From Bacillota bacterium (lineage in GTDB: Bacteria; Bacillota; Dethiobacteria; DTU022), in the NCBI GenBank assembly GCA_019428945.1, contig JAHYJM010000002.1, positions 2,107 to 66,106 of the forward strand: a stretch of DNA of 64,000 nt, given 5' to 3'. This document shows positions 1 through 64,000 of this stretch, one piece after another. Under the pieces are notes generated by a model. That model was not told where the DNA came from. It ran no database searches and was given only the letters and a program-made list of their open reading frames with translations. Numbering within the stretch: position 1 is the stretch's first letter; the number at the start of each line of letters is the position of its first letter. A program made the translations under genes and the position numbers.

Positions 1-804
1 AAAGGAAAGAACTGCGAGAAATATCATAATGCCGGGAAAAACGGTAATCCACCATTTCCCGAGAATTAAAAAATCTTTCCCGCTGCTGAGCATTGCACCC
101 CATTCCGGAGTTGTGGGGTCGATGCCGACTCCGAGAAAACCAAGTGCTGCCGTATACAAAATTGCATCCCCCAAAAGAAGAGTCAAATAGACAATAACCG
201 GCGTTACAACATTAGGAAAAACATGGCCAGTAATTATCCATATATTTCCAGCGCCCATTGCCCTGGAGGCCTCAACATAAGGCATTTCTTTTACCGTGAG
301 GACAGAGCCGCGGACAATACGAGCCAGACTGGGGATGTAGATGATAGCAATAGCCAGCATCGCCTTCTCAATACCGGTTCCCAATGTCGCTGCTATTACC
401 AGGGCAAGCAGCAAAGGAGGAAAGGCTAGCAGGATATCAATAAAACGCATAATTACAATATCTACCACTCCACCGAAATAACCGGACACCAAACCGATAA
501 ACAGACCTGCAACAGCAGTTATTGCTATTACTGCGTACCCTACTTTCAGTGAAATGCCGGTTCCATGAAGAATACGCGAATAAATGTCTCGGCCCAGATT
601 GTCAGTACCAAGAATATGATCAGTATTACCCTCCCAAAAGCCAGGCTCAAAGCGTGCCTGTAAATTGATCTCAACAGGATCATAAGGCGCCAGGTAAGGA
701 CCGATCACTGCCAGGATCATAAGCACCGCAGCGATAAAAAATGCAACTACTGCCAGTTTGTTTTTCTTGTATACTTTGACAACCTGTTTGAATTCACTGT
801 TCAA
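1..804 (-). CDS. ABC transporter permease, OppC/DppC family. C-terminus is cut by the window edge.
   Basis: Reverse-strand translation from about 804 reads (L)NSEFKQVVKVYKKNKLAVVAFFIAAVLMILAVIGPYLAPYDP...LGTDNLGRDIYSRILHGT...IYIPSLARIVRGSVL. This has a typical OppC N-terminus and the EAA-like permease core. An AGGAG RBS sits upstream of a TTG start, and the gene lies immediately downstream of the OppB-like gene. Confidence 0.8.
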   Translation of the reverse strand, partial: MNSEFKQVVKVYKKNKLAVVAFFIAAVLMILAVIGPYLAPYDPVEINLQARFEPGFWEGNTDHILGTDNLGRDIYSRILHGTGISLKVGYAVIAITAVAGLFIGLVSGYFGGVVDIVIMRFIDILLAFPPLLLALVIAATLGTGIEKAMLAIAIIYIPSLARIVRGSVLTVKEMPYVEASRAMGAGNIWIITGHVFPNVVTPVIVYLTLLLGDAILYTAALGFLGVGIDPTTPEWGAMLSSGKDFLILGKWWITVFPGIMIFLAVLSF

Positions 805-821
805 TAGCTTACCGCTCCTTA

Positions 822-1832
822 TTATTCATAACGAATACGTGGATCCAGGTAGGCATAGAAAAGATCAACCACAATATTTATTGCAATAAAAGCGAATGCA
901 ACAAAAAAAACTACCCCCTGTACAACAGGGTAGTCACGAACACTAATAGCGGTTACCAAAAGCCGACCAATACCAGGCCAGGAAAAAACAGTCTCGGTCA
1001 GAATAGCACCACCCATCAGTTTAGCCAACTGCAGCCCAATCACAGTTACTACTGGAATCATGGCATTTTTCAATGCATGCGTGAACACTACTTTATTCTC
1101 CCGCACACCTTTTGCCCGTGCAGTCCGAATATAATCTTCGCTGAGAACATCAAGCATACTCGAGCGGGTAACCCTGACAATAAGAGCCAGCGAAACTGTA
1201 GCAAGAGAAAACGCAGGCAAAGCGAGATGCTTAAGGGCATCCCAAAAATAACTAATGTTACCGGCGAAAAGAGCATCAACCAGGTAAAGTCCGGTCACCT
1301 GGGGAATCGCAATACCCATCGCTAATCGCCCTGAAACCGGAAGCCAGCCAAGTATAACTGAAAAGAAAAAAATGAGCATCATTCCCAGCCAAAATATTGG
1401 AATTGATACCCCAAGCAATGAAAACCCGATCATTGAATAATCGATTGTTGTATTTCTGTATCGCGCAGCGCTTACCCCAAAAATTATCCCAAATACCACT
1501 GCTATAAATAAAGCAACCACTGTTAACTCCACAGTGGCCGGCAACCTGCTCATTATCTCCTCAATAACGGGTTGATTACTTCTGATTGAAATACCGAAAT
1601 CACCCTTAACAGCATTTGAAAACCAATTCCAGTATTGAATATGCAGGGGTTGGTTAAGCCCGAGTCTCTCTTCCAGGGCAAGCCGTGAAGCATCTGTTAC
1701 TCTGTCGCCCAACATGATATCAACCGGATCACCGGGAATCATATGAATCAACAAAAACACAATTATGCTCACACCAATTAGTGTTGGCAGGGTAAGAGCA
1801 AGTCTTTTTATGAAATATTTATATAATGCCAT
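822..1832 (-). CDS. ABC transporter permease, OppB/DppB family (oligopeptide or dipeptide).
   Basis: 336 aa, MALYKYFIKRLALTLPTLIGVSIIVFLLIHMIPGDPVDIMLG...YIRTARAKGVRENKVVFTHALKNA. These are canonical DppB/OppB motifs and the protein has 6 TM helices. Confidence 0.85.
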   Translation of the reverse strand: MALYKYFIKRLALTLPTLIGVSIIVFLLIHMIPGDPVDIMLGDRVTDASRLALEERLGLNQPLHIQYWNWFSNAVKGDFGISIRSNQPVIEEIMSRLPATVELTVVALFIAVVFGIIFGVSAARYRNTTIDYSMIGFSLLGVSIPIFWLGMMLIFFFSVILGWLPVSGRLAMGIAIPQVTGLYLVDALFAGNISYFWDALKHLALPAFSLATVSLALIVRVTRSSMLDVLSEDYIRTARAKGVRENKVVFTHALKNAMIPVVTVIGLQLAKLMGGAILTETVFSWPGIGRLLVTAISVRDYPVVQGVVFFVAFAFIAINIVVDLFYAYLDPRIRYE

Positions 1833-1965
1833 TCGCGCCCACCTTCATAAGAGTTGAGTGCGTGAAGAAAAAAGAAACTTTTCATACAATATAACATAAT
1901 GATGTAAATATTTCAACATATGTTTTATGAAATATTTATTACATAATTTAAGTATAGTCGTCTCA

Positions 1966-2010
1966 CGAGTAACTCAAAAAGGTGTCTGACACAAATTTGA
2001 GTTATTTTAC
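1966..2010. repeat. Copy A of a ~42 bp palindromic intergenic element (TAACTCAAA-N-GTGTCTGACAC-N-AATTTGAGTTATTTT).
   Basis: The sequence taactcaaaaaggtgtctgacacaaatttgagttatttt overlaps the stop of the aldolase gene. A nearly identical element occurs at 35923-35968. Confidence 0.5.
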
Positions 2011-3279
2011 AGAGGTTGCTTTTTTCGAATAGCGTTTGAGGTAAATATAGCGCATCAGGAGACATTCATGGGGTTTAATTGGTTTTCCCAGTTCAAAATA
2101 TTTCGAGGCAATTACAGCTCTGCAGTTCTTCTCGAAGATCATTACAGCAGCAGTGGCATCAGTGATATTGGGGCCGCAGCAGAGAGCGCCGTTACCGGAT
2201 ATAATTACTGCGTCACGGCCCTTCATCTTGCTGAGAATCTCTCCGGCCACCTTTTCAGGAGCGGCTGTGTAGTCGGGAAAAGCTATCCTGGAATTTATTC
2301 CGATAATCTGGGCGAAATCATCAACCATGGGATATATGTTTCTCCCGGCCCGGGAAATAGCTAAAACATCAGGTAGCACAGTGTGCACTATTGCGCCCAG
2401 ATCATTTCGTTTATTGTAGATCTCGCGGTGAATGGCTGCTGCATTGCTTTCTGCAATATTGTTTAAATCAGGTTTATCAGGGCAAAGCCTGACTGCATCT
2501 ATTGGTTCAGAGTTATACTTTCCGGATGCTTTAGTAACTCCATCTGCGCGATAAAAAGCTATTCTGTTACCTTCCTTAACACTATCGTACAAAGGGATAT
2601 TTACCTGTGAACTGGTTGTAAATCCCGGTTTCCCATAACGGCTTACATAGTAATCGCTCATCTCAACGGGATCAAAACTGCTGCTGCCGCTAACCTCCAG
2701 ATAACGGTTTACCAGGTAATCGTAACAGATCTTCTCTGTCGTTAATGCAACTTTGAATGCTTCATTATCGTCCCCGCCAAGGCATAAAGCGCCGTGAGCT
2801 TTCAACAGGAAGGCTTTAATATCGGATGCAGCAGCAAGGACCGCTGCAAAATTTCTTATTAGAGCCTTTGTCCCCGGCAAGCCATAAGGGACAGATATAA
2901 TATTCCCACCCAACAAATCTAATGCTTCCGAAGATATAACATTTATATCTAGCCCAAGGGGACTGAGAGCTGATGCATTAAGCTGATGGGTATGGATAAT
3001 AAAATTAATATCTTTACGCTGGCTGTAAGCAGCTGCATGGACTCCTTTTTCTGAGGAAGGTTCAATGCCTCCCTTATAGCTTCCATCATTAATGTTTACT
3101 GTAACAATTTCTTGAGGCGTCAGGGTTTCATAAGCGCGTCCGCTGGGCGTAATAACAAACCTGTTATGATCTATCCGACAGCTGACATTACCCCAGGTAC
3201 GGGCAATTAGTCCTGTTTCAATCAACCTTTTCCCGGCCAGAATAACTTTTTCTTTCGCCTCGCATATATCCATCTTCAT
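2002..3279 (-). CDS. Class II aldolase/adducin family protein with two tandem aldolase-II domains (FucA/AraD-like).
   Basis: 425 aa. The N-terminal half (LAGKRLIETGLIARTWGNVSCR...FIIHTHQLNASALS) and the C-terminal half (AIHREIYNKRNDLGAIVHTVLPDVLAISRAG...) each resemble a ~200 aa class II aldolase domain. Confidence 0.65.
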   Translation of the reverse strand: MKMDICEAKEKVILAGKRLIETGLIARTWGNVSCRIDHNRFVITPSGRAYETLTPQEIVTVNINDGSYKGGIEPSSEKGVHAAAYSQRKDINFIIHTHQLNASALSPLGLDINVISSEALDLLGGNIISVPYGLPGTKALIRNFAAVLAAASDIKAFLLKAHGALCLGGDDNEAFKVALTTEKICYDYLVNRYLEVSGSSSFDPVEMSDYYVSRYGKPGFTTSSQVNIPLYDSVKEGNRIAFYRADGVTKASGKYNSEPIDAVRLCPDKPDLNNIAESNAAAIHREIYNKRNDLGAIVHTVLPDVLAISRAGRNIYPMVDDFAQIIGINSRIAFPDYTAAPEKVAGEILSKMKGRDAVIISGNGALCCGPNITDATAAVMIFEKNCRAVIASKYFELGKPIKPHECLLMRYIYLKRYSKKATSVK

Positions 3280-3680
3280 CGCTCTTTCCTCATAACATAT
3301 AGAGTATAAATCAGTTGTTATCCAGTCAGCTCTTCAAGCTGCCTGTTTACAAGTTTACCCTGGTCTGAGGCAAAATTTAATCTTGCTTATATCAGTTTAC
3401 AGGATCCAATCCTTTTTGTGGAGTAAAATAAAGGAATTTAGTCCCTTTTGTTTAATTATTTCTATAATTAACGAAAAGAGACGATGTTTGTACCGGATTC
3501 AGCGAATATATTTGCTGATTACGATTTAGACTAAATAGGGTGAAGCATCCAGCTGTTTGGTGCCAAAATGCAAGCTCTGATTACCGTTGACAATAATGGG
3601 CAGCACCTCTGACAGGCTATGATATATATATGGATCTGTGCCGGGATTAAAATACAATAAAAAATGAAAAAGGTGATCTC

Positions 3681-5414
3681 ATGGCTGGTAACTGGAGTGC
3701 CAAAGAACGGGATGATCTAATTCTCACAACCGCCGGCAGAAATTATGAAGTAATAATAATCGGCGGAGGAATAACCGGAGCAGGGATAGCCCGTGAGTGC
3801 GCTTTAAGAGGAATTTCGTTCTGCCTGCTTGATAAAAAAGATTTTGCTTTCGGCACTTCTTCACGATCATCGAAGCTTTTTCACGGCGGCCTACGCTACC
3901 TCGCCTCCGGTGAGCTTGGGCTGGTTCGTGAATCTACCAGTGAACGCAACTGGCTGCGCTGCCATTTTCCAAACATGGTAAGGCCACTCGGTTTTGTCTA
4001 TCCCTCTTACCAGAAAAGTAAATCAACACCCCTGAAAGTTCGTCTTGCTGTATTTCTGTATACTATCATTTCCGATTGTTTCAGCGAGTTTAAGAATTAC
4101 CGCAAGGGGCGAATTTTTAGCGCCTCGTTTATTGAAGAATTCGAACCTGCCATAACCCTGGAAGACCCTGAATTGGGGAAAATGACTATTGCCGGTTACT
4201 ATTATGATACAAATTGTGATGATGCAAGGGTAACCCTGGAAATTATCAAGGAAAGTATCAGCAAACCTAAAAACCCGTCATGCGCTCTTAATTATGCTGC
4301 TGTGAAAAAACTTATTAAAAATTCAACAGGCCGGATTACCGGTGTATCTGTGCAGGATGAATTTAGCGGAGAGTCTTTTGATATCAAAGGTTCCTGTGTG
4401 GTCTCTGCAGCGGGTATATGGACTGATGAAGTGCTGTCATCATTTGGTAAGTGGGATCCAAGAATCTACCCGACCAAGGGAGTGCACATTGTCGTACCGG
4501 CCGAAAGACTTGGCATTCGTAATGCTTTCAGCCTGGTTTCTCTTGATGACGGGCGCTTTTTTTTCATTCTGCACAGGGGGCGTGTTTCAGTGATAGGTAC
4601 CACGGACACTGCCTACTTTCCTGAATCGAAGAATCTGGACGAACCCTGGTGTACAAGGCATGATTGCGATTACCTTTTAAAAACAGTCAACCGGATTTTT
4701 CCTCATGCGCAGCTTAAAGATGATGACATAATCAGCGCTTATGCCGGAGTCAGGCCACTTATCAGGCAAGAGGACGCCAGACACGAGTCTGACGTATCAC
4801 GAAAACATGAAATCTTTCAGACGGAAGAGGGCGTGGTAGCAATAGCCGGAGGGAAATCAACAACTCACCGGCGTATGGCTGAAGACCTTCTATTCTACCT
4901 GGTTAAACATAACCTCATCAAAAGCTTTACAAAAGCGGAGTATGGCAAGCCTGGTTTTTCAAAACAACCTTTTAAAATCGCTTTAACCAGGAAGGAATTC
5001 GACCAGATCTTAAGTGTAAAAAACCTCTGGAATGCTGCCCACCCTGTGCAACTGGAATATTATTATACCCAGTTTGGACGCGGTGGGATTAAGATTCTTG
5101 AAGCGATACAAAACAGCCCCGATAAAGGCAAATCATTGCTGGAAGGATACCCGCACTGCAGAGCCGAAATTGAGTATATCCTTGACAATGAATTTGCCCC
5201 TAAACTGATCGATATTTTGTGCAGGCGCACCGAAGCGCAATGGACAATCTGGCATTACAAGCAGTCAGATCTTGCATCAGCTGTGGCAGAAATAATGGCT
5301 GACTACTACAGTTGGGATGACAGCAGAATGAAAACAGAAATTGACGAATACCTCAAGTATGTAAAAAACAACGTCCGTTTTCTTAATCAGATCAGCGGGT
5401 ATAGAAAAGAATAG
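3681..5414 (+). CDS. glpD: FAD-dependent glycerol-3-phosphate dehydrogenase/oxidase (GlpD/GlpO-like).
   Basis: 577 aa. The N-terminus YEVIIIGGGITGAGIARECALRGISFCLLDKKDFAFGTSSRSSKLFHGGLRYL matches the GlpD/GlpA FAD-binding signature, and a C-terminal alpha-helical domain is present. Confidence 0.85.
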   Translation: MAGNWSAKERDDLILTTAGRNYEVIIIGGGITGAGIARECALRGISFCLLDKKDFAFGTSSRSSKLFHGGLRYLASGELGLVRESTSERNWLRCHFPNMVRPLGFVYPSYQKSKSTPLKVRLAVFLYTIISDCFSEFKNYRKGRIFSASFIEEFEPAITLEDPELGKMTIAGYYYDTNCDDARVTLEIIKESISKPKNPSCALNYAAVKKLIKNSTGRITGVSVQDEFSGESFDIKGSCVVSAAGIWTDEVLSSFGKWDPRIYPTKGVHIVVPAERLGIRNAFSLVSLDDGRFFFILHRGRVSVIGTTDTAYFPESKNLDEPWCTRHDCDYLLKTVNRIFPHAQLKDDDIISAYAGVRPLIRQEDARHESDVSRKHEIFQTEEGVVAIAGGKSTTHRRMAEDLLFYLVKHNLIKSFTKAEYGKPGFSKQPFKIALTRKEFDQILSVKNLWNAAHPVQLEYYYTQFGRGGIKILEAIQNSPDKGKSLLEGYPHCRAEIEYILDNEFAPKLIDILCRRTEAQWTIWHYKQSDLASAVAEIMADYYSWDDSRMKTEIDEYLKYVKNNVRFLNQISGYRKE

Positions 5415-5552
5415 TGCTGATCTTTTTAAAACCTGATATTTCTGCTTCAGGGTAAGACACAAAATTTAATAGATTTGATAAGCGAGCAGTCTGCCATTCA
5501 GCTATTCGATTTGACATTTAAAACTTTGCACCGCCAGAAATAAACAAACTCA

Positions 5553-5589
5553 CAAAAAGAGCGGTATCAGAATACATATCCGCTCTTTT
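5553..5589. terminator. Bidirectional rho-independent terminator between the convergent glpD-like gene and the acyl-CoA synthetase gene.
   Basis: aaaaagagcgg-tatcagaatacatat-ccgctcttttt forms an 11 bp stem flanked by A/T runs on both sides. Confidence 0.6.
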
Positions 5590-5612
5590 TATTAAAATCA
5601 ATATCTATATAT

Positions 5613-7409
5613 TTAACTATAAAGTTTTTCAATATCGTCAGCGTAAGTATCGATTACGTTACGACGTTTAAGCTTCATGGTCTGGGTAAGCATCCTGTTT
5701 TCAATCGTAAAATCTTCCCTTAAAAACAAGAATTTTTCTGGTATTTCATACCCTCCGAAAGTATTCCGCAAGTGAGCCTTAATCTCTTCTGTCATCATAT
5801 CTCTGAACTTTTCATTACTTAGTAAATCATCTGGATCGGCAGATACATTTTCTATAGCGGCCCAGCGGGCTGTTACCTCGAAATCGGGCAAAATCAGACA
5901 GATGTTATAGGGTTTTCCATCTCCATAAACCATGGCATTGGCAACATAAGGCATAAGCTTAACTTCCTCTTCAATTACTGCGGGAAAGACATACTTTCCA
6001 TTGGTAAGTTTGTATTGTTCCTTGATCCGTCCGGTAATCCATAAAAATCCGTCTTCATCAAATCTGCCCCGGTCACCGGTACGAAAACCACCATCGGCCA
6101 TGATCACTGCAGCAGTTTCTTCCGGTTTGTTGTGATAACCTTTCATGATATTCGGCCCGTAAACAATAATTTCACCATCTTCGGCTCCCTCTTCCGATAC
6201 GGTACGATCAATGACTACTTTTTGCCCGTCCAATACCTTGCCCACGCTGCCAATCCTCCAGTCGTTGGGGCTGTTCATTGTTACAGCCGGTGATGTTTCA
6301 GTAAGGCCGTAACAGTCGTAAATAGGAATACCAATATCGTAATAAAATTCTGCTATTTCTTTATTCATGGCGGCACTGGCGGTAAGAGCACCAGTAACTC
6401 TGCCACCCATCGCTTCACGTACTTTAGAAAAGACAATCTTATCAAGCAGTTTTTGTTTAAAATTGAGAAAACCGTTTGTTCTGCCTTCTTCCGCAAGTTC
6501 ACGCTTTTCCCTTGCTGTGGCACAGGCTAAGTCAAATAGCTTTTTCTTCAATCCACCGGCATCGCTCATTTTTAACTGTATGCCATCATAAATCTTGTTA
6601 AATACCCTTGGTACGGATATTAAGTATGTCGGCCTGATAATCTTTAAATCCTCAGCGAGAGTGGTGACGTCGCGCATAAATCCGAGTGACCCGCCAAACT
6701 GAATCCAGTTATTTAACTCGGCGCTCAGTGCATATGAATGGGCCCATGGCAACATGGATATGCCAACCTGGCTTTCAACCAGATCAGGGTATAGTCGATA
6801 CCCGGCACGTGAACAATAGGTCAGGTTGCCGTGTGTCAGAAGAACACCTTTAGGTTCGGCAGTGGTCCCTGATGTATAGATCAGCACTGCTACATCATCG
6901 AAAACAGGAATGAGAGGTTCAACCGGTGCTTCTTCGCCAATTTTCTCAAGTGCAGCCATACTGATTTCGCTGTCTGAATCAATAATAAATATCTTTTCCA
7001 GTGTTTCAATTTCATCGCAAAAGCCTTTGACTTCATCGTAAATATCCTGACTCGATACCATCAAGAATTTTACAGCGCTGTCCGCAATTATATATTTCCA
7101 GGTCTGGGTAAGTTCCTTCTCATACATTGGGATAAACCGGGCATTACGCCCATAGGTTGCATAGGCCAGGACTGCCCATTCAGGACGGTTTGGCGCTATT
7201 ATCCCAACAGCATCGTCCTTTCCTATGCCGAGTTTTGCCAGGCCTCCCCTGGCATTGTTTATTCGCTTGCCGATTTCACCATAACTAAGAGGGGCTATCC
7301 CTCCCTCGCTGTCATGCACCCAAAATAAAACATTATCGCTGAACTTTTTTTCGCTTTCAATCCACCAATCAACAAGGTTGTCAGGTTTTTCATACACCCA
7401 GGATGCCAT
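5613..7409 (-). CDS. Long-chain acyl-CoA synthetase (AMP-forming, FadD-like).
   Basis: 598 aa. The AMP-binding motif YTSGTTAEPKGVLLTHGNL, plus GYGLTET and a C-terminal lid, identify it. It is a paralog of the 7696-9495 gene. Confidence 0.85.
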   Translation of the reverse strand: MASWVYEKPDNLVDWWIESEKKFSDNVLFWVHDSEGGIAPLSYGEIGKRINNARGGLAKLGIGKDDAVGIIAPNRPEWAVLAYATYGRNARFIPMYEKELTQTWKYIIADSAVKFLMVSSQDIYDEVKGFCDEIETLEKIFIIDSDSEISMAALEKIGEEAPVEPLIPVFDDVAVLIYTSGTTAEPKGVLLTHGNLTYCSRAGYRLYPDLVESQVGISMLPWAHSYALSAELNNWIQFGGSLGFMRDVTTLAEDLKIIRPTYLISVPRVFNKIYDGIQLKMSDAGGLKKKLFDLACATAREKRELAEEGRTNGFLNFKQKLLDKIVFSKVREAMGGRVTGALTASAAMNKEIAEFYYDIGIPIYDCYGLTETSPAVTMNSPNDWRIGSVGKVLDGQKVVIDRTVSEEGAEDGEIIVYGPNIMKGYHNKPEETAAVIMADGGFRTGDRGRFDEDGFLWITGRIKEQYKLTNGKYVFPAVIEEEVKLMPYVANAMVYGDGKPYNICLILPDFEVTARWAAIENVSADPDDLLSNEKFRDMMTEEIKAHLRNTFGGYEIPEKFLFLREDFTIENRMLTQTMKLKRRNVIDTYADDIEKLYS

Positions 7410-7695
7410 TTACCACTGCTCCTTTAATAAATAAATTTTCAGTTACATTGGAAAAGTTTGAAGTCCACCAATATATGAAACGATATTTGCGTTCTTCGCC
7501 TAATTTTAAATATTTCGCGTTATTTGTCAATATTCCTGCACAAAGATTAATTATAATAAATAGTCAGCGCCCATAAAAGACGCTAATAAAAAAACAACAG
7601 GCACCTTTCAATAGTGCCGCCTGCTGTTTGATCTAAGGCTATAACTCCCTGATCCGTTTATGTAAAAATATTTTCCTTTTATGCTTATTTATATC

Positions 7696-9495
7696 TCAGT
7701 TATAGAGAGCAGCTATCTCTTTGGAATAGTTTTCGATGACTGCCCGTCTTTTTAATTTCATTGTCTGGGTCAGCATTTTATTGTCAACTGTAAAATCTTC
7801 ACCGATCAAGTAGAATTTCTCGGGAATTTCATAGCGCCCGAATGTTTCACTAAGATGATCTCTTATTTCATCCTCAAGGGTTTCTTTGAAATCTTCGTTC
7901 ATCAACAGATTAGGCGGATCATCTGAAACCCCTTTTTCTGCCGCCCAACGTGATGCTACTTCAAAATCAGGATAGATCAGGCACACATTATATGGCTTTC
8001 CGTCACCATAAACCATGGCATTTGCAACCTTGGGCAGTAGTTTTATTTCTTCCTCTATTGAAGCAGGAAAAACATATTTACCGTTCGAAAGCTTATACTG
8101 CTCTTTAATTCTGCCGGTAATCCAGAGAAAACCATCTTCATCAAGATGCCCACGATCGCCTGTGCGAAAACCACCGTCGGACATTATTACGGCTGCCGTC
8201 TCTTCCGGTTTATTATGGTAACCCTTCATCACATTGGGACCGTAAACAATTATTTCGCCATCATCGGCGCCTTCTTCAGAAACCGATTTATCAATTACCA
8301 CTTTCTGACCCTCCATAACTTTTCCCACACTGCCAATCTTCCAGGCTAGAGGGCTGTTCATACTTACACCAGGTGCTGTTTCCGTCAGCCCGTAACAGTC
8401 GTAGATTGAAATGCCGATATCAAAGAAAAACTCGGCTATTTCTTTGTTCATAACTGCACTTCCGGTCATAGCGCCGATAATCCTACCGCCAACAACTTCT
8501 CTTATCTTAGAAAAAACAATCTTGTCAAGTATGGCGTGCTTAACATTCACTGCCATGCTCATTTTTCCGGCATCGGCAAGCTCACGTTTTCTTTTTGCTG
8601 TAAGACAGGCGGCGTCAAATAATTTCTTTTTCATTCCACCTGCATCACTCATTCTCATCTGTATCACATCATAAACTTTATTAAAAACACGCGGCACGGA
8701 GACGAGAAAATGTGGTCTGATCAGCCGCATATCTTCGGCTAAAGTGCTGACATCCCGCATGAAACCAAAAGTGCCACCGAAATGTATCCATGATGTGAGC
8801 TCCGCTGTAATAGCATAAGAATGCGCCCAGGGCAGCATTGAAATACCAACCAGGCCTTCCCTTAGATCGGGAAAGAGCCTGAGACCTGTTAATGCACTGT
8901 ATGTAATGTTACCATGACTGAGTAAAACTCCTTTTGGATCAGCTGTCGTTCCGGAGGTATAGATTAATACAGCAATGTCGTCATAATTTGGTATTAGCGG
9001 TTCTACAGGATTTTTTTCACCATGCAATTCAAGTGATGCCAGGCTGTTTTCCCCATCTGATTCGATAATATATATCTTCTGAAGTGCAGGTATCTCTAAG
9101 GGAAAGTTTTTTACTTTTTCATATATTTCATGATTTGAGACGATGAGGAATTTCAACCCGCTATCCCGTATAATATATTTCCAGGTTTTTTCAAGTTCTT
9201 TTTCATACATGGGAACATATTTTGCATTCCTGCCAAAAACAGCAAAAGCAATTACCGCCCATTCAGGCCGGTTATTTGAAATAATTCCGACTGTATCGCC
9301 TTCTTTAACTCCATGCTCAGCCAATCCACCCCTGACATTGGCTATTCTGACACCAATATCTCCATAACTGATCGAATCAAGTCCGCCACGATTATTATGC
9401 ACTAAAAATAAGTCAGTATCCTGATATTTCTTTTCGCTTTCGATCCACCACTCTACAAGGTTGTCCGGTTTTTCGTAGCTCCACATATTTGCCAC
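7696..9495 (-). CDS. Long-chain acyl-CoA synthetase (AMP-forming), tandem paralog.
   Basis: 599 aa, YTSGTTADPKGVLLSHGNITY. It is colinear with 5613-7409 and roughly 65-70% identical along the whole length. Confidence 0.85.
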   Translation of the reverse strand: MANMWSYEKPDNLVEWWIESEKKYQDTDLFLVHNNRGGLDSISYGDIGVRIANVRGGLAEHGVKEGDTVGIISNNRPEWAVIAFAVFGRNAKYVPMYEKELEKTWKYIIRDSGLKFLIVSNHEIYEKVKNFPLEIPALQKIYIIESDGENSLASLELHGEKNPVEPLIPNYDDIAVLIYTSGTTADPKGVLLSHGNITYSALTGLRLFPDLREGLVGISMLPWAHSYAITAELTSWIHFGGTFGFMRDVSTLAEDMRLIRPHFLVSVPRVFNKVYDVIQMRMSDAGGMKKKLFDAACLTAKRKRELADAGKMSMAVNVKHAILDKIVFSKIREVVGGRIIGAMTGSAVMNKEIAEFFFDIGISIYDCYGLTETAPGVSMNSPLAWKIGSVGKVMEGQKVVIDKSVSEEGADDGEIIVYGPNVMKGYHNKPEETAAVIMSDGGFRTGDRGHLDEDGFLWITGRIKEQYKLSNGKYVFPASIEEEIKLLPKVANAMVYGDGKPYNVCLIYPDFEVASRWAAEKGVSDDPPNLLMNEDFKETLEDEIRDHLSETFGRYEIPEKFYLIGEDFTVDNKMLTQTMKLKRRAVIENYSKEIAALYN

Positions 9496-9628
9496 CCCCT
9501 CTTAGATTTTATGTGTGTCGATCTGAAGGCATTGCATATACTCGAACCATTATACATTATTTTCTGTATATTTTAAACATTAATTTTTTTGCCTCCCCTG
9601 TTCAATATAATTTATTTTACTAATAAGG

Positions 9629-9658
9629 TTGACATCACTCATAGACAATTAATATAAT
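9629..9658 (+). promoter_or_regulatory. Sigma-A-type promoter for the mod operon.
   Basis: TTGACA (9629-9634), an 18 bp spacer, then TATAAT (9653-9658). Confidence 0.45.
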
Positions 9659-9673
9659 TGATTTGTGCTAATG

Positions 9674-9737
9674 CCCTTTCCCTGCAGGAAAGGGTTCATT
9701 TACCCGGGCGTTATACTTATAAAAGTATAACGCCCGG
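9674..9737 (+). promoter_or_regulatory. Leader hairpin (9674-9694) followed by a perfect ModE-operator-like palindrome (9703-9737) upstream of the mod operon.
   Basis: The hairpin is ccctttcc-ctgca-ggaaaggg. The palindrome is cccgggCGTTATACTT-ataa-AAGTATAACGcccgg, which resembles the E. coli ModE site CGTTATAT..ATATAACG. Confidence 0.45.
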
Positions 9738-9780
9738 TAGGAACGAGACATGAAATAATAGATGAAGAAGGTGCTACCGG

Positions 9781-10815
9781 ATGAAAATGTACCAACTTGA
9801 AACAGAAAATTCAGTAGGTCGCCTATTATGCCATGACATTACAAAAATTGAAAAAGGCGTCTTCAAGGGAGCCCTGTTTAAAAAGGGACACCGGATTCGA
9901 AGTGAAGATGTCGAAACACTGCTTAAACTCGGGAAAAACCACATTTACATTCTCGAACTTGAAAAGGGTGATCTACACGAAGATGAAGCAGGCAGGCGAC
10001 TTGCCAGCGCCCTTGCAGGACCCGGCCTTGAAATATCTGATCCATCTGAAGGCCGTCTCAACCTGGTAGCGAGTCATGCGGGTTTGCTTAAAGTGGATGC
10101 CCAGCGCCTATTTAAAATTAACAGTGTACCAGATGTGGTTATTGCAACTCTTCACAACAACTCCCCGGTAGAAGCGGGTGAAAAAGTTACAGGAGCGAAA
10201 GTTATCCCTCTTGTTGTCAGCGAAACAACAGTTCAGCAGGTTGAAGAAATATGCTCGACCGGTGAGCCATTAATTCAGATATTGCCATACCGACAGTTTA
10301 AGATTGGCGGACTTATTACCGGCAGGGAAGTTTTTGAAGGAAGAATCCGAGACGGTTTTGCACCGGTTCTGGCAGAAAAAGCAGCTCGCTATAACCTTGA
10401 TGATCCTTTAATTCGTTTCTGCACAGATGATGCTGAACTAATTGCCGCTTCAATAGTAAAGCTGATTGCTTCAGGATGCGACATGATTATTATTACCGGG
10501 GGCATGTCGGTCGATCCTGATGATGTAACACCAACGGGCATTAAAATAACCGGTGCAGAAATTATTAAATATGGTGCCCCGGCCCTGCCGGGAGCAATGT
10601 TTCTCCTTGCTTATAAAGGTAGTATACCGGTGCTCGGTCTACCTGCCTGCGCAATGTATTATCAGAATACTGTGCTAGATATTATTTTCCCCCGCCTACT
10701 TTCCGGTCAAAAGGTGAGCTCAGGCGATATAGCCGCCCTGGGTCACGGCGGACTATGCCGCCAGTGCGAAACTTGTGTGTTTCCAAACTGCTCATTTGGC
10801 AAGGGAGGATTTTAG
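9781..10815 (+). CDS. Molybdopterin-binding (MoCF-biosynthesis, MoeA/MogA-type) domain protein with a Cys-rich C-terminal tail.
   Basis: 344 aa. MIIITGGMSVDPDDVTPTGI matches the MoaB/MogA/MoeA domain-3 signature. The C-terminus reads CRQCETCVFPNCSFGKGG. The gene is first in the operon with modABC. Confidence 0.6.
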   Translation: MKMYQLETENSVGRLLCHDITKIEKGVFKGALFKKGHRIRSEDVETLLKLGKNHIYILELEKGDLHEDEAGRRLASALAGPGLEISDPSEGRLNLVASHAGLLKVDAQRLFKINSVPDVVIATLHNNSPVEAGEKVTGAKVIPLVVSETTVQQVEEICSTGEPLIQILPYRQFKIGGLITGREVFEGRIRDGFAPVLAEKAARYNLDDPLIRFCTDDAELIAASIVKLIASGCDMIIITGGMSVDPDDVTPTGIKITGAEIIKYGAPALPGAMFLLAYKGSIPVLGLPACAMYYQNTVLDIIFPRLLSGQKVSSGDIAALGHGGLCRQCETCVFPNCSFGKGGF

Positions 10816-10886
10816 AGAATTTCAAAGTTTTCTAATACAACTAAACAGTTAGCACTGCAACAAAACTTGACTAAGGAGATTCAAAC

Positions 10887-11675
10887 TTGAAAAGATTTCT
10901 ATATTACATAGTTTTTTTCATAGCGGCACTATACCTTCAGTCAGGTATGTACGGTTGCGCTAAGCCAGGTGATTTGATCACGATCAATGTTTCTGCCGCT
11001 GCCAGCCTAACCAATGCAATTACAGAAATAAATAAGCTATTCAAGGAAAACAACAACGATGTTGAAGTCCTGGCCCACTTTGCAGCCTCTGGCGACATTC
11101 AAACACAGATTGAAAACGGCGCGCCTATAGATGTTTTCATCTCTGCAGCAGCAAAACAGATGGATTCCCTTGATGCAAACGGTATGATCAAAACCGAAAC
11201 CCGCCGAAACTTATTGAGAAATAAAATTGTTTTGATTGTTCCCCGCAGCAGCAATTTGATTGTATCCGGTTTTGAAAGCCTGGTAAGTGACGAATTCAGA
11301 AGAATTTCCATCGGCGATCCGGATTTTGTACCAGCGGGCTACTACGCCCTCCAGACATTTGAGTTAACTGGAATTTCTTACGAAAAGATTCAATCAAAAT
11401 TATTATTGGCCGGCAATGTTATGCAGGTGCTTAGCTACGTAGAAAGTGGAGATGTTGACGCCGGAATTGTTTTCGCCTCGGATACAACTTCATCTGACGC
11501 AGTGAGAATTGTCGCAACTGCTCCAGACGAGATCAACAATAACATCATATATCCTATTGCTGTTATCGCTTCAAGTAAAAATATAGAGGTTTCAATCAGA
11601 TACATAGACTATTTGTATAGTGCAGCAGCCCGGGAGATTTTCGAAAAGCACGGATTCACTGTAATTACTGAGTAA
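10887..11675 (+). CDS. modA: Molybdate ABC transporter substrate-binding protein.
   Basis: 262 aa. There is a TTG start with an AAGGAG RBS and a signal peptide. ...VLAHFAASGDIQTQIENGAPIDVFISAA is a typical ModA sequence. Confidence 0.85.
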   Translation: MKRFLYYIVFFIAALYLQSGMYGCAKPGDLITINVSAAASLTNAITEINKLFKENNNDVEVLAHFAASGDIQTQIENGAPIDVFISAAAKQMDSLDANGMIKTETRRNLLRNKIVLIVPRSSNLIVSGFESLVSDEFRRISIGDPDFVPAGYYALQTFELTGISYEKIQSKLLLAGNVMQVLSYVESGDVDAGIVFASDTTSSDAVRIVATAPDEINNNIIYPIAVIASSKNIEVSIRYIDYLYSAAAREIFEKHGFTVITE

Positions 11676-11694
11676 TTCTTGGGAGATCAATGAT

Positions 11695-12390
11695 ATGCTT
11701 GAAACCTTTTTATCACCATTGTATGTATCACTAAAAACTGTCCTGACTGCTACAGTAATAACCTTTTTCCTCGGGTTGGCAGCAGCACGGTGGATGTCAG
11801 GCTACACAGGTAAACTTAAAAGTATTATTGACGGGATATTTCTGTTACCCCTGGTGCTGCCACCAACAGTGGTTGGGTTCGGGCTGCTTCTGCTCTTCGG
11901 CAAAAACGGCCCATTCGGCAAGATTTTAGAGTTACTGGGAACCACAATTATATTTTCATGGCCTGCAACAGTTATAGCTGCAGTAATTGTATCCTTTCCT
12001 CTCATGTATATGTCTGCCCGGGGGGGATTTGAACAGGTTGATATCAATATCGAAAATGCCGCCCGCACTCTTGGCGCCGGAGAATGGCGAATCTTTTGGA
12101 CCGTTACCCTGCCGCTTTCCTGGCCGTCAATAATGGCAGCAACCGTTTTAGCCTTTGCCAGAGCTTTGGGCGAATTCGGGGCCACTTTAATGCTCGCTGG
12201 AAATATACCGGGGAAAACCACAACAATACCGGTCGCTATCTATTTTAAAATCCAGGCCGGTCATATGGGTGAAGCGTTTCTTTTAACTTTAATTGTTCTT
12301 GCTTTTGCTTTTGTATCACTTGCTTTACTGGCTTACTGGAAGAATAAAGCAAATAACAAGGGAGAGGGTATCACTCTTGCTGGAAATTAA
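11695..12390 (+). CDS. modB: Molybdate ABC transporter permease.
   Basis: 231 aa with 5-6 TM helices and the ABC permease EAA loop ...ARALGEFGATLMLAGNIPGKTTT. Confidence 0.85.
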   Translation: MLETFLSPLYVSLKTVLTATVITFFLGLAAARWMSGYTGKLKSIIDGIFLLPLVLPPTVVGFGLLLLFGKNGPFGKILELLGTTIIFSWPATVIAAVIVSFPLMYMSARGGFEQVDINIENAARTLGAGEWRIFWTVTLPLSWPSIMAATVLAFARALGEFGATLMLAGNIPGKTTTIPVAIYFKIQAGHMGEAFLLTLIVLAFAFVSLALLAYWKNKANNKGEGITLAGN

Positions 12391-13459
12391 TATAAAAAAA
12401 ACTCTACCCGGTTTTCAGCTTGATATTGACCTCTCTGTCAATCGGGAGATTATATCGATGCTTGGTCCTTCAGGCTCAGGTAAAACGATGACTTTACTCA
12501 GTATCGCCGGTTTGTTAAAACCCGACCAGGGTATAATTTGCCTTAACGGATGCACTCTTTTCTCTTCGCAAGATAATATTTTTTTACCTCCCCAAAAGAG
12601 AAAGATTGGGTTTGTTTTTCAGAACTACGCCCTTTTTCCTCACATGACTGTCGCCGATAATATTGCCTACGGCATGCAGGGAAAACCGAAAGAACAAATT
12701 AAGAAACGTGTGGATGATCTTCTTGAAATAATCCATATCCCTGCGCTTAAAAACCGCTACCCTTTTGAGCTTTCATCAGGGCAGCAGCAAAGAGTGGCTT
12801 TGGCCAGGGCAATTGCTCCTGAACCTGAAGCGCTGCTCTTAGATGAACCTTTTTCCGCCCTTGATACCTTCCGCAAAGAACGTCTTGAATTCGAGCTGCT
12901 TACACTTCAACAATATTACCTGGGCGATATACTTTTTGTCACTCATGATCTCACCCAGGGGTTTAAACTTGGAACACGCCTGGCTATATATGACAACGGT
13001 CGCATCGTTCAGTGTGATAACCGCGAAGAGGTCATTTCTTCACCGGTTAATCGAACCGCGGCAAGACTAACGGGTGTTAAAAACCTCTTTGATGGCATTG
13101 TCACCGGTTCTGACAATCATAGTGCTATTATCTATATACCGGAATTCGGCACCTCGCTGAAAACAACAGATTACTCTGCTGCAAAGCTATATGTTGATCA
13201 GATGGTAGTATTGGGCATCAGGCCTGAACATATAGAAATTTTCGAAGAGCCTACTGAAAACACTATACCCTGTCGGGAAGGCCACCAGGTTGTCGGAGTA
13301 ACAAACATACACTACTATTACTATGCAGAAAGAGATAATAATAAAAGATATCATCTGGAAAGCTGCAGACCCAGGCCGCTGTTACCACCCTGTTTTGAGG
13401 CCGGAAAGCCATGTTATCTTTATTTCCCGCCGGAACGAATTATAACCCTGGTAAATTAA
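12377..13459 (+). CDS. modC: Molybdate ABC transporter ATP-binding protein with a C-terminal Mop/TOBE-like domain.
   Basis: Walker A is LGPSGSGKTM, the signature is LSSGQQQRVALARA, and Walker B is LLLDEPFSALD. The ORF track starts it at 12293, inside modB. An in-frame TTG at 12377 overlaps the modB stop and gives a typical coupled start. Confidence 0.8.
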   Translation: MLEINIKKTLPGFQLDIDLSVNREIISMLGPSGSGKTMTLLSIAGLLKPDQGIICLNGCTLFSSQDNIFLPPQKRKIGFVFQNYALFPHMTVADNIAYGMQGKPKEQIKKRVDDLLEIIHIPALKNRYPFELSSGQQQRVALARAIAPEPEALLLDEPFSALDTFRKERLEFELLTLQQYYLGDILFVTHDLTQGFKLGTRLAIYDNGRIVQCDNREEVISSPVNRTAARLTGVKNLFDGIVTGSDNHSAIIYIPEFGTSLKTTDYSAAKLYVDQMVVLGIRPEHIEIFEEPTENTIPCREGHQVVGVTNIHYYYYAERDNNKRYHLESCRPRPLLPPCFEAGKPCYLYFPPERIITLVN

Positions 13460-13555
13460 GTGCGGAAAATGCCTGGTAGGCGTGCCGTGTTCCACAAAAA
13501 TTCCTGCAAAGGATTTTGATTAACAAACCGGGAAGATAAAATGTATTATCCATTA

Positions 13556-13592
13556 AAAATGCCTCCCCTTATATTATAAGCGGAGGCATTTT
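13556..13592. terminator. Bidirectional rho-independent terminator between modC and the ABM gene.
   Basis: aaaatgcctcc-ccttatattataagc-ggaggcatttt. Confidence 0.65.
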
Positions 13593-13594
13593 AT

Positions 13595-14008
13595 CTAGAT
13601 AGTTTTTTTATTAACAGATTTTAATAAAGTAACCTGTGTAGGGCCTTCAACCGAATCTTTGACAGCTTCTTTAAATTCAAGATAGTGGTTGGTGTGCCGG
13701 TGCGTTTCTAATGCCTCGATACTGGTGTACTTTTCAAGGATATACAATTCTCCGGACTCCTCAAGCGGGATGTATGGTTCATACAGGAGGCATTCCTTTT
13801 CATTTTTACTGACCGCTTCAGCCATTTTTAGGCTTGCCTGTGCCACTTTCCCTTCCATACCCGGCTTAATTTTTAGCACTGCAACCAGAGCAATCACAAG
13901 ATCATCTCCCCGAATTAATTTGTTCTTAATTTCTCTCCAGGCAACACAAATTCCTGCCGTTGACATTATAGGTATAGCGGAGTATAATGAAACAAAAGAT
14001 TTAAACAA
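13595..14008 (-). CDS. Antibiotic-biosynthesis-monooxygenase (ABM) domain protein. The true start is probably the internal Met near 13966.
   Basis: LVIALVAVLKIKPGMEGKVAQASLKMAEAVSKNEKECLLYEPYIPLEESGELYILEKYTSIEALETHRHTNHYLEF is an ABM/Dabb ferredoxin-like fold signature. Confidence 0.6.
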   Translation of the reverse strand: MFKSFVSLYSAIPIMSTAGICVAWREIKNKLIRGDDLVIALVAVLKIKPGMEGKVAQASLKMAEAVSKNEKECLLYEPYIPLEESGELYILEKYTSIEALETHRHTNHYLEFKEAVKDSVEGPTQVTLLKSVNKKTI

Positions 14009-14050
14009 TTATTTTAAATACATATTTGAATATTATAACTAATTTGTACG

Positions 14051-16171
14051 TTGGAGACCACTATTATGTTCGACTTGGGTCAATTTGTGGTCAGGTATCG
14101 CAAAACTATCCTGATCTTTTATTTAATTATATTAGTACCTGCAGTAATAAGTTACCTGGCAACCGGAGTTAATTATGACCTCGCCTCATACATGCCGGAG
14201 AATATGAATTCGCGCCGGGGAGAAAAAATTCTCGAAGAGGAATTTGATTTATCCGGCCTGGGGCTTCTGATGGCCAGGGATAAAAAAAACCATGAAATCG
14301 AAACATTGATTGTCAGTTTGATCAATGTTGGAGGTGTGGATGATGTTAAGTGGCTCGGAGATTACTCAGATCTATATGTACCAATCCAATTTACTGATCC
14401 TTTAATCCAGGCGCGGTTTGCAACCGAAGATACAGTATTGTTACAGATCCAATTTAGCGGCAATGCCCGCGCTCCTGAAACAACTGCCGCAGTAAGATCA
14501 ATACAGGAGTTGATCAGAAATGATGAAAACCTCTATTTTGGCGGAGAACCGCCCATTCTTACTGAAATGCAATCAGCTATAGATGAAGAAATTTTAGTTT
14601 ATACCGCAATAGCAGTAGTAATGATTCTCTTTGTTCTGACAATCTCAACATCACTTTACCTGGATCCGATTCTTTTCCTGCTGGCCGTCGGTATCGCGAT
14701 TATAATTAATATGGGCAGTAATATCTTCAGGGGAGAAATTTCTTTTCTCACAGCATCGATTGCAGCGGTTATGCAGTTAGGCATCTCTCTTGACTATGCA
14801 ATTTTCCTGATGCATCGACTTGAAGAGGAAAAACCAAAGTTTAAAAATATCGAAGAGGCCATGATGTCCACGGTCAATAAAACTTCAACCACTGTTGCGT
14901 CTAGCGCATTAACCACGATAGGCGGTTTTGCCGCTCTTATGGCTATGCAAAACGGGATTGGCAGTGATATGGGGTTTGTGCTGGGCAAGGGGATTGTGAT
15001 CAGCCTGATCGTAACATTGACACTGCTACCGGGAATGATAATATTTATCTACCCCTTCAGCAGACGATTTAAACATCCTATTCTGCTTCCCTCTTTCGGG
15101 AAGATATCGAAATACCTGGTAAAATACCGCTGGTTATTTCTGGTCGTATTTTTAATTATTGCAGTGCCGTCTTACCTGGGACAACAAAAAGTTGACTATT
15201 ACTATTCAAATGAAAACTACCTGCCTCGTAACTCTAAGGCGGTAGCTGATACAAATAGAATAATGAGTGAGTACGGGGCGGTCGATATCGCCTATGTGAT
15301 TATTCCAGACCATGGACGACGGGAAGAACGCAAATTAGTGGATCTGTTGAATAAAATTACCTTTGTTGATTCTGTAGTCGCAGTGTCCGAACAGGTTGAC
15401 CAGGCCCTGCCGGAAATAATTATTCCTGAAGAACTGATTAGCGAGTTCAGTGGGGGCAATTACCGCAACATAATAGTTTTCCTGTCTCCCGGAATCAGCG
15501 AAACCGAGTCATTTCAAACCATAGATCTTATCCGGCAAGTTACTAATACTTTGAACGAGGAATTTTACGTTACCGGACCTACAGCCATGACCCGGGATAT
15601 GGCTGCCCTGTCTCGGATAGACGCCGGACGGGTTGCCCTTGTTTCTTTAGCTGCAATCGGATTAATAGTCGGCATCAGTCTTAAATCATTATCACTACCG
15701 GTTGTACTGGTTATGGCAGTTCAACTTGCGATATGGATTAATATAAGTATTCTCTACTACCAGGACCAGGCTGTCTCTTCACTGACTCCAATTATAATTG
15801 GAGCGATTCAGCTCGGGGCAACAGTTGATTATGCGATTTTATATACATTAAGGTACAGGGAAAACTTGGAACTGCTCCCCGGCAGACTGAAGGCGGCAGT
15901 AAAAACAATTGAGGATACCGGTCGTTCAATTCTGACCAGTGCATTAATACTTTTTGCAGCCACTTTCAGCATATCAGTTATAGCAGGGATTAAAACTACC
16001 CGTGAAATGACCATGCTGATAGGACGAGGCGCGATGATCAGCATGATCGTAATGTTTACATTGTTGCCGGCGCTTCTTATCGTCTGCGACAAACTAATCG
16101 GCCAGTCAACAATTAAATGGCCCAACATAAAATCAAAGATGAGTAACTCTCCGGAGGGATTAGATCGATGA
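14051..16171 (+). CDS. MMPL/RND-superfamily membrane transporter. The start is probably the second Met at 14066.
   Basis: 706 aa with two 6-TM bundles, each followed by an extracytoplasmic domain. GISLDYAIFLMHRLEEE is MMPL-like. There is a GGAGACC RBS 7 nt upstream of the ATG at 14066. Confidence 0.8.
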   Translation: METTIMFDLGQFVVRYRKTILIFYLIILVPAVISYLATGVNYDLASYMPENMNSRRGEKILEEEFDLSGLGLLMARDKKNHEIETLIVSLINVGGVDDVKWLGDYSDLYVPIQFTDPLIQARFATEDTVLLQIQFSGNARAPETTAAVRSIQELIRNDENLYFGGEPPILTEMQSAIDEEILVYTAIAVVMILFVLTISTSLYLDPILFLLAVGIAIIINMGSNIFRGEISFLTASIAAVMQLGISLDYAIFLMHRLEEEKPKFKNIEEAMMSTVNKTSTTVASSALTTIGGFAALMAMQNGIGSDMGFVLGKGIVISLIVTLTLLPGMIIFIYPFSRRFKHPILLPSFGKISKYLVKYRWLFLVVFLIIAVPSYLGQQKVDYYYSNENYLPRNSKAVADTNRIMSEYGAVDIAYVIIPDHGRREERKLVDLLNKITFVDSVVAVSEQVDQALPEIIIPEELISEFSGGNYRNIIVFLSPGISETESFQTIDLIRQVTNTLNEEFYVTGPTAMTRDMAALSRIDAGRVALVSLAAIGLIVGISLKSLSLPVVLVMAVQLAIWINISILYYQDQAVSSLTPIIIGAIQLGATVDYAILYTLRYRENLELLPGRLKAAVKTIEDTGRSILTSALILFAATFSISVIAGIKTTREMTMLIGRGAMISMIVMFTLLPALLIVCDKLIGQSTIKWPNIKSKMSNSPEGLDR

Positions 16172-18108
16172 AAAATAAAATCTACTATTCAATAGCGATA
16201 ATAATAACTGTGATGTTTGCGCTGGGATCTGCAGCTTATTCAGTAGTTCCTGATCAGGGCGCTTCTCAGGAGGGTAGTTACAGACCCGCTTTTCTCGCAG
16301 AAAATGTTTTACCTGAAAATCCCAATGAAGATGAAAGCCCGGCAGTAAAAAATGAAACTGTATACGTTTTGCTTGATCATTATGGTGCAGTACTTGATCA
16401 GAGAATAGTTAACCGGATTTACGGACAGGAGATACCCGGGGCAGATTCAGTTTTCGATTACGGAGTTTATACATCCGTTGAAAATATGATTACCGGAGAT
16501 GAACCTGCTATAATTGATAACAGGATCATATGGGATAGTCAGCTGCTTAAAAATGAAGATATCTACTATGAGGGGACAATTAAACAGCAGCTGCCGGTAG
16601 ATATAACAATCACTTATTATCTAGACGGCATAGAGATCGAACCGGAAAACCTTGCCGGCAAATCAGGAAGACTCGAATTATTAATTAAATTTAAGAACAA
16701 CCTGAGCTATAATGAACCGCTAAGTTATTATGATTATGAAGGCAACCTGGTGACAAAACAAGATGATAACTACGTCCCACTTCTTGTGCAGGGAACCCTT
16801 GATGCAGATCTGAACCTATATTCCGAAATTGATCCCGGAAATGGCATGAGCCTGATAATGGGTCAGACAGCAAGCATAAATTTCATGGTTTTTCCTTACC
16901 CCGAAGATGAGATCATAATCAGCATGGATGGAATAGATATAGAACTTGAGAGAATAACTTTTATGATTATTCCTCAAATGCCGGCAGTGCCGGATGTGGA
17001 TATTGAAGATATGCTCATTCAAATGCTTGAAGGGATAAGGATGTTCAGTGAAGGGTTAGGGGAACTTTCAGCAGGAGCAGATCGTATCTTGCAGGGATTG
17101 ATTAGATTTAATGATGAAAGCAAACGCATGACTTCTGGTTTTGATGACCTCTACCCGGTTATAGAAGAATATAAGGCTCAGCGTGAAAATTTGCTGGGTA
17201 TGCTTGACTCAAGGGATATTGAAGAAATGCTGAACTCAATTGACAACCTGGAATTATTGCTTGCAGAAATTAAAAATATACCTGATGCCAGTGAACTGTC
17301 TTCTGAACTTAACCAGGCTGCAGCGGAAACAGAAGAACTGGGGATACAGCTGAATGAACTTAACCAAATATTTTCCGGGCTGGAAAAATCATCACGTCAG
17401 ATATATGTTGAAGCAGAAAAACTAATAAAAGAGAATGAGCCAGGCACTCCACTTCATGAATTAGGCCTCTTGTTAATAGTCCGTGAAGAAGAATTGCAGA
17501 GTGCATCCTATCAGAATTACCTGGCCGGGCAAAGTTTCTCTGCTCTGGAGAATAACCTCGATTCATTCCAGCAAAACTGGCTGAATAATTATATGCCGGG
17601 GTTAAACGCACTGGAAGAACTGAACGTCTTGTTAAAGGCTGGCGACATTCCCGACCGAATTAAGAGTTTCCGGCAAGAAATATCAAAGCTCAATGAATAT
17701 CTTGAAATGGCAGACCAATTTATTATTGAATCAGACTCAATGCTGGCCGAAATTGAAATGCTTCCGGAAGCCTTAGATCAAATGGAAGCAGGACAAAAAC
17801 GTTTAACTGACGGTATTAATGCCCTGCGTTCAGAAGGTTTAAAAGCGATGGAGGAAGGATTAATAGAAGGGATTAATGAATCCAGGGCAGGAAAGGCAAA
17901 AATTGAATTGATGAAAAAACTGGCGGATGATTACCGCTCATATGCTGATAATGAACATAACCGGTCAAGTGAAGTCCGCTTTATTATCCAAACTCCCAGG
18001 ATAGAAATTGTAAATATTGACAGTCCCGTTAGTGTGGATAATAATCAAGATTCCTCCGAAAGATGGACAGAAAATATTTTGGCAAAATTTGTTAATCTAT
18101 TCCAATAA
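16168..18108 (+). CDS. Membrane-anchored extracytoplasmic protein with a long coiled-coil, of unknown function. It is the partner of the MMPL transporter.
   Basis: 646 aa. The ATG overlaps the stop of the MMPL gene (ATGA). It has a single N-terminal TM (IYYSIAIIITVMFALGSAAY), a beta-rich middle region, then about 300 aa of helical repeats (LSAGADRILQGLIRFNDES..., LNELNQIFSGLEKSS...) reminiscent of YhgE/Pip/EsaA-type repeats. Confidence 0.5.
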   Translation: MKNKIYYSIAIIITVMFALGSAAYSVVPDQGASQEGSYRPAFLAENVLPENPNEDESPAVKNETVYVLLDHYGAVLDQRIVNRIYGQEIPGADSVFDYGVYTSVENMITGDEPAIIDNRIIWDSQLLKNEDIYYEGTIKQQLPVDITITYYLDGIEIEPENLAGKSGRLELLIKFKNNLSYNEPLSYYDYEGNLVTKQDDNYVPLLVQGTLDADLNLYSEIDPGNGMSLIMGQTASINFMVFPYPEDEIIISMDGIDIELERITFMIIPQMPAVPDVDIEDMLIQMLEGIRMFSEGLGELSAGADRILQGLIRFNDESKRMTSGFDDLYPVIEEYKAQRENLLGMLDSRDIEEMLNSIDNLELLLAEIKNIPDASELSSELNQAAAETEELGIQLNELNQIFSGLEKSSRQIYVEAEKLIKENEPGTPLHELGLLLIVREEELQSASYQNYLAGQSFSALENNLDSFQQNWLNNYMPGLNALEELNVLLKAGDIPDRIKSFRQEISKLNEYLEMADQFIIESDSMLAEIEMLPEALDQMEAGQKRLTDGINALRSEGLKAMEEGLIEGINESRAGKAKIELMKKLADDYRSYADNEHNRSSEVRFIIQTPRIEIVNIDSPVSVDNNQDSSERWTENILAKFVNLFQ

Positions 18109-18123
18109 GCGAGGCGATTTCTA

Positions 18124-18705
18124 ATGGCCACTGACAGAAATGAGACCAAAACCAAAATACTGGAAACTGCAGCGGGAATAATCGGAAAAGAACGTAATCT
18201 GAACCTGACTATCAGGGAAATTGCCACCAGGGCAGACGTTAACATAGCTTCAGTCAACTATCATTTTGGCTCGAAGGAAAAACTGCTTGAAGAAGTTGAA
18301 ATGCTGCTCATAGAAAAAATCCGTCATATCTATACCAATATTCACAATTATGACCAATCAACAAGAGAAAGATTGATCAACTGGGCAGACAGCCTGATTA
18401 AGCACCTGATTGATTACCCTGGTATTATTTATCTTATAGGAACACAGGTTTTGGAAAAAGAGAATACGGGCCTTAGCATCTATTTACATCTTCTCGAAAC
18501 AGATATCAAACCGCTAGTAAAAAAGCTAACCGGCGATACAGATGAAACTGCAGTCAGTTATAAAGTATTACAACTGATATCGGGCATTGTATATCCTGTA
18601 TTGATCTATTCCAGCAACAATGAAACAGCCGTTATAAACATCGGTGACACAGTTATCCGAGGAAAATATGTAACATCGCTAGTCAACAGCATCGAAAAAG
18701 GTTAG
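18124..18705 (+). CDS. TetR/AcrR family transcriptional regulator.
   Basis: 193 aa. The N-terminal HTH is KILETAAGIIGKERNLNLTIREIATRADVNIASVNYHFGSKEKLL. Confidence 0.85.
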   Translation: MATDRNETKTKILETAAGIIGKERNLNLTIREIATRADVNIASVNYHFGSKEKLLEEVEMLLIEKIRHIYTNIHNYDQSTRERLINWADSLIKHLIDYPGIIYLIGTQVLEKENTGLSIYLHLLETDIKPLVKKLTGDTDETAVSYKVLQLISGIVYPVLIYSSNNETAVINIGDTVIRGKYVTSLVNSIEKG

Positions 18706-18706
18706 C

Positions 18707-19483
18707 CTAGACACCCATAATGTGATAGCCACCATCGGCAAAAATAACATTACCGGTGACAGCAGTTGAGAGATCGCTCAGAAGAAAGAGAGCAGAGCCT
18801 GCTACTTCTTCAGCAGGAACCAGGCGGCGCAATGGATTTTTTTGTTCCATACCATCAAGCATCCTGTTAAAATCACTGACACCTTTAGCCGATACTGTAC
18901 GAATTGGCCCTGCAGATACGGCGTTAACGCGGATTCCCAGTGGGCCAAGATCATTGGCCAGGTAACGTACGGAAGCTTCCAATGAAGCCTTTGCCACTCC
19001 CATTACGTTATAGTTGGTTACCACACGCTGAGAGCCCATGAAAGTTAATGTTATGATGCTCCCTCCCTCACTAAACATCGGGTAAAGCCTTTTAGTAACT
19101 GCAACCAGGGAATACGCGCTGATTTCCTGGGCCAGTAGAAATCCTTCACGAGAAGTATGGACAAACATTCCTGTCAATTCTTCTTTCTTAGCGAAGGCAA
19201 GACTGTGAACTAAACCATCAAGCCTGGTCCAATTATTACCCAGAAACTTCGCCAATTCATCTATTTCAGCATCATTGCCCACATCACATTGAATAAGAGG
19301 CGCTCCGGGTTCAAGATCTTCTGCCATCTTCCCAACCTTATCTTTAAAACGTTCACTCTGATATGTAAAAGCCAGGTTGGCGCCGGCTTTTTTTAAAGAA
19401 ACTGCGATCGCCCAGGCAATGCTGCGCTTGTTTGCCACTCCCATCACCAGGACATTTTTACCTTCAAGTAATTGCTCTGCCAT
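18707..19483 (-). CDS. fabI: Enoyl-[acyl-carrier-protein] reductase (NADH).
   Basis: 258 aa. LEGKNVLVMGVANKRSIAWAIA... is a classic FabI sequence, and the Tyr/Lys catalytic region is present. Confidence 0.85.
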   Translation of the reverse strand: MAEQLLEGKNVLVMGVANKRSIAWAIAVSLKKAGANLAFTYQSERFKDKVGKMAEDLEPGAPLIQCDVGNDAEIDELAKFLGNNWTRLDGLVHSLAFAKKEELTGMFVHTSREGFLLAQEISAYSLVAVTKRLYPMFSEGGSIITLTFMGSQRVVTNYNVMGVAKASLEASVRYLANDLGPLGIRVNAVSAGPIRTVSAKGVSDFNRMLDGMEQKNPLRRLVPAEEVAGSALFLLSDLSTAVTGNVIFADGGYHIMGV

Positions 19484-19583
19484 GATCTATTCAATTCCTT
19501 TCATTTAATTCTGTAATACAATTTGACGAACCAGAGAAATATTTCCCTGACCATTAACTTTAGAATGATATATTTTTATGATA

Positions 19584-20156
19584 TCAGGTCTGTATGTGCT
19601 CGTCGCTAATCAGGTGAAATATTGACTTGGTATCCGGATTAACATTGCCGAAAAAGATAAAGATTAAAATCTCTTCAATGAAACCTGCAATATAAATCAG
19701 GGCTACAATACGGACAAAAATTGTAACATCAAAAAAGAAAGATGAAACCAAGACAAAGTATACCATGACTGCATTCCATCGTAAAATAAAAGTATGCATC
19801 ATAACCGGACGTTTGAAGAGGATTCCTGAAAGTATAAAAGAAAAACCAAGTATAGAAAAAAATATAATCAGATAGACACTGTTAGCCGCTATAGCCTCCG
19901 GTTGTAATCGACTCAGGAAGTACGCTGAAGAGATGTAGAAAAAGAGATCCGCCAGTGAGTCAAGTTCCTTGCCGAAATGCGAAACCTGGTTGTACCTGCG
20001 GGCTATTAAACCATCAAAGAAATCGGTAGAGCCAATAATGATGTATGATATTAAAAAGAGCTGATCATATCCATAATGCAACATCAGGAATAATACTGGA
20101 AGCAAAATAATTCTGGACGCTGATAATATGTTTGGCACAGTAAGCCGAATTGCCAA
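19584..20156 (-). CDS. CDP-alcohol phosphatidyltransferase (PgsA-like).
   Basis: 190 aa. STDFFDGLIARRYNQVSHFGKELDSLADLFF matches the CDP-OH phosphatidyltransferase motif D-G-x2-A-R-x8-G-x3-D-x3-D. The protein is multi-TM. Confidence 0.7.
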   Translation of the reverse strand: MAIRLTVPNILSASRIILLPVLFLMLHYGYDQLFLISYIIIGSTDFFDGLIARRYNQVSHFGKELDSLADLFFYISSAYFLSRLQPEAIAANSVYLIIFFSILGFSFILSGILFKRPVMMHTFILRWNAVMVYFVLVSSFFFDVTIFVRIVALIYIAGFIEEILIFIFFGNVNPDTKSIFHLISDEHIQT

Positions 20157-20241
20157 TAGATTCCCTCCCGGTAAGCTCGATGGCTAATTTTATCATAGTA
20201 TAGCTTATAGGGCTATATGCCGACTTATTTTCACGCACTTC

Positions 20242-21987
20242 CTATAAAAAGCTGAAGTTGTCAACATCAAATAATCCGCGATCCGTTATCTTCAGTGAAG
20301 GGATCACCGGTAAAGCCAGAAAGGAGAGTGTCAGAAATGGATGAGGCAGTTTTGCGCCCAGTTCTGAAGCAGCTTTCAGGATAGAATCCATTTCACCAGC
20401 CACCTCTTCAGCCGTTTTAAGCGACATCAATCCTCCGATTTCAAGGGGTAGGAATGATTTTATCTCTCCCCTGCCGCCAACGGCTATAAACCCTCCGCCT
20501 GCATCAGCCAGCTTGTTTACTGCAACTGCCATCGCAGACTCCTCAACCCCTACAACGATTATATTATGAGAATCGTGGGCAACACTTGATGCAAGCGCCC
20601 CCTCTTTAAGCCCTATACCTTGCACCAGGGCTACTGCCATCCGTCCGCTGGCATGGTGTCTTTCAATTACCGCAATTTTATTCAACCCGGAATCAGGATC
20701 AACCCGCAGAGATCCATCTTTTCCCGGTTCAACCTTTACAGATAATTTTTCTGTTATGAGCTGGCCCGGCACAACTCCTATGACAGGCATAGTTTTAGAT
20801 CTGACCGAAATTTTAAAATCGCTTTCTGTTAACGGTTGTTTTACTTTTACCGAGTTGAGCGCTTCACCAGGTGGTAAAAAGCGTGATTGTGAAAATTCGG
20901 GCCTTCCCTGCCTGGAAACGATCTTACCGTTTTTTACAACCAGCACTACTTCGAAATCCTTAAGATCTTTTATAACAGCAAGATCTGCTGTATAGCCGGG
21001 CGCGATTAGCCCTCGATCAAATAAACGGTAATGGCGGGCAGGGTTAAAGGTGGCAATCCTAATCGCCAGATAAGGATCTGCCCCCATTGATACCGCTCTT
21101 TTCAGAAGATCATTGAGATGGCCTTTCCCCAAAAGTTCAGCTGCCTCCCGATCATCACTGCCAAACATAAATGAGTCTACATTGGTTTGATTAACAAGGG
21201 GTATAAGCTCCCCTAAGCTGGACGAAGCTGAACCATGTCTGATTATAATCTTCATTCCGGATTTTAATTTCTCAAGAGCTTCGTTTGCAGTAAGACATTC
21301 ATGATCAGTGCCGATACCCGCGGACAGGTAAGCCTGCAAATCATTGCCCGTTAAACCGGGGGCATGCCCATCGACAACTTTGCCAACCTCATGTGCGGCA
21401 GCTAACTTATTCATTACTGACTTTTCTGCATTAATTACTCCGGGGTAATTCATCATTTCTCCAAGCCCCACCACTCTGGGATGTTTAAGTTTACCCCTAA
21501 TTTGATCTGCATTAATCTTACCACCGGCTGTTTCCATATCGGTTGAGGGAACACAGGATGGCACGGTGAAGAAAAAATCTACCGGTAAGTCTTTGGATGC
21601 ATCGAGCATCATTTTTACACCCTTAATCCCCATGACATTTCCAATTTCATGGGGATCATTTATTACTGCAGTCGTACCATTAACAATTAAAATACGCGCC
21701 AGTTCCGGCGGAAACAGCAGAGTACTCTCGATGTGCAGGTGAGCATCTATAAATCCGGGTGCTACATAAGCTCCGTTTAAATCAATTATTTCATTACCGC
21801 TTTTATATGTTTCTCCTATAGCAGCTATGTAGCCCTGATGAAGCGCAATATTGGTCTTGGCTGCTTTCCCTGTAAAAAAGTTAATCAGTCTGGCATTTTT
21901 AAGCAGCAGATCGGCAGGCTGTTCACCACGGGCGACAGCCATCCTCTCACTTAATACGCCCGGATAACTTTCATTATCGACAAACAT
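20242..21987 (-). CDS. ade: Adenine deaminase.
   Basis: 581 aa. ...LNGAYVAPGFIDAHLHIESTLL identifies the amidohydrolase adenine deaminase family. Confidence 0.85.
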   Translation of the reverse strand: MFVDNESYPGVLSERMAVARGEQPADLLLKNARLINFFTGKAAKTNIALHQGYIAAIGETYKSGNEIIDLNGAYVAPGFIDAHLHIESTLLFPPELARILIVNGTTAVINDPHEIGNVMGIKGVKMMLDASKDLPVDFFFTVPSCVPSTDMETAGGKINADQIRGKLKHPRVVGLGEMMNYPGVINAEKSVMNKLAAAHEVGKVVDGHAPGLTGNDLQAYLSAGIGTDHECLTANEALEKLKSGMKIIIRHGSASSSLGELIPLVNQTNVDSFMFGSDDREAAELLGKGHLNDLLKRAVSMGADPYLAIRIATFNPARHYRLFDRGLIAPGYTADLAVIKDLKDFEVVLVVKNGKIVSRQGRPEFSQSRFLPPGEALNSVKVKQPLTESDFKISVRSKTMPVIGVVPGQLITEKLSVKVEPGKDGSLRVDPDSGLNKIAVIERHHASGRMAVALVQGIGLKEGALASSVAHDSHNIIVVGVEESAMAVAVNKLADAGGGFIAVGGRGEIKSFLPLEIGGLMSLKTAEEVAGEMDSILKAASELGAKLPHPFLTLSFLALPVIPSLKITDRGLFDVDNFSFL

Positions 21988-22261
21988 TATCAGCCCTCCT
22001 GTTCAAGATCAAATAATTTCAGTACCATAATTTCAATACCAATGATCAATACATCAACCACTTGCACGCTTATGATAATGGAATAATAAACTCTTTTAGA
22101 GCCATTCTGATAAACGAATAATCATATCTGCAGCTCCACCTTTTTTAGCGATCCGGTTATTTTTATGTTATTCTCTATTTAAGCTTTTATCCCTCCGAAA
22201 TTGAGGGACAATAATCATCAAACCCATTTTAACAGAGGTTTAAACCGAGGGAGGTTTTCTG

Positions 22262-23653
22262 TTGAAGAGCAGGAATCAATACGCCGAGCCGTTCAGGATT
22301 AAGATGATCGAACCAATCAGACAAAAAGACCGTGAAACAAGAAATCGCTTAATTGAAGCAGCTGGCTATAATGTATTTAATTTAAAAGCAGAAGATGTCT
22401 ATATCGACCTCTTAACTGACAGTGGAACATCAGCAATGAGCGCCAACCAATGGGCCGGTATGATGCTTGGCGATGAATCATATGCCGGCTGCTCAAACTT
22501 CTTCAACCTCCAGCAAACATTGGAAGAAATAATCGGGTATAAATACATTGTACCGACTCACCAGGGCAGAGCAGCTGAAAATATTCTGATGTCAATGTTC
22601 GTTCAAAAAAACCAGGAAATTCCAGGCAATATGCACTTTGATACTACAGAGGGGCACATACGTCTGAGGAAAGCTCTGCCGGTAAACCTGGTAATTGATG
22701 AAGGTCTCAAAATTGAGAGTAATTATCCTTTTAAAGGAAATATAAACCTGGAAAAACTTGAAAAGAAACTTGCAGAAAGCAGCCGCGATGAAATACCGAT
22801 GATAATAATGACAGTTACTTGTAACAGCAATGGCGGGCAACCTGTGGCTATGGACAACATTCGGAAAGCTTCAGAATTGGCAAAAAAATATCAGCGCCCC
22901 CTTTTTATCGACGCCGCACGTTTTGCCGAAAACTGCTATTTTATCAAGCAGAGGGACATAGCTTACAAAGATATCTCTATTCGTGATATAGCCCGTGAAA
23001 TGTTTTCTTATGCGGATGGCTGTACAATGAGCTCAAAAAAAGATGCACTTGTAAATATTGGGGGATTTTTAGCTTTTAAGAATAATGAAGAATGGTATGA
23101 AAAAGCTGTGCAGATTCAAATATGTTACGAGGGATTTCGTACATATGGCGGACTGGCAGGCCGTGATCTGGAAGCTCTTGCCCGTGGACTTTTAGAAGGT
23201 ATAGAGGAAGATTACCTGGAAGATCGTATCGGGCAGGTTCATTATCTTGCAAACCTACTGACAAAGTTAGGTGTACCTGTCATTAAACCGACAGGAGGGC
23301 ATGGTGTTTTCATCGATGCGAAAAGTTACTTACCACACCTGCCGCAATCAAAACTTCCAGCCCAGGCGCTGGTAGTTGAATTATACCGTGAGGCCGGAAT
23401 TAGAGGAGTAGAACTCGGCACCTGCGCTTTCGGATATGTTGATCCCCAGACCGGAAATGAAATACAGCCTGCACAGGAGCTGGTACGACTCGCTATACCG
23501 CGCAGAGTCTACAGCGACAGGCATATGCAGCTTGTGGCCAACGCTTTCAGCAGTATCAATGCAAGGAAAGAAAAGATCAAAGGACTAAAAATAACTTACC
23601 AAACCGAGATTATGCGGCATTTCACCGCCCGCTTCAGTCCTGCTGATAGTTAA
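22262..23653 (+). CDS. Beta-eliminating lyase: tryptophanase or tyrosine phenol-lyase (TnaA/Tpl family).
   Basis: 463 aa. There is a TTG start with a GAGGGAGG RBS. The sequence AEPFRIKMIEP...DLLTDSGTSAMS...FSYADGCTMSSKKDALVNIGGFL...HFTARF is alignable along its whole length with E. coli TnaA and with TPL. Confidence 0.85.
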   Translation: MKSRNQYAEPFRIKMIEPIRQKDRETRNRLIEAAGYNVFNLKAEDVYIDLLTDSGTSAMSANQWAGMMLGDESYAGCSNFFNLQQTLEEIIGYKYIVPTHQGRAAENILMSMFVQKNQEIPGNMHFDTTEGHIRLRKALPVNLVIDEGLKIESNYPFKGNINLEKLEKKLAESSRDEIPMIIMTVTCNSNGGQPVAMDNIRKASELAKKYQRPLFIDAARFAENCYFIKQRDIAYKDISIRDIAREMFSYADGCTMSSKKDALVNIGGFLAFKNNEEWYEKAVQIQICYEGFRTYGGLAGRDLEALARGLLEGIEEDYLEDRIGQVHYLANLLTKLGVPVIKPTGGHGVFIDAKSYLPHLPQSKLPAQALVVELYREAGIRGVELGTCAFGYVDPQTGNEIQPAQELVRLAIPRRVYSDRHMQLVANAFSSINARKEKIKGLKITYQTEIMRHFTARFSPADS

Positions 23654-23686
23654 ACCCGGCGGTAATGATAAATTTAAAGAAAAAAT

Positions 23687-24562
23687 TCATACTGTCCATG
23701 TAGCTATATGATGCAAACCCGGCAAGTGAGGAGCCGGCATATTAACCTGCCATCTGCCGGGCAACCTGTATTCACGGGCAGCTAATTCAAAGTGACACAT
23801 GGCTATTCCCATGTCAATAAACTGCATCCTGAACTTACCCATGATCCTGTTGTAAAGCTTATTTTCTTTTAAGTACAAATGATAACAGTCACCAGAGTTT
23901 CTGGTTATTCTCCAGGGTTGGCGGTTTGATGCTGAAGGGCCGATGCGCACAGCCTCTAATACGTCATGAAACTTGTCTGCCTCTTCTTTGTCAAGCGCTG
24001 TTTTCCCATCAGAAGAGAAAAATAACTGATCCCATGGTTTCCTTGTCTTAGAACCGGCACCAAACCGCAAAACTCGATCAGCAGTTGATTGTTCCTCTGC
24101 CGGATATCCAACAGGCGCTATTGCCGGAAGCATTTCATCTGCCCCTAAATTCATCTTTGCTGCAAATGAACCTCTTCTAAAAGTTCCACCCAACCAACAT
24201 GTACCAAGATCCATAGAAGTTGCCTTAAGAATGATTTTTTCAAAGCAGTAACCAAAATCTTCGAGAGCCCCGGGACCTTCTCTGACAGCGCCCAGTATAT
24301 AGTGCTGAGCTCCCCGGATAATGCCATAGGTGCCAAGAGACCGAAGTTCTTCGTTACTAAGGAAGCTTAGATCCAGCAGCTTAAAACGAACTGCCACACC
24401 AAAGGGGCCGGATTCAATACTGTGACAGTACTTTCCAAGCTCATTAAAAAGATGACTTTCGATAGATTTATCGCTATAGCTCCGGACTGACCGGCGTCGC
24501 TTCATGATTTCGAAAGCTTTTTCCACCTGTTTATCACCTTTTTCTTTATAAAAAATACACAA
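23687..24562 (-). CDS. Nitroreductase-family protein (TM1586-like putative nitroreductase).
   Basis: 291 aa. The MKRRRSVRSYS motif and ...SNRQPWRI... are present. The real start may be the internal Met (MKRRRS). Confidence 0.65.
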   Translation of the reverse strand: MCIFYKEKGDKQVEKAFEIMKRRRSVRSYSDKSIESHLFNELGKYCHSIESGPFGVAVRFKLLDLSFLSNEELRSLGTYGIIRGAQHYILGAVREGPGALEDFGYCFEKIILKATSMDLGTCWLGGTFRRGSFAAKMNLGADEMLPAIAPVGYPAEEQSTADRVLRFGAGSKTRKPWDQLFFSSDGKTALDKEEADKFHDVLEAVRIGPSASNRQPWRITRNSGDCYHLYLKENKLYNRIMGKFRMQFIDMGIAMCHFELAAREYRLPGRWQVNMPAPHLPGLHHIATWTV

Positions 24563-24691
24563 ACCGGGTATACATATATTATAGCTGACGATATAAAAAA
24601 CATATACAGTCAGGATATAATATTTGATTAACCCGGCTGAAAGTGTACCAGCAGAGTAAAATAATTATTACCCAATGCTGTCAGTCTTTTG

Positions 24692-24931
24692 CTAATCTTT
24701 CTTGAACATACTAACCACAAGCGCAATAACAAGACCTACACCAAAACCGCCAATCAGGCCGTTTGTGTGGAAGTATAGAACTCCGAGCAGCGGAAAAACA
24801 GTAAAACCGATTACTACTAAGATCAAAGGTAATATCTTTAAACCGAAAATAACAATCCATCCCTTCAATTTTATATTCTGTACTGCAAAAAAGGCTGTGA
24901 TGGCTGCAGTCCTTCCTGCAGGCACAGCCAA
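24692..24931 (-). CDS. Hypothetical small membrane protein (about 79 aa, 2 TM).
   Basis: A hydrophobic ORF, ...WIVIFGLKILPLILVVIGFTVFPLLGVLYFHTNGLIGGFGVGLVIALVV. It is co-directional with the nitroreductase gene and 130 bp upstream of it. The overlapping ORFs on other frames look non-coding. Confidence 0.3.
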   Translation of the reverse strand: MAVPAGRTAAITAFFAVQNIKLKGWIVIFGLKILPLILVVIGFTVFPLLGVLYFHTNGLIGGFGVGLVIALVVSMFKKD

Positions 24932-25203
24932 TACTTTCCATAATAAACATTTAACCTGGTTAATTATATTTTATATGATATTATTAGATATGGCAAAGCC
25001 GTCGATTCTTGTGAAACAATGCTACAAGCGGATTAGCTTCAATTATGGCTCATTTATTAAGGAATCCTTTGAAAAACTCAGCTATTTGATAGCAACTTAC
25101 TATCATGACCCCTAAAGCTCTACATTAAGAATTTACTGCCGTTTCCGGGCTTAGGGCAATGAACCTTGCCGGTAAATAAAACTTATTGAGAAAGGAGATT
25201 TGA

Positions 25204-26076
25204 ATGAAGGTTAATTCAGATATTGTCGGTAAAAAATTAAGTGAGTTTATCACCTTTGTAGATCAGCGGAAAATCTGCAATTATGCAGCAGCAGTGAGTG
25301 ATCCCAATCCTTTTTATCTGGACGACCAGCGCCGGGATGGACTAATTGCACCGCCAACCCTGGCCGCGGCTATAACCTGGCCGCTTCTTAATAATATTTA
25401 TGACTACATTGATCTCGGGTATCCACCTGAAATAATCTTTAATATTGTCCATTACTCTGAATATCTGGAACTACACCGCCCTTTGAGACCGGGGGATAAG
25501 GTTATCATTAACGGAGAGGTGGCAGCTGTCCTGCCGGAAAAACGGGGAGCCCACATTATATTTAAACTACCAGCTGTAGATAAAAATGGTGATCCACTTT
25601 TTACAGAATATATCGGTGGGATGCTGCGTGGAATAGAATGTGCCGATCAGGGTAGAAGCTTAGAATCATTGCCGATCACACCATCAAACCCGACTGATCA
25701 TACAGTACTTTGGGAGGTTGCTGTGCCTATTCCCCGTGAAGCCTGCTATATTTATGAAGGATGCGCGAATGTTCCTTTTCCCATACATACCTCGCCTGCC
25801 TTTGCTCTCAGTGTTGGCCTGCCGGATATTATTTATTATGGTATTGCATCACTTGCACATGCCGTTCGCGAACTTGTCAATCGTGAAAACGGGGCGAATC
25901 CATCTAGCATTAAAACAATTGCCTGCCGCTTCAGAGGCATGGTCCTCCCTGACAGTTTTATTCGGATCCAGTTAACCGGAAGAAGCCTAAAGGATAACTG
26001 TAGTAACCTCTTTTTCCGGGTGCTGAACAGGGAGGGAAAAGAAACAGTAAGTGAAGGGTTTATGTCCTGCGAATAG
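25204..26076 (+). CDS. MaoC-like (R)-hydratase/dehydratase with a double hot-dog fold (MaoC_dehydrat_N plus MaoC_dehydratase).
   Basis: 290 aa. The N-terminus ...ICNYAAAVSDPNPFYLDD is an N-terminal hot-dog signature, and a C-terminal hot-dog domain follows. Confidence 0.65.
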   Translation: MKVNSDIVGKKLSEFITFVDQRKICNYAAAVSDPNPFYLDDQRRDGLIAPPTLAAAITWPLLNNIYDYIDLGYPPEIIFNIVHYSEYLELHRPLRPGDKVIINGEVAAVLPEKRGAHIIFKLPAVDKNGDPLFTEYIGGMLRGIECADQGRSLESLPITPSNPTDHTVLWEVAVPIPREACYIYEGCANVPFPIHTSPAFALSVGLPDIIYYGIASLAHAVRELVNRENGANPSSIKTIACRFRGMVLPDSFIRIQLTGRSLKDNCSNLFFRVLNREGKETVSEGFMSCE

Positions 26077-26190
26077 CACAATTTTCATCAACCCAGACTG
26101 AAGGGAAGGATTAAACCCCCTTTAGTAGAAATTAAAGATTAAGCAGATTACAGCAAAAGCATCTAATTTATTTTAACAGGAGGGAACGCT

Positions 26191-27891
26191 TTGAACGATA
26201 CTAGTTGGAAGCTACCGCTGCTAAATTCATACATTGAGAAGTGGGCCAAAGAATCACCTGAAAAACCGGCCTTAATCCAGCATGAAGATGACAAAACCAT
26301 CACTTATAAAAAATTTAATTCACTGGTCGACTTCTTCGCTCTGCGCCTGCTCGACATGGGTATTAAAAAAGGTGATCGGGTTGCAACGATGCTGGTACTT
26401 GTTCCCGAGCATGTGTTACTCATGTATGCCTGCTTTAAAATTGGAGCTATCGTGGCTCCTCTTGATGTCCGCCTGAAAGAAATGGAGGTCGTTCGTGATC
26501 TCGAAAAGATTAAACCGAAAGCATTTTTCTTCCTTGGGAAAACACCTTTGATCGATTTTCGTGAAATGGGTAAAGCCGTCCGGGATAACTGCACTTCTGT
26601 AGAGCACCTGGTTCAATTTACACCTAATCCAGAGCCTGGTGATATCATCGATGGAGCTACCGCTATCACCGATATGATGGCTAAAGGCAAACTGTTAGGT
26701 CTAAAACTAAAAAATATTTTTACCCGCAATCTTGAAAAAGCTTATTCAAAAATTGATACAAAAACACCGGCGCTGATCATTTTTACAACCGGAACTACAG
26801 GAGAGCCGAAACCTGCTGTCATGTGTCATGAAAACATCATTGTCCAAAACGAAGTTCTTAAACGCGGGGTTGAACTTGACGGGAAAAATATGAAGATGTT
26901 GGTAAATCTGCCTCCAAGCCACGTCGGTTGTATTACAGAACAGTTAATGACTACCCTGTATCTCGGCGGAACTGCGGTAATTCTGCGTATTTTTGATCCA
27001 AAGCTTACTCTTGAGTCCATTGAAAAGCATAAAGTAAACATTTTTGGTCAAATTCCCACCCAATTCAGGATTGAATGGGCTCTTCCCGAATATAAAGACT
27101 ATGATTTAAACAGCCTGAATTACGCAATATATGGAGGCTCTGCAGTTGATACAGTTTTCCTGAGACAACTTTCAGAAATGGCACCCAATTTCGGGACTGG
27201 AATAGGGATGACAGAAACCGCCGGTTTTTATTCCTTTACACCTAGAGGAATCACTGTTGAAGAAATGGCCGGCCAGGTTGGAACCGCTTTTGAGGACTTG
27301 GCTCCTGTGTCAATTCGCAAACCTGTTCTGGAAGACGGCACCGCCGGCGAAGAACTTACAGATGGGGAAATCGGTGAAATATGTGTAAGCGGACCGATTG
27401 TATTTCAGGGTTATTATGGCATGCCAGAAGCAACAGACAAGGCAATTAGCAGGGATGGATGGCTTTACACAGGCGATATGGGCTACTTTAAGGATATGGG
27501 TTCATACCGGGCATTATATCTGGCGGGGAGACAAAAGTTTGTTATCAAACAGAAAGGTTACCAAGTCTTTCCCGACGAAGTGCAAGATTTTATTGCCTCT
27601 CACCCCAAGGTCGATGTTGTTGATGTTGTAGGTGTCAAACATAATATATTTGACGAAGGGATATTTGTTTTTATCCGACCCAAAAAAGGTGAAACACTCA
27701 CCGAAGATGAAATAATGAAGCACTGCCAGGGTATAGCTTCTTACAAACGCCCGCAGCATGTGGAAATATGGCCTGAAGACAGGGAGTTCCCCCTGACCAG
27801 GGTAGCTAAAGTTGATAAAAAAGAGTTAAAAGTGGTGGCAGAGTCGATCGTGGAAGAGCTGCGCAAAGAAGGTAAATGGGATGCCGGTTAA
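26191..27891 (+). CDS. AMP-dependent synthetase/ligase (acyl-CoA or aryl-CoA ligase).
   Basis: 566 aa. There is a TTG start with an AGGAGGGAA RBS. The AMP motif is IIFTTGTTGEPKPAVMCHENI, and YTGDMGYF...GRQKFVIK is also present. Confidence 0.8.
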   Translation: MNDTSWKLPLLNSYIEKWAKESPEKPALIQHEDDKTITYKKFNSLVDFFALRLLDMGIKKGDRVATMLVLVPEHVLLMYACFKIGAIVAPLDVRLKEMEVVRDLEKIKPKAFFFLGKTPLIDFREMGKAVRDNCTSVEHLVQFTPNPEPGDIIDGATAITDMMAKGKLLGLKLKNIFTRNLEKAYSKIDTKTPALIIFTTGTTGEPKPAVMCHENIIVQNEVLKRGVELDGKNMKMLVNLPPSHVGCITEQLMTTLYLGGTAVILRIFDPKLTLESIEKHKVNIFGQIPTQFRIEWALPEYKDYDLNSLNYAIYGGSAVDTVFLRQLSEMAPNFGTGIGMTETAGFYSFTPRGITVEEMAGQVGTAFEDLAPVSIRKPVLEDGTAGEELTDGEIGEICVSGPIVFQGYYGMPEATDKAISRDGWLYTGDMGYFKDMGSYRALYLAGRQKFVIKQKGYQVFPDEVQDFIASHPKVDVVDVVGVKHNIFDEGIFVFIRPKKGETLTEDEIMKHCQGIASYKRPQHVEIWPEDREFPLTRVAKVDKKELKVVAESIVEELRKEGKWDAG

Positions 27892-27929
27892 GCCTGATTA
27901 GCCAGCAACCTTAACCGCCGTACTAATGC

Positions 27930-27957
27930 AAAGCCGCCTGAATAAAGGCGGCTTTTT
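27930..27957. terminator. Bidirectional rho-independent terminator. It overlaps the apbE stop codon.
   Basis: aaagccgcc-tgaataaa-ggcggcttttt. Confidence 0.7.
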
Positions 27958-29044
27958 ATTGTTCAAGTTCATTTGACACTCCATAGCTGCGCAGCATATT
28001 TTTCATTCCATCGGTGATTTCTACACGGCCATCATGAAATACCCAGTAAACATCTACATTATCAAAACTATTCGCCAGAACCAGGCTCTCTTCGAAGGGG
28101 AGCAAAAATAGCGCGGTAGATAAAAAATCTGCCAGGGCCGCATCATCAGCTACTACTGTCAGCGCCCTGTAATATTCGCCGGGCATTAGGGTTACAGGAT
28201 CTATAATATGATGTAGAACCTGTCCGTTCACAACATAATAACGCTGGTAGTCGCCGCTGCTTACGACTGCTGCTTCCTGAACAAAAACAACATCCAGCAG
28301 TTTTTCTTCCTCATCCGATACTATAGAAGCGCTGGGATTTTGAATTCCGATTCCCCACTTTTCTCTGACACCATCAAGTGGCTTACCAATAGTTCTGATA
28401 TTTCCGCCAGGGCTGAGAACAGCTGAGTTCATACCCGCCGCTTCCATTTCAAGCGCCACCAGCTCAGTTGCAAATCCTTTTGCTACAGCACCCACGTCAA
28501 GGCTCATCCGCGAATCGGGCAAATATACTGTGTTGTTTTCAGCATCAACGATCACCTGATCAATATCAGTATGCTCTGCAGCTTCCCTGAGATCAGCCAT
28601 AGGAGGCAGCATGGCGTTAGCCGGATCTAATTCGGCCTCACTGCGATAGTAGTGCCAGATTCTCAGCACAGGACCCATGGCAATATTAGTTGTCTCACCT
28701 GTGCGAGCATACATGTCCTTTGAATATAAGATCAGGTCGATAATCTCACGTTCAACCTGAACCGGTTTTATTCCGGCATTATCATTAATTGTTTTAATAT
28801 TATTGATACCGTCATAGCTTAAATAAATATTATACAACTTATGCAGCTCAAGAAATCGAGCATGTATTAGTTCCATATAACGATCAAACTCATCTTCGCT
28901 ATCTGTATAAGCTACAACCTGCACCAGTGTATCGAATGTATCAAAAAATGATTCTGTATATCTTGTTTTTTCTGTCTGCGGATTGCTGGTACATCCGGCA
29001 ACTATAAAAAGAGCAATCAGCAGCAGCACAAATCTTGTTCTCAT
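27956..29044 (-). CDS. apbE: FAD:protein FMN transferase (ApbE family lipoprotein).
   Basis: 362 aa. The lipobox is LFIVAGC. The ApbE-family core ...AVAKGFATELVALEM...SSGDYQRY... is present. Confidence 0.85.
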   Translation of the reverse strand: MRTRFVLLLIALFIVAGCTSNPQTEKTRYTESFFDTFDTLVQVVAYTDSEDEFDRYMELIHARFLELHKLYNIYLSYDGINNIKTINDNAGIKPVQVEREIIDLILYSKDMYARTGETTNIAMGPVLRIWHYYRSEAELDPANAMLPPMADLREAAEHTDIDQVIVDAENNTVYLPDSRMSLDVGAVAKGFATELVALEMEAAGMNSAVLSPGGNIRTIGKPLDGVREKWGIGIQNPSASIVSDEEEKLLDVVFVQEAAVVSSGDYQRYYVVNGQVLHHIIDPVTLMPGEYYRALTVVADDAALADFLSTALFLLPFEESLVLANSFDNVDVYWVFHDGRVEITDGMKNMLRSYGVSNELEQ

Positions 29045-29136
29045 ATTTTATCCCTTCGTGGACAACCATCTATGATCAAGAAACACTCCCCCACCAAAGG
29101 CAGGGGAGCATTTAAAGATCATGACAATCCGGTTTT

Positions 29137-30231
29137 TTACCTGGCGTTGTCAAAAGCTTTCGCGACTGCTGCCTGATAGCTCTCTACAGTAATCGTTACG
29201 GAAGAGGTTAATTCCGGCACATCGGGAACGCTCTGGTGAGCATCGTCAACCACTTTAACCTGGAGGCCCAAGACTTCGTCTACAGTCTTTCCTACCATCC
29301 AGTCTTCCAAAACAACCATTTGTTCATACCATTCCATTTCGATTTCAGAAACACGTTTCATGCCGTAATCATCGCCCAGCTGAACTTTGGTTTTCGGCGC
29401 TTCTGCGCGATCGGAAGTTACCTGGCCGTCAGCATCATAATTAACCCTGATCTGGGCATTATCAATCAATACACCGACGATCACACCGTTGGAATCAAAA
29501 GCAACAGCAGCCATCGTGTTGTCCATCTGTGCCATGGGAAGAATATCATTATCTTCATCAAGGCCTCTGGATTTGGCAATTGAAAGATCTGTGCCTAAAC
29601 CGGCTGTTACTGCGTTTTCAACTTCGACAGAGTTATTATAAGCACTTTCAACTGCTGCGATGTAATCTTCAACGGTGATTGTTACCAGCGAAGTAAGTTC
29701 CGGAATATCAGGGACGTTCTGATGAGCATCGTCAACAACCTTCACCTGCAGGCTCTTGATTTCATCTACAGTCTGACCGATCATCCAGCTTTCAAATTCA
29801 GCCATCTGCTCATACCATTCCATTTCGATTTCAGAAACACGTTTCATACCATAATCATCGCCAAGTTCGGCTTTGGTCAGAACCGGAGCAGTGAGATCTG
29901 TTGCAACCTGCATTTCCTCATCAAATGCAACTCTTGTCTGAGCATTGTTAATCGATACACTGACAACCCTGCCTTCAGCATCAAAAAGCACTGCTGCCAT
30001 AACTACATCGGCCTGGGCCTGAGCGGTAACATCATCGCCTGCATCTCTCGACTTGGCGATAGATGTAACTACTCCAAGACCTAATCTTGATGATCCTGTT
30101 TCAACAACTTCTTCTTCCGGGGTTTCTTCCGGAGCTTCTTCCGGGGCTTCCCCGGCGGGCGCATCCCCGCAGCCGGCTATCATAACCAGAGCCAGGGTAA
30201 GCACCAGGGCTAACCATAATACTTTTTTCAT
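29137..30231 (-). CDS. Lipoprotein built from two tandem duplicated domains of about 160 aa each, of unknown function.
   Basis: 364 aa. The lipobox is MIAGC, followed by a Pro/Glu-rich linker. The two repeats share ...LGDDYGMKRVSEIEMEWYEQM...VKVVDDAHQ(N/S)VPD(I/V)PELTS.VTITVE.Y.AAV. The DNA repeats (about 29160-29620 and 29640-30100) are nearly identical over stretches such as ccattccatttcgatttcagaaacacgtttcat. Confidence 0.6.
   Translation of the reverse strand: MKKVLWLALVLTLALVMIAGCGDAPAGEAPEEAPEETPEEEVVETGSSRLGLGVVTSIAKSRDAGDDVTAQAQADVVMAAVLFDAEGRVVSVSINNAQTRVAFDEEMQVATDLTAPVLTKAELGDDYGMKRVSEIEMEWYEQMAEFESWMIGQTVDEIKSLQVKVVDDAHQNVPDIPELTSLVTITVEDYIAAVESAYNNSVEVENAVTAGLGTDLSIAKSRGLDEDNDILPMAQMDNTMAAVAFDSNGVIVGVLIDNAQIRVNYDADGQVTSDRAEAPKTKVQLGDDYGMKRVSEIEMEWYEQMVVLEDWMVGKTVDEVLGLQVKVVDDAHQSVPDVPELTSSVTITVESYQAAVAKAFDNAR
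29150..30110. repeat. Intragenic tandem duplication, two units of about 480 bp, inside the lipoprotein gene.
   Basis: The antisense ORFs 29236-29583 and 29722-30084 translate to near-identical peptides, MSIVNHFNLEAQDF.. and MSIVNNLHLQALDF... This reflects the direct repeat. Confidence 0.7.
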
Positions 30232-30409
30232 TAAATTACCTCCTCATAAAAATAACAGTTAGAGAATTTATTCACATTCCAAATTAATTGAAAATGAATA
30301 AGATTAAATCTACCTGTTTTATACAGTTTTAATTTTACTACATAACCATAACCAGGTCAAGCACTTCGAAATAATATATGTGATTAGCACGTGATAATAC
30401 ATTGAAATA

Positions 30410-30438
30410 TTGACAGATGTTCATTTATATCCTATTAT
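30410..30438 (+). promoter_or_regulatory. Sigma-A-type promoter upstream of the ferredoxin gene.
   Basis: TTGACA (30410-30415), a 17 bp spacer, then TATTAT(AAT). A GAGGTG RBS sits 8 nt before the ATG at 30486. Confidence 0.45.
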
Positions 30439-30485
30439 TATAATATTGGAATATAAGATATGAATTTGTTACGAGGTGCAACCAG

Positions 30486-30692
30486 ATGCCAAACTCAATG
30501 ATAACCCTAAATTACCAGAAATGCCGACCTGACCTCTGCAACAGCGGTTATTGCACTGCAATACCGGCATGCCCACTGAAGCTGATTGAGCAGGAAGAAA
30601 AATACGGATTCCCCATGACAAATTCAGCTGTTTGCAAAGGCTGTGCAAAATGTGTGACCGCCTGTCCTTTTAAAGCAATAACCCTATCCTGA
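30486..30692 (+). CDS. Small ferredoxin-like protein with Cys clusters.
   Basis: 68 aa. CRPDLCNSGYCTAIPACP and CKGCAKCVTACP form two Cys-rich clusters typical of 4Fe-4S ferredoxins. Confidence 0.65.
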   Translation: MPNSMITLNYQKCRPDLCNSGYCTAIPACPLKLIEQEEKYGFPMTNSAVCKGCAKCVTACPFKAITLS

Positions 30693-30749
30693 ATAGTTTA
30701 ATTAACGTGATTTCATTTAAACAACCAGAAATAATTGACAGATAAAAGC

Positions 30750-31697
30750 CTATTTTAACCAGGGCAGGTTGTCAAGATCAGCATTTCCACCCGAGAGTAT
30801 TAGCCCCATTTTGGAACCCTTTATCTCAGTGCGTTTAGCCAGCAGCACAGCTAAGGTAACTGCAGCAGAGGGTTCGACAATAATTTTCATTCTTTCCCAG
30901 ATCATTCTCATTGCTTCGATAATTGCAGGTTCCGTTGCTGTCAATATCGCTGCAACATGCTTTTTTATGATGGGAAACGTTAACTCGCCAAGCGATGTCC
31001 TGAGCCCATCGGCGATAGTATCCGGTTTTTCAACAGGAATGATTTTCCCTGCCTGCAGGGATCTGAAAGCATCATCTGCTTCAAGTGGTTCAGCTCCGAT
31101 TACAGTCAGATCAGGTTTGAGTCCGGAGATTGCCAGACCAGTTCCGCTTAAAAGGCCACCACCGCCTACCGGAGCTATAACTGTATCGAGATCCGGTACC
31201 TGTTCCAACAGTTCAAGTACAGCTGTGCCCTGGCCGGCGATGACAGCATGATTGTCATAGGGGTGGATAAATATTGCACCGGTTCGCTTAATCAATTGAT
31301 CCAATGCCTCTTCACGAGCCTTCTGAGTCGGGGCGCAGTAGGTTATTTCTGCGCCATAGCCGGCTACTGCCGTTTTCTTAACAGCCGGAGCGTTATCAGG
31401 CATAACCACAAACGCTTTAATCCCTCGGCATCTTGCTGCATAGGCAAGTGCCGCAGCATGATTACCTGAGGAGTGGGTTGCAACCCCCTGCCGGACCTCT
31501 TTCTCATTCAGACTGAAAACAGCATTAACCGCTCCCCTGGCCTTAAATGCTCCCACCTTCTGCATATTCTCTGCTTTAAAAAAAAGCTCAGCCTGACAAA
31601 TACTGTTCAACGTAGTAGAAGTATAGACAGGAGTATGGTGCACATATGAATCAATTCTTACTGCAGCTTCCTTGATTTCTGCAAATGAGGGCATCAC
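30750..31697 (-). CDS. PLP-dependent (fold type II) serine/threonine dehydratase-family enzyme (serine racemase / threonine ammonia-lyase-like).
   Basis: 315 aa. ENMQKVGAFKARGA contains the PLP-lysine motif, and the glycine-rich loop VGGGGLLSG is present. Confidence 0.8.
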   Translation of the reverse strand: MMPSFAEIKEAAVRIDSYVHHTPVYTSTTLNSICQAELFFKAENMQKVGAFKARGAVNAVFSLNEKEVRQGVATHSSGNHAAALAYAARCRGIKAFVVMPDNAPAVKKTAVAGYGAEITYCAPTQKAREEALDQLIKRTGAIFIHPYDNHAVIAGQGTAVLELLEQVPDLDTVIAPVGGGGLLSGTGLAISGLKPDLTVIGAEPLEADDAFRSLQAGKIIPVEKPDTIADGLRTSLGELTFPIIKKHVAAILTATEPAIIEAMRMIWERMKIIVEPSAAVTLAVLLAKRTEIKGSKMGLILSGGNADLDNLPWLK

Positions 31698-31924
31698 ATT
31701 TATAACCCTTCTTCCCTGACAAAATTTGATAAAAGGATTATAGCAGATTGCAGCTTGTTAAGACCAACATAATGATTGTTAAGTAGAGCAGGACAGGCAG
31801 GGATAAATATATAAGCTTATTTAGGATCTTAAATCTCTTCCTGAGTTACACAATCGAAGCAGTGTCAGTTAAATGTGGAGGAGGCAAACAGGTCTCTTCC
31901 ACATGTTTGTAGATGCGGCTTATT

Positions 31925-32905
31925 TTAGCGGTTAAGCGCTTCTTTGGAAACAAAATGAGGCTTCATTTCAAGAGTATGGGTAGCATAAATATTACGGATT
32001 GTTTTTGTAATTCCACGCATAACAAGAGAATGAGTATCTGCTGTGGCGCCTCGATAACGAACCCCGTGAAGCATATCGCCATCTGTAATGCCAGTGGCAG
32101 CAAAAAAGATATCGTCACCCTCAACCAAATCTTCAAGGAGCAGTAACTTACCTGAGCAGAGGTGATCTTTGCAATAAATACTGTTTAAATCTTCATCCTT
32201 CGGGATAAGCCGACCCTGAATTTCGCCTCCCAGTATTTTCATAGCAACTGCTGAGATAACACCTTCCGGCGCTCCGCCAATGCCAAATAGTATATCTACT
32301 CCGGTATTGTTTATCGCAGTTGAAATTGCAGCGGAAACATCACCATCAGATATAAGTTTAACCCTGGCTCCGGCTTCACGAATTTCAGCTATTAACTGCT
32401 TGTGCCGCGGTCTGTCAAGAATAATTGCCGTTAAATCAGGCACATCACGTTTAAGGGCCTTTGCCACTTCCTTAAGATTATCTGCCACCGAAGCATCAAG
32501 ATTGATACAACCTCTGGCTTTAGGCCCAACAGCGATCTTATCCATGTAAAAAACATCCGGAGCATGAAGAAGGTGCCCCTTGGGCGCCACCGCCATAACC
32601 GAAAGTGCATTTGGCAGGCCCCTGGCAACAAGGTTTGTTCCTTCAAGCGGGTCCACGGCTACATCAACTGAGGGATTATCATCGATACCAACCTTTTCAC
32701 CTATATATAACATGGGAGCCTCGTCTTTCTCTCCCTCACCAATCACCACAGTTCCATTTATATGCACAGTGTCAAATACAGCACGCATGGCATCTACAGC
32801 AGCCTGATCTGCAGCTTCTTTATCACCACGACCCATCAGACGGCCCGACGCAAGAGCCGCAGCTTCAGTTACCCGGACAAATTCCAATGACAATTCACGT
32901 TCCAT
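31925..32905 (-). CDS. glpX: Fructose-1,6-bisphosphatase class II.
   Basis: 326 aa. [29 protein letters not shown]...[20 protein letters not shown]...IGGAPEGV is collinear with E. coli GlpX. Confidence 0.9.
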
Positions 32906-32957
32906 TTGTTACCCCCCGTTTCACTAATACTGTAATACTTAACCGAACACTGGCCTT

Positions 32958-34175
32958 TTAAAGACTTTCACGATCCATCGGCATGCTCATACAGCGGGGG
33001 CCGCCACGCCCCCTCACTAATTCAGAACCGTCAATTTCTATAACATCGACACCATGTTTTCGCAGAGTGTCGTTAGTTGCTTCATTCCGATCGTAACAAA
33101 TTACCGTTCCCGGCTTAATAGCAAGGGTGTTGGTGCTGTCGCCCCACTGCTCCCTGGCAGCCGTGATTTCGTCATTGGCTCCTGAATATATGATGTCTAC
33201 ATTTTTAAGGTTCAGAGCTTTCCTTAATGCTCCCTGCAGACTGTATCCGTTAGTTGCATTGACCCTGCTATTTGTGCCTCTGTCCAACCAATAAATATTA
33301 ACCTGGTCTTTTACGCCTGGATACATGAGGAATTTATCAATGTCTACCATTGTAAAGACAGTGTCCAGGTGCATGTAAGCTCTTCTTGAGGGAATCTGAA
33401 CTACTATAATTTGCTTCACCAGTTCTTTCTCTATAATATACTTGTGCGCTATCCATTCAATTGCTTCTTCTGTAGTTCTCTCGCTCAAACCAATTATAAG
33501 GGTTTCACTGTTTAAAACAAATATATCTCCGCCTTCAACTCCGTAAGGAATCTCCTCATGAAAGGTAAGTTCCACATCCCTGAATAATGGATGGTATTTC
33601 TGAATCATTCTCAGAAATATGGTTTCCAGCCTGCGGGCGGGCAGAAACATGCTGCTGACCTGCAATTTGCTGCCGATCATTGACCCGTGATCCCTCGTAA
33701 AATACATATTCGGCAGGGGCGCCAGGTAAAAGGGGTAGCTGTCCAGAGTTAAATCGCTTAGTGAAGTATATTTTTTAAGGTGCTGTACTTCCTGTTTCGA
33801 AAGCCCGGCGATTATTTTCGAAACAAGTTCCTCGGAAGATAGCTCATTAAGGTATTGGTAAATTGTATCAAGTACATCAGGTTCAATAAGCGGGCTTGCC
33901 TTAAGATGCCGCTTAATCAGTTCACTTTTCACTTCAGGATCCTGAACGATATCCATTAACATATTCCCAACGTAATAGACCTCAACTCCGTTATTTTGCA
34001 GAGCACCTGCAAAACCGTCATGCTCGAGCTGGGCTTTGGCCAGCCATGGAATCTCATCAAAAAGTAAGTCTTCCAGGTAACGTGGTGTTAAATTTTCCAG
34101 TTCAAGGCCTGGCCTGTGCAGCAGCACTTTTTTTAAAGGCCCGACTTCCGACCACAATTTTATCGCCTTTTTCAC
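32958..34175 (-). CDS. arcA: Arginine deiminase.
   Basis: 405 aa. ...GPLKKVLLHRPG.E.ENLTP...HLDTVFTMVD.DKF...SELVRGRGGPRCMSMP(M)DRE includes the catalytic Cys motif. Confidence 0.9.
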   Translation of the reverse strand: MKKAIKLWSEVGPLKKVLLHRPGLELENLTPRYLEDLLFDEIPWLAKAQLEHDGFAGALQNNGVEVYYVGNMLMDIVQDPEVKSELIKRHLKASPLIEPDVLDTIYQYLNELSSEELVSKIIAGLSKQEVQHLKKYTSLSDLTLDSYPFYLAPLPNMYFTRDHGSMIGSKLQVSSMFLPARRLETIFLRMIQKYHPLFRDVELTFHEEIPYGVEGGDIFVLNSETLIIGLSERTTEEAIEWIAHKYIIEKELVKQIIVVQIPSRRAYMHLDTVFTMVDIDKFLMYPGVKDQVNIYWLDRGTNSRVNATNGYSLQGALRKALNLKNVDIIYSGANDEITAAREQWGDSTNTLAIKPGTVICYDRNEATNDTLRKHGVDVIEIDGSELVRGRGGPRCMSMPMDRESL

Positions 34176-34478
34176 CTTGTTCCCTCCTGAAAAAGTAATA
34201 TTAAACTATTCGCCAATTCTACTTTGTTTACCTGTATTTTTTTCATTGAAATTTGATTTTTCAGCCTGCTTGCATTATTGTCGATTATATGTTATTGTTT
34301 GATGTGGTATTCGTGAGATAGAAGCGTGGATAAAACGATGGAAGCAGGGGGTATTTCCGTTCGTTATGGAAATGCCCTTATTTTATAAATACATACAAAT
34401 TAAACCGGATAGTTTTATACATTCATGCCGGTAAAATTATGAACAACAAATACAGCATTTGAAGGGATTTAATATTTA

Positions 34479-35918
34479 ATGTCAACTTTTTACGAGTTTG
34501 GAATAAGTGAAGAATTAATCAGAGCTACCACTGGTATGGGGTTTGAAGAGGCTACAGCAATTCAGGAACTGGCTATTCCTATCGCCATGGAAGGCCGTGA
34601 TATAATCGGGCAGGCTCAGACAGGCACCGGTAAAACCGCTGCTTTCGGTATTCCGATGATTGAGAGATGTCGTCCAGAACAAGGTCCTGTTCAGGGGCTT
34701 GTTATAACCCCGACAAGAGAACTGGCCGTTCAGGTTGCCGAAGAGCTGAATACTCTGGGCCAGTATAAGAAAATAAAGTCTCTTCCTATATATGGCGGGC
34801 AGGAGATCGTACGTCAGATAAAAGCGCTGAAAAACAAACCACAGATAATTGTGGCTACCCCGGGCCGCCTGATGGATCACATGCGCAGAAAGCTTATTCG
34901 GCTGCAAAATCTTTCGGTTGTTGTGCTGGACGAAGCTGATGAAATGCTGAACATGGGATTCAGGGAAGATATCGAAGATATCCTGTCCGAAGCGCCCACT
35001 GACAGGCATACAATGCTTTTTTCTGCAACAATGCCGCAGCCGATTCAGGATTTGGCTCGCCGGTACATGCGTGAACCTGAGTTCATCAGGATCAAAACCA
35101 AAGAAATTACCGTACCAAACACTGAACAGCACTATTACCAGGTACATGAAAGAGAAAAATTTGACGCCCTGTGTCGATTGCTCGACCTTCATTCACCTGA
35201 AGCAGCGATAATATTTGCCCGAACTAAACGCAGGGTCGATGAAATACTGGAAGCCCTGAGTAAACGAGGCTACTCGGCTGAAGCTATCCATGGAGATTTA
35301 ACCCAATCAAAGAGAGACAGTGTAATGCGCAAGTTTAAAAACGGGGTGACGGAAATACTTGTCGCAACTGATGTGGCAGCCCGGGGTCTTGATATCGGCT
35401 CGGTTACCCATGTATATAATTTTGATATCCCCCAGGATCCTGACAGCTATGTACACCGAATCGGCCGTACCGGCAGAGTCGGCCGTGCCGGCATGGCTAC
35501 AACTTTTGTGCTGCCCCGCGAACTTGATCACCTCGAACTAATCGAGCGCACTATCAGAAGAAAAATAGTACGTCAATCGGTACCGACCCTGGACGAAACA
35601 ATCAGAGGCCAGCAGCGTCTCACCGCAGAGAAACTGCTTCAGGTTATTGAAGAAGGTGAACATCAGCTTTATAAGGAAGCAGCACGTGAATTGCTGGAAA
35701 GCGCTTCTGCTTCGTCGCTTCTGGCAGCAGCGCTTAAGCTGCTTACCAAGGAGCCCGACCTGACTCCTGTCAGCATTACAGCCGACCAGAACTGGTCGCC
35801 CAAGAAAAGACCGATAGCAAGACAGGAACGCGGCAGTTACCGCCAAAAACAGGCGGGGAGCAAAAGCCGAGGAGGATACAAGGGACACAGTAAAAGCCGA
35901 AAATATACGAATAAATGA
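34479..35918 (+). CDS. cshA: DEAD-box ATP-dependent RNA helicase (CshA/DeaD-like) with a basic RG/K-rich C-terminal tail.
   Basis: 479 aa. The Q-motif is GFEEATAIQ, motif I is AQTGTGKT, motif II is DEAD (VLDEADEML), and SAT and HRIGRTGR are also present. Confidence 0.9.
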
Positions 35919-35922
35919 TCAA

Positions 35923-35968
35923 ATAACTCAAATTAGTGTCTGACACCAATTTGAGTTATTTTGAAACA
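35923..35968. repeat. Copy B of the ~42 bp palindromic element, immediately upstream of the enoyl-CoA hydratase gene.
   Basis: aaataactcaaattagtgtctgacaccaatttgagttatttt is a 42 bp palindrome with one mismatch, centred on TCTGA. Confidence 0.5.
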
Positions 35969-35980
35969 GGGGGAAGATTT

Positions 35981-36757
35981 ATGACTGATAACAAGCCGGT
36001 CATATTAAGTGTCAAAGATACGATAGCCACCGTAACTCTGAACCGGCCCGAAAAGGCCAATGCTTTTGACGGTGAAATGTGGATAGCCCTGGAAGAAACC
36101 GCAAATATGATTAAACTCGATCCGAAAATAAAAGTTGTTATTCTCACCGGCTCGGGAAAATCATTTTGTGGGGGACTTGATATCAACAAGGCTCTTACTG
36201 AAGGGATCTTTCTTGGAGACCGAACCTTCAGACCCGGCTTTGAAAGTCTGCAATATGTAAGCAGGGTATTTACAATGTTCGAACAGTTACCTGTCCCGGT
36301 AATAGCAGCTGTAAATGGAGGCTGCATCGGACTGGGCTTTGAGCTGGCACTTGCCTGCGATATAAGGCTGGCTTCAGACGATGCCATTTTTTCCATACCT
36401 GAAGTGACCTTTGGCCTAGTGCCCGACTGCGGCGGAACTCAGCGTCTGCCGCGACTGATAGGACCGGCAATGGCCAAAGAACTTATCTTTACCGGACGCC
36501 GGATTGACGCGGCCGAAGCTCTCAGGATCAAACTTGTAAATCACCTCTACCCTGCCGGGGAACTGCTTGACGAAGCAGAAAATTTAGCGGCAGAGATTGC
36601 AGCAAATCCTGTTGAGGCCGTGCAGGCTTCAAAGCGCTGCCTGAACGTGTCAATGAACAGCACTCTTGAAACAGGCTTGCAATTTGAGACAGCTTCGGCT
36701 GAAACAGTTCTGGGTGAAAAAGTAAAAGAGCTTATCCATTCAGAAAGTGCAAAATAA
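35981..36757 (+). CDS. Enoyl-CoA hydratase/isomerase (crotonase family).
   Basis: ATVTLNRPEKANAFDGEMWIALEE...VILTGSGKSFCGGLDI is the crotonase signature. The ORF track starts at 35936. A GGGGGAAG RBS favours the ATG at 35981 (MTDNKP...). Confidence 0.8.
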   Translation: MTDNKPVILSVKDTIATVTLNRPEKANAFDGEMWIALEETANMIKLDPKIKVVILTGSGKSFCGGLDINKALTEGIFLGDRTFRPGFESLQYVSRVFTMFEQLPVPVIAAVNGGCIGLGFELALACDIRLASDDAIFSIPEVTFGLVPDCGGTQRLPRLIGPAMAKELIFTGRRIDAAEALRIKLVNHLYPAGELLDEAENLAAEIAANPVEAVQASKRCLNVSMNSTLETGLQFETASAETVLGEKVKELIHSESAK

Positions 36758-36896
36758 AAGCACCTGTTACAACTTCTAAGATTAGGATAGCCCTTTATTT
36801 TTCTGTAAGAAATTCAATAAATCATATAACATATTAGATAGTTAAAGTTACCAGGCTAAGAATTGGAAGCTACACAAGGCTATAGTATCCTCTTAA

Positions 36897-37367
36897 TCAT
36901 CTGACAAAACTACCGATTAAGGCAGATGCGGCTTTCTTCAGATCTTCAGGGGCAATTTCTATTTGCACTCCTCTGGTACCGGCACTAATAATAACAGAAT
37001 CAAACCGGAAAACATTTTCATCAAGATAATATTCGTAGCTGTTTTTTAACCCAAGGGGAGAGACAGCGCCCCTGATATAACCGGTTAGCAGCTTCACTTC
37101 TTTCAAAGAAACCATTTCTACTTTTTTATTTCCGCTCACCCGGGCAAAAGCTTTGAGATCCAATTCTCTGCCTCCCGGAATAGAAACAATAACTACACCG
37201 CCCTTGTCGCCACGAACAACCAGGGTTTTAAAGACCTGATCTACAGGCAACTCCAGCCTTAGAGCAGCATTTTCTGCGCTTAAGTCGCTTTCATCAATAG
37301 AAAATTCCCTCAGCTTGTAGGGAACATTAAGGCTTTCCAGAATCCGGATTGCATTAGTTTTTTTCAT
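36897..37367 (-). CDS. ybaK: Cys-tRNA(Pro)/Cys-tRNA(Cys) deacylase (YbaK/EbsC family).
   Basis: 156 aa. MKKTNAIRILESLNVPYKLREF...FKTLVV... This is the standalone YbaK-type INS-like editing domain. Confidence 0.75.
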   Translation of the reverse strand: MKKTNAIRILESLNVPYKLREFSIDESDLSAENAALRLELPVDQVFKTLVVRGDKGGVVIVSIPGGRELDLKAFARVSGNKKVEMVSLKEVKLLTGYIRGAVSPLGLKNSYEYYLDENVFRFDSVIISAGTRGVQIEIAPEDLKKAASALIGSFVR

Positions 37368-38333
37368 TTACAACCCCCGCAAGTATTCACTTTTTAGAGA
37401 TCTGGAAGACTTTGAGGATATTACACTGTTAAGCATGTTCAGCAGCGATTCTTTATCCCGGGAAAGTGTCGCCTTCAGCGGCAGGTAGTTAGATGCATGA
37501 TTAGCTCGAAAAACTGATTTTGTCAGTTCAAGTCTTTCTACGATCATTTTAATTTCTTCCAATAGCTGCCATGAATTTAAAGGGGTTAATAACCCTTCTT
37601 CAAATGCCCTGTGCATAGAAGTGCCTGGTACGCTGATCAAACTGAGCAGTCCAATGTAGTCGGGATCAATTTTATTTAACAATGCTGCAGTAGCCAGAGC
37701 GTGTTCTTCTGAACCTTCAAGACCGGCAAGGCCGTTTAATACTGTAATCGACAGAGGTATTCCCGCCTCCTTAACTCTTGATGCAGCTTCTGTCATTTCA
37801 TCTGGCGTTACTCCTTTATTAACCGATTTAAGCACAGAGGCGCTGCCGCTTTCTACACCAAGGTAAATCATCCCCAGCTTATTCGTTTTCAGTTCAATTA
37901 ACTCCTTGACACTTTTCTGCAGGAGATCCTGGGGATTACCATAGAGCGAAACCCGCTCCAGGTCGGGGAACGCTTGGTTTAGCAAATCAAGCAATTTGAT
38001 CAGTTTTTCCGAGGAGACAGCCAGTGCATTGCCATCTGCCAGAAATACCCTTCGGGTGCGGGGGAAATTACCTGAAGTAAGAGCAATATCGCTTTTTAAC
38101 TCCTCCAGTGAACGTTCCCGGTATTTTTTCTTTTTATACATGGCGCAAAAGCTGCACCGGTTATGTGAACAGCCGATCGTAGCCTGTAATATCAAACTGC
38201 TTGCTTCACTGGGCGGCCTGTAAAGATCGCCCTCGTATTTCAGGGGAAACATAAAATCAACCTTTCCGACAGGAATAAATGTGTATTCAGGGTTTAATGG
38301 TTTCATATTATTACAGCATGATAATAATGTCAA
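37368..38333 (-). CDS. Radical SAM protein of the TIGR01212 (YhcC / Elp3-N-terminal-like) family.
   Basis: CSHNRCSFCAM is the CxxxCxxC motif. The size is about 310 aa. The stop abuts the ybaK start (TAAATG). The start is possibly the internal Met at 38306 (MKPLNPEY). Confidence 0.7.
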   Translation of the reverse strand: MTLLSCCNNMKPLNPEYTFIPVGKVDFMFPLKYEGDLYRPPSEASSLILQATIGCSHNRCSFCAMYKKKKYRERSLEELKSDIALTSGNFPRTRRVFLADGNALAVSSEKLIKLLDLLNQAFPDLERVSLYGNPQDLLQKSVKELIELKTNKLGMIYLGVESGSASVLKSVNKGVTPDEMTEAASRVKEAGIPLSITVLNGLAGLEGSEEHALATAALLNKIDPDYIGLLSLISVPGTSMHRAFEEGLLTPLNSWQLLEEIKMIVERLELTKSVFRANHASNYLPLKATLSRDKESLLNMLNSVISSKSSRSLKSEYLRGL

Positions 38334-38475
38334 ATTTATGCAATTTAATTGCGTCCGTCATTTTAACCCTTTGAAAGGGATGCGATCTTCTATTACGGGT
38401 CAACAAAAGCGCCTTATGTGCTATAATCGATTGTAATTGATCTTTTCAGGCCAAATTGAACAACAGGTGTAAATA

Positions 38476-40347
38476 ATGTCAGAACAGTTATTACCAATAA
38501 GCAGAGAAGAAGTTTATGAGAGAGGCTGGGACAGCCCTGATTTTATTCTAGTCAGCGGCGATGCCTATGTCGATCATCCCTCATTTGGCGCTGCCATTAT
38601 TAGCCGCCAGCTTGAAGCCTGTGGTTTTAAAGTGGGGGTTATCGCCCAACCAGATTGGAAAAATATAAATGAGTTTCAGAAATTAGGCCGTCCTTCTATA
38701 GGTTTTCTTGTTACAGCCGGCAATATTGATTCCATGGTTAACCATTATACCGTCGCAAAAAAGAAGCGAAAAACCGATGCGTACAGTCCTGGAGGTAAAA
38801 CCGGTCTGCGTCCTGACCGGGCTACAACAATATATACCCGTATGATAAAAAAAGCATATCCTGATCTGCCAGTAATAATAGGCGGTATTGAAGCAAGTTT
38901 GCGACGTCTGGGCCATTATGACTATTGGGAAGACAGGGTTTTAAATTCAATTCTGCTCGATTCCACAGCAGATCTGCTAATTTACGGTATGGCCGATAAA
39001 ACGGTGGTTGAAGTTGCAGAAGCGCTGCAAAGCGGTCTAAAAATTGACGATCTTATCTTTATCAGGGGCACAGTCTATAAAGCACAAACTATCAACAACC
39101 CGGATGATACGATAATTTTGCCCTCATTTGAGGAAATTGCCACGGATAAAAAGGCTTTTGCAAAAAGCTTTATGATCCAGTCCCGCAACACCGATTATAT
39201 CACTGCTAATATCCTGGCAGAACCCTATCAAGATGGGTATTTAATTCAGAACCCACCATCAGAGCCATTAAGCACTGATGAGCTTGATATGATCTACCGC
39301 CTGCCATTTACCCGGAATTTTCACCCCGTTTATGAAAAAGCGGGCGGAGTACCAGCCATTACCGAAGTTAAATTCAGCCTGATCAGCAGTCGCGGTTGTT
39401 ATGGTGGCTGCAGTTTCTGTTCGCTAAATTTCCACCAGGGAAGAACCATTCAGACCAGGAGCAGTGATTCCATAGTTGAAGAAGCTAAAATCCTTATCGG
39501 TGATCCCGATTTCAAAGGTTATATTCATGATGTGGGGGGACCAACTGCAAATTTCCGTCTGAAAGCCTGTCAAAAGCAGCTTAAAGAGGGAATCTGCCGG
39601 GATAAACAGTGTCTTTTTCCCCAACCATGCAATAACCTGATCATAGACCACAGCGATTACCTGAATCTGCTGCGTCGCCTGCGTAAACTTGAAGGGGTTA
39701 AAAAAGTTTTTATTCGTTCAGGAATCCGCTATGATTACCTGCTCGCCGACCCACATGGAGAAACTTTTTTTGAAGAGCTATGTCAACACCACGTCAGCGG
39801 ACAGCTGAAAGTAGCACCGGAGCATTCCGCCCCGGCTGTGCTGAATAAAATGGGCAAGCCGGATAAAAAAGTATATCTTGACTTCAAGAAAAAATATAAA
39901 GCAATTAATGAGAAACTGGGTAAGGAACAATACCTGGTACCTTACTTTATGTCCAGCCACCCGGGTTCTGACCTGGAAGCATCTGTGGAGTTGGCCGTTT
40001 TTATACGAAATAATGAACACCGCCCGGAACAGGTTCAGGATTTTTATCCCACACCCGGCACACTTTCCACCTGCATGTTCCATACAGAGATCGACCCGAG
40101 AACTATGAAGCCTCTTTACGTGCCTAAGACACCACATGAAAAAGCTATACAGAGAGCCCTTATACAGTTCAGAAACCCAAAGAATTACAGGCTCGTATAC
40201 GAAGCTCTGCAGAAAACAGGACGAAAAGATCTGATCGGCTACGGGCGCCGGTGCCTGATTAAACCGCCTTCCGGAAAGAATAAGGGGCCGGTCGCAGCAA
40301 ATCATAAATTAAGAATGGGAAAAAAAGATGCATCTAAACTTAAATAA
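38476..40347 (+). CDS. ygiQ: YgiQ family radical SAM protein (UPF0313).
   Basis: 623 aa. The N-terminal region ...ILVSGDAYVDHPSFGAAIISRQLEA.GF.VG.IAQPDW is characteristic of YgiQ. The radical SAM cluster is CYGGCSFCS. An extended -10 promoter (TGCTATAAT) lies about 40 nt upstream. Confidence 0.85.
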   Translation: MSEQLLPISREEVYERGWDSPDFILVSGDAYVDHPSFGAAIISRQLEACGFKVGVIAQPDWKNINEFQKLGRPSIGFLVTAGNIDSMVNHYTVAKKKRKTDAYSPGGKTGLRPDRATTIYTRMIKKAYPDLPVIIGGIEASLRRLGHYDYWEDRVLNSILLDSTADLLIYGMADKTVVEVAEALQSGLKIDDLIFIRGTVYKAQTINNPDDTIILPSFEEIATDKKAFAKSFMIQSRNTDYITANILAEPYQDGYLIQNPPSEPLSTDELDMIYRLPFTRNFHPVYEKAGGVPAITEVKFSLISSRGCYGGCSFCSLNFHQGRTIQTRSSDSIVEEAKILIGDPDFKGYIHDVGGPTANFRLKACQKQLKEGICRDKQCLFPQPCNNLIIDHSDYLNLLRRLRKLEGVKKVFIRSGIRYDYLLADPHGETFFEELCQHHVSGQLKVAPEHSAPAVLNKMGKPDKKVYLDFKKKYKAINEKLGKEQYLVPYFMSSHPGSDLEASVELAVFIRNNEHRPEQVQDFYPTPGTLSTCMFHTEIDPRTMKPLYVPKTPHEKAIQRALIQFRNPKNYRLVYEALQKTGRKDLIGYGRRCLIKPPSGKNKGPVAANHKLRMGKKDASKLK

Positions 40348-40417
40348 ACTTAATCTCCGCAGGATCATTTTACGATAAGCTGCTTAACATCTCAAAGAGC
40401 AGGAACAATCAGGACGA

Positions 40418-40564
40418 TGATGGAAGCAATAGTGGCAATCAGTGGTTACTTCCTCGGCGGTCCGCTTGGTCTCGGCACAGTTATTTTTGCGCTTACAGTC
40501 GGTCTGTTCATGGAGATCGGGTTCAGCCTGATTGGAAAGTCGAAAAATACTTCAATCTATTAAC
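40418..40564 (+). CDS. Candidate small hydrophobic protein (48 aa) that is not in the ORF track.
   Basis: MMEAIVAISGYFLGGPLGLGTVIFALTVGLFMEIGFSLIGKSKNTSIY. An AGGA lies 5 nt before the second ATG. It sits in the 280 bp gap between ygiQ and the SDR gene. Confidence 0.3.
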
Positions 40565-40628
40565 ATATCTGGGGCTGTTAAATCTGTTATAATTATAACA
40601 AGAAAATTAAGATAAAAGAGGTGATCGC

Positions 40629-41393
40629 TTGGAAAACCAGAAATATGGCCTGACCGATAAGGTATTTGTAATAACAGGAGGAAGCCGGGGAATTGGCCTT
40701 GAACTTGCCCGCCGTCTTCTTCAGGAAAAAGCCAGGGTGGCTATTTGCGCCCGCAAACAGGAAGGGCTCGATCTGGCAGCCAAGGAGTTAAACGGCGGCG
40801 ATGCCCTGTTGACAGTCCCGGCCCATATTGCCAAAGAGATAGAGGTAGACAACCTTTTTAAACAAACGTATTCACGATTCGGAAAAATAGATGCTTTAAT
40901 CAATAACGTAGGCATGAATCTGCTGACTCCTTCAGTCACAGAAACTGAAGCTGCAACCTGGCAAAAAATTATTGATTCAAACCTCACCGGAACTTATTAC
41001 TGTTCGCGTGCAGCGGCCAAAATCATGAAAGGGCAGGGTGGCGGCAAAATTATCAGTATTTCATCCCTTGCTGCCTGCCGGGCAGCACCGGGCATGGGTA
41101 TTTATGGAATCGCAAAGGCAGGAATAGAGATGCTGACAAAAGTTTTGGCCGCTGAATTGGCAAGAGACAACATACAGGTTAATGCAGTAGCACCATGCAT
41201 GGTTAAAACCGGCTTCAGCTCACCTTTCTGGTCTAACCGGGATGTACATGATGAAGTTGTAAAAGGCATTCCGATTGGCCGACTGGCCGAAATACAAGAC
41301 ATCGTCGACCCGGTTTTATTTCTCTGTTCGGCGGGCGCCGATTTTATTACCGGTCAGATAATAGCCATTGATGGAGGAGCATCAGCAGTGTGA
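40629..41393 (+). CDS. Short-chain dehydrogenase/reductase (FabG-like 3-oxoacyl reductase family).
   Basis: 254 aa. There is a TTG start with an AAAGAGGTG RBS. The sequence contains TGGSRGIGLELA and the YxxxK catalytic motif (YGIAKAG). Confidence 0.8.
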   Translation: MENQKYGLTDKVFVITGGSRGIGLELARRLLQEKARVAICARKQEGLDLAAKELNGGDALLTVPAHIAKEIEVDNLFKQTYSRFGKIDALINNVGMNLLTPSVTETEAATWQKIIDSNLTGTYYCSRAAAKIMKGQGGGKIISISSLAACRAAPGMGIYGIAKAGIEMLTKVLAAELARDNIQVNAVAPCMVKTGFSSPFWSNRDVHDEVVKGIPIGRLAEIQDIVDPVLFLCSAGADFITGQIIAIDGGASAV

Positions 41394-41556
41394 TCGCAGT
41401 GTTAAAATTTAAATTCAGGATCGGGCAAAAAAATAATGGAGGGTGCTGTTGATTGGAAACACGAGCACCGGTATGCTCAGATCCGGGGAAACAGCTTAAA
41501 TAGTCAGGTGAAAACATAAGATGGCAGGGTTGCTGCAGGTTTAATGAAAAACTGTT

Positions 41557-43734
41557 TCAACCCCCGATTAATTTGCAGTTTATCTTCGGGAGAGGATATA
41601 TGTTTCTGATTATTTCAATGTTCAGATCAGGATTTCGCAGATCAGCTTTCAGGCTGATCTCAATTTCACTGTAATTACCTTTTTTATAATCTGTTGAAAT
41701 ACCATCGTCAAAAAAAAGCCTGCAAAAGCCTTCCTGACCAGAATAACAACGTAGCTCTAGCTCGCTATCCAAGCTTTCGATACTGTTTTTACCACATTGA
41801 TTAAAGGGCAGAATGGTTCCCGCTTTTACATATAGAGGCAGCTTATCCAAGGGAGCGTCAGCAATTATGTAAGCACCACCTGAATACTTCTTATCTGTCC
41901 AAAAATCGTACCAATCACCTCCAGGCAGGTAAACTGCCCGTTGCTCAATTCCCGGCCTGATCACAGGGCAAATCATCAACCCTTCACCAAGAAGAAATTG
42001 ATCATTAATATTATATGTTTTTTTATCCTCCTGATAGTGATAAAAAAGTGGCCGGACTGCCGGTTCACCAGTCAGTGAACAATTTCTCATCAGATTATAG
42101 ATGTAAGTTAGGAAACGGTAGCGCAAACTAATATAATATCGGGTTATATCAAGCACTTTTTCTGAATAATTCCATGGCTCCTGGTATGCAGTTCCAATTT
42201 CACTGTGATTACGGAAAAAAGGCAAAAAAGCGCCCAACTGGGTCCAGCGGACAAGCAGTTCTTCAGTGCAATCCCCGCGGTAGCCGCCTACATCAGCACC
42301 TGCAAAAGAATACCCGCTCAAACCAAGATTAAGGATCATGGGGATACTGCTCTCCAGGTGCTCCCAGATACTCGAATTATCACCTGTCCAGAGTGCTGCA
42401 TAACGCTGGCTGCCGGCAAAAGCTGCCCGGGTCAGGACAAAATGCCTTTTTGATGGTTCAATTTTATCAAGAGCTTTCCTTGTCGCCATAGTATGATAAA
42501 ACCCGTACATATTATGGACTTCGGCATGGGATAATTCTTTACCACTGTCGGTGCGGTGAACCGCTTCATCCGGCAAAGTACCACTGGAAAGGGAGAAATT
42601 TGAGGGTTCATTCATGTCGTTCCAGATACCTTCCACTCCGGCATCAAGTAGTTCGCGGTGAAACTCACCCCACCATTCCCTTACTTCTACACGTAGAAAA
42701 TCGGGGAAAACAGCCGGTTTAGGCCATACTTCCCCAATATATTCCTTTCCAGCAGGCATATAAACAAAATAATTATTTTTGATTCCTTCATCAAATACTC
42801 TGTAACCTCTTTCTGCCTTGACACCCGGATTGATAATCACTACAACGCCAAAGCCCATATTTTTCAGTTTGCCGATTGTTGCTTTGAAATTTGCAAAACG
42901 TTCCCGACTTACAGTAAATACCTTGTAAGCTTCCATGTAATGAATATCCAGGTAGAGAATATCGCAGGGTATTTGATGATGGCGCAGATTCTCCGCAACT
43001 GCAAGCAGTTCGTTCTGATCCTGATAACTGTAACGGCTCTGCTGAAAACCAAGGTATCTGATATCGGGCATGGGAGGCTTCCCGGTCAGATAACTGTAAG
43101 CACTAACAACCTCGGCTGCAGTGGAGCCGTATATAAAATAATAATCAAGAATACCTCCTTCTGCCTTCAGACTGATAAGATCAAAGCTGGTTTTACCGAA
43201 ATCGAACTCGGTTCGAAAACTATTATCAAAATAAAGACCGTAAGCCCGGCCTGGGGCAACTCCAAGGTAGAAGGGAATTGAAGTATGCATTTCCTGAACC
43301 TGGGGATGCTGAATGGGATTATGAAACAAAACATCGCTGTTGTAATTTACAGTAGCATTAGCCAAATGGTTTAACCAACTGTATTTTTCACCATTTCCAT
43401 ATATACCCTTTTCCCACAACAACTTCTTCCTGATTTGAGGTTGATCTGGCTCAACCTGTAGATCTTCGTTTATTTTTGCACCATTTTGGTCAAAGATCTT
43501 AACGGCCAGGGTTCTGTCATCAACTTCCACACTGAACAAACCCAGGTTATAACGATCGTTTTCAATCCAAGATGCTACTTCTACCGGGGAGGCCAGCACT
43601 GCATCTGTAGAATTTGGAACTTCTTCAGTAGCAGAATAAACCAATCGCATGATATTATCCTGATAGTATAAAATGTGGAGGCAGTAATTATCTCCCCTGA
43701 ATAGAAAACCGTATTTTGTTATTTCTGTATTCAT
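41557..43734 (-). CDS. Glycoside hydrolase family 31 alpha-glucosidase or alpha-xylosidase.
   Basis: 725 aa. GIWNDMNEP is the GH31 catalytic-nucleophile region, and FAGADVGGY is also present. Confidence 0.85.
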   Translation of the reverse strand: MNTEITKYGFLFRGDNYCLHILYYQDNIMRLVYSATEEVPNSTDAVLASPVEVASWIENDRYNLGLFSVEVDDRTLAVKIFDQNGAKINEDLQVEPDQPQIRKKLLWEKGIYGNGEKYSWLNHLANATVNYNSDVLFHNPIQHPQVQEMHTSIPFYLGVAPGRAYGLYFDNSFRTEFDFGKTSFDLISLKAEGGILDYYFIYGSTAAEVVSAYSYLTGKPPMPDIRYLGFQQSRYSYQDQNELLAVAENLRHHQIPCDILYLDIHYMEAYKVFTVSRERFANFKATIGKLKNMGFGVVVIINPGVKAERGYRVFDEGIKNNYFVYMPAGKEYIGEVWPKPAVFPDFLRVEVREWWGEFHRELLDAGVEGIWNDMNEPSNFSLSSGTLPDEAVHRTDSGKELSHAEVHNMYGFYHTMATRKALDKIEPSKRHFVLTRAAFAGSQRYAALWTGDNSSIWEHLESSIPMILNLGLSGYSFAGADVGGYRGDCTEELLVRWTQLGAFLPFFRNHSEIGTAYQEPWNYSEKVLDITRYYISLRYRFLTYIYNLMRNCSLTGEPAVRPLFYHYQEDKKTYNINDQFLLGEGLMICPVIRPGIEQRAVYLPGGDWYDFWTDKKYSGGAYIIADAPLDKLPLYVKAGTILPFNQCGKNSIESLDSELELRCYSGQEGFCRLFFDDGISTDYKKGNYSEIEISLKADLRNPDLNIEIIRNIYPLPKINCKLIGG

Positions 43735-43782
43735 AACATATTACTCCCAAGGATTATTTATCATCTAATCAAATCAGGTTGA

Positions 43783-46700
43783 TCATTTCTGCAGGAGCGC
43801 CAGTATTTCATTAATATTAATTTCTGCAACTGAATTATATACCAGATCAGCATCGCCGACTCTGGCAGCCGGCCCTATACCTACTACAGACATTCCTGCC
43901 GCCCTGGCTGCAGAAATTCCTGCTTCTGCATCTTCAATAACCACACAACACCGGGAAGATACTGCCAGTTTATCAGCGGCGAAAAGAAAGAGATCCGGAG
44001 CAGGTTTTGTTTTTTCAACACTATTTCCATCGGCGATTACTTCAAAGTAGTCACCTATTCCAAGTTTTCCCACCACATCACGGGCATTCTTACTTGCCGA
44101 GGCAAGGGCCAGTCTAATCTCCTTTTTTTTAAGAATATTGAGCAGTGCTACAGCTCCGGGAAGAATATCTTTTTCGCTAATTGTTTTTATTTGCTCACGA
44201 TAGTAGCTATTTTTTCGTTCCATCAATTCCAACTTTTTATCTTCAGAAATGTCTCTGCCCTTTAAGACAAGCTCCAGTGATGCCCGGCGTGAAACACCGC
44301 GCAATTTTTCATTATCCTCTCTGCTGAATGCAAATCCTTCCTCTTCAGCCAGACGGCGCCAGGCTTGATAGTGAAATTCCGCCGTATCGGTGAGAACTCC
44401 GTCTAAATCAAATATTATCGCTGTCCTTTTGCAGGAATGAACAAGATTGTCTTTACTCATATCAACCTCAGTATTTAAATATTTGACCGGGTTGGTTTTT
44501 ACATAAGAACATTCAAATTTTTCATCGGACAATAAATTTACTTTCACATCATAGTGCGTAAATGATATTGAATCTCCCTGCAGCAAATGGTAAGAAACCC
44601 TATTTTGATCTACCCGAACCTCCAGGTGTGATCCTTTAAAATATATCCGGAACCTGAATCTTTCCCAACTATCCGGCAAAATCGGTTTAAAACTTAATTT
44701 TCCGTCCTGAGTTCTCATTCCACCAAACCCATAGGCAAGACAGAGCCAGGAACCGGCCATATTGGCCATGTGCACACCAAAATGAGCATCCTTAAGTAGA
44801 TTATCAAGATCAAGTCTTGCAGTTATCGAAAAAAAACGGTAAGCATCCTTGTTATAGCCGAGCTCGGATGCAACAACTCCAAATATAGCGGGAGACAATG
44901 ATGAATCATGAGTTGTTATCGGTTCGTAGTATTTATAGTCGCGTCTTTTCTGTTCGAGGCTAAATCGATCTCCAAGCAGAAATTGAGCTAGAAGGATATC
45001 AGGTTGTTTACACACCTGGTACCTGTATATCACCAGCGGGTGATAATGAAGCAGCAGAGGATAATTATCAGCAGGCGTTGAAGCAAAATCCCAGATTTCT
45101 TTGTCAAGAAAGCTGTCATCCTGTGGGTGGATCATTAATGCCTCATCATATGGAATAAACATATTATCGGCTGCTCTCTGCCAGGCAAGGGGCTCTTCTT
45201 CCATTAAATCTATTTTAACAGTTATTTTTTTATATTCATGCGGATATTCAACTTTAAGCCTGCGAGCAGTTTCTGCAGCAAAATTCAGGTGCCATGCTGC
45301 CATCAGGTTTGTATAACAATTATTATTGACCAGAGCGGTATATTCATCGGGGCCGGTCACTTCATGGTAACAAAACTGATTTCCCTTTCTTGATATATAT
45401 GCTCCGAGATCTTCCCAGAGGCGGGCAGTTTCGAAAATTATTTCAGCTCCCATTTCCAGTATAAAATCGTAATCCCCGGTCATTTCAACATATTTGCATG
45501 CTGCATAAGCAATCGCAGCATTAATGTGATATTGCGCCGTGCCTGCCGGATAATACGACGACCCCTCCTCCCCGGCAATTGTTCGCCAGGGATAAAGCGC
45601 TCCCCGTGGATGTGAAAGCTCCCTGGCTCTTGAACGGGCATGCTCAAGTATGCTGTAACGGTATTCCAAAAGGTTTCTTGCTTCATCCGGCAATATAGCG
45701 CTGTAAAAAGGTATCATGTATATTTCGGCATCCCAGAAATAATGCCCGTCGTACCCCTCGCTGGTGAGCCCTTTAGCTCCAATACCTGTTTTACCTTCAC
45801 CACCTGCTGCCTGAAAAAGATGGAAGAGGTTAAAGTGCAAACCCTGTTCCACCGTCAGATCACCGGCTATCTCAACACCAAGATTTTGCCAATAGATATT
45901 TAACGCTTCTTCCTGCTTTTTAAGTAATGACTGGAACCCTGCCTGGCTGGAACTATTGACCGCGCTTTCGGCAAGCACAATCAACTCATCTTCCGGGAAA
46001 TCACGCGTAGTATAATAAGCTACGTATTTTTCAAGAGCCAGGATCTTATTTTTTTCTCCTTCAACCAGGTAATTCAAATATACAGCGCTTTCAGTTTGTT
46101 CTAAATCAATTTTATTGTAGCCCACAGCGTTCAGCGAATTAAGCATTGCGCAGGCCATCTTCAGTTCAGAACGTTTTGTTTCCTGAAGCATTACAGCCTT
46201 TTCGCCGGCTGCCCTGATATCGCTTACTGAAAGTCCCAATCCACCTAATGACGCAGAAAGCCGCGGGTCATTTTCCTCATGAGTATGATTATCCACTGCT
46301 CCATCCAGCGCTGTTCTAAATTTTATGATACCCGAAAAATTAAGCGGTTCCACCTCATAATAAAAAGCTGCAATATGACGGTTAGTATAGGAAACCAGTC
46401 TTTTTATGCAGATTCGCACCTCCCGTCCCAGTGGAGATCTCCACAGAACTTCTCTGAACAGGTAACCTTTTTTCATGTCTATAGTTCGCTCATATTTTAA
46501 TATGGTTCCGCTAACCATACTAAAACGTTCTTCATCAAGGTACAGCTCAATAATTCTGCTGTTGGTTACATTAAGCATAGTTTGAGTATTAACCGCATAA
46601 CCATAACCCCTTTCAGCATGAGGTATAGGCACCGATTCATAAAAACCATTCAAATATATTCCGTTATTAGTTCTGCAGTCAGCCCCGGCCAAGCCTTCCT

Positions 46701-46848
46701 CAAAACTGCCGCGCATACCGATGTAACCATTTCCCAATGCAAAGATGGACTCACTGAGAAGATTGTTTTTCAGGGAAAAGTTTGTTTCGCTAATTTTCCA
46801 GGGATCCATGTTATACAAAGACGGATGTTCCGACTTAAGCTGTTTCAT
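43783..46848 (-). CDS. GH65 disaccharide phosphorylase (maltose/kojibiose/trehalose phosphorylase family) fused to a C-terminal beta-phosphoglucomutase.
   Basis: 1021 aa. The N-terminal roughly 790 aa show GH65 N-terminal, catalytic and C-terminal domains. The last roughly 220 aa, AIIFDLDGVLTDTAEFHYQAWRRLAEE...LKGVSRRASLEL...KTKPAPDLF...DAEAGISAARAAGM, are an HAD-type beta-PGM (PgmB). Confidence 0.85.
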   Translation of the reverse strand: MKQLKSEHPSLYNMDPWKISETNFSLKNNLLSESIFALGNGYIGMRGSFEEGLAGADCRTNNGIYLNGFYESVPIPHAERGYGYAVNTQTMLNVTNSRIIELYLDEERFSMVSGTILKYERTIDMKKGYLFREVLWRSPLGREVRICIKRLVSYTNRHIAAFYYEVEPLNFSGIIKFRTALDGAVDNHTHEENDPRLSASLGGLGLSVSDIRAAGEKAVMLQETKRSELKMACAMLNSLNAVGYNKIDLEQTESAVYLNYLVEGEKNKILALEKYVAYYTTRDFPEDELIVLAESAVNSSSQAGFQSLLKKQEEALNIYWQNLGVEIAGDLTVEQGLHFNLFHLFQAAGGEGKTGIGAKGLTSEGYDGHYFWDAEIYMIPFYSAILPDEARNLLEYRYSILEHARSRARELSHPRGALYPWRTIAGEEGSSYYPAGTAQYHINAAIAYAACKYVEMTGDYDFILEMGAEIIFETARLWEDLGAYISRKGNQFCYHEVTGPDEYTALVNNNCYTNLMAAWHLNFAAETARRLKVEYPHEYKKITVKIDLMEEEPLAWQRAADNMFIPYDEALMIHPQDDSFLDKEIWDFASTPADNYPLLLHYHPLVIYRYQVCKQPDILLAQFLLGDRFSLEQKRRDYKYYEPITTHDSSLSPAIFGVVASELGYNKDAYRFFSITARLDLDNLLKDAHFGVHMANMAGSWLCLAYGFGGMRTQDGKLSFKPILPDSWERFRFRIYFKGSHLEVRVDQNRVSYHLLQGDSISFTHYDVKVNLLSDEKFECSYVKTNPVKYLNTEVDMSKDNLVHSCKRTAIIFDLDGVLTDTAEFHYQAWRRLAEEEGFAFSREDNEKLRGVSRRASLELVLKGRDISEDKKLELMERKNSYYREQIKTISEKDILPGAVALLNILKKKEIRLALASASKNARDVVGKLGIGDYFEVIADGNSVEKTKPAPDLFLFAADKLAVSSRCCVVIEDAEAGISAARAAGMSVVGIGPAARVGDADLVYNSVAEININEILALLQK

Positions 46849-46964
46849 ATTGGGAAATCATGCCTTTCTATATCTGAAATATAATCTGTAACTTTTTCTG
46901 GAAGGCGAAACAATTCTCCTGCCTGGTCATAAAAACAGGAATGCAAATTAAATATCATATCCTG

Positions 46965-47639
46965 TCATTCATTCAGATTTCTTTTTTCACCTGTCACCAG
47001 AAAAATAACTTCTTCGGCAATATTTGTGGCATGATCGGAAATTCTCTCCAACCAGCGTCCGACAAATAGAAGATGGGTGGCCTGGGTAATAGTTTTAGGG
47101 TTTTCCATCATGATCGTCAAAAGCTCTCTGAAAATCTGACCGAAGAGTTTATCTACTTCATCATCGTCTTTTCCGACAGCTATCGCCAATTCTACATCTT
47201 CGCGCACATAGGCATCAAGCGCCTGCTTTACCATCTTTTGACTGAGTATTGCCATGCGCGGTATATCAACAAGCGGTTTAATCAGCGGCTGATCGGCAAT
47301 TCGCAACGTTATTCTGGCAATACTGGTAGCATAATCGGCCATTCTCTCCAAATCATTAATCATCTTAAAAAGAGTGGCTACCCGTCGTAAGTCTTTGGCC
47401 ATAGGCTGCTGGGTTGCAATAAATTCGATGATCTTATCTTCAATTACATGCTCCAGATCATCGATAACATCATCACCGTCGATTACTTTTCGGGCCAGCT
47501 CAAGATCCTGACTTTTCAGGGCTTCTATCGACAGGGCAATTGATTCTTCTACCAGGTTGCCCATCTGCTGCAATCGCTCATGAAGTAAAGATATTTTTTC
47601 TTCAAAAACTACTTTTCTTTCGCGTTCTAAATTGTCCAT
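46965..47639 (-). CDS. phoU: Phosphate transport system regulatory protein PhoU.
   Basis: 224 aa with two PhoU repeats. ...QMGNLVEESIALSIEAL...DDVID..E is present. Confidence 0.9.
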   Translation of the reverse strand: MDNLERERKVVFEEKISLLHERLQQMGNLVEESIALSIEALKSQDLELARKVIDGDDVIDDLEHVIEDKIIEFIATQQPMAKDLRRVATLFKMINDLERMADYATSIARITLRIADQPLIKPLVDIPRMAILSQKMVKQALDAYVREDVELAIAVGKDDDEVDKLFGQIFRELLTIMMENPKTITQATHLLFVGRWLERISDHATNIAEEVIFLVTGEKRNLNE

Positions 47640-47662
47640 CGCTCAGTCTCCTCTGATCCGGG

Positions 47663-48505
47663 TTAGCCAAAACGCCCGGTAATGTAATCTTCAGTGCGTT
47701 GATCTTCGGGCTTTGTAAAAATCTGTGCGGTTTTGCCCCACTCAATCATTTCCCCCTGGAAAAAGAATCCGGTAAAATCAGAAATTCGAGCCGCCTGCTG
47801 CATATTATGGGTAACTATAATAATTGTATATTCTTTGCAAAGATCACGAATCAGGTCTTCAATACGCTGAGTGGCAATCGGGTCAATCGCCGAAGTCGGT
47901 TCATCCATAAGAAGTATCCGGGGCTGAACAGCGAGTGCCCGGGCTATGCAGAGACGCTGCTGCTGCCCGCCTGAAAGAGCCAGGGCCGGTTCGTGCAAAC
48001 GATCTTTAACTTCATCCCAAAGGGCGCCACCTATAAGACTTTCTTCTACAATTTGGTTTAACATTATTTTATTTTTTAGACCATGAATTCGCGGGCCATA
48101 TGCCACATTATCATATATGCTCTTCGGAAAAGGATTTGGTTGCTGAAAAACCATACCCACTTTCTTACGCAATTCAACCACATCCATCGAAGAGTCATAG
48201 ATATCTTCACCATGAACGGTAACCATACCTTCGAGCCTCGTTCCGGGAATCAAGTCGTTCATGCGGTTCAAAACTCTTAAAAAGGTCGATTTGCCGCATC
48301 CCGAAGGACCAATCAAAGCAGCAACTCCCTTTTCTTTAACCTCAATATCAACATTAAACAAGGCTTGTTTGCTGCCATAATAGAAATTTAGCTGCTCCAC
48401 TTTTACCTCGCAATAGTTGTTACCATTTGGCTGCTCTGTCATTTCAACATTGTGGCGGGCATCACTGATCCCATTTTTAAAACCGTTTAGTATTTGCATC
48501 ATCAT
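47663..48505 (-). CDS. pstB: Phosphate ABC transporter ATP-binding protein.
   Basis: Walker A is GPSGCGKST, the signature is [14 protein letters not shown], and [12 protein letters not shown] is present. The start is possibly the internal Met at 48442 (MTEQ...). Confidence 0.9.
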
Positions 48506-48722
48506 AGATAGTTCCCGGCTGGCGGAACCTTAAACACACTCCCTTCCCTGAGTCTTTTTTAAGTATTTAGACTCTTAACCTTTCAATTTAACCAGCCCTC
48601 TAAAAGTTTTAGCCGCCTGATCACTAAATTATGCTCGTTAAAATCTTCAATCAGCAGTCTTACTGAATTAGTATTAGTTCAACTAGGCAGATTCCTGTGT
48701 CCTAAATAGTCATGCTAATTTT

Positions 48723-49610
48723 TTAAAGTCCTTTTGCTACCCTGTCCCGGTAGCGTTTTCGTAAAAGCACTGCAGCAAGGTTAAGAATACAGACTAAGGT
48801 TACCAGAACAAGTGCTGTGCCATAAGCAATAGGTCTAACAATTGCCAGGGCGTGGTGCTGAGTTGACATGATAAAAAGGTGATACGGTAAAGCCATAAAC
48901 TGGCTCTTAATTGAGTCAGGCAAATATGGAAGGAAAAAAGCAGCGCCGGTTGCCAGGATAGGCGCTGTCTCACCTGCTGCACGGGCCAGGCCGAGAATAG
49001 TACCGGTAAGAATACCCGGTATAGCGCGCGGCAGTACCACCGTTCTTACTACCTGCCAGCGGGTTGCACCCAGGGCAAAAGAACCGGCTCGATAAGCACG
49101 GGGAACAGTGATTAATGCTTCTTCGGCAGCGGTTACCGTTACCGGCAAAGTCAGCAGGCCAAGTGTAAAACCGGCAGCAATGAGTGAGGGGCCAAAACCA
49201 AATAGTTTGACAAACACAGCCATGCCGAATAACCCGAATACAATCGAGGGAACCCCGGCCAGGTTACGCAATGACATCCGTACCAGTCTTGTAAATGTGC
49301 CCTGTATTGCATACTCATTAAGGTAGATCGCAGCTGCGACCCCCAGAGGGACAGCAAACGCGACTGTAATAATTGTTACATAAAAAGTACCAATAATCGC
49401 CGGGAATATCCCGCCTTCAGTCATGCCAACCCGGGGCGCAGCAGTTATAAATTCCCAATTAATCACGCCTATACCTTTAGAAAAAATATCAAAAATAATA
49501 AATCCGAGAATAATAAGAACCAGAAGCAACGATAAGCGAAGCAGCCAATAACCGATTAGTTCAGATCCGCGCCATTCTGCAATAATATTCTTTCTTCTAT
49601 TTAATTTCAT
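48723..49610 (-). CDS. pstA: Phosphate ABC transporter permease PstA.
   Basis: 295 aa with 6 TM helices and the ABC permease loop. It is in operon context. Confidence 0.9.
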   Translation of the reverse strand: MKLNRRKNIIAEWRGSELIGYWLLRLSLLLVLIILGFIIFDIFSKGIGVINWEFITAAPRVGMTEGGIFPAIIGTFYVTIITVAFAVPLGVAAAIYLNEYAIQGTFTRLVRMSLRNLAGVPSIVFGLFGMAVFVKLFGFGPSLIAAGFTLGLLTLPVTVTAAEEALITVPRAYRAGSFALGATRWQVVRTVVLPRAIPGILTGTILGLARAAGETAPILATGAAFFLPYLPDSIKSQFMALPYHLFIMSTQHHALAIVRPIAYGTALVLVTLVCILNLAAVLLRKRYRDRVAKGL

Positions 49611-50521
49611 TTGTTCACCTCCGGTTTGCGGTGAATTAGAATATCCGCCAACAAGTTGATAATAAAGGTAATCAGGAAGAGAACCAGGCCCACTACGAAT
49701 AGAGCGTGAAAGTGAATAGAACCAAAAACAACATCACCAATATCAATCGCAATATTTGCGCTTAAAGTCCTGACCGAATCAAGAAAAGATGAAGGGCGGG
49801 CGATCATATTACCGGTGACCATTAATACTGTCATTGTTTCACCAATAGCCCTGCCCATGCCGAGCATAGTAGCAGCAGTAATACCAGAAAATGCTGCCGG
49901 GATAGTGACCTTCCAGATAGTTTGCCAGCGGGTACCGCCTAAAGCGAGTGAAGCGTGGCGGTAATCACTTGGCACCGCTGTAATCGCATCCTCTGCCAGG
50001 GTGATAATAGTGGGTAGGGCCATAATACCTACTAAGATTGCCCCATTCAGAGCATTGATTCCACTGGGTATCCCAAACAGTTTGGCAATCAGGGGAGCTA
50101 AAACCACCAAACCGATAAAGCCGAGAACTACCGAAGGAATACCGGCCAACACTTCAACGATCGGTTTAAATAGTTCACGTTCCCAGGGTGAAGCAATTTC
50201 TGATAAATAGGCGGCAGCAGCAACACCCAGGGGCACGGCAAAAGCAAGTGCACCTAAAGTAACCATGAATGTACCGACAATAAAGTTATTAATACTATAA
50301 GTAGGTTCACCATAGGCACCAGGCCTCCAGAGCCCTTCGATAAAAAAAGGTTTAATACCAATCTCTGTAAACGCCGGGATACTGTTTGAAAGCAGGGTGA
50401 ATAGAATTCCAGTAAGAAAAACGATAATTGCAATACCACTAAGCCAGAAAATAACTCTCATAATTTTTTCTGTTATAGAGCGCAAAAATAATCCTCCTTT
50501 CGGTAACCTGTCATTCTCCAA
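49607..50521 (-). CDS. pstC: Phosphate ABC transporter permease PstC.
   Basis: 304 aa. It overlaps the pstA start by 4 nt. Confidence 0.9.
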   Translation of the reverse strand: MENDRLPKGGLFLRSITEKIMRVIFWLSGIAIIVFLTGILFTLLSNSIPAFTEIGIKPFFIEGLWRPGAYGEPTYSINNFIVGTFMVTLGALAFAVPLGVAAAAYLSEIASPWERELFKPIVEVLAGIPSVVLGFIGLVVLAPLIAKLFGIPSGINALNGAILVGIMALPTIITLAEDAITAVPSDYRHASLALGGTRWQTIWKVTIPAAFSGITAATMLGMGRAIGETMTVLMVTGNMIARPSSFLDSVRTLSANIAIDIGDVVFGSIHFHALFVVGLVLFLITFIINLLADILIHRKPEVNK

Positions 50522-50622
50522 AAAGGCTAAAAACTGACCCTACAGCCCACTGTTTAAACAAACAGTAGGCTGTAGCCATATTGTGCCATCCAAACTTAAG
50601 CTGGATGACCCTCGATATAGAT

Positions 50623-51576
50623 TTACTGAAGTGCTTTTTTGTTAAATTCTTTGTTCGCTTCTGTAATCGGATAGAAACCTTCTTCCAAAACAATCTTTTG
50701 CCCTACTTCTGTAGTTTCAAAAAGGAAGAATTCGAGCAAAGCGCCACCGGGCTTACCGGTAATATATTGGTACAGAGGGCGGGTTAGAGGGTAGTCTCCG
50801 CTGGTAACATTCTCTAAAACTGTAGGATCATAAGCCTGTGAGCCGGTATCTTTTGCAATACTTAATGCTTTAACACCATCTCTATCAGCATAACCGATGG
50901 CAGCATAGCCGATCCCGCCAATATCACCGGCAACCGCTTCAACTATATCCGAAGTTCCAGGCAAGTTGCGCATCTGAGGTGAATAGTCGGCCTTTACCAC
51001 AAGTTCCATAAAGAAAACGTAGGTACCTGAGGTACTCTGGCGACCATTAAGGGTTATTGGCAGGTCATCACCACCAAGATCCGACCAGTTTGTTATTTCA
51101 CCACGGTAAATTGCTCCGACCTGATCAACTGTTAGCTCGGATACCGGGTTGTTTTCATTAACTACAACTGCGACTCCATCAACAGCGAAAATAACTGCAT
51201 AAGCATCATCGCCTTGATTAGCTTTAAGATTTTCCATTTCTTCATCTTTCATCGGGCGTGATGAATTGGCGATATCAATATCTCCATCTATAAGTGAGGA
51301 GATTCCCACCCCGGAGCCACCACCAGTTACGGCAATTGATACATGGGGGTTGGCAATCATAAACTCTTCAGCCAGCCTGGTCACAACATTAACTTCCGAG
51401 TCTGACCCACCGATCATAATTGAAGCTGCTTCTATCAGTGCTTCATCAGAGCCATTTTCTCCTCCTTCATCGGGAGTTGTATCCGCAGCAGTATGCTGCC
51501 CACCACATCCAACTACAAACAACATAGATACCAATAACACCAACCCTAAAACAGTTAACCATCTATTCTGATTCAT
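50623..51576 (-). CDS. pstS: Phosphate ABC transporter substrate-binding lipoprotein PstS.
   Basis: The start is moved to MNQNRWLTVLGLVLLVSMLFVVGCGG (lipobox), 6 nt after an AGGAGG RBS. The PBP fold motifs ...VTGGGSGVGIS... are present. Confidence 0.85.
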   Translation of the reverse strand: MNQNRWLTVLGLVLLVSMLFVVGCGGQHTAADTTPDEGGENGSDEALIEAASIMIGGSDSEVNVVTRLAEEFMIANPHVSIAVTGGGSGVGISSLIDGDIDIANSSRPMKDEEMENLKANQGDDAYAVIFAVDGVAVVVNENNPVSELTVDQVGAIYRGEITNWSDLGGDDLPITLNGRQSTSGTYVFFMELVVKADYSPQMRNLPGTSDIVEAVAGDIGGIGYAAIGYADRDGVKALSIAKDTGSQAYDPTVLENVTSGDYPLTRPLYQYITGKPGGALLEFFLFETTEVGQKIVLEEGFYPITEANKEFNKKALQ

Positions 51577-51619
51577 CGTTATCCTCCTGGAATAATATTT
51601 AACCTTGTTCAGCATAGCT

Positions 51620-51690
51620 ATATAAGATTAAATAACAAGGAAGAACAGGTAAAATCAATGTTAAATTGAGGTTAAATGTAAGAATAGAGT
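51620..51690 (-). promoter_or_regulatory. Array of PhoP-type Pho boxes (TTHACA-like hexamers at 11 bp phasing) upstream of pstS.
   Basis: The minus strand reads TTTAACctcaaTTTAACAttgatTTTACCtgttcTTCCTTgttatTTAATC. That is 5 direct repeats with an exact 11 bp period. Confidence 0.5.
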
Positions 51691-51804
51691 CAAGAAGTCA
51701 GTCTTCAGGTTTCAGGAGTAAGCATAAAAAGACCCGACCGCAAAAGTGGGTTCAATTATAATAGCTGGACACCGAGGTTTAAATTAAAAAGAAGTGAAAA
51801 TCTT

Positions 51805-53592
51805 TTACTTTTCAGCAAAGGGTAATGAAAAGATAAAAGTGGTTCCGACGTTTTCAAGGCTGTTCAGGGCATATTCAGCTCCGTGCGCTTCCATTATATG
51901 CTTGACTATAGAAAGGCCAAGGCCGGTGCTGCCGCTTTTTCGCGAACGGGCTTTATCAGCGCGATAAAATCTTTCAAATACATATGGAAGGTCAGGCTCG
52001 GGAATTCCAGGACCATTATCACTTATTTCAACTACAACTTTATCATCATTCAGGTTTAATTTAATCCTCGCAGTACCTCCATAGTTGCCATGCCTGATAC
52101 TGTTCTCAAGGATATTAACAATTGCCTGGCAGAGCCATTCGAAGTTTCCTTTTACATGTAAAAGAGAGCTGGTCTTTATAACTTCTATCTGGAAATTCTT
52201 TTCTTCTCTTGACTGATCAACCCTCTTAACAGCTTCCTCGATAACTGATGCAATATCTACCAACTCTTTTCTAACAAAACTTTTTTCATTTTCTATTTGT
52301 GAAAGATCCAGCAAATCATCTAAAAGGCTCGAGAGCCTTCCCGTCTCACGGTCAATTATCGTCAGGAATTCAAAAAGCTCTTCTTTAGATAATTTTTCAT
52401 TAAGGATCGTTTCAGTATAACCGCGGACTGTGGTCAGGGGGGTGCGTAATTCGTGTGATACATTGGCTACAAAGTCACTGCGCATTTTCTCAAGAGAACG
52501 CAGGTGGGTCACTTCATGAAAAAGAAGTAAAATTCCGTTAACCCTGTTATCAGCTCCGGTTACAGGAATAATATAGGTTTCAAGAACAACATTACGTGGA
52601 TAATATAAATTCATTTCAATCAATCGGGTAAGGCCGTCCCGGTTGACATGCTTTAAACTTTCATACAATGCAAAATAACGGACTATATTTTGAACCGGGC
52701 TCCCAGTAACCTTATCACTTTTTACCTCAAAAAGCGTTTCTGCCGCCGGATTAATAAGTTCAATATCAAGGTTGCTGTCAGTAAAAATAATACCGCTGCT
52801 TATTGAAGAGACAACTGCCGCAAATTTGTTCTTTTCCAGAAGAACCTGCTTGATTTTTTTGTCAAGATTTTGACCCATTGCACTTATATTAGCTGCAAGA
52901 TCAACCAACTCATCATTACCATCTACTCTAAGATCAGGGTAAAAATCACCCCCGGCAATCGAACTTGAAGCGCTGCTGATCTTTTTAATCGGTCCCGTGA
53001 TTTTCGAAGAAAGAATCGCTGCCGCAGCCAGGGCAAACAATGAAGACAATAGCAGTGCTCCGATAATGTAGAAGAGCAAATCAGATCTGGCCCGGTTAAT
53101 TGCAGACAGAGGGAGGGCCAGGCGGACAATGGCAGGATTACCGCTTTCGTCTCCGGAGAATAATCCTCTGAGGGGAACAGCCAGATAGAACATCTGCTCA
53201 TCAAGAGTTACACTGTAGCGGATAGCTTCGCCTTTTTGATCTTTGAGAGCTTCTAAAATTTCCGGGCGGTCACCATGATTTTCCATCCGGAAAGGATTTT
53301 CTGCGGAATCGGCAAGAACAATCCCCTTTTGATCAACCAAAGTAATACGCAGGCCCAGTTCAGCGCCAAGATTTGTAATGACCTTGTCAATATCCTCAGG
53401 GATTAGATTATTTTCTGCCATTTCTTCAACCAGGGCTGCCGCGAGACGAGCCTGAGTATATAGATTTTCACGAAGAGTCTGCATGTAAAAGTAATTAAAA
53501 AACCAAACGAATAAAACTCCCATCAGAATAACAACGACAGCTATCACAAGCAGGTAATAAACAATCAAACGCCTGCGTATGCCTTTGAGCAC
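51805..53592 (-). CDS. phoR: Phosphate-sensing histidine kinase (PhoR-like: 2 TM, HAMP, PAS, HisKA, HATPase).
   Basis: 595 aa. The H-box is SHELRTPLTTVRGY. The N and G boxes are ..NGPGIPEPDL.. and ...GLGLSIVK... Confidence 0.85.
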   Translation of the reverse strand: MLKGIRRRLIVYYLLVIAVVVILMGVLFVWFFNYFYMQTLRENLYTQARLAAALVEEMAENNLIPEDIDKVITNLGAELGLRITLVDQKGIVLADSAENPFRMENHGDRPEILEALKDQKGEAIRYSVTLDEQMFYLAVPLRGLFSGDESGNPAIVRLALPLSAINRARSDLLFYIIGALLLSSLFALAAAAILSSKITGPIKKISSASSSIAGGDFYPDLRVDGNDELVDLAANISAMGQNLDKKIKQVLLEKNKFAAVVSSISSGIIFTDSNLDIELINPAAETLFEVKSDKVTGSPVQNIVRYFALYESLKHVNRDGLTRLIEMNLYYPRNVVLETYIIPVTGADNRVNGILLLFHEVTHLRSLEKMRSDFVANVSHELRTPLTTVRGYTETILNEKLSKEELFEFLTIIDRETGRLSSLLDDLLDLSQIENEKSFVRKELVDIASVIEEAVKRVDQSREEKNFQIEVIKTSSLLHVKGNFEWLCQAIVNILENSIRHGNYGGTARIKLNLNDDKVVVEISDNGPGIPEPDLPYVFERFYRADKARSRKSGSTGLGLSIVKHIMEAHGAEYALNSLENVGTTFIFSLPFAEK

Positions 53593-53636
53593 AAATGATC
53601 CTCCAGTTACATTTAGTATGATGCCTTTATCTATAT

Positions 53637-54374
53637 TCAGTGATCACGGAACCGGTATCCAACACCTCTTACTGTTTCGATGAAGTTTGGGTTGGCTGGA
53701 TCACTTTCTATCTTTTGGCGCAAATAGCGGATATGAACATCAACTGTCCGGGTATCAACTTCAACTTCGTAACCCCACACCTTGTCAAGCAGCAGTTCCC
53801 TTGTTAACACCCTTCCGGGATTACTCATCAACAGTTCTAACAGCAGGAATTCTTTGTGGGTGAGGTTGCGTGTTTCACCGTTTACAGTTACCCGGTGACG
53901 TTCAGGATAAATAATAATCGGCCCTGCCTTTAAGATCTGTTCGTCCACAGATAATTCTGCTGCAGGCTGACGACTCTGCTCCTGTCGCCTGAGCATTGCC
54001 CTTACCCTGGCAACCAGCTCCCGTACGCTGAATGGTTTTTCCATGTAATCATCGGCACCCAGTTCAAGTCCCAAAACCTTATCAAATTCCTCTTTCCGGG
54101 CTGACAACATTAAAATCGGCACATTGACAGTTAATGCATTGCTGCGTAAACGACGGCATACCTCGAGGCCATCGATTTCAGGAAGCATGATATCAAGAAT
54201 GACCAGATCAGGAGGGGTATCGATGGCAATGCCAAGAGCTTCAGCTCCATTAGAGGAGCTAACAACCTTATATCCTTCTTTCTCCAGGTTAAACACGAGA
54301 AGCCGTAAAATATCTTCTTCATCCTCAACCACCAGGATTTTATGTTTTTTATAGTCGCAAGAATTCTTTTCCAT
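53637..54374 (-). CDS. phoP: OmpR-family response regulator (PhoP/PhoB-like).
   Basis: 245 aa. The receiver region is ILVVEDEEDIL...DLVILDIMLPEIDGLEV, with a C-terminal winged helix. Confidence 0.85.
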   Translation of the reverse strand: MEKNSCDYKKHKILVVEDEEDILRLLVFNLEKEGYKVVSSSNGAEALGIAIDTPPDLVILDIMLPEIDGLEVCRRLRSNALTVNVPILMLSARKEEFDKVLGLELGADDYMEKPFSVRELVARVRAMLRRQEQSRQPAAELSVDEQILKAGPIIIYPERHRVTVNGETRNLTHKEFLLLELLMSNPGRVLTRELLLDKVWGYEVEVDTRTVDVHIRYLRQKIESDPANPNFIETVRGVGYRFRDH

Positions 54375-54487
54375 GAGATCATTTTAGCACATTCGGCCAA
54401 TAATTAAATCTCTTCAAGCAATAATGCATACTTATGCTTCACATTTTAAATCACAAGATTGGCACCAGTTCCATCTTTAGACCGGTT

Positions 54488-54517
54488 TTGACAAGAAATG
54501 CCGGTAAATGGCATAAT
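54488..54517 (+). promoter_or_regulatory. Strong sigma-A-like promoter with an extended -10, about 260 nt upstream of the PFOR start.
   Basis: TTGACA, an 18 bp spacer, then tgGCATAAT (TGn extended -10). Confidence 0.4.
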
Positions 54518-54556
54518 CATTCAAGGAAAAATACTTAAAAAGAAAGGCTGCCCGAT

Positions 54557-54676
54557 ATGATTGTCATTACCGAATATGATCAGGTAACTCAGATTAAGAT
54601 GGGAAAAGATTTCGACGGAACTGTTCTGTACTGGGTTGCCGCCTACCTGGTGGATGGTCTTTCAATAGCCACCTAA
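54557..54676 (+). CDS. Candidate 39-aa leader ORF or small protein between the promoter and the PFOR gene.
   Basis: MIVITEYDQVTQIKMGKDFDGTVLYWVAAYLVDGLSIAT. GAAAGG lies 9 nt upstream of the ATG. It is not in the ORF track because it is under 60 aa. Confidence 0.25.
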   Translation: MIVITEYDQVTQIKMGKDFDGTVLYWVAAYLVDGLSIAT

Positions 54677-54758
54677 CCTTGCCAGCACAGGTTAAAAGTG
54701 TTAAGATTAATCGGGAATTAAACGGTAATATTTGTAAAATTAACCGTTTTCGGAATAA

Positions 54759-58313
<3,555 letters not shown>

Positions 58314-58358
58314 TTTTTTAAACAACAAGCAGGACTGTAAATATTATAATTTAAAACA

Positions 58359-58391
58359 AAGAGGAGGCGCTGCTACCAGAGGTCTCCTCTT
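58359..58391 (+). terminator. Possible terminator hairpin after the PFOR gene.
   Basis: aagaggag-gcgctgctaccagaggt-ctcctctt, followed by a short T run. Confidence 0.35.
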
Positions 58392-58443
58392 CGCTGTAAC
58401 AATAATTGGATGTTGGGTAAGAAGAATTAATTCTTCTATACTA

Positions 58444-59049
58444 CTAAGGCTGGATCATGATCTCCATCCGGCTGAGGCGGGGACGCTGCGGAGGGTCCTG
58501 GTCAGGGTAACCGACAGGCAGTAATACCACAGCTTCAATACAGGCAGGTAATGCTAGAGTTTCTTGAACCTGAGCAGGGTTAAAAAGGCGAACCCAACAG
58601 GTTCCCAATCCATAAGAAGTTGCCATAAGAACCATATTTTCAATGGCAATGCCAAGATCAAGATAGGCTGATGCTGGCAGAACTACATCTTCAACTTTTT
58701 CAGGTAGCTTGTGCTGATAAATAACACCGGCTGCTTCTTTACTGACCACGTCAGCCTGAACCAGTTCATTTAACCTTTCCTCCACCAGGGTTTTGAGATA
58801 AGCGTGTTTATCAAGGCAGCAGACAAAAACAGCAGGTGCTTTTAGAACGAAAGGCTGAATTACTGACCCGGCAATTTTCTCTTTATCATCACCCTGCAAA
58901 AGGACAAAGCGCCATGGCTGTCTATTTGTCCCTGAAGGGGCAAGCCTGGCTGCTTCTATAATTTGATCCAGGTATTCTTCAGGTATTGGACGATCCTGGA
59001 ACTTTCTGATACTGCGCCTGCGAATAATTGCTTCAGAGCAACTTAACAT
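58444..59049 (-). CDS. Nitroreductase family protein (NAD(P)H-flavin oxidoreductase-like).
   Basis: 201 aa. IIRRRSIRKFQDRPIPEEYLDQIIEAARLAPSGTNRQPWRFVL. Confidence 0.8.
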   Translation of the reverse strand: MLSCSEAIIRRRSIRKFQDRPIPEEYLDQIIEAARLAPSGTNRQPWRFVLLQGDDKEKIAGSVIQPFVLKAPAVFVCCLDKHAYLKTLVEERLNELVQADVVSKEAAGVIYQHKLPEKVEDVVLPASAYLDLGIAIENMVLMATSYGLGTCWVRLFNPAQVQETLALPACIEAVVLLPVGYPDQDPPQRPRLSRMEIMIQP

Positions 59050-59055
59050 TTATTT

Positions 59056-59886
59056 TTACCCCGCTTTCTTTTTCCTGCGACGACTGAGCCAGTTTAGAAT
59101 TTTGCCTTTTTTCCTTAGCAAATCTACATCCTGCAGCGCTTTACCGGCAGCCTCATAACCGCGCTCAATTAATAAATCAATTTTGGAAATATCCCATATC
59201 AAGATGTCACCAAGTTCAGGTTCAATAATTATATCGGCAAGTTCATGTGCAGGCATATCTCTCTGGCGCCTGATTATGTCAAATGATTGGATTATCACTT
59301 CAAATATGCTGTCTGGTTCCTTTTGCAATGGTTTCTGAGCTCCTACATCAACGGCGATAATATAATCGAGATCAAATTTTTCCATAACCGTGACCGGCAC
59401 ATTATCAAGAAGTCCACCATCGACAAATAGGTGCTCCCCTAACCTGACCGGGGTGAATATGCCTGGCATTGCACAACTGGCCTGAACTGCTTCAGCCACT
59501 TTACCTTCAGTGATAACAACCTCTTCTCCACTTAATAAATCAACTGCATTAATCATGAGAGGAATCTTAAGATCGGAAAACTCGATATCTCCGATATACT
59601 TTTCCAAAATAGCTAAAAGCCTTTCTGACTTAATAAGACCTTTCCTGGGAATCGACAGTTTCAGAAGATCCTTCCAGGATATTGTTTTAGCTGCATCTTC
59701 AATTTCTTCAGCCGTTTTGCCAGAGCAGAACATGGCGCCGACGATGCTACCAGCGCTCGTTCCTGCTATGCAGCAGGGTTTAACCTTTTTTTCCTCAAGG
59801 TACTTTAACACCCCAATGTGGGCTATACCCCTGGCTGCACCTCCGCTTAAAGCCAGTCCTACATTCATATTCCCCGCTCCCTTCAA
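59056..59886 (-). CDS. Patatin-like phospholipase.
   Basis: GLALSGGAARGIAHIGVLKYLEE is the oxyanion-hole Gly-rich motif. GTSAGS is GxSxG. DGG is present. Confidence 0.8.
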   Translation of the reverse strand: MKGAGNMNVGLALSGGAARGIAHIGVLKYLEEKKVKPCCIAGTSAGSIVGAMFCSGKTAEEIEDAAKTISWKDLLKLSIPRKGLIKSERLLAILEKYIGDIEFSDLKIPLMINAVDLLSGEEVVITEGKVAEAVQASCAMPGIFTPVRLGEHLFVDGGLLDNVPVTVMEKFDLDYIIAVDVGAQKPLQKEPDSIFEVIIQSFDIIRRQRDMPAHELADIIIEPELGDILIWDISKIDLLIERGYEAAGKALQDVDLLRKKGKILNWLSRRRKKKAG

Positions 59887-59889
59887 AAG

Positions 59890-60654
59890 CTACTCGTTCA
59901 AATGGCTAATAATACGCAGTCCCTCAAGGGTTAAGAGGGGATTAACTTCCTTTATTGTTTCCGATTCGCGCGCAATCAGGCTGGCAAAACCTCCTGTAGC
60001 CACAACATAGGGATCTCCTTCAAGTTCAGTGCAGATCCTGCGCACTATTCCATCTACCTGACCGACAAAACCAAAAACAATGCCCGATTGCATGCTGGTG
60101 ATTGTATCTTTCCCGATTACCCTGGGAGGTCGGATAATTTCAACACGGGGAAGTTTCGCCGCTCTTTCAAACAGGGCTTCCATCGAGATACCTATCCCGG
60201 GAGAAATGACGCCTCCAAGATAATTGCCGTTTTCCGCTATTGCACAATAAGTTGTAGCAGTGCCAAAGTCAACAATAATTAAAGGCCCACCGTAAAGGCT
60301 TAACGCTGCTACTGCATTAACAATGCGATCGGCTCCCACTTCACGCGGATTATCTGTTACAATGTTTAAACCGGTCTTAATGCCCGGTCCGATGATCAGG
60401 GGTTCAACCTCGAAGTATTTCCCGGCCATTCTTTCCAGGGAATACATAAGTGGAGGGACTACTGAGGAAATGGCAATGGAGTCGATATCTTTCATACTAA
60501 GGCTGCTGTTGTGGAGGAGGTTCTTAATAACCATTCCCAGTTCATCTTCAGTACTGTTTCGCCTGGTTGCCAAACGCCAGTAAACTACAACTTTATCTTC
60601 ACGATATACTCCAAGCATTATATGAGTATTGCCAACGTCTATTGCCAGAAACAC
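59890..60654 (-). CDS. coaX: Type III pantothenate kinase.
   Basis: The start is moved to a GTG preceded by a GAGGTG RBS, giving (M)FLAIDVGNTHIMLGVY.... The ORF-track start at 60759 adds an implausible 35-aa extension. Confidence 0.85.
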   Translation of the reverse strand: MFLAIDVGNTHIMLGVYREDKVVVYWRLATRRNSTEDELGMVIKNLLHNSSLSMKDIDSIAISSVVPPLMYSLERMAGKYFEVEPLIIGPGIKTGLNIVTDNPREVGADRIVNAVAALSLYGGPLIIVDFGTATTYCAIAENGNYLGGVISPGIGISMEALFERAAKLPRVEIIRPPRVIGKDTITSMQSGIVFGFVGQVDGIVRRICTELEGDPYVVATGGFASLIARESETIKEVNPLLTLEGLRIISHLNE

Positions 60655-60855
60655 TATATTCACCTCAGATTGAATATGATGATCATGCAGGATGATATTT
60701 TGAATATATATACTATAGCAGATAAGCCTTATTTTGAAAAGAATCACGGGTTCCAACAAAGCGGCTGCGAACCTTTAATAAAGGAATAAATACGCTTTCG
60801 TCGAAGTATTGTGAAGCACTTTGACATCATGAGAAAGTTTGAGGAGGAATACCTT

Positions 60856-62169
60856 TTGTTAATCAAAAAATGGGCCGGCAAAAATTATTTTGTCGCGCTG
60901 TTTATCTTGCTTGGCATAGCCGCCTTACTGGTAATTTCAGTTTTTGTACTGACAGCCTTTATTCCCGACCCTCTTGGATTAAACCCAGTTGATTATGAAA
61001 TGACTTCGGTCAGTGAGTTTGAGCCATGGACTTTTGAAGCAAATGGCTTAAAAGTAAACTTTCCAGACGGCGGCATTATAGCAACTCTGAATGAGACCGG
61101 TAACAGCAGAAGTTATTTACTTGTCGGCAGCGGAATTTACGAGCCTGATTCCAGAATACCTGATAATGAAAAACCTGGTGGTATTTTTATTATGGTTGAA
61201 GATTTCTATTTTGAAGAAATCCGGGGCACAAACATTTTCATACCTGTCGAGGATGTAAACACAATGAATATGCTTTCTGCCTTTACCGAAAAGCAAATTG
61301 GCGTACCGCCGGTATGGTCTGAGACAATACCGCTTTTATTTCATGCGCACGAAGGATTGTTTCATTATTATTTTATAACAACTGAGGGTAATCCTATTTT
61401 ACCGCCACATACCCAGTATACTCTCTGGCAGCTTTATGGAACTTTTATCATCTATATCATTTTTATTCTTATCACGTTATTGCTGATTACAATATTTTCA
61501 TTGGATCATCGCTATTCCCGGTATTGGTTCCACCTTGGGAAAACCCCTCCGGGAATATTTAGCTTATTATTAATTCCACTTTCACTACTTTTAATTATTT
61601 TGTTCACTATTTTAACAAAACTTATGGGCTGGAATGAGATGTATTCATCTGCCGGTTATGCTATAGTAATCGTATTGCTTATTGTTTTAGCAGGAAAAGG
61701 CAGAATAGATTATCTGGATCTCGGCCTGCGGCGCGACAGATTTAAGCATGGGTACTTTATGGCTATATTTACTTCAATCCTGATCATTGCTGCTGTCCGT
61801 GGCCTGCCACAGGGCATCTGCACAGATAATATATATGCTTTTCTGCATCTGCCGGTAATCTTTATTGTTTTTGGGTTACCGCGCGAACTGGTATGGCGCG
61901 GCTTTATCCAGGCAGTTATCAGCAGGCAGTTAAATCCGACAAAGGGACTAATTGTCATGATCATTCTTGCTGCTATTGCACGTACAGTTGTCATAGCGAT
62001 AACCGCCCCCTGGATGCTGACCTACCCTTATACATACCTTGAGTTAGCTGTTCTGGTACCGGGACTGGCTGCTATACTCGGTTACCTATACCTGCGCACA
62101 GAAAATATACTAGCCTGCGCGCTACTTCACAGCCTTATTCTATGGCTGCCCGGTATAATTCTTTATTAG
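60856..62169 (+). CDS. Membrane protein with a C-terminal CPBP (CAAX protease / Abi) intramembrane metalloprotease domain.
   Basis: The C-terminal motifs PRELVWRGF (the EExxxR motif) and ...ALLHSL.. are typical of CPBP. The N-terminal TM is followed by an extracytoplasmic domain of about 170 aa. The ORF track starts at the GTG at 60811. A GAGGAGG RBS favours the TTG at 60856. Confidence 0.6.
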   Translation: MLIKKWAGKNYFVALFILLGIAALLVISVFVLTAFIPDPLGLNPVDYEMTSVSEFEPWTFEANGLKVNFPDGGIIATLNETGNSRSYLLVGSGIYEPDSRIPDNEKPGGIFIMVEDFYFEEIRGTNIFIPVEDVNTMNMLSAFTEKQIGVPPVWSETIPLLFHAHEGLFHYYFITTEGNPILPPHTQYTLWQLYGTFIIYIIFILITLLLITIFSLDHRYSRYWFHLGKTPPGIFSLLLIPLSLLLIILFTILTKLMGWNEMYSSAGYAIVIVLLIVLAGKGRIDYLDLGLRRDRFKHGYFMAIFTSILIIAAVRGLPQGICTDNIYAFLHLPVIFIVFGLPRELVWRGFIQAVISRQLNPTKGLIVMIILAAIARTVVIAITAPWMLTYPYTYLELAVLVPGLAAILGYLYLRTENILACALLHSLILWLPGIILY

Positions 62170-62187
62170 CGGAAAGGCGGAATCACA

Positions 62188-62754
62188 TTGGATAAAGAAA
62201 AAATAATTAAAGGCGTGGAAATGATTCTTGAAGCAGTTGGAGAAGACCTGAACCGAGAAGGGCTTGTCGGCACCCCTAAACGCGTTGCCAACATGTACGC
62301 CGAACTTTTTGGCGGCCTTCACCAGGATCCGCGCAAGCATCTTCAAACATGTTTTGTTGAAGATGGACACGATGAGATAGTGCTCGTAAAAGATATTTCT
62401 TTTTACTCCATGTGCGAGCACCACCTACTCCCATTCTATGGCAAAGCTCATGTAGCTTATCTCCCGTCAGGCGGGAGAATAGTCGGTTTAAGTAAACTGG
62501 TCCGCGTTATTGAAACCGTTTCAAGACGACCGCAGCTACAGGAACGGCTGACCAGCAATATAGCAGACATCATTACTGAAGAACTGGACCCCAAGGGTGT
62601 AGTGGTTGTAATCGAAGCTGAACACCTTTGCATGAGCATTCGGGGAGTTGGTAAACCAGGGGCTGTTACTGTGACTTCAGCAGTGCGAGGCCTTTTCAGA
62701 AGAAACCCCAGCTCGCGGGTTGAAATATTCAGCCTGATCCAGGGAAATTCGTAG
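62188..62754 (+). CDS. folE: GTP cyclohydrolase I.
   Basis: 188 aa with a TTG start. ...[17 protein letters not shown]...[19 protein letters not shown]... is the FolE signature. Confidence 0.9.
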
Positions 62755-62773
62755 AATTATCAGGAGTGATCCT

Positions 62774-63268
62774 ATGGATAGGGTTAACAGGATAATCATT
62801 GATCCTGAATTCGAAGGCTACCTACATAAGATCGACATTGCGGAAGAAGGCAGATTGTTTTGTTCACATCATTTTGATCACCTCCTTTCTACCGCTCGTC
62901 TGACCTGGATCTATTTACTCGAAGGAGGATCTCCATATATTTCCCGGGAAATAGCTTATGCTGCCGGTTTTCTACATGACATTGGAAGATGGCGGGAATA
63001 TCGGGATGGTGGTGATCATGCCGATTACAGCGCAGAACTGGCTAAGCCTCTGCTGCGGAAATCTGGATTTTCAGAAGCTGAAAGCGGCTTGATAATTAAA
63101 GCCATTAAGCAGCATCGTGACAGTTATGATCCTGAAATTCACAGATCACCGCTTAGCCTGGCACTAAACAGGGCAGATAAACACTCACGGCTCTGTTTCA
63201 CCTGCAACGCTCGTGAAGTATGTAATAAACTTAATAAACAGCCCCACAAGTGCAGGCTGGAATATTGA
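62774..63268 (+). CDS. HD-domain phosphohydrolase embedded in the folate operon.
   Basis: 164 aa. H..H...FLHDIGR is the HD motif. It lies between folE and folP. Confidence 0.7.
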   Translation: MDRVNRIIIDPEFEGYLHKIDIAEEGRLFCSHHFDHLLSTARLTWIYLLEGGSPYISREIAYAAGFLHDIGRWREYRDGGDHADYSAELAKPLLRKSGFSEAESGLIIKAIKQHRDSYDPEIHRSPLSLALNRADKHSRLCFTCNAREVCNKLNKQPHKCRLEY

Positions 63269-63286
63269 TTAACGGAGTGAGTAACA

Positions 63287-64000
63287 TTGTATGCTATGTA
63301 CATGGATCATAATTTGATAAAACATGAGCTTAGAAAAATTGGACTGGCGCAAGAATTAACCAGCCATTTTATGCGTCACAGCATCTGCCATACCCTTAAA
63401 ATCAGAAATATTCCTTTTTCAGTGTTATTAGAACTGGAAAAATTACAAACAGGGAACAATGCTGCCATCTATTTATACAGGGATTCTGACGACAGCGCCT
63501 GTGCAATAATTTCCGGGACTGAATCTGAACTGATCAGTGCAGCCGATGTTATAAAAACTTTTGGAGATGATTCAGCCAGGCTTGGTGAAACTATTGAGCG
63601 GACAATCAACAGGGCAACCAGAATTGCCCGTACAGGGATTCAGCTTGGGAAGAACCTTTACACAGTGGGTGAAAAAACCCTGGTAATGGGAATATTAAAC
63701 GTGACGCCAGACTCCTTTTCTGATGGTGGCAAGTTTGACAGAATTGAGCTTGCTCTGGCCCAGGCTTACCAGATGGCTGAAGATGGTGCAGATATAATCG
63801 ACATAGGCGGAGAATCGACTAGGCCGGGTTATGAAAAAGAAAAACGGGTAACGGCCAAAGATGAGCTTAACCGTGTAATGCCAATTATTGAAGCACTCAA
63901 AAAAGAGAGCTCTTTCAAACTACCCCTTTCCATTGATACCTACAAGGCAGAAACCGCAGAAAGAGCCCTGGAAGCCGGTGTTGAAATGTTAAACGATGTT
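63287..64000 (+). CDS. folP: Dihydropteroate synthase carrying an N-terminal extension of about 110 aa. The 3' end is cut by the window.
   Basis: The translated frame gives ...KTLVMGILNVTPDSFSDGG...DIIDIGGESTRPG...LSIDTYKAETAERALEAGVEMLNDV, the canonical DHPS N-terminal motifs, after a 110-aa leader domain. GGAGTGAG lies 6 nt before the TTG at 63287. Confidence 0.8.
   Translation, partial: MYAMYMDHNLIKHELRKIGLAQELTSHFMRHSICHTLKIRNIPFSVLLELEKLQTGNNAAIYLYRDSDDSACAIISGTESELISAADVIKTFGDDSARLGETIERTINRATRIARTGIQLGKNLYTVGEKTLVMGILNVTPDSFSDGGKFDRIELALAQAYQMAEDGADIIDIGGESTRPGYEKEKRVTAKDELNRVMPIIEALKKESSFKLPLSIDTYKAETAERALEAGVEMLNDV

What the first reader, a model, noticed from the sequence alone, without database searches (positions are those of the whole stretch)
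1966..2010. A conserved ~42 bp near-perfect palindrome occurs at two unrelated intergenic sites (second copy at 35923-35968)
Both loci carry TAACTCAAA(tt/aa)(a/g)GTGTCTGACAC(c/a)AATTTGAGTTATTTT. Copy B is a 42 bp palindrome with a single mismatch. Copy A keeps the outer 9 bp arms and the GTGTC-T-GACAC core. The element sits in the same orientation (TTATTTT on the + strand) at both sites, even though the flanking genes run on opposite strands. Copy A overlaps the stop of the minus-strand aldolase gene, upstream of opp. Copy B lies between cshA and the enoyl-CoA hydratase gene. This argues against a plain intrinsic terminator. The stems are AT-rich, and no U-tract follows on the transcribed strand at copy A. 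It fits better with a dispersed palindromic repeat (REP/BIME-like) or a long operator for a dimeric regulator.
Basis: seen in the sequence. Interest (0 to 1): 0.55.

Follow-up and report, generated by a model that had tools for sequence, protein, structure and literature searches.

The report
Small dispersed hairpin repeat at stop codons
The two near-identical 40-43 bp palindromes are real copies of a small family of hairpin-forming repeats that sit right at the stop codons of unrelated genes in an uncultured Dethiobacteria-type bacterium; this resembles the well-known REP elements of other bacteria, so it is a modest new example, not a new kind of system.

Summary
Copy A (1970-2009) and copy B (35921-35963) share 35 of 39 bases, where chance predicts no such match.

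They belong to a small family:
- A third, non-orthologous site lies between a DUF2905 gene and queA in a conspecific MAG.
- All three sites recur at the same positions in relatives.
- Site B is empty at the syntenic cshA-ECH junction of a more distant relative.
- Site A carries an exact 38-nt tandem duplication in a conspecific MAG.

Every copy starts between 3 nt inside and 5 nt after the stop codon of the upstream gene. Two copies lie 18-21 nt upstream of the next co-directional gene, with no promoter in between.

Substitutions between orthologous copies mostly keep the stem. There are three double changes and two G·U pairs on the gene-sense strand, but the statistics are weak.

There is no promoter geometry, no common regulon and no usable U-tract at copy A. 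An operator and a plain terminator are therefore both poor fits.

Best reading: a REP-like dispersed palindromic element acting as an mRNA 3'/intercistronic hairpin. Membership of the REP/RAYT family is not shown: there is no GTAG, the sampled density is low, and no transposase was seen.

Novelty is modest.

The parts
1970..2009 (.). Copy A of the palindromic element. Arms are at 1970-1978 and 1996-2004, and the core GTGTCTGACAC is at 1982-1992. Read on the minus (gene-sense) strand it is AAAATAACTCAAATTTGTGTCAGACACCTTTTTGAGTTA.
   Evidence: RNA fold -13.3 (minus strand) and -17 (plus strand) kcal/mol
35921..35963 (.). Copy B of the palindromic element. It has 20-bp arms with one mismatch, and the core is at 35936-35946.
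   Evidence: RNA fold -18.1 (plus strand) and -22.4 (minus strand) kcal/mol
2002..3279 (-). Two-domain class II aldolase gene. Its TAA stop (2002-2004) is the first three paired bases of copy A on the sense strand.
822..1832 (-). oppB-like permease, the first gene of the opp cluster downstream of copy A. A promoter-like site (TTGAAA-17-TATATT) lies at 1916-1888 on the minus strand, 54 nt beyond the element.
34479..35918 (+). DEAD-box helicase (cshA-like). Its stop codon lies 2 nt before the extended stem of copy B.
35981..36757 (+). Enoyl-CoA hydratase. Its ATG lies 18 nt after copy B, with no room for a promoter in between.

Best explanation
Copies A and B belong to a small family of about 43-bp palindromic repeats that are dispersed around the chromosome of an uncultured Bacillota (Dethiobacteria-like) lineage.

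Anatomy: an 11-bp outer arm (AAATAACTCAA), a variable 4-nt spacer, an apical mini-palindrome (GTGTC-N-GACAC), a second 4-nt spacer, and the complementary arm.

Origin (inferred): copies arose by copy-and-paste or duplication of a common source sequence. They have since been inherited vertically, with occasional gain or loss and local tandem duplication.

Function (inferred): the copies act after transcription as a long AU-rich hairpin. The foot of the hairpin contains or abuts the stop codon of the upstream gene. Three roles are plausible:
- a 3' or intercistronic stem-loop that protects the upstream message from 3' exonucleases;
- partial attenuation of read-through into the next gene;
- interference with the terminating ribosome, because the hairpin lies within 15 nt of the stop codon, as shown for E. 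coli REPs.

It works like a REP element. It is not shown to be a member of the REP/RAYT family.
For: Shown:
1. The repeat is not a chance match.
2. There are at least three non-orthologous sites in one species. A and B are in the window. C lies between the DUF2905 stop and queA in the conspecific MAG GCA_033549225.1 (L134 8825-8867). That MAG is 97.9-99.8% identical to the window.
3. Each site is kept at the same position in relatives: A in L126 and L128, B in L133, C in L002.
4. Site B is empty in the syntenic cshA-ECH junction of L005, where the spacer is 21 nt against 62 nt in the window.
5. An exact 38-nt tandem duplication of the element is present at site A in the conspecific L132.
6. 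All copies start between -3 and +5 nt from a stop codon.
7. At sites B and C the next co-directional gene starts 18-21 nt downstream with no promoter in between.
8. Pairing is kept in 86% of cells, against at most 42% when the partner is slid. Three pairs change on both sides (C-G/G-C, A-U/U-A twice). Two G·U pairs occur on the gene-sense strand only.
9. At site C, 39 of 43 bases are identical between species that are 78% identical overall. All four differences fall in the spacers, and the neighbouring ruvB-DUF2905 spacer cannot be aligned.

From the literature: REPs are 35-40 nt imperfect hairpins that stabilise mRNA and can terminate transcription (PMC3479197). REPs within 15 nt of a stop codon stall ribosomes and lower translation (PMC12306157, citing Liang et al. 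2015).
Against: - Copy number is small. Only 2 sites were found in about 81 kb of unbiased sampling (window plus L132 and L135). The whole genome could not be scanned.
- The covariation statistics are weak: 60 of 500 shuffles reach the observed number of double changes.
- At site B the element differs from the L133 copy at 7 of 43 positions. This equals the divergence at third codon positions (16%), so constraint there is not demonstrated.
- No transposase or RAYT was seen among the window ORFs that were scanned. No target-site signature is visible.
- No expression or 3'-end data exist.
- Strict patterns found the family nowhere else: only one other genome among 185,579 species representatives, and nothing real in the JGI metagenomes.
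Confidence: 0.55

Rival explanations
1. These are ordinary intrinsic (Rho-independent, partly bidirectional) terminators. They look alike only because one terminator was duplicated to other gene ends.
For: - All copies lie directly after stop codons.
- The terminator scan flags copy B on the minus strand: 19 pairs plus a T-rich tail.
- The site A orthologues carry T-rich tails on the aldolase-sense strand: TTATTTTTTT in L126 and TTATTATTT in L128.
- In L004, cshA is followed by a canonical GC-rich terminator at the equivalent place.
Against: - Copy A has no U-tract on the transcribed strand; the tail is CUCGUGAGAC.
- Copies B and C have only 3-4 U. They lie 18-21 nt upstream of the next gene of a conserved operon-like pair, with no promoter, so efficient termination would silence ECH and queA.
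- The stems are AU-rich, with about 4-6 G-C pairs out of 17-20. Canonical terminators in the same window have GC-rich stems (27930-27955 and 50575-50540).
- A terminator still needs a copying mechanism to appear at three unlinked sites.
Confidence: 0.2
2. The element is a double-stranded DNA binding site for a sequence-specific dimeric or tetrameric protein. This could be an operator of a transcription factor or a site for a chromosome-organising protein. Arms and core would be contacted in successive major grooves.
For: - Arms and core are conserved as sequence blocks, while the 4-nt spacers vary. At site C, 0 of 33 arm and core positions changed against 4 of 8 spacer positions.
- The arm and core centres are about one helical turn apart.
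- The density of roughly one site per 30-40 kb resembles that of some nucleoid-protein sites.
Against: - Position relative to promoters is inconsistent. The centre of copy A is about 100 nt upstream of the predicted opp start. B and C lie between a stop codon and a ribosome-binding site.
- The flanking genes are unrelated: aldolase/opp, cshA/ECH, DUF2905/queA.
- Site B is absent from the syntenic junction in L005.
- In L133 the core lost its symmetry while the stem was kept by a compensatory A-T to T-A change. In L128 the arm changed C to G opposite a G to C change. These changes preserve pairing, not a half-site consensus.
- No regulator gene lies next to either copy. The nearest TetR gene is at 18124-18705.
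Confidence: 0.12
3. The copies are purely selfish relics: solo hairpin ends or miniature derivatives of an IS200/IS605-type or other mobile element, with no function for the host.
For: - Site B is present or absent between relatives.
- Site A has a tandem duplication polymorphism.
- Site B evolves at about the synonymous rate.
- No target-site duplication is visible, as expected for Y1 transposition.
Against: - Sites A and C are kept at the same position across species that are only 71-80% identical in coding DNA, while the adjacent spacer DNA is scrambled.
- The stem is repaired by compensatory changes.
- No parent element or transposase was found in about 115 kb of this species.
- There are no matches in the plasmid, phage or viral collections.
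Confidence: 0.1

Closest known systems
REP (repetitive extragenic palindromic) elements of Enterobacteria and Pseudomonas, with their RAYT/TnpA_REP transposase
   Same: - The element is a 35-45 nt imperfect palindrome.
- It is strictly extragenic and lies at the 3' ends of genes or between genes of an operon.
- It occurs in either orientation and is dispersed at unlinked sites.
- It is inherited vertically with occasional gain or loss.
- It sits next to stop codons, and REPs within 15 nt of a stop codon affect translation.
- It forms an RNA hairpin.
   Different: - There is no 5' GTAG at the foot of the hairpin.
- The stem is AU-rich, not GC-rich.
- Sampled density is low, about 1 per 30-40 kb, against hundreds of copies per genome.
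- No inverted REP pairs (BIME/REPIN) were seen; only single copies and one direct tandem duplication.
- No RAYT was identified.
- The host is a Bacillota (Dethiobacteria-like) lineage, not a proteobacterium.
Intrinsic bidirectional terminators
   Same: A hairpin directly after a stop codon, flanked by an A-tract and a T-tract (AAATAAC...GTTATTT). The orthologue in L126 has a U7 tail.
   Different: Three unlinked sites share the same sequence. The stem is AU-rich. Copy A lacks a U-tract. Copies B and C sit inside apparent operons, just before a ribosome-binding site.
Small non-autonomous repeats of Gram-positive and other bacteria (RUP and BOX of Streptococcus pneumoniae, Correia elements of Neisseria)
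   Same: They are intergenic dispersed repeats that fold into hairpins in transcripts and can change mRNA stability or termination (mentioned in PMC3479197).
   Different: Those elements are 100-150 bp or longer, with terminal inverted repeats and, for some, target-site duplications. This element is a single 43-bp palindrome with no recognisable duplication.

Membership tests
REP / BIME-RAYT system | Extragenic imperfect palindrome of about 35-40 nt that forms a stem-loop | tested here: met
   The palindrome is 40-43 nt with 1-3 mismatched positions, and all seven copies are intergenic.
REP / BIME-RAYT system | Conserved GTAG tetranucleotide 5' of the hairpin foot (PMC3479197) | tested here: not met
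   The flanks are CTCTGTAAAA, ATGATC and GACGCT. No copy has GTAG on either strand (alignment A3).
REP / BIME-RAYT system | High copy number, tens to hundreds per genome | tested here: inconclusive
   About 81 kb of unbiased sample held 2 sites, and one further site was found by a targeted look-up. The whole genome was not available. Its species representative was not hit in the genome-contig scan.
REP / BIME-RAYT system | A cognate Y1 (HUH) transposase gene (RAYT), typically flanked by REPs | tested here: inconclusive
   No Y1_Tnp or other transposase domain was found among the window ORFs scanned, nor in the precomputed Pfam lists for L132, L134 and L135. The rest of the genome was not seen.
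REP / BIME-RAYT system | Organisation as inverted REP pairs (BIME/REPIN) | tested here: not met
   All copies are single. The only multiple is a direct 38-nt tandem duplication in L132.
Intrinsic terminator | GC-rich stem followed at once by a U-tract on the transcribed strand | tested here: not met
   Copy A has the tail CUCGUGAGAC. Copy B has 4 U and copy C has 3 U. There are 4-6 G-C pairs per stem. Only the L126 orthologue has U7.
Intrinsic terminator | Lies at the end of a transcription unit | tested here: inconclusive
   Site A fits: a conserved opp promoter follows it. Sites B and C do not: the next gene starts 18-21 nt downstream with no promoter. No transcript data are available.
Operator of a dimeric transcription factor | Fixed position relative to a promoter, and a functionally coherent set of target genes | tested here: not met
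   Positions differ: about -106 at site A, and between a stop codon and a ribosome-binding site at B and C. The neighbouring genes are unrelated.
Operator of a dimeric transcription factor | Half-site sequence, not pairing, conserved in orthologues | tested here: not met
   In L133 and L128 the changes are paired across the two arms, or they break the core while keeping the stem. The site is absent in L005.
MITE | Terminal inverted repeats around an internal segment, flanked by a target-site duplication | tested here: not met
   The whole element is one palindrome. Comparing the filled site (window) with the empty site (L005) shows no direct repeat longer than 3 nt.
Known RNA family (Rfam 15) | Score at or above a family's gathering threshold | tested here: not met
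   No hit in the window at gathering thresholds. In E-value mode there were only sub-threshold hits to miRNA-precursor-like hairpins.

The most novel reading that the evidence does not exclude
The element may be the recognition hairpin of a dedicated, still unidentified sequence-specific partner in a Bacillota lineage that lacks classical REPs. The partner could be a domesticated HUH/Y1-type enzyme or an RNA-binding protein.

The conserved arm and core blocks would be read by that partner. Embedding the stop codon in the foot of the hairpin would couple translation termination of the upstream gene to mRNA processing or decay. This would be a REP-like system that evolved independently.
Probability: 0.15. 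Interest if true: 0.55.

Novelty: new member of a known kind. Interest (0 to 1): 0.3.

Why it matters
Short dispersed palindromes have been studied almost only in Proteobacteria. This family is compact and AU-rich, lacks GTAG, and occurs in an uncultured Dethiobacteria-like Bacillota lineage. Its stop codons are built into the foot of the hairpin.

If the hairpin modulates termination, mRNA stability or ribosome release, it would extend the REP paradigm to another phylum. It would also offer a simple natural cassette for tuning expression within an operon.

As it stands, the element is a minor annotation feature. Annotators should not call it an operator or a canonical terminator.

Tried and rejected
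- **Genome-contig scan** with GTGTCNGACACNNNTTTGAGTTA. It gave two hits. L002 is a real third site. L001 (a deltaproteobacterial MAG) matches only a half element and was treated as chance.
- **Two metagenome scans.** The strict pattern found nothing. The half-site pattern gave one hit inside a coding region with no second arm, which is chance.
- **Viral scans.** Core plus arm found nothing. Arms only gave 120+ hits, none with the core, so these are chance.
- **blastn of the element** against plasmids and phages gave nothing below E = 0.9.
- **Text search** for the core sequence in papers returned only unrelated primers.
- **Look-ups of the window's own proteins** (P0001, P0121) in the contig index failed. 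The conspecific MAG GCA_033549225.1 was used instead.
- **nhmmer profile search** for degenerate copies in all related loci (about 130 kb) found only the sites already known.
- **An extended asymmetric motif** (TTATTTT...CAGRGG) looked shared by A, B and C. At B and C it is explained by the ribosome-binding region, which is also present in the empty site of L005. At A it is explained by aldolase codons. It was rejected as part of the element.
- **Template-switch 'self-correction'** of the arm at 1970-1978 of copy A was considered. It was rejected because that arm is not the exact complement of the arm at 1996-2004.
- **A target-site duplication** was looked for at site B and none was found.

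Full report
**1. The observation**

Both sequences are present as described.
- Copy A, 1970-2008: TAACTCAAAAAGGTGTCTGACACAAATTTGAGTTATTTT.
- Copy B, 35921-35963: AAATAACTCAAATTAGTGTCTGACACCAATTTGAGTTATTT.

In the 39 shared columns, 35 bases are identical. A pattern of arms plus core hits only these two places in 64 kb, and none of 100 dinucleotide-preserving shuffles gave a match. The 11-nt core alone is also unique to them. A profile search finds no weaker copy in the window.

Copy B is a 20+20 palindrome with one A/C mismatch. Copy A keeps 9-bp arms and the 5-bp core around a 3x3 mismatch. As RNA, the stems fold at -13 to -22 kcal/mol, which is 2 to 7 standard deviations below shuffled sequence.

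**2. Gene context**

- Copy A lies at the 3' end of a two-domain class II aldolase gene (2002-3279, minus strand). On the sense strand, the TAA stop is the first three paired bases of the stem.
- A 169-nt spacer follows. It holds a good promoter-like site (TTGAAA-17-TATATT, 1916-1888), and then the oppB-like first gene of an opp cluster.
- Copy B starts 2-5 nt after the stop of a DEAD-box helicase (cshA-like) gene. It ends 18 nt before the ATG of an enoyl-CoA hydratase on the same strand. Only a ribosome-binding site fits in between.

**3. Source organism**

Exact protein matches place the window in an NCBI MAG annotated as Firmicutes/Bacillota bacterium (MBW6462660.1, on an 81-kb contig). Members of the same protein clusters at 90% identity or more are annotated 'Dethiobacteria bacterium'.

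A conspecific MAG, GCA_033549225.1, is 97.9-99.8% identical over the parts compared. I used it to look outside the window.

**4. A family, not a pair**

One scan of 185,579 species-representative genomes, using core plus one arm, returned a single true relative, L002 (Bacillota MAG S22.Bin020). There the element AAATAACTCAACTGAGTGTCAGACACAGTTTTGAGTTATTT lies between the stop of a small DUF2905 gene and queA, in a ruvCAB-DUF2905-queA-tgt cluster. This is a third, unrelated site.

The same site in the window's own species also carries the element (L134 8825-8867). One species therefore has at least three non-orthologous copies: A, B and C.

Unbiased sampling covers the window plus 8 kb to its left (L132) and 9.3 kb to its right (L135). 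It holds two sites in about 81 kb. This suggests tens of copies per genome, but that is an extrapolation. Metagenome, viral, plasmid and phage collections hold nothing related.

**5. Evolution at each site**

*Site A.* The element is present in a sister species (L128-L131, aldolase DNA 84% identical) and in an outgroup (L126, 71.5% identical).
- The sense-strand 5' arm and the core are almost unchanged.
- The 3' arm has drifted (TTTAACTTA in L126, TTT-ACTTA in L128) and is followed by T-rich tails.
- The spacer between the element and the opp promoter is scrambled, while the promoter and leader are nearly invariant.
- In L128 the 5' arm changed C to G opposite the G to C change in the 3' arm.
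- Both relatives have a G·U pair in the core that is valid only on the aldolase-sense RNA.
- In the conspecific L132, the element plus four bases (38 nt) is exactly duplicated in tandem. This is either a strain-level polymorphism or an assembly difference.

*Site B.* The conspecific L003 is identical.
- The sister species L133 keeps the element with 7 of 43 differences. This matches the 16% divergence at third codon positions of the neighbouring gene.
- The changes include a compensatory A-T to T-A swap and a mismatch turned into a pair, so L133 has a perfect 14-bp stem. Two changes destroy the symmetry of the core.
- A more distant relative with the same cshA-ECH synteny (L005, ECH 75% identical) has no element. 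Its spacer is 21 nt, against 62 nt in the window.
- In L004, cshA is followed by a canonical GC-rich terminator instead.

*Site C.* L134 and L002 are 78% identical overall. Within the element, 39 of 43 bases are identical and all four differences fall in the two 4-nt spacers. The neighbouring ruvB-DUF2905 spacer cannot be aligned.

*Across all seven distinct copies:*
- 86% of cells form standard pairs in the palindromic register, against at most 42% when the partner is slid.
- Three pairs carry changes on both sides.
- 60 of 500 shuffles do as well, so covariation is suggestive and not proven.

**6. What it is**

- *An operator is unlikely.* The three sites have no common promoter geometry. 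The neighbouring genes are unrelated. No regulator gene is adjacent. Site B is dispensable in a relative. The substitutions preserve pairing, not a half-site sequence.
- *A plain terminator is also a poor fit for the window copies.* Copy A has no U-tract on the transcribed strand. Copies B and C have 3-4 U and sit just before the ribosome-binding site of the next gene of a conserved gene pair. The stems are AU-rich, unlike the canonical terminators in the same window (27930-27955 and 50575-50540). The U7 tail in L126 shows that some copies may still terminate.
- *No Rfam family matches*.

The best-supported reading is a small family of dispersed, hairpin-forming palindromic repeats that behave like REP elements:
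- They are extragenic, lie at gene 3' ends or between cistrons, and occur in either orientation.
- They are inherited vertically with occasional gain, loss and local duplication.
- They probably act as RNA stem-loops.

REPs stabilise upstream mRNA and can terminate transcription (PMC3479197). When they lie within 15 nt of a stop codon, they stall ribosomes and lower translation (PMC12306157, citing Liang et al. 2015). Every copy here lies inside that distance, and at A and C the stop codon itself is in the stem. The function is inferred; nothing here measures RNA.

**7. Family membership**

The element meets the size, shape and location criteria of REPs. It fails on the 5' GTAG and on the BIME/REPIN pairing. 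Copy number and an associated RAYT could not be settled, because only about 115 kb of the species could be read. I therefore describe it as REP-like in behaviour and do not file it as a REP/RAYT member.

**8. Verdict**

The element is real, and modestly interesting as a new member of a known kind of element. The most novel reading not excluded is an independently evolved, partner-dependent hairpin system that couples stop codons to mRNA fate in a Bacillota lineage. I give that about 15%.

Noticed in passing
window 1806-1822 and 1923-1939; also window 1833-1925 compared with L126 2870-2963 and L128 10815-10910: An exact 17-nt direct repeat, TTTTATGAAATATTTAT, occurs twice, 117 nt apart. One copy lies inside the first codons of oppB. 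The other lies just upstream of the -35 of the opp promoter. In L126 and L128 the upstream copy is a perfect 18-bp palindrome, ATGAAATTTAAATTTCAT. The opp promoter and about 90 nt of leader are nearly invariant among three species whose coding DNA is only 71-84% identical. This suggests an unannotated operator pair or leader element. Rfam has no match.
   Followed up: partly
L132 11277-11352 (GCA_033549225.1, JAWSUH010000005.1): An exact 38-nt tandem duplication of copy A (AACTCAAATTTGTGTCAGACACCTTTTTGAGTTACTCG, twice) is present in a genome that is otherwise 99.8% identical to the window. There is no microhomology at the junction. It could be a real strain polymorphism or an assembly difference.
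   Followed up: partly
window 3441-3482 and 3494-3523: Two further imperfect palindromes (19-nt arms, 84% complementary) lie in the divergent intergenic region between the aldolase gene and the GlpD-like FAD oxidoreductase. They are candidate operators and are unrelated in sequence to the element studied.
   Followed up: no
window 9629-9737: A perfect consensus promoter (TTGACA-18-TATAAT, 9629-9658) is followed by a CCCTTTCCCTGCAGGAAAGGG hairpin. A perfect 15-bp inverted repeat, CCGGGCGTTATACTT-N4-AAGTATAACGCCCGG (9704-9737), comes next. All of this lies upstream of a molybdopterin-binding-domain gene and a mod-like ABC transporter. No Rfam family reaches threshold, so it may be an undescribed leader.
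   Followed up: no
L128 8913-10741 (Logan SRR22541067): In the sister species, the aldolase is called as only 246 aa, the C-terminal half. It is preceded by two short HSP70-like fragments, which suggests gene decay or rearrangement upstream of site A.
   Followed up: no
L005 6484-7933 (JGI 3300076001): The cshA-like gene is split into four ORFs by frameshifts. The homologous stop codon had to be inferred by alignment. This is probably sequencing error in that contig.
   Followed up: no
L001 7323-7388 (deltaproteobacterial MAG JABGOS010000104.1): AAAAAGTGTCGGACACTTTTTGGGG is followed 20 nt later by a near-repeat, AAAAATGTTGGACACTTTTTGGGG. It shares the GTGTC-N-GACAC core with the element studied but not the second arm. 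I judged it a chance hit.
   Followed up: partly
L134 8556-8573: A solitary AAATAACTC arm-like string lies in the ruvB-DUF2905 spacer, 250 nt upstream of site C. nhmmer gives E = 12, so it is not significant. It may be a decayed copy or chance.
   Followed up: no

Follow-up and report, generated by a model that had tools for sequence, protein, structure and literature searches.

In Escherichia coli, the operator CGTTATATTGTCGCCTACATAACG of the molybdate ABC-transporter operon modABC overlaps the transcription start site (TSS), and full-length ModE, a protein with two Mop domains, is encoded beside the operon. The ModE protein of the archaeon Methanosarcina acetivorans is reduced in its Mop content and did not depend on molybdate in vitro; its sites are located a long way upstream of the genes for nitrogenase and transporters, with no associated hairpin described (PMC12327845). 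In Desulfovibrio, a gene coding for the ModE DNA-binding domain only is found beside Mo-transport genes, and the predicted site is CGGTCACG-N14-CGTGACCG (PMC545781). Mo-related genes can also be preceded by a structured RNA leader, the Moco/Wco riboswitch (RF01055).

Here we describe the control region of a Mo-transport operon in a 64-kb stretch of DNA (below, the window) from a Dethiobacteria-like lineage. As in E. coli, a CGTTATA half-site with a 10-bp gap stands before a molybdate ABC-transporter operon. Unlike in E. coli, this operator-like box begins only at about +44, after a hairpin that is phased to it, no ModE gene is present within 64 kb, and the corresponding proteins of relatives consist of the DNA-binding domain only. 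The last feature is shared with Desulfovibrio, although the site predicted there (PMC545781) bears little resemblance to the E. coli-type box of the window. The M. acetivorans motif RTTATGT-N8-RCATAAY has the same inverted-repeat core and spacing as GTTATAC-N8-GTATAAC in the window (PMC12327845). In the explanation that we favor, with a probability of about 0.8, the leader carries a ModE-type DNA operator that would act by roadblock repression and would be coupled to a hairpin in the nascent RNA.

Organization of the Leader and the Operon

The leader is composed of a promoter (9629-9658), a GC-rich hairpin named P1 (9674-9694) and a palindrome (9704-9737), followed by a MoeA-like gene and modABC. 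The promoter is of the sigma-A type (TTGACA-18-TATAAT, + strand; −35 at 9629-9634 and −10 at 9653-9658) and, as proposed in the initial annotation, lies upstream of the palindrome. It matches the consensus at 12/12 positions, and only two such matches, this one included, occur in the first 20 kb of the window. A consensus TTGACA-16/18-TATAAT promoter is kept in all close relatives, irrespective of which of the two architectures described below they have. The predicted TSS is at ~9665, and a weaker one nearer the box is possible beside it. The GC hairpin, which had been placed at +1 to +25, is indeed present, but it spans approximately +9 to +30 in the predicted transcript. At the other end of the leader we read from the sequence a ribosome-binding site, GAAGGTG (9767-9773, + strand), 7 nt 5′ of the ATG; AAGAAGGTG at this site is kept across the alignment of relatives.

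The first gene (9781-10815, + strand) codes for a divergent MoeA-like molybdopterin-binding protein of 344 aa. Its sole Pfam match is MoCF_biosynth (PF00994, 3.9e-17, residues 178-306), MoeA_N and MoeA_C are missing, and none of the NCBIfam MoeA-type models comes near its cut-off. In a structural model (pLDDT 84) the top 30 Foldseek matches in the PDB were MoeA, gephyrin E and Cnx1E (E ~1e-8), at a TM of only ~0.33 and 12-16% identity. The name "MoeA-like" given earlier is thus loosely right with respect to the best fold matches but not to the MoeA_N and MoeA_C domains. The protein has also a C-terminal Cys motif, in which C326, C329, C332, and C337 are invariant.

The order of a MoeA-like gene followed by modABC was borne out by the next three genes on the + strand. 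The molybdate-binding protein gene modA (10887-11675; TIGR01256, 1.1e-55) and the permease gene modB (11695-12390; TIGR02141, 4e-74) both score above cut-off, and the third is a modC-like ABC ATPase gene (12377-13459) with ABC_tran and OB_MalK domains, for which the modC and WtpC models stay below cut-offs. The listed open reading frame of the latter spans 12293-13459; its likely start, judged from the local sequence and from 360-aa orthologues, is TTG 12377 after GGGAGAGGG. No other Mo-related genes were found in the window.

A ModE-Type Operator Core Within the Palindrome

The palindrome had been described as perfect, with a 15-bp stem and a length of 35 bp. Its perfect stem was recovered, with 15-nt arms (9704-9718 and 9723-9737) that are 100% complementary around a 4-nt centre, while the length came to 34 bp, the 5′ C at 9703 being unpaired. 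Between its end and the ATG at 9781 lie 43 nt. The full palindrome consists of an operator core, CGTTATAC-TTATAAAA-GTATAACG (9709-9732), and a lineage-specific extension, CCGGG/CCCGG. The core has 0 mismatches to CGTTATA-N10-TATAACG (equivalent to CGnTATATA-N6-TATATAnCG) and sits 48 nt 5′ of the MoeA-like gene, i.e., in the control region of a Mo-transport operon. The likeness of the arms to the enterobacterial ModE operator, noted at the outset, was upheld: half-sites and 10-bp spacing match the E. coli modA operator CGTTATA-N10-CATAACG, as read from NC_000913.3. The core also fits the published E. coli consensus atCGnTATATA-N6-TATATAnCGat (PMC545781) and the archaeal ModE motif validated by EMSA (PMC12327845).

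To relatives we turned by gathering close-clade loci protein by protein; a metagenome scan, which among the matches listed gave mostly relatives at 45-50% identity, added little. The box was found with 0-2 mismatches 45-85 nt 5′ of the orthologous gene in loci L001-L004, L007, L008, L018, and L028, and again in the later loci L162-L180, where the L166 copy has 3 mismatches. The box is kept at this place even in relatives whose orthologous protein is only ~50% identical. In total, 910 kb of loci contained 16 box sites vs. ~3 expected from base-probability arithmetic. Within the palindrome, conservation is confined to the box arms; the flanks and the centre of the palindrome show none in relatives.

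An origin of the palindrome by chance or as a selfish repeat, without any part in regulation, can practically be dismissed. It is a single copy in the window, as such a reading would allow, and the search for further boxes in the window with up to 3 mismatches gave a single other match, at 51892 (3 mismatches), which is at chance level. Against this, among the perfect inverted repeats of hairpin type in the 64-kb window the palindrome is the longest, resampling of the window by a first-order Markov model yields perfect arms of at least 12 bp 0.03 times per run, and the palindrome's retained position in the relatives effectively refutes a chance origin.

A Candidate Regulator Encoded Outside the Window

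The initial annotation reported no ModE-like regulator in the window. Likewise, phmmer with E. coli ModE and an iterated HMM, built from 12-13 ModE-N-like proteins and run on the six-frame translation, detected no ModE, ModE_N or Mop protein in the 64 kb. This absence is no anomaly, as the regulator can act in trans. In relatives, ModE_N-only genes (TIGR00637, E ~1e-17, no Mop domain) adjoin the MoeA-like gene in L008, L028, L171, L181, and L005. Close relatives have a gene for the ModE DNA-binding domain in a paralogous MoeA-like/xdhC cluster, as in L171, where the protein has 158 aa, and L181. Among 153 distant loci, a ModE_N gene accompanies 8/13 that bear the box vs. 12/140 that do not (Fisher p=1.8e-5). 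The regulator is most likely a short protein with the ModE DNA-binding domain only, encoded outside the window. One possibility is that such a protein would sense metal or cofactor via the co-encoded MoeA-like protein with its Cys motif, and not via Mop domains, the molybdate-binding domains that ModE_N-only proteins lack.

DNA Operator Versus Structured RNA Leader

Besides a DNA operator, it had been suggested that the region could be a structured 5′ leader such as a Moco/Wco-riboswitch-like attenuator, to be checked with the RF01055 covariance model. In a reading of this kind the leader would be such a riboswitch, or would serve an RNA-binding protein as its target, and its likeness to a ModE box would be a coincidence. 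The leader does fold with z = −4.5 vs. shuffles, a value that stems from its two hairpins, and P1 behaves as sense-strand RNA (see below). Moreover, the window and, alone among the relatives, L004 each have a palindrome that is independently lengthened by 5-6 bp, with unlike sequences. Yet the folds consist of just two simple hairpins, and, although the leader stands before Mo-related genes as a Moco/Wco riboswitch would, Rfam gave no RF01055 match and nothing relevant for the whole window at gathering thresholds. For 9400-9900 at E<=10, RF01055 was absent as well and only chance matches of microRNA precursors to the bare hairpin were obtained.

The pairing of the palindrome in relatives speaks against RNA too. 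Its covariation was not above that of shuffles, 113-316 of 500 of which reached the score. Eight of the 13 palindrome pairs are invariant across the compared relatives, pairing at positions 7 and 8 is broken in 3/10 sequences, and the two halves vary independently, so that the arms of the box retain their sequence and not just their pairing. In fold predictions, the RNA of the box varies between −2.8 and −16.8 kcal/mol, and in many cases it is the antisense strand that folds more stably. In addition, relatives and E. coli have the box without P1, placed directly at promoters and next to ModE_N genes.

From the lack of an Rfam match and of covariation, the independent halves and the co-occurrence with ModE_N genes we conclude that the palindrome is a DNA operator and not a riboswitch. 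A structured RNA leader is therefore very unlikely, and the suggested riboswitch or attenuator was not substantiated. In turn, the DNA-operator alternative is strongly supported by the E. coli-type core, its conservation before orthologues and its co-occurrence with genes for the ModE N-terminal domain. On these comparisons, the core at 9709-9732 is very probably an operator for a ModE-type regulator, with binding being putative.

A Hairpin Phased to the Displaced Operator

As expected from the promoter position, the operator lies downstream: the −10 of the predicted promoter precedes the box by ~50 nt, and relative to the predicted TSS of the 12/12 promoter the box covers about +44 to +67. 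It overlaps neither this promoter nor the predicted TSS, unlike the operator of E. coli modA. Comparison of the clade revealed two architectures. In the hairpin-less type (L007, L166, L167, L177, and L179) the box follows the −10 element by 8-11 nt. In the hairpin type (the window, L001-L004, L162, L163, L170, L173, and L175; n=10 distinct sequences) the order is promoter, gap, P1, exactly 14 nt, and box. P1 is restricted to leaders in which the operator stands apart from the promoter, and the displaced box always lies 14 nt past the conserved hairpin; these two architectures are the new observation of this work. A single clade hence offers a natural experiment, with the same operator placed on the promoter without a hairpin or ~45-70 nt downstream with one. 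The GC hairpin had been treated as an accessory of the palindrome; being conserved and strictly phased to the operator, it is in fact the more unusual part.

P1 (9674-9694, + strand) is formed by a C/U-rich 5′ arm CCCTTTCC (9674-9681), a 5-nt loop and a G/A-rich 3′ arm GGAAAGGG (9687-9694). All 10/10 distinct hairpin-bearing leaders have a stable P1 (−11 to −20 kcal/mol), with loops that differ in length and sequence. As the differing loop lengths misregister the P1 arms in the MAFFT alignment, the pairs were tabulated from individual folds instead. They include 5 U·G wobbles and 0 C·A mismatches, meaning that the pairing holds only on the sense strand, and one compensatory change, from C-G to A-U in L001. 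P1 thus probably acts as nascent sense-strand RNA, so far as can be judged from such base pairs. The terminator scan of the + strand did not call P1, the U-tract after it is poor across members (3-6 U in the first 9 nt, where an intrinsic terminator would have a U-tract of 7-9 nt right behind its hairpin), and no mutually exclusive antiterminator was seen by eye in MFE or centroid folds.

The linker between P1 and the operator (9695-9708, + strand) is 14 nt long in 10/10 distinct hairpin-bearing leaders, all from one clade, and also in L171. The other segments vary: the promoter-hairpin gap from 8 to 33 nt, the loops from 3 to 8 nt (as measured in full-length folds), and the distance from box to start codon from 43 to 51 nt. 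The first 6 nt of the linker form an A/T-rich, −10-like hexamer; T at position 6 and A at position 8 of the linker are invariant, and A at position 2 is present in 9/11 sequences. In the window this hexamer reads TTCATT, a poor −10 match.

Several other explanations of the P1 region were considered and rejected. An ECF-type promoter GGAAAG-N16-CGTT is unsupported in L170, L171, and L175 and leaves the complementary 5′ arm unexplained. A leader peptide after the SD-like GGAAAGGGG would have an ATG in just 2/11 sequences. P1 does not serve as terminator of the upstream gene either, as this gene is divergent in the window and the minus strand has no T-tract.

We also weighed tandem promoters, in which the linker hexamer would be the −10 of a second, ModE-controlled promoter and P1 would insulate or end transcripts coming from the consensus promoter upstream; in a variant, the hexamer would cause sigma-dependent pausing. 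The linker consensus xATAwT (A2 in 9/11, T6 in 11/11) is consistent with this, MAFFT places the hexamer against the TATAAT of hairpin-less promoters, and the 8 nt between hexamer and box compare with 8-11 nt from −10 to box in the hairpin-less relatives. However, no −35-like hexamer is found 16-18 nt upstream, where the C-rich arm of P1 stands at a variable distance, and the hexamer of the window lacks the essential A at position 2; for these reasons a sigma-A promoter via the linker hexamer was rejected as the main reading. In most members the U-tract would be too poor for efficient termination, and it seems wasteful to conserve a 12/12 promoter for a dead-end RNA of 30-70 nt. All this makes tandem promoters improbable.

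Proposed Mechanism of Repression

When metal is sufficient, a repressor of the ModE family, responsive to molybdate or tungstate, would bind as a dimer to both half-sites and switch the MoeA-like/modABC operon off. Since the operator starts ~44 nt into the predicted transcript, such a repressor could not block initiation and would have to act as a roadblock on polymerase that has already started. We lean towards this repression after initiation, given the position of the operator. Whether P1 is functionally coupled to the operator we judge to be an even bet. If it is, P1 and the operator would form a single functional unit. In front of its active site, a bacterial polymerase occupies a stretch of DNA about as long as the 14-nt spacing. 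The RNA 3′ end of a polymerase halted by the bound repressor would thus be located on the G-rich arm of P1 or immediately beyond it, and P1 together with the A/U-rich linker could decide the fate of the halted complex, either release (attenuation) or a stable hold from which it can restart.

Pavco and Steege reportedly saw bacterial polymerase stall ~14 bp from a roadblock of EcoRI Q111. A halt ~14 bp before the box would leave the 3′ arm of P1 inside the RNA-DNA hybrid, while ~8 nt separate the hairpin from the RNA 3′ end in classical hairpin-driven release (PMC12366685). The classical release geometry is therefore not attained, and a version with release needs the polymerase to be closer to the box or moving. 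Nascent hairpins are also known to stabilise and position collided bacterial polymerases (PMC13082048). As the linker hexamer resembles a −10 element and lies 8 nt before the box, like the −10 of the hairpin-less relatives, the fixed spacing could in part be due to a further promoter or to an element for sigma-dependent pausing, and not to roadblock geometry.

The same geometry bears on an alternative that we regard as a lesser but serious possibility, namely that the operator is real and the hairpin independent of it, either as a 5′ mRNA-stabilising stem-loop or as a leftover of promoter displacement, with repression proceeding without its help, be it by roadblock or in another way. In Firmicutes, mRNA 5′ stabilisers are stem-loops close to the transcription start, and in several relatives P1 starts 2-9 nt from the predicted TSS; the poor U-tract and the arm placed inside the hybrid fit an independent hairpin as well. 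It would leave unexplained, however, why the distance from P1 to the box is constant while neighbouring segments vary in length, and why P1 is restricted to displaced operators.

The roadblock explanation with a coupled hairpin can be taken one step further. A ModE-type repressor and a hairpin one front-footprint (14 nt) upstream of its site may form a composite elongation-control module, in which molybdate or tungstate would direct release or parking of the polymerase. In this specific form we consider the proposal speculative and rather unlikely.

Comparison With Known Roadblock Systems

With this locus the pair of ModE and its box is extended into an uncultured Firmicute lineage, which aids annotation and is unsurprising. 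Roadblock repression itself is familiar from Firmicutes, where CcpA at cre sites downstream of promoters and CodY at internal sites block elongation. The repressor sites of CcpA and CodY lie downstream of the TSS, as does the operator here, where the roadblock is deduced from this position. We know of no phased upstream RNA hairpin in the CcpA and CodY roadblock systems. The efficiency of roadblocks is currently explained mostly by Mfd, Rho, and polymerase traffic. If the displaced operator needs its hairpin, the leader would represent a compact, transplantable way to make a DNA-bound repressor an efficient block to elongation. The general roadblock mechanism has been reviewed (PMC10310618).

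The RNA polymerase I terminator (Reb1/Nsi1) has its parts in the same order as the leader, i.e., a hairpin, an A/T-rich tract and a protein site, which we take as an analogy only (PMC12366685). There, polymerase that meets the DNA-bound roadblock stops 15 bp short of the roadblock site, and the transcript is released by the upstream RNA hairpin and T-rich tract, not by the roadblock (PMC12366685). The two differ in that the RNA polymerase I system is eukaryotic and involves deep backtracking, and in that its hairpin lies 20 nt behind the halted 3′ end and ~35 nt before the protein site (PMC12366685), vs. 14 nt in the leader described here. The composite module, if true, would be a bacterial counterpart of such roadblock-plus-hairpin termination in a Dethiobacteria-like lineage.

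Identification of a predicted ModE-type operator in the mod operon leader

The leader is located in a 285-nt divergent intergenic region (9496–9780) containing a promoter, a GC hairpin and a palindrome. The promoter, TTGACA-18-TATAAT (9629–9658), matches the consensus at 12 of 12 positions. The first 20 kb of the window contain just one other full match, TTGACA-17-TATAAT (13960–13988), which lies just 5′ of an MMPL-family transporter gene (14051–16171) and overlaps the 5′ end of an antisense ABM monooxygenase gene (13595–14008, minus strand). Downstream of the mod promoter, the hairpin (arms 9674–9681 and 9687–9694) is followed by an inverted repeat whose 15-nt arms (9704–9718 and 9723–9737) pair perfectly and are set 4 nt apart. 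The window has no perfect hairpin-type repeat longer than this one, and first-order Markov resampling gave an expectation of only 0.03 repeats per window with perfect arms of at least 12 bp. Intergenic DNA at 30425–30456 was also noted to contain an imperfect, AT-rich palindrome of 20 nt (85% complementary). The promoter, hairpin, palindrome and MoeA-like gene with modABC described in the initial annotation were confirmed with two small corrections: the palindrome is present and perfect but measures 34 bp instead of 35 bp, and the hairpin near the transcript start is placed at about +9 to +30 of the predicted transcript.

Relatives of the first operon gene were compared in loci (L001–L181) gathered from genomes and metagenomes and by exact-protein look-ups. 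The palindrome core, CGTTATA-N10-TATAACG (the box, 9709–9732), was found with 0–2 mismatches 45–85 nt 5′ of the orthologous gene in L001–L004, L007, L008, L018 and L028, and again in later loci within L162–L180, the copy of L166 having three mismatches. Box-bearing relatives extend down to about 50% protein identity. Sites with at most two mismatches numbered 16 in 910 kb of loci, as compared to about 3 expected by simple base-probability arithmetic. The CCGGG/CCCGG flanks and the 4-nt centre of the window palindrome are not conserved in the relatives; the palindrome was extended by 5–6 bp independently in the window (9704–9737) and in L004 (5920–5955, AGGTAG/CTACCT), with unrelated sequences, and other relatives have no such extension. 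A box-like TATTATGTTTTTAAAAGTATAACG with three mismatches, possibly a chance match, lies just 5′ of hisG in L181 (1106–1129), a locus that encodes the ModE DNA-binding domain (ModE_N).

The E. coli modA operator (CGTTATATTGTCGCCTACATAACG, from NC_000913.3) has half-sites and a 10-bp gap identical to those of the window box. The box also agrees with the published ModE consensus atCGnTATATA-N6-TATATAnCGat (PMC545781) and with the EMSA-validated archaeal ModE motif RTTATGT-N8-RCATAAY (PMC12327845). The likeness to a ModE operator proposed initially is thus supported by the E. coli-identical half-sites and gap, by conservation in relatives and by co-occurrence with ModE_N genes (see below). We predict, with a probability of about 85%, that the palindrome is a genuine operator of the ModE type, which adds a new case to a known class.

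The palindrome as a DNA site or an RNA structure

Ten distinct leaders were aligned for an analysis of pairing. Eight of the 13 palindrome pairs are invariant, and arm positions 7 and 8 are unpaired in three of the ten leaders, which show the same A...C asymmetry as the E. coli operator. No covariation above shuffles was detected in the palindrome of these leaders (113–316 of 500 shuffles attained the observed values). As RNA, the box had predicted stabilities from −2.8 to −16.8 kcal/mol, the antisense strand being often the more stable one. Leaders that keep the sequence but relax the pairing point to a DNA site bound by a protein rather than to a stem in the RNA.

A Moco riboswitch, suggested as another possibility for the leader, was not found: at gathering thresholds no Rfam family matched the whole window, and at E ≤ 10 region 9400–9900 gave nothing but fortuitous hits of microRNA precursors at the bare hairpin. 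The fold of the leader (z = −4.5 against shuffles) comprises only two simple hairpins. On these grounds, together with the lack of covariation above shuffles, the riboswitch reading was rejected.

Two leader architectures in the close clade

Unexpectedly, the close clade (69–80% protein identity) has two kinds of leaders. In type A (L007, L166, L167, L177, L179), the box starts 8–11 nt past a consensus −10 element and the hairpin is absent; the box overlaps the transcription start, as does the E. coli operator. In type B (the window, L001, L002, L003, L004, L162, L163, L170, L173, L175), a consensus promoter is followed by a gap of 8–33 nt, a GC hairpin, exactly 14 nt, and the box. The hairpin has a C/U-rich 5′ arm, a G/A-rich 3′ arm and loops of differing sequence (3–8 nt in full-length folds). 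A weaker CCCC/GGGG hairpin is likewise positioned 14 nt before the box in L171. Across the roughly 1.5 Mb of loci collected, no further case of GGG-N14-CGTTAT with a stable hairpin before it was found. In a poorly resolved neighbour-joining tree, type A was basal and type B formed a derived clade including the window, with L166 (type A) placed inside type B.

Tandem paralogous AMP-binding (acyl-CoA-synthetase-like) genes (5613–7409 and 7696–9495, minus strand) are divergent from the mod operon in the window. Three type-A loci are syntenic with the window: L177 and L179 have the gene pair upstream, whereas in L166 a single AMP-binding gene is visible there, and ABM and MMPL genes lie downstream as in the window. 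As these AMP-binding genes are common to both, the leader is the main difference between the window and its syntenic relatives. The phased hairpin–operator arrangement is a new variant.

Hairpin stability was −11 to −20 kcal/mol in every type-B member. Among the stem pairs, five are U·G wobbles and none is a C·A mismatch; one compensatory change (C-G to A-U) occurred in L001. Since U·G wobbles would be mismatches on the opposite strand, this pattern argues for selection on the hairpin as RNA of the sense strand. The tract behind it is A/U-rich, with a poor U-tract. The 14-nt linker shows little conservation except for A2 (9/11), T6 (11/11) and A8 (11/11). Its first six bases, xATAwT, resemble a −10 element, end 8 nt before the box, as far from it as the genuine −10 element is in relatives of type A, and are placed by MAFFT against the TATAAT of type-A promoters. 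This hexamer may belong to a second promoter or cause a sigma-dependent pause.

Candidate regulators and the MoeA-like protein

Neither phmmer with E. coli ModE nor an iterated HMM on six-frame translations detected a ModE-like protein in the window, as the initial annotation had stated. In relatives, short proteins adjoining the MoeA-like gene match the ModE DNA-binding domain best (TIGR00637, E about 1e-17) and have no Mop domain. The ModE_N gene is immediately 5′ of the MoeA-like gene in L008 (5563–5913) and L028 (981–1376), with the box between the two. L171 (5884–6360), L181 (4920–5309) and L005 (2013–2483), 72–73% identical, share the order MoeA-like, xdhC, modE_N, and in L171 the box precedes this cluster. 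Among 153 distant loci, a ModE_N gene was present in 8 of 13 box-bearing vs. 12 of 140 box-less ones (Fisher p = 1.8e-5). In view of this adjacency and co-occurrence, the simplest reading of the missing nearby modE would be a trans-acting regulator encoded elsewhere in the genome.

Across many lineages unrelated to one another, the MoeA-like gene directly adjoins a ModE_N gene devoid of Mop/TOBE or shares its operon (also L039, 5627–6001; L070, 5513–6001). Given this frequent association with regulators that lack the metal-binding domain, sensing of a metal or cofactor on their behalf may be a function of the MoeA-like protein.

The first gene (9781–10815, plus strand) encodes a 344-aa protein with MoCF_biosynth as its sole Pfam domain, MoeA_N and MoeA_C being absent, and is followed by modA, modB (both above NCBIfam cut-offs) and a modC-like ATPase gene. 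The best matches of its structure model (pLDDT 84) were MoeA, gephyrin E and Cnx1E (E about 1e-8, TM only about 0.33), which makes the name MoeA-like loosely acceptable at the fold level. A C-terminal four-Cys motif (C326, C329, C332 and C337 in GGLCRRCxxCxFPxCSFGKG), invariant in 25 homologues, may bind a metal or an Fe-S cluster; the tail bearing it (residues 320–341) is the sole low-confidence part of the model.

Most close relatives have in the operon an extra gene of 249–255 aa that is absent from the window operon; its product matches DUF364 weakly or no Pfam family at all. The gene follows the MoeA-like gene or the transporter genes (L162, 3390–4139; L163, 4486–5235; L173, 3709–4458 and 6939–7669, the latter cut by the locus end; L177 and L179, both 4039–4788; L166, 6986–7753; L175, 7402–8163). 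Elsewhere in the window, ORFs 16168–18108 (646 aa) and 29137–30231 (364 aa) matched no Pfam family at E ≤ 1e-4. In L167, L173 and L175, the same leader and MoeA-like gene precede a different transporter, possibly of tungstate type, in the order A-C-B (a PBP_like-matching binding protein, a 211-aa ATPase and a 258-aa permease). Different oxyanion transporters are thus found behind one and the same leader/MoeA-like unit.

Proposed mode of action

At the level of sequence, our comparisons establish what the operator is, that it is conserved and phased with the hairpin, and that the latter behaves as sense RNA. As the box begins at about +44 from the predicted start, a repressor bound there could not block initiation at the consensus promoter. 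It probably acts after initiation, and would then be a roadblock to elongation from this promoter; other repressors of Firmicutes are known to work in this way. Bacterial polymerase covers roughly 14 nt of duplex ahead of its active site. Since the hairpin accompanies only the displaced operator, at a fixed 14 nt close to this front cover, we propose that the two would act together, although their functional coupling could go either way. The phased arrangement merits a simple biochemical test.

The halted complex would be either released or parked. In classical hairpin release, about 8 nt separate the hairpin from the 3′ end; the window geometry differs and thus does not distinguish between these outcomes. 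Roadblocks in general have been reviewed (PMC10310618). RNA polymerase I offers a precedent: the Reb1 roadblock stops the enzyme 15 bp before its site, but the transcript is released by an upstream RNA hairpin, aided by a T-rich tract (PMC12366685). Collided bacterial polymerases, too, are positioned and stabilised by nascent hairpins (PMC13082048).

Follow-up and report, generated by a model that had tools for sequence, protein, structure and literature searches.

Among the closest described relatives of the locus analysed here are the mycobacterial MmpS5–MmpL5 and MmpS4–MmpL4 systems, in which an MMPL pump of the RND superfamily is paired with a partner bearing a beta domain (the small, single-pass, beta-sandwich protein MmpS). 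From MmpL5 projects a long antiparallel helical element, a coiled coil formed by a 196-aa insertion in the second periplasmic domain; it is essential for efflux and has been modelled as a substrate tube, while MmpS5 serves as an assembly and stabilising subunit (PMC12501195). In both settings a repressor gene adjoins the operon, in mycobacteria that of the MarR-type regulator Rv0678 and here one of the TetR type. The locus differs further in that the long helices belong to a separate 646-aa protein, whose gene follows the pump gene whereas mmpS precedes it, and in that the beta domain is two-lobed and mu-homology-like instead of Ig-like; the 646-aa protein gave no match to the Pfam model of MmpS (∼140 aa, a TM helix and an Ig-like domain). 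Among Firmicutes, a close likeness is FarE–FarR of Staphylococcus aureus, an MMPL-type RND pump with a neighbouring TetR-family regulator that is inducible by toxic amphiphiles, antimicrobial fatty acids (PMC10019231, PMC12671165).

The window is the whole 64,000-nucleotide stretch of Bacillota DNA that was analysed, and the features of interest within it are as follows.

13595..13897, minus strand: ABM-family gene (antibiotic biosynthesis monooxygenase fold), ∼100 aa, start codon GTG at 13897; Pfam ABM, 8e-13 over 76 residues
13960..13988, plus strand: sigma-70 type promoter of the MMPL operon, TTGACA, 17 nt, TATAAT; 12/12 matches
13999..14019, no strand assigned: probable TetR operator, palindrome ATTTAAA-caattat-TTTAAAT
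14066..16171, plus strand: MMPL (RND superfamily) transporter, 701 aa; Pfam MMPL, 4e-57
16168..18108, plus strand: partner protein, 646 aa, overlapping the MMPL gene by ATGA; domain layout taken from an AlphaFold2 model
18124..18705, plus strand: TetR-family repressor, 193 aa; Pfam TetR_N, 1e-9

The original prediction had placed four genes here, and all four open reading frames lie where it put them; its family assignments for ABM, MMPL and TetR agree with the Pfam matches listed above. The ATGA on which it based a translational coupling of pump and partner is also real: the stop and start codons overlap at 16168–16171, and a GGAGGG ribosome-binding site lies 10 nt upstream. The operon closes with the TetR gene, 15 nt beyond the stop codon of the partner. 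The MMPL gene probably starts at ATG 14066, with GGAG at 14053, which gives 701 aa. For the ABM gene, alignment with the related loci L001 and L007 together with a GGGGAG ribosome-binding site points to GTG 13897 and a product of 100 aa (the L001 homologue has 96 aa). With these revised starts the divergent intergenic region between ABM and MMPL measures 168 bp at 30% GC, so that the predicted divergence and AT-richness stand while the predicted length of ∼100 bp does not. Scans with Rfam and for tRNAs found no RNA genes in the window.

The pump matches Pfam MMPL in two stretches, and its hydropathy profile fits the two repeats expected of the superfamily, each with six TM segments and a large extracytoplasmic loop: twelve TM segments are predicted in all, and the two loops form domains of ∼140–150 aa. 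Asp–Tyr pairs in TM4 and TM10 form the proton relay known from MmpL3 structures, and the protein carries both, in LGISLDYAIFL (D242–Y243, TM4) and LGATVDYAILY (D587–Y588, TM10). Its closest sequence relatives in the PDB are MmpL5 and MmpL4 (1e-16), residues 123–432 aligning with MmpL5 146–469 and residues 481–671 with MmpL4 725–925. Between the aligned halves there are ∼50 residues in the MMPL compared with ∼256 in MmpL4/5; the MMPL thus lacks the ∼200-aa coiled-coil insertion (actII type) of the mycobacterial pumps.

The AlphaFold2 model of the partner (pLDDT 81) begins with a hydrophobic helix (residues 2–26) and a linker, followed by a two-lobed all-beta region (56–268) and a helical stalk (279–588) made of degenerate xxxLxxG heptad repeats. 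A hydrophobic N-terminal helix, a beta region and helices had all been predicted, and the three repeat motifs quoted at that time map to residues 300–311, 406–416 and 535–555; the model adds a C-terminal strand (601–608) and an amphipathic helix (630–645), both absent from the original prediction. The predicted membrane anchoring is less certain. Many N-termini in the family resemble cleavable signal peptides or lipoboxes, and the hydrophobic segment of the partner may be cut off as a signal peptide instead of serving as an anchor; a partner cleaved in this way would have only protein contacts to hold it at the pump. At the other end of the protein, a TM-like C-terminus occurs in just 2 of 199 family members.

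No sequence match to the 646-aa protein was found in Pfam, NCBIfam or the PDB. Fold searches with the model, which covered PDB libraries, tentatively related the beta domain, at the level of fold and not of sequence, to mu-homology domains (two joined beta-sandwich subdomains). The helical region also matches SMC, MCE and chemoreceptor models; its helix matches in the PDB and Pfam (SMC, chemoreceptors, designed coiled coils, COG and laminin families) were judged compositional. The resemblance to chemoreceptor four-helix bundles in the fold searches could suggest a role as a gate or regulator, with the partner sensing envelope state and toggling the pump, but these matches are those of a generic coiled coil and the partner is extracellular and has no cytoplasmic signalling domain, which makes such a role improbable. 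Nor does the partner look like the periplasmic adaptors AcrA, EmrA and MacA. Neither HlyD domains nor the lipoyl and beta-barrel domains that flank the helical hairpin of such adaptors were detectable in it, and the sole NCBIfam trace of HlyD (0.022) falls in the helices. Gene order and beta-domain fold likewise differ from those of the adaptors of tripartite pumps, and the module has no outer-membrane channel partner.

The partner belongs to a large family. An exhaustive profile search returned 12,370 cluster representatives, a number badly undercounted by word-indexed searches (65 and 69 matches). Members are labelled ‘hypothetical protein’ in RefSeq, and the accession PF28175 is precomputed on two distant ones. 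The hosts include human-gut Clostridia (Dorea, Bittarella, Oscillospiraceae, Lachnospiraceae) and also Clostridium cadaveris and C. argentinense. Stalk length is widely spread across the family (341–1373 aa) and correlates with the number of repeats (r = 0.71). We found no paper on the MMPL–partner gene pair.

The original prediction had likened the helices to the repeat regions of YhgE/Pip and EsaA. With respect to the repeat this was correct: the xxxLxxG heptad stalk is common to these proteins and to the partner family, and 42 of 53 members match the heptad model TIGR03057 (best 8e-67), although the partner in the window stays below this model and has only degenerate heptad copies, at residues 286–311 and 532–550. 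One member is even named ‘YhgE/Pip domain-containing’ in UniRef. A reading of the partner as a surface protein of the YhgE/Pip or EsaA type (a phage receptor, an adhesin or a part of a secretion system) that is unrelated to transport and merely co-operonic would start from these facts. However, the resemblance does not extend to the defining terminal domains. The N-terminal domain of YhgE/Pip (TIGR03061) was not matched by the window partner or by four other members at E up to 1 and is absent from the 25 families listed for the 53 members, whereas genuine YhgE/Pip proteins, used as a positive control, score 4e-45 and 5e-50. The C-terminal multi-TM domain of YhgE/Pip (TIGR03062, ABC-2 membrane type) was not matched by any of the family members scanned, in keeping with the rarity of C-terminal TM segments. 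The N-terminal model of EsaA (TIGR03929) was found neither in five proteins scanned singly nor among the 25 families of the 53 members, and the YhgE/Pip control proteins do match it. Moreover, the profile–profile alignment of the partner with YhgE/Pip is confined to the repeats. Membership in YhgE/Pip was rejected, since the defining terminal domains are missing and only the repeats are held in common. As the linkage and fusions described below are also unexpected of a passenger gene, the YhgE/Pip- or EsaA-type reading is largely refuted and we consider it very improbable.

Profiling the gene pair across genomes, as the original prediction had suggested, tied the partner firmly to the pump. 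A ∼700-aa MMPL gene adjoins the partner gene in all ∼80 partner-anchored loci that have upstream DNA (L001–L086 minus three loci ending at a contig edge). These loci span Clostridia, Dethiobacteria, Actinomycetota MAGs and Caldisericia, and come from a genome scan seeded with alignment A1 rather than with the more diverse A2. The MMPL gene lies upstream on the same strand, except in L079, where the order is reversed, and the two genes mostly overlap or are separated by ≤25 nt. Reciprocally, each of four MMPL-anchored loci (31–37% identity) has a gene of the partner family directly downstream (E 1e-59 to 1e-105). In two cases pump and partner are fused into a single protein (P0175, 1373 aa; L072, 1239 aa), and over 65 loci the two proteins co-diverge with r = 0.92, a value that none of 999 Mantel permutations reached. 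The partner is thus neither a member of an annotated family, for instance the N-terminal half of YhgE, nor unlinked to MMPL genes elsewhere. This invariable presence of a partner also sets the module apart from FarE, which is not known to have a stalk partner. An ABM gene accompanies the module solely in the closest relatives (L001, L007–L009, L011); with its linkage confined to that clade, it was rejected as a component of the conserved module.

The fusions bear on the idea that the partner is a cargo or client of the pump, with the MMPL acting in a SecDF-like manner to pull a long secreted protein. The partner does bear an export signal, and the MMPL is weakly similar to the SecD/SecF models of its own superfamily, but these scores lie far below the cut-offs and are outscored by a wide margin by the MMPL and HAE models. 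A cargo fused to its own transporter is implausible, and control by TetR is typical of small-molecule efflux. We therefore regard a cargo role as barely credible.

If the MMPL lacks a coiled coil of its own, the partner stalk could supply one. Residues 279–617 of the partner align with an insertion (516–824) of a 1026-aa MMPL from Anaerocolumna, P0259 (hhalign probability 96%, E 2.6e-9), coiled-coil similarity of this kind being prone to compositional artefacts, and 11 of 53 family members match the actII MMPL model at ∼470–665, its coiled-coil region. Next to this Anaerocolumna gene lies a divergently oriented TetR gene, and a gene for a partner is absent. P0259 is an example of the long actII-type MMPLs of clostridia and actinobacteria, which share with the module the pump core, a TetR neighbour and an insertion that aligns with the partner stalk, yet combine pump and helical element in a single gene and have neither a beta domain nor a partner gene. 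That a stalk in cis and a stalk in trans exclude each other rests on this one locus.

The partner could instead be an accessory subunit that is not a conduit. It might stabilise or assemble the pump, or pass substrate to an acceptor in the wall or medium in the manner of MmpS, TtfA or LprG-type proteins, with the stalk as only a spacer or wall tether. Linkage, fusions and co-divergence suit such a subunit equally well, a stalk whose variable length tracks the number of repeats suits a spacer, and MmpS5 does assemble and stabilise its pump (PMC12501195). Against this, the long MMPL carries in cis an insertion homologous to the stalk, and the corresponding insertion of MmpL5 is essential and modelled as a tube (PMC12501195). 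On balance, we think a non-conduit subunit rather unlikely, though a contender to be taken seriously.

The regulatory region points to control of the operon by its own TetR protein, which was predicted as its regulator and has TetR relatives in the PDB. Across five related loci (alignment A3) the promoter hexamers TTGACA and TATAAT do not vary. The palindrome at 13999–14019 begins 11 nt after the −10 box and spans the expected transcription start; it was found from the alignment of relatives, whereas an inverted-repeat search of the intergenic region missed it and came back empty because the arms are only 7 nt long. A perfect 20-bp version is present in L009. More widely, 20 of 66 distinct loci carry TTTAAAC-N4/5-GTTTAAA ahead of the MMPL gene (background, 0.027 per 270 nt), 19 of them at 44–125 nt upstream of the MMPL start; the twentieth is a weak match 10 nt upstream of the start. 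A TetR gene adjoins the MMPL–partner pair in about 60 of 86 loci, and in about a quarter of loci none was seen. TetR and the predicted operator thus accompany the pair across phyla, and we consider the palindrome, from its sequence and position, a probable TetR operator.

Taken together, we think it probable, though by no means assured, that the locus encodes an exporter of two components, inducible by its substrate, in which the wall-spanning stalk is a protein of its own. The three conserved genes would form a self-contained export module. The MMPL, of the small, MmpL3-sized kind, would be its proton-driven RND-type pump and would draw its substrate, hydrophobic or amphiphilic, from the membrane. 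The partner would be its obligate extracytoplasmic subunit, exported by means of the N-terminal hydrophobic segment, which would either stay in place as an anchor or be removed by cleavage. With the C-terminal strand closing it, the two-lobed beta domain would sit at the membrane surface against the extracytoplasmic domains of the MMPL, and the stalk, running out and back over ∼15 nm, would project into the cell wall as an in-trans stand-in for the coiled-coil insertion of MmpL4/5, which in MmpL5 forms the substrate tube. TetR would repress the operon through the palindrome over the transcription start until the substrate or a related compound releases it. Toxic amphiphiles, for example free fatty acids, are our best guess at the substrate. 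The dedicated export module of the original prediction is strengthened by the linkage, the fusions, the co-divergence and the TetR gene with its palindrome; the ABM gene falls outside it, and the adaptor function given to the partner is one that we infer.

The module bears on how Gram-positive RND/MMPL pumps pass hydrophobic substrates out of the membrane and across the thick wall, and the coiled-coil tube of MmpL5 was reportedly described only in 2025. The partner family would be a second, genetically separable version of such a tube; with pump and stalk encoded apart, the stalk can be deleted, exchanged or altered in length to probe what it does. The conserved candidate operator offers a direct route to the inducer and thereby to the substrate. 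Since neither Pfam nor NCBIfam has a model for the family and its members are called hypothetical, thousands of genomes would gain an annotation. More tentatively, and as a possibility that we would not yet favour, the module may represent a bipartite RND pump widespread in monoderms, in which a small MMPL is capped by an oligomer of the partner, the xxxLxxG stalk is the wall-spanning conduit and the mu-homology-like beta domain is a new docking module. If true, this pump would be the Gram-positive counterpart of the tripartite adaptor and channel, with the tube of MmpL5 provided in trans.

The four open reading frames claimed by the original prediction were recovered by ORF calling at the following positions:

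13595–14008, minus strand: ABM gene, longest ORF (Pfam ABM, 8e-13)
14051–16171, plus strand: MMPL gene, longest ORF (Pfam MMPL, 4e-57)
16168–18108, plus strand: partner gene, ORF of 646 aa
18124–18705, plus strand: TetR gene (Pfam TetR_N, 1e-9)

The proposed translational coupling of the MMPL pump to the protein encoded directly downstream of it (the partner) was also present, as the stop and start codons overlap in ATGA and a ribosome-binding site, GGAGGG, lies 10 nt ahead; tetR starts 15 nt past the partner stop and has its own GAGG. The ABM domain begins only at residue 39 of the longest ORF, and the homologue in a related locus has 96 aa. The ABM start should probably be moved to the GTG at 13897, which has a good ribosome-binding site, and the MMPL start is most likely the ATG at 14066, preceded by GGAG at 14053. 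With both starts revised, the divergent intergenic region measures 168 bp (30% GC). The closest matches of the window proteins came from metagenome-assembled genomes (MAGs): a Dethiobacteria protein shares 97% identity with the partner, and a protein of a 'Bacillota bacterium' MAG matches the MMPL at 100%. On the far side of tetR, a fabI-like enoyl-ACP reductase gene (18707–19483, minus strand) converges on it with 1 base between the stops, and no terminator-like hairpin was found between the two stop codons (18703–18709). Upstream lies a molybdate-type transporter with modA/modB-like genes (10887–12390), whose ABC ATPase ORF (12293–13459, 388 aa at its longest) shares ~100 nt with the permease gene and probably starts further downstream than called.

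According to the original prediction, the pairing would be in doubt if the partner lacked conserved linkage to MMPL genes. We found the MMPL gene abutting the partner gene in five divergent metagenome loci. Scanning 185,579 species genomes yielded 80 loci, in which a ~690–705-aa MMPL gene adjoined the partner wherever upstream DNA was available. It lay directly upstream in all of these except L079 (3615–7930), the sole locus in which the partner comes first. Among the 80 partner-anchored junctions with both genes called (L001–L086), 43 overlap (13 times by 11 nt) and 17 have gaps of 0–25 nt. The hosts include Clostridia (C. cadaveris, C. argentinense, Caldicoprobacter, Syntrophomonas, Bittarella, Solibaculum, Oscillospiraceae and Lachnospiraceae) and, beyond these, Actinomycetota MAGs and Caldisericia. 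In the reciprocal search from the pump, all four MMPL relatives (31–37% identity) were followed by a partner-family gene (E 1e-59 to 1e-105). Over 65 loci, pump identities between pairs of loci correlated with those of the partner's N-terminal 330 aa (r = 0.92, a value reached by 0 of 999 permutations). Moreover, the two proteins occur fused as single ORFs twice, at L072 (2745–6464, 1239 aa), which could be an assembly frameshift, and independently in P0175 (1373 aa). The partner's hydrophobic segment becomes a thirteenth TM in these fusions; as both termini of RND pumps are generally cytoplasmic, this would put the partner outside the cell.

The partner had no match in Pfam, NCBIfam or PDB sequences, and the Pfam matches across 35 of its relatives were dismissed as coiled-coil noise. 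An AlphaFold2 model built from 35 homologues (pLDDT 81) reproduced the predicted layout, with a hydrophobic helix (2–26), a low-confidence linker, an all-beta region (56–268) and six helices over 279–588 (the last of 95 residues), and added two features absent from the prediction, a strand (601–608) and an amphipathic helix (630–645). The helical stretches measure about 92 (outward), 49 (returning), 64 (outward) and 95 residues (returning), and from these lengths we infer a stalk of ~15 nm that begins and finishes at the beta domain. Phe605, located in the return strand, is unchanged throughout the family, as would suit a strand that belongs to the beta domain. Among 199 family members with complete N-termini, 177 have hydrophobic N-termini and only 2 a TM-like C-terminus, which places most of the partner outside the cell. 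The membrane anchoring claimed earlier is not certain: many of these N-termini resemble cleavable signal peptides ending right before a conserved KNETVY strand. A lipobox is present in 15 of the 199 (L088:7178–9628 and 14 others; e.g. ...SLAAC), and other members have clear signal peptidase I sites just ahead of the KNETVY strand; the mode of attachment thus differs within the family. The window partner may either retain its anchor or be cleaved after 'GSAA'.

A word-indexed search returned only 65 partner relatives, and an exhaustive profile search returned 12,370 cluster representatives at E ≤ 1e-3 (3,366 at E ≤ 1e-30), of 341 to 1373 aa. Length correlates with the number of LxxGxxxLxxG units (r = 0.71), indicating a stalk of variable length. 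RefSeq names these proteins 'hypothetical protein', with occasional automatic UniRef names ('X-X-X-Leu-X-X-Gly heptad repeat-containing', 'YhgE/Pip domain-containing'). The suggested resemblance to YhgE/Pip and EsaA is confined to the helical repeats. Genuine YhgE/Pip proteins recovered via the repeats strongly match the models for both YhgE/Pip termini and for the EsaA N-terminus. The partner family matches the repeat model TIGR03057 only (42 of 53 members, the window partner itself falling below the model), and the profile–profile alignment with YhgE/Pip covered the repeats alone; the partner is therefore not a YhgE/Pip protein. A more informative likeness was found in a 1026-aa Anaerocolumna MMPL, which carries a helical, xxxLxxG-containing insertion within its own second periplasmic domain and whose gene, at one locus, is flanked by a divergent TetR gene and not by a partner gene. 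Partner residues 279–617 align to its residues 516–824 (probability 96%, E 2.6e-9), and 11 of 53 partner relatives touch the coiled-coil region (positions ~470–665) of the actII MMPL model. As coiled-coil similarity can be compositional, a relationship between the stalk and this built-in insertion is suggestive, not proven.

The 701-aa MMPL has a two-repeat RND layout with two extracytoplasmic loops, each of about 140–150 aa, and Asp-Tyr pairs in TM4 and TM10, which form the proton relay in MmpL3. Its best solved sequence relatives are the siderophore exporters MmpL5 and MmpL4 (1e-16). Residues 123–432 align with MmpL5 146–469 and residues 481–671 with MmpL4 725–925, so that ~50 residues in the window MMPL stand against ~256 in MmpL4/5. 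The absent piece is the coiled-coil insertion of MmpL4/5. In MmpL5 this insertion is required for efflux and was modelled as a 13-nm helical tube (2025 cryo-EM, PMC12501195).

An iterated TetR profile located an adjoining TetR gene in about 60 of 86 loci; in the window's clade this gene follows the pair, and elsewhere it mostly precedes it. The window promoter is perfect (TTGACA-17-TATAAT, 13960–13988), with both hexamers invariant in five relatives, and 11 nt past the −10 box lies ATTTAAA-caattat-TTTAAAT (13999–14019), whose counterpart in locus L009 is a perfect 20-bp palindrome, ATTTAAACAATTGTTTAAAT. Of 66 distinct loci, 20 (Actinomycetota MAGs included) have the motif TTTAAAC-N4/5-GTTTAAA (≤2 mismatches) ahead of the MMPL gene, 19 of them at 44–125 nt from its start and one as a weak match at 10 nt. 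The background of 0.027 sites per 270 nt was mostly coding DNA, which inflates the contrast; nevertheless, the constancy of its position speaks for a genuine site. Repressor sites across the transcription start are the usual TetR arrangement, and we infer that TetR binds the palindrome at 13999–14019. The window and loci L007, L001 and L009 share a conserved block, AATTCCTGCC (13950–13959), immediately 5′ of the −35 hexamer (alignment A3 of related loci); it could be a second regulatory site or an element of divergent ABM control. The divergent ABM gene is indeed present in the window, but its association with the module is restricted to the five closest loci. A promoter-like TTGACA-17-AATAAT (11/12; 18017–18045, plus strand) within the partner 3′ end, 79 nt before the tetR start, could allow tetR transcription separate from the repressed operon promoter.

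Taken together, the overall observation was confirmed and its reading supported, with caveats concerning how the partner is anchored, its comparison with YhgE and the place of the ABM gene. The data support an obligate two-protein exporter whose TetR switch is inherited along with it. Most economically, the partner, its beta domain docked on the pump, would contribute in trans the helical element projecting into the wall, which pumps of the MmpL4/5 type hold in cis. Flanking genes vary among the loci examined, and this absence of a conserved biosynthetic neighbourhood makes inducible efflux of an amphiphile, environmental or metabolic in origin, more likely than export of a dedicated product. 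The nearest functional precedent among Firmicutes is FarE/FarR, the staphylococcal fatty-acid pump and its regulator (PMC10019231, PMC12671165). Lipid-related genes lie at 18707–20156 in the window (fabI-like and CDP-alcohol phosphatidyltransferase) and near the module elsewhere (PgpA, L089:4370–4888; DegV, L090:625–1461; ACP synthase, L005:1075–1704); their recurrence in unrelated loci is anecdotal. We found no paper describing the pair or the accessory family in the literature searched. An RND/MMPL pump with an accessory subunit is of an already known kind; the accessory family here is widespread, without a curated model or name, and the MMPL–partner proposal is open to direct testing.

Follow-up and report, generated by a model that had tools for sequence, protein, structure and literature searches.

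Known counterparts of the locus analysed here include PplA of Listeria and Cad of Enterococcus, surface lipoproteins of Firmicutes that comprise two homologous flavin-carrying domains, carry canonical SGAT motifs and are encoded beside an ApbE-type gene (FmnB), in a locus that also holds ndh2, eetA/B and dmk genes (PMC7074142; see also PMC9973259). In T. pallidum, the periplasmic FMN_bind lipoprotein TP0171 (Tp15) is flavinylated on a threonine by Ftp_Tp, an ApbE that is itself a lipoprotein. The pair is species-specific, the T. denticola enzyme leaving TP0171 unmodified (PMC4436053). In TP0171 one small domain bears a canonical motif of the NqrC type, and no pairing of the TP0171 gene with ftp is described. 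NqrC, RnfG and the other PF04205 proteins belong to membrane ion pumps as single-domain subunits with the canonical motif. The multi-flavinylated proteins SaFMN3 and CbFMN4 (PMC10339131; PDB 8p2a, 8p2b) have compact domains, of 81-89 residues in the solved chains. Flavinylation surveys detect substrates via PF04205 or the [ST]GA[ST] motif (PMC8238504).

The window, a stretch of 64,000 nucleotides from a Bacillota bacterium, contains on its minus strand a gene for a 364-aa lipoprotein (29137-30231) and apbE (27956-29044), which encodes a 362-aa lipoprotein of the FAD:protein FMN transferase family (PF02424, E=4.7e-59). A 68-aa ferredoxin of the 2x[4Fe-4S] type (Fer4, E=1.3e-5) is encoded divergently on the plus strand (30486-30692). 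The limits of the three ORFs agree with those given in the earlier note, which had the lipoprotein gene following apbE in the same orientation. The shared orientation stands; as both genes lie on the minus strand, the lipoprotein precedes ApbE in transcription. The reading that we favour, and regard as likely when taken as a whole, is that of a two-gene cassette, lipoprotein to apbE, whose co-encoded ApbE would flavinylate Thr184 and Thr346 of the lipoprotein to give an extracytoplasmic two-flavin electron carrier. Compared by description, the previously drawn analogy with the PplA system of Listeria and Enterococcus holds for the architecture, a lipoprotein with two flavin-binding-type domains next to an ApbE/FmnB gene, but not for the motif, which is S-x-V-T with no SGAT, nor for the surroundings, where ApbE alone is linked and the ndh2/eet/dmk genes are missing.

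Both minus-strand proteins carry the expected lipoboxes. The lipoprotein starts with a signal peptide and an IAGC lipobox read from the sequence, MKKVLWLALVLTLALVMIAG-C21 (30169-30231), and ApbE with MRTRFVLLLIALFIVAG-C (VAGC), which marks the enzyme as extracytoplasmic. In an alignment of 24 sequences the lipobox cysteine of the lipoprotein never varies, and over 117 sequences its conservation is at least 90%. The lipid anchor is joined to the first domain by an acidic Pro/Glu-rich linker (aa 22-47; 30091-30168, minus strand) of low model confidence (pLDDT 53-62), a region with a 12-nt tandem repeat at 30111-30150. Self-alignment and a repeated secondary-structure pattern delimit domain 1 (aa 51-201; 29629-30081, minus strand) and domain 2 (aa 211-363; 29143-29601, minus strand). 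These repeats of 151-153 aa have strands of 13-16 residues in the predicted model, whose whole-chain pTM of 0.84 suggests that the placement of the domains relative to each other is predicted with confidence. Two such domains are found in 348 proteins of the family, four in 10 and six in 2. Some sources name homologues in this family "major membrane immunogen lipoprotein".

The predicted model of the lipoprotein has the three-dimensional fold of FMN_bind proteins (3o6u, 2kzx, NqrC, RnfG). Domain searches do not register this relationship. Against Pfam and NCBIfam the lipoprotein gave only sub-threshold noise (DUF2283, DUF7258, Amphi-Trp), its 117 close homologues returned the same noise, and PF04205 was matched by none of these proteins even at E<=1. 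The putative flavin-attachment motif departs from the textbook form, and the standard domain models therefore miss the family. A Foldseek search with the whole lipoprotein model found nothing, and profile matches to PDB sequences were mostly to designed repeat proteins and were discarded as spurious, 2kzx being the only meaningful weak match. PF04205 matches do occur in family members with the canonical motif. The earlier suggestion of a different ApbE substrate family is not supported: the lipoproteins belong to the FMN_bind superfamily, as a divergent branch that grades into members recognized by Pfam. NqrC and RnfG differ from the present protein, which stands alone as a lipoprotein, has two enlarged domains and escapes PF04205.

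The family most probably corresponds, as far as a comparison by description goes, to the FMN-bind2 subtype sketched by Huang, Meheust, Barquera & Light (2024, mSystems, PMC11334425) in one paragraph based on an AlphaFold model and BLAST searches. As portrayed there, FMN-bind2 domains are of ~160 aa (against ~120 aa for FMN-bind1) and come in even numbers, 2 and 4, to which the present family adds 6; they have extended beta-strands, and their predicted packing is sheet against sheet, giving a pseudo-symmetric unit that holds two sites for flavin. Their exemplar, NTW96865.1, has no InterPro accession in Table S1 of that paper, just as no Pfam match is obtained here. The paragraph on the class gives no motif, synteny statistics or biochemistry; the variant motif and the 89% ApbE linkage reported below come from the present analysis.

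The repeats do lack the canonical motif, as previously stated: no [ST]GA[ST] is found in the lipoprotein. What had been overlooked is that the canonical position is occupied by a close variant, the essentially invariant [DE]-L-x-[STA]-x-V-[TS]. The first copy, E-L-T-S-L-V-T (aa 178-184; 29680-29700, minus strand), ends in the predicted FMN acceptor Thr184 (codon 29680-29682), and the second, E-L-T-S-S-V-T (aa 340-346; 29194-29214, minus strand), in the predicted acceptor Thr346 (codon 29194-29196). The acidic residue at -6, the serine at -3 and the threonine at 0 are kept, whereas other residues stand in for G(-2) and A(-1). The valine and threonine of the motif are invariant in 117 sequences. 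Of 758 domains, 725 have T, 32 have S and one has N at position 0; at -6, D occurs in 412 and E in 329; and at -1, V occurs in 630, C in 59 and A in 40. The register agrees between approaches, with non-significant scores in both profile comparisons: the family profile places "tslvtI" on "ISGATI" of 2kzx (E=0.21), and hhalign against five canonical FMN_bind lipoproteins sets LtSxVTitV on isGATits (E=0.12), in agreement with the other evidence.

Support for the position also comes from within the family. Canonical D-x-x-[ST]-G-A-T motifs occur in both repeats of P0270, P0299, P0302, P0308-P0311 and P0324, all of the same two-repeat family, with one repeat deviating at -6 or -3 in P0309, P0310 and P0311. 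Proteins with the canonical motif in both repeats account for seven of the 11 family members listed with a PF04205 match. Moreover, both forms coexist within single proteins, as in P0214, P0252 and P0213, and P0141 mixes DLASGAT, DLASSVT, DLASSAT and DLASSVT. The possible link to flavinylation put forward earlier is supported in part: the same family has members with canonical motifs at the homologous position.

These data bear on the possibility that the lipoprotein is a degenerate FMN_bind relative, no longer covalently flavinylated, which might act as a structural or antigenic lipoprotein at the surface or bind something else, with ApbE serving RnfG/RnfD-like substrates elsewhere. We consider this unlikely. 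The canonical G-A core is indeed missing from both repeats, Pfam FMN_bind misses all 117 close members, and in Gelria a weak-scoring FMN_bind protein is encoded two genes beyond ApbE. Furthermore, single changes in the canonical motif lower flavinylation: a mutational study cited in PMC12052999 is reported there to have found ~50% flavinylation for either A->V or G->A and a minor effect for D->A, figures that come from a heterologous system and from single changes, while the variant motif replaces both Gly and Ala. The same figures can be read in favour of the cassette, since about half of the flavinylation survives either substitution. Against loss of function, Thr or Ser is kept in 757/758 copies, an acidic residue at -6 in 741/758, and Val, Cys or Ala at -1; a functionless domain would not be expected to retain the motif residues so widely. 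The interchange of canonical and variant motifs inside single proteins and the ApbE synteny in 89% of loci across distant genera, where nothing else is conserved, also count against it. A scan of ~50 ORFs of the window for [ST]GA[ST] gave none, so no other candidate substrate is apparent in the window.

The pairing of lipoprotein and ApbE, originally noted for this locus, extends well beyond it. In 68 of the 76 informative species-representative loci (89%), ranging from Syntrophomonadaceae to Paenibacillus, the lipoprotein gene is followed immediately, on its own strand, by ApbE; ApbE is not adjacent in the other 8/76, nor in Alkalicella. No other gene cluster is common to more than 13/80 loci. 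Links to other parts of flavin electron transfer also occur: an Ndh2-like gene whose product has a membrane domain at its C-terminus adjoins the lipoprotein in 6/80 orthologous loci, a small canonical FMN_bind lipoprotein is encoded nearby in 5, and in P0097 a canonical FMN_bind domain is fused to the two repeats. Judging by these neighbourhoods, the two-gene lipoprotein-ApbE cassette is widespread in anaerobic Firmicutes, and the adjacent ApbE probably attaches flavin to the lipoprotein. A Clostridium paper (ISME J 2026), considered as a possible match, covers NosR-ApbE, which is another family.

The enzyme matches PF02424 over its full length (profile positions 1-266 of 266, E=4.7e-59). Among solved structures, its nearest relatives are T. 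pallidum Ftp (4ifu/7mgt, E ~1e-32) and then Listeria FmnB (7esa, 1.6e-28). Two stretches that may comprise the conserved catalytic His and metal-binding Asp/Thr region, HHIIDP (aa 278) and ADFLSTA (aa 305), line up, segment against segment, with identical or similar sequence in T. pallidum Ftp. The proximity to Ftp, of a class that hydrolyses FAD, could suggest a flavin-trafficking pair, in which ApbE would be mainly an Ftp-type FAD pyrophosphatase, while non-covalent binding of free FMN or riboflavin by the lipoprotein would serve to scavenge the flavin, store it or pass it to a transporter. The FMN_bind fold could in principle hold a flavin in this way, and a gene for a membrane electron-transfer partner was not found nearby in the window. 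However, both Ftp classes flavinylate protein substrates if offered one (PMC4767422), no transporter gene is conserved in the orthologous neighbourhoods, and it is hard to see what an invariant Thr/Ser at the acceptor position would contribute if binding were non-covalent. Such a pair is therefore quite improbable.

Gene order, lipoboxes, fold, conservation of the motif, its positional homology with canonical sites and the ApbE synteny are findings of the analysis; covalent flavinylation is what we infer, and so are the electron donor and acceptor and the role in physiology. In the mechanism that we propose, the lipoprotein would be exported and lipid-anchored at Cys21, with its acidic Pro/Glu-rich tether holding the domains off the membrane. 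The two divergent FMN_bind domains of ~155 aa would pack as one pseudo-symmetric unit of the "FMN-bind2" type. ApbE, a lipoprotein on the same membrane face, would use FAD and Mg2+ to transfer FMN through a phosphoester linkage to Thr184 and Thr346, the last residues of the variant [DE]-L-x-[ST]-x-V-T that replaces D-x-x-[ST]-G-A-[ST]. The resulting two-flavin protein may serve as an electron relay outside the cytoplasm, receiving electrons from a membrane donor encoded elsewhere and passing them on to acceptors that are extracellular or soluble, or to exported reductases. Within the window, Pfam annotation gave no electron donor or acceptor gene nearby; ndh2 and eetA/eetB, for which a check had been suggested, as well as dmkA/B and fmnA, were absent from 27 neighbouring ORFs covering ~10.9-43.7 kb and from one more at ~47 kb.

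The ferredoxin had been proposed as a third component, and the lipoprotein as the product of a recent tandem duplication. The genes are adjacent, and the promoter reported for the ferredoxin gene was recovered as a promoter-like site, TTGACA-17-TATTAT (30410-30438, plus strand), with 11/12 consensus matches. The ferredoxin is also kept at this position in six related loci (L006, L007, L010, L021, L057 and L083), all but one labelled Syntrophomonadaceae and the sixth labelled only Bacillota. Yet it carries no signal peptide and is missing from 74/80 loci; it was rejected as part of the module and is a neighbour only.

As for the duplication, the repeat identity of about 70% was an overestimate, the values being 63% for protein and 67% for DNA (aa 51-201 versus 211-363). 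Of the long near-identical DNA stretches described previously, one short tract is borne out: the longest exact in-register match spans 38 nt, and identity peaks at 88% in a window of 20 codons. The two-repeat architecture is common to 117/117 aligned homologues and 348/373 relatives, and repeat 1 is nearest to the repeat 1 of another protein in 112/117 cases. With repeats that split in this way across homologues and an overall DNA identity of 67%, the duplication predates the family: a recent origin was rejected, and on this comparison the duplication is ancient. The repeats are kept partly alike by homogenisation, probably through gene conversion. Tested codon by codon, this window by itself gave no significant signal of conversion (12/17 vs 37/71, p=0.13), and significance was reached only on pooling 20 orthologues, which are non-independent. 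A three-gene redox module of ferredoxin, ApbE and a recently duplicated lipoprotein, with a substrate family unrelated to FMN_bind, is thus very improbable, all the more given the FMN_bind fold and the gradation of the family into FMN_bind members recognized by Pfam.

A broader proposal, for which we see roughly even chances, is that [DE]-L-x-[STA]-x-[VC]-[TS] constitutes a genuine second ApbE recognition code, with a dedicated ApbE lineage, a travelling two-gene cassette and a large unannotated family of two-flavin lipoproteins. Among the papers available to the analysis, none relevant to a non-canonical motif for flavinylation was found. The family counts at least 1700 clusters at 50% identity and at least 370 species genomes, and the PF04205 and [ST]GA[ST] filters both miss it, though it is large and has no linkage tighter than that to ApbE. 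If the second code is true, this invisibility would mean that flavin-based extracytoplasmic electron transfer in anaerobic Firmicutes has been under-counted, and it would account for some of the "orphan ApbE" genomes of PMC8238504. Were the variant motif flavinylated, the accepted ApbE motif would be too narrow and flavin-tagging tools would gain a second sequence. Many alkaliphilic, metal-reducing and syntrophic Firmicutes, including Geosporobacter, Alkaliphilus, Anaerobranca, Syntrophomonadaceae and Paenibacillus, would also acquire a candidate surface electron carrier. Were it not flavinylated, a flavin domain would have been repurposed and yet stayed genetically bound to ApbE, which would itself need an explanation.

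Finally, several non-coding elements accompany the cassette. A promoter-like site, TTGACC-17-TAAAAT (30332-30360, minus strand), lies ~100 nt upstream of the lipoprotein start, a consensus match only (10/12). The region between the lipoprotein gene and apbE (29045-29136, minus strand) can form a stem-loop with an MFE of -37.7 kcal/mol (z = -5.0), none of 200 shuffles folding as well. The orthologous intergenic regions are structured in 48/54 loci (z < -2, mononucleotide shuffles), and the stem-loop may act as a leaky terminator or as a hairpin that stabilises the mRNA. A terminator scan also located a GC-rich palindromic hairpin at 27930-27955, at the 3' ends of apbE and a convergent acyl-CoA synthetase gene, which is likely to be a bidirectional terminator.

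The three open reading frames of the earlier note are present: apbE (27956-29044, minus strand; 362 aa, PF02424 E=4.7e-59 across the whole profile), the gene of the 364-aa two-repeat lipoprotein (29137-30231, minus strand) and, on the plus strand, the gene of a 68-aa Fer4 protein, the ferredoxin (30486-30692). Both ApbE and the 364-aa protein begin with a signal peptide ending in a lipobox Cys. The order had been given as ApbE followed by the lipoprotein; on the minus strand the lipoprotein gene comes first, and ApbE is therefore the downstream gene of the cassette. The TTGACA-17-TATTAT promoter-like site was located, as a sequence match, at 30410-30438 (plus strand). A weaker one, TTGACC-17-TAAAAT, points towards the lipoprotein gene (30360-30332, minus strand), and at 27930-27955 the unit ends in a palindromic, terminator-like hairpin. 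The lipoprotein linker (aa 22-47) contains three tandem units of 12 nt (resembling CTTCTTCCGGGG on the plus strand, 30111-30150), encoding an acidic P-E-E-A/T-rich stretch that joins the lipid anchor to domain 1, and is highly variable in length and sequence among homologues.

The lipoprotein matched nothing in Pfam or NCBIfam, and the FMN_bind search (PF04205) proposed for the repeats was negative, as it was with the Pfam model for all 117 homologues, even at E<=1. Fold comparison places the domains beside the stand-alone FMN_bind protein 2kzx (score 8.2), 3o6u (8.1; the FMN-bind1 exemplar of PMC11334425), 8p2a and 8p2b (7.7 and 5.0; each a domain of a multi-flavinylated protein), RnfG (7zc6_G, 5.3) and NqrC (3lwx, 4.6). 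The domains are thus very probably FMN_bind relatives.

Both repeats carry VPD[VI]PELTS-x-VT-I immediately ahead of the C-terminal helix, with ELTSLVT at aa 178-184 in repeat 1 and ELTSSVT at aa 340-346 in repeat 2. The earlier note had seen no canonical flavinylation motif in the repeats, and indeed no [ST]GA[ST] occurs in the lipoprotein or in any of the roughly 50 ORFs of the window. Two mutually independent alignments, each non-significant alone, put the variant motif on the canonical flavinylation site: the family profile pairs 'tslvtI' with 'ISGATI' of 2kzx (E=0.21), and hhalign matches LtSxVTitV to isGATits in canonical FMN_bind lipoproteins of small size (E=0.12). The decisive evidence pointing to motif homology comes from inside the family, where distant members carry the canonical motif at exactly the same profile position as the variant (DLISGAT and DAISGAT in protein P0270; DVLTGAT and DLVTGAT in P0302 and P0308). 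Such canonical-motif members account for 7 of the 11 family members for which a Pfam FMN_bind match is listed, and both forms are mixed within single proteins, for example P0141 (DLASGAT, DLASSVT, DLASSAT, DLASSVT).

Across 758 domains, the predicted acceptor (position 0) is T in 725, S in 32 and N in 1; position -1 is V in 630, C in 59 and A in 40, position -6 is D in 412 and E in 329, and position -5 is L in 518 of a 558-domain subset. This gives [DE]-L-x-[STA]-x-[VCA]-[TS] as the family motif. In the canonical ApbE motif, D-x-x-[ST]-G-A-[ST], A->V and G->A each leave approximately half-maximal flavinylation, and D->A has little effect (reviewed in PMC12052999). By analogy with these single substitutions, the variant motif, which combines several changes, would be chemically plausible. 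It could be proposed that the domain is degenerate and has lost flavinylation; this is unlikely, being hard to square with an almost invariant acceptor residue and with motifs that switch between canonical and variant forms.

Among known systems, the best match is the FMN-bind2 subtype (Huang et al. 2024, PMC11334425). According to the available part of that paper, FMN-bind2 domains of ~160 aa occur in twos or fours, were identified by BLAST and are predicted to form pairs, each a pseudo-symmetric unit that has two flavin sites, the exemplar having no InterPro accession in the table; this part holds no motif, linkage statistics or biochemistry for the subtype. The lipoprotein family fits every point described there, the match being to the description and not to the exemplar sequence. 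With this match, and with canonical FMN_bind motif members in the family, the 'different ApbE substrate family' suggested previously is not retained. ApbE with an exported FMN-binding lipoprotein is a known kind of system; what appears new is a domain subtype missed by standard models and its non-canonical acceptor motif. The lipoprotein has functional analogues in Listeria PplA and Enterococcus Cad; these, unlike the present cassette, have canonical SGAT motifs and a larger locus (PMC7074142).

The pairing of ApbE and lipoprotein is kept in other genomes. From 80 species-representative loci carrying a family gene, 76 had sufficient downstream DNA to judge, and 68 of these have an ApbE gene downstream on the same strand, 77-656 nt away and 52-74% identical to the window's ApbE. 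Loci L009, L029, L050, L054, L065, L068, L077 and L080 are without an adjacent ApbE, as is Alkalicella. When all neighbouring ORFs of the loci were clustered, no further conserved partner was found, the next commonest cluster being a generic ABC ATPase (13 loci). In 6/80 loci the cassette adjoins the gene of an Ndh2-like flavoprotein (578 aa) with a hydrophobic membrane extension at its C-terminus, an arrangement that recalls the Ndh2 dedicated to extracellular electron transfer in the Listeria locus; the gene is divergent and ~400 nt upstream in L022:5851-7587, L064:5846-7582, L069:5800-7554 and L076:5846-7582, and also adjoins the cassette in L024 and L072. Five loci have a small lipoprotein with the canonical FMN_bind motif D-A-[VI]-[AS]-G-A-T nearby (L016:8720-9118, L038:16133-16477, L042:13024-13365, L048:11722-12057, L078:7518-7958), and in P0097 (458 aa), a predicted three-flavin protein, a canonical FMN_bind domain is fused N-terminal to two variant-motif domains.

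In the window itself, the search for ndh2 and eetAB homologs, extended to dmk, found none among the 27 annotated neighbour ORFs at ~10.9-43.7 kb (plus one at ~47 kb); the 27 belong to ordinary metabolism and transport. The ferredoxin, previously taken as a member of the candidate module, is treated here as a neighbour, because only 6 loci have it in the divergent position (five labelled Syntrophomonadaceae, one only Bacillota) and it has no export signal. Its first cluster is unusually spaced (C-x4-C-x4-C-x5-C-P) and the second is a standard C-x2-C-x2-C-x3-C-P; in NCBIfam the protein is most similar to RLI-type and molybdoenzyme beta-subunit Fe-S domains.

The closest solved relatives of the ApbE are T. 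pallidum Ftp (4ifu, 7mgt; E ~1e-32), Listeria FmnB (7esa, 1.6e-28) and T. maritima TM1553, and its HHIIDP and ADFLSTA segments align to conserved regions in these enzymes. Both biochemical Ftp/ApbE classes transfer FMN to protein substrates (PMC4767422). The lipoprotein TP0171 is flavinylated by Ftp_Tp and not by the T. denticola enzyme, a precedent for matched enzyme-substrate pairs (PMC4436053).

From the fold, motif homology, conservation and synteny observed here, we infer the chemistry and physiology of the pair as follows. The lipoprotein would be exported, acylated at Cys21 and carried on its acidic Pro/Glu linker, with its two domains assembling as one unit. ApbE, a lipoprotein on the same membrane face, would transfer FMN from FAD onto Thr184 and Thr346, and the resulting two-flavin protein would take electrons from a membrane donor whose gene lies elsewhere and hand them to extracytoplasmic acceptors. 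Covalent flavinylation of the domains by this ApbE is probable, and a role in extracytoplasmic electron transfer is somewhat favoured; any particular acceptor, such as Fe(III), is doubtful. A flavin-trafficking pair with non-covalent binding would leave the invariant Thr without explanation and seems quite improbable.

The repeat pair is real, although its protein identity, put at ~70%, was too high: aa 51-201 and 211-363 share 63% amino acid and 67% nucleotide identity over 151 aligned positions. The long near-identical DNA stretches reduce to one short tract, with a longest exact in-register run of 38 nt, covering MKRVSEIEMEWYE, and a best 20-codon window 88% identical. Homology searching returned at least 910 proteins, nearly all of 340-390 aa; an exhaustive profile search, clustered at 50% identity, gave 1714 clusters with E<=1e-3 (562 with E<=1e-30), and scanning of genomes placed relatives in no fewer than 370 species representatives, ranging from Syntrophomonadaceae to Alkaliphilus, Tissierella, Clostridium and Paenibacillus. 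Among 373 relatives, 348 have two repeats, 10 four and 2 six. The nearest relative of repeat 1 is the repeat 1 of another protein in 112 of 117 aligned proteins, and its own repeat 2 in only 5. By this kinship and the family-wide two-repeat form, the duplication is ancient and not recent. A three-gene module with a recent duplication, as first proposed, is contradicted by the FMN_bind fold, the locus survey, the repeat kinship and the motif continuum in the family, and is highly improbable.

A concerted-evolution signal is superimposed, as the two repeats within a protein resemble each other more than repeat 1 resembles repeat 2 across proteins (0.78 vs 0.63 in the C-terminal half; 0.58 vs 0.51 in the N-terminal half). 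The 21-aa tract LGDDYGMKRVSEIEMEWYEQM occurs unchanged in both repeats (29803-29865 and 29317-29379, minus strand) and includes the 38-nt match; in this LGDxYGM...EWYEQ tract, lineage-specific residues are common to both repeats of the same orthologue. Synonymous codon identity between repeats is higher there than in the rest (246/332 vs 1005/1763, p=2e-9, pooled over 20 orthologues at non-independent loci); this window taken singly shows no significant excess (12/17 vs 37/71, p=0.13). Among orthologues, the two repeats of a protein are between 59% and 82% identical. Together, this suggests an old duplication with recurrent local intragenic gene conversion. The two-domain unit is itself multiplied in places, as a tandem pair of lipoprotein genes ahead of ApbE (L044, L056, L084) or as four-/six-domain proteins; multiplied-domain proteins include P0121 (991 aa), P0126 (647 aa) and P0133 (983 aa), the last of which has Cys-Ser where the acceptor would lie (A-S-C-S).

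The spacer of 92 nt that separates apbE from the lipoprotein gene (29045-29136, minus strand) is predicted to form a long stem-loop (-37.7 kcal/mol, z=-5.0), with a U-rich run after the inner GC-rich stem. Orthologous spacers (L008-L085) are unusually structured in 48/54 loci, with a median z of -4.2 against mononucleotide shuffles, a rough control. Speculatively, the hairpin may act as a leaky terminator or stabiliser, setting substrate in excess over enzyme.

Elsewhere in the window, two adjacent ~598-aa ORFs (5613-7409 and 7696-9495, minus strand) have very similar N-termini, MASWVYEKPDNLVDWWIESEKKF and MANMWSYEKPDNLVEWWIESEKKY, and look like tandem paralogues. A 646-aa ORF (16168-18108, plus strand), with no Pfam match at E<=1e-4, lies between an MMPL-family transporter gene (14051-16171), whose stop it overlaps, and a TetR regulator gene, which it precedes.
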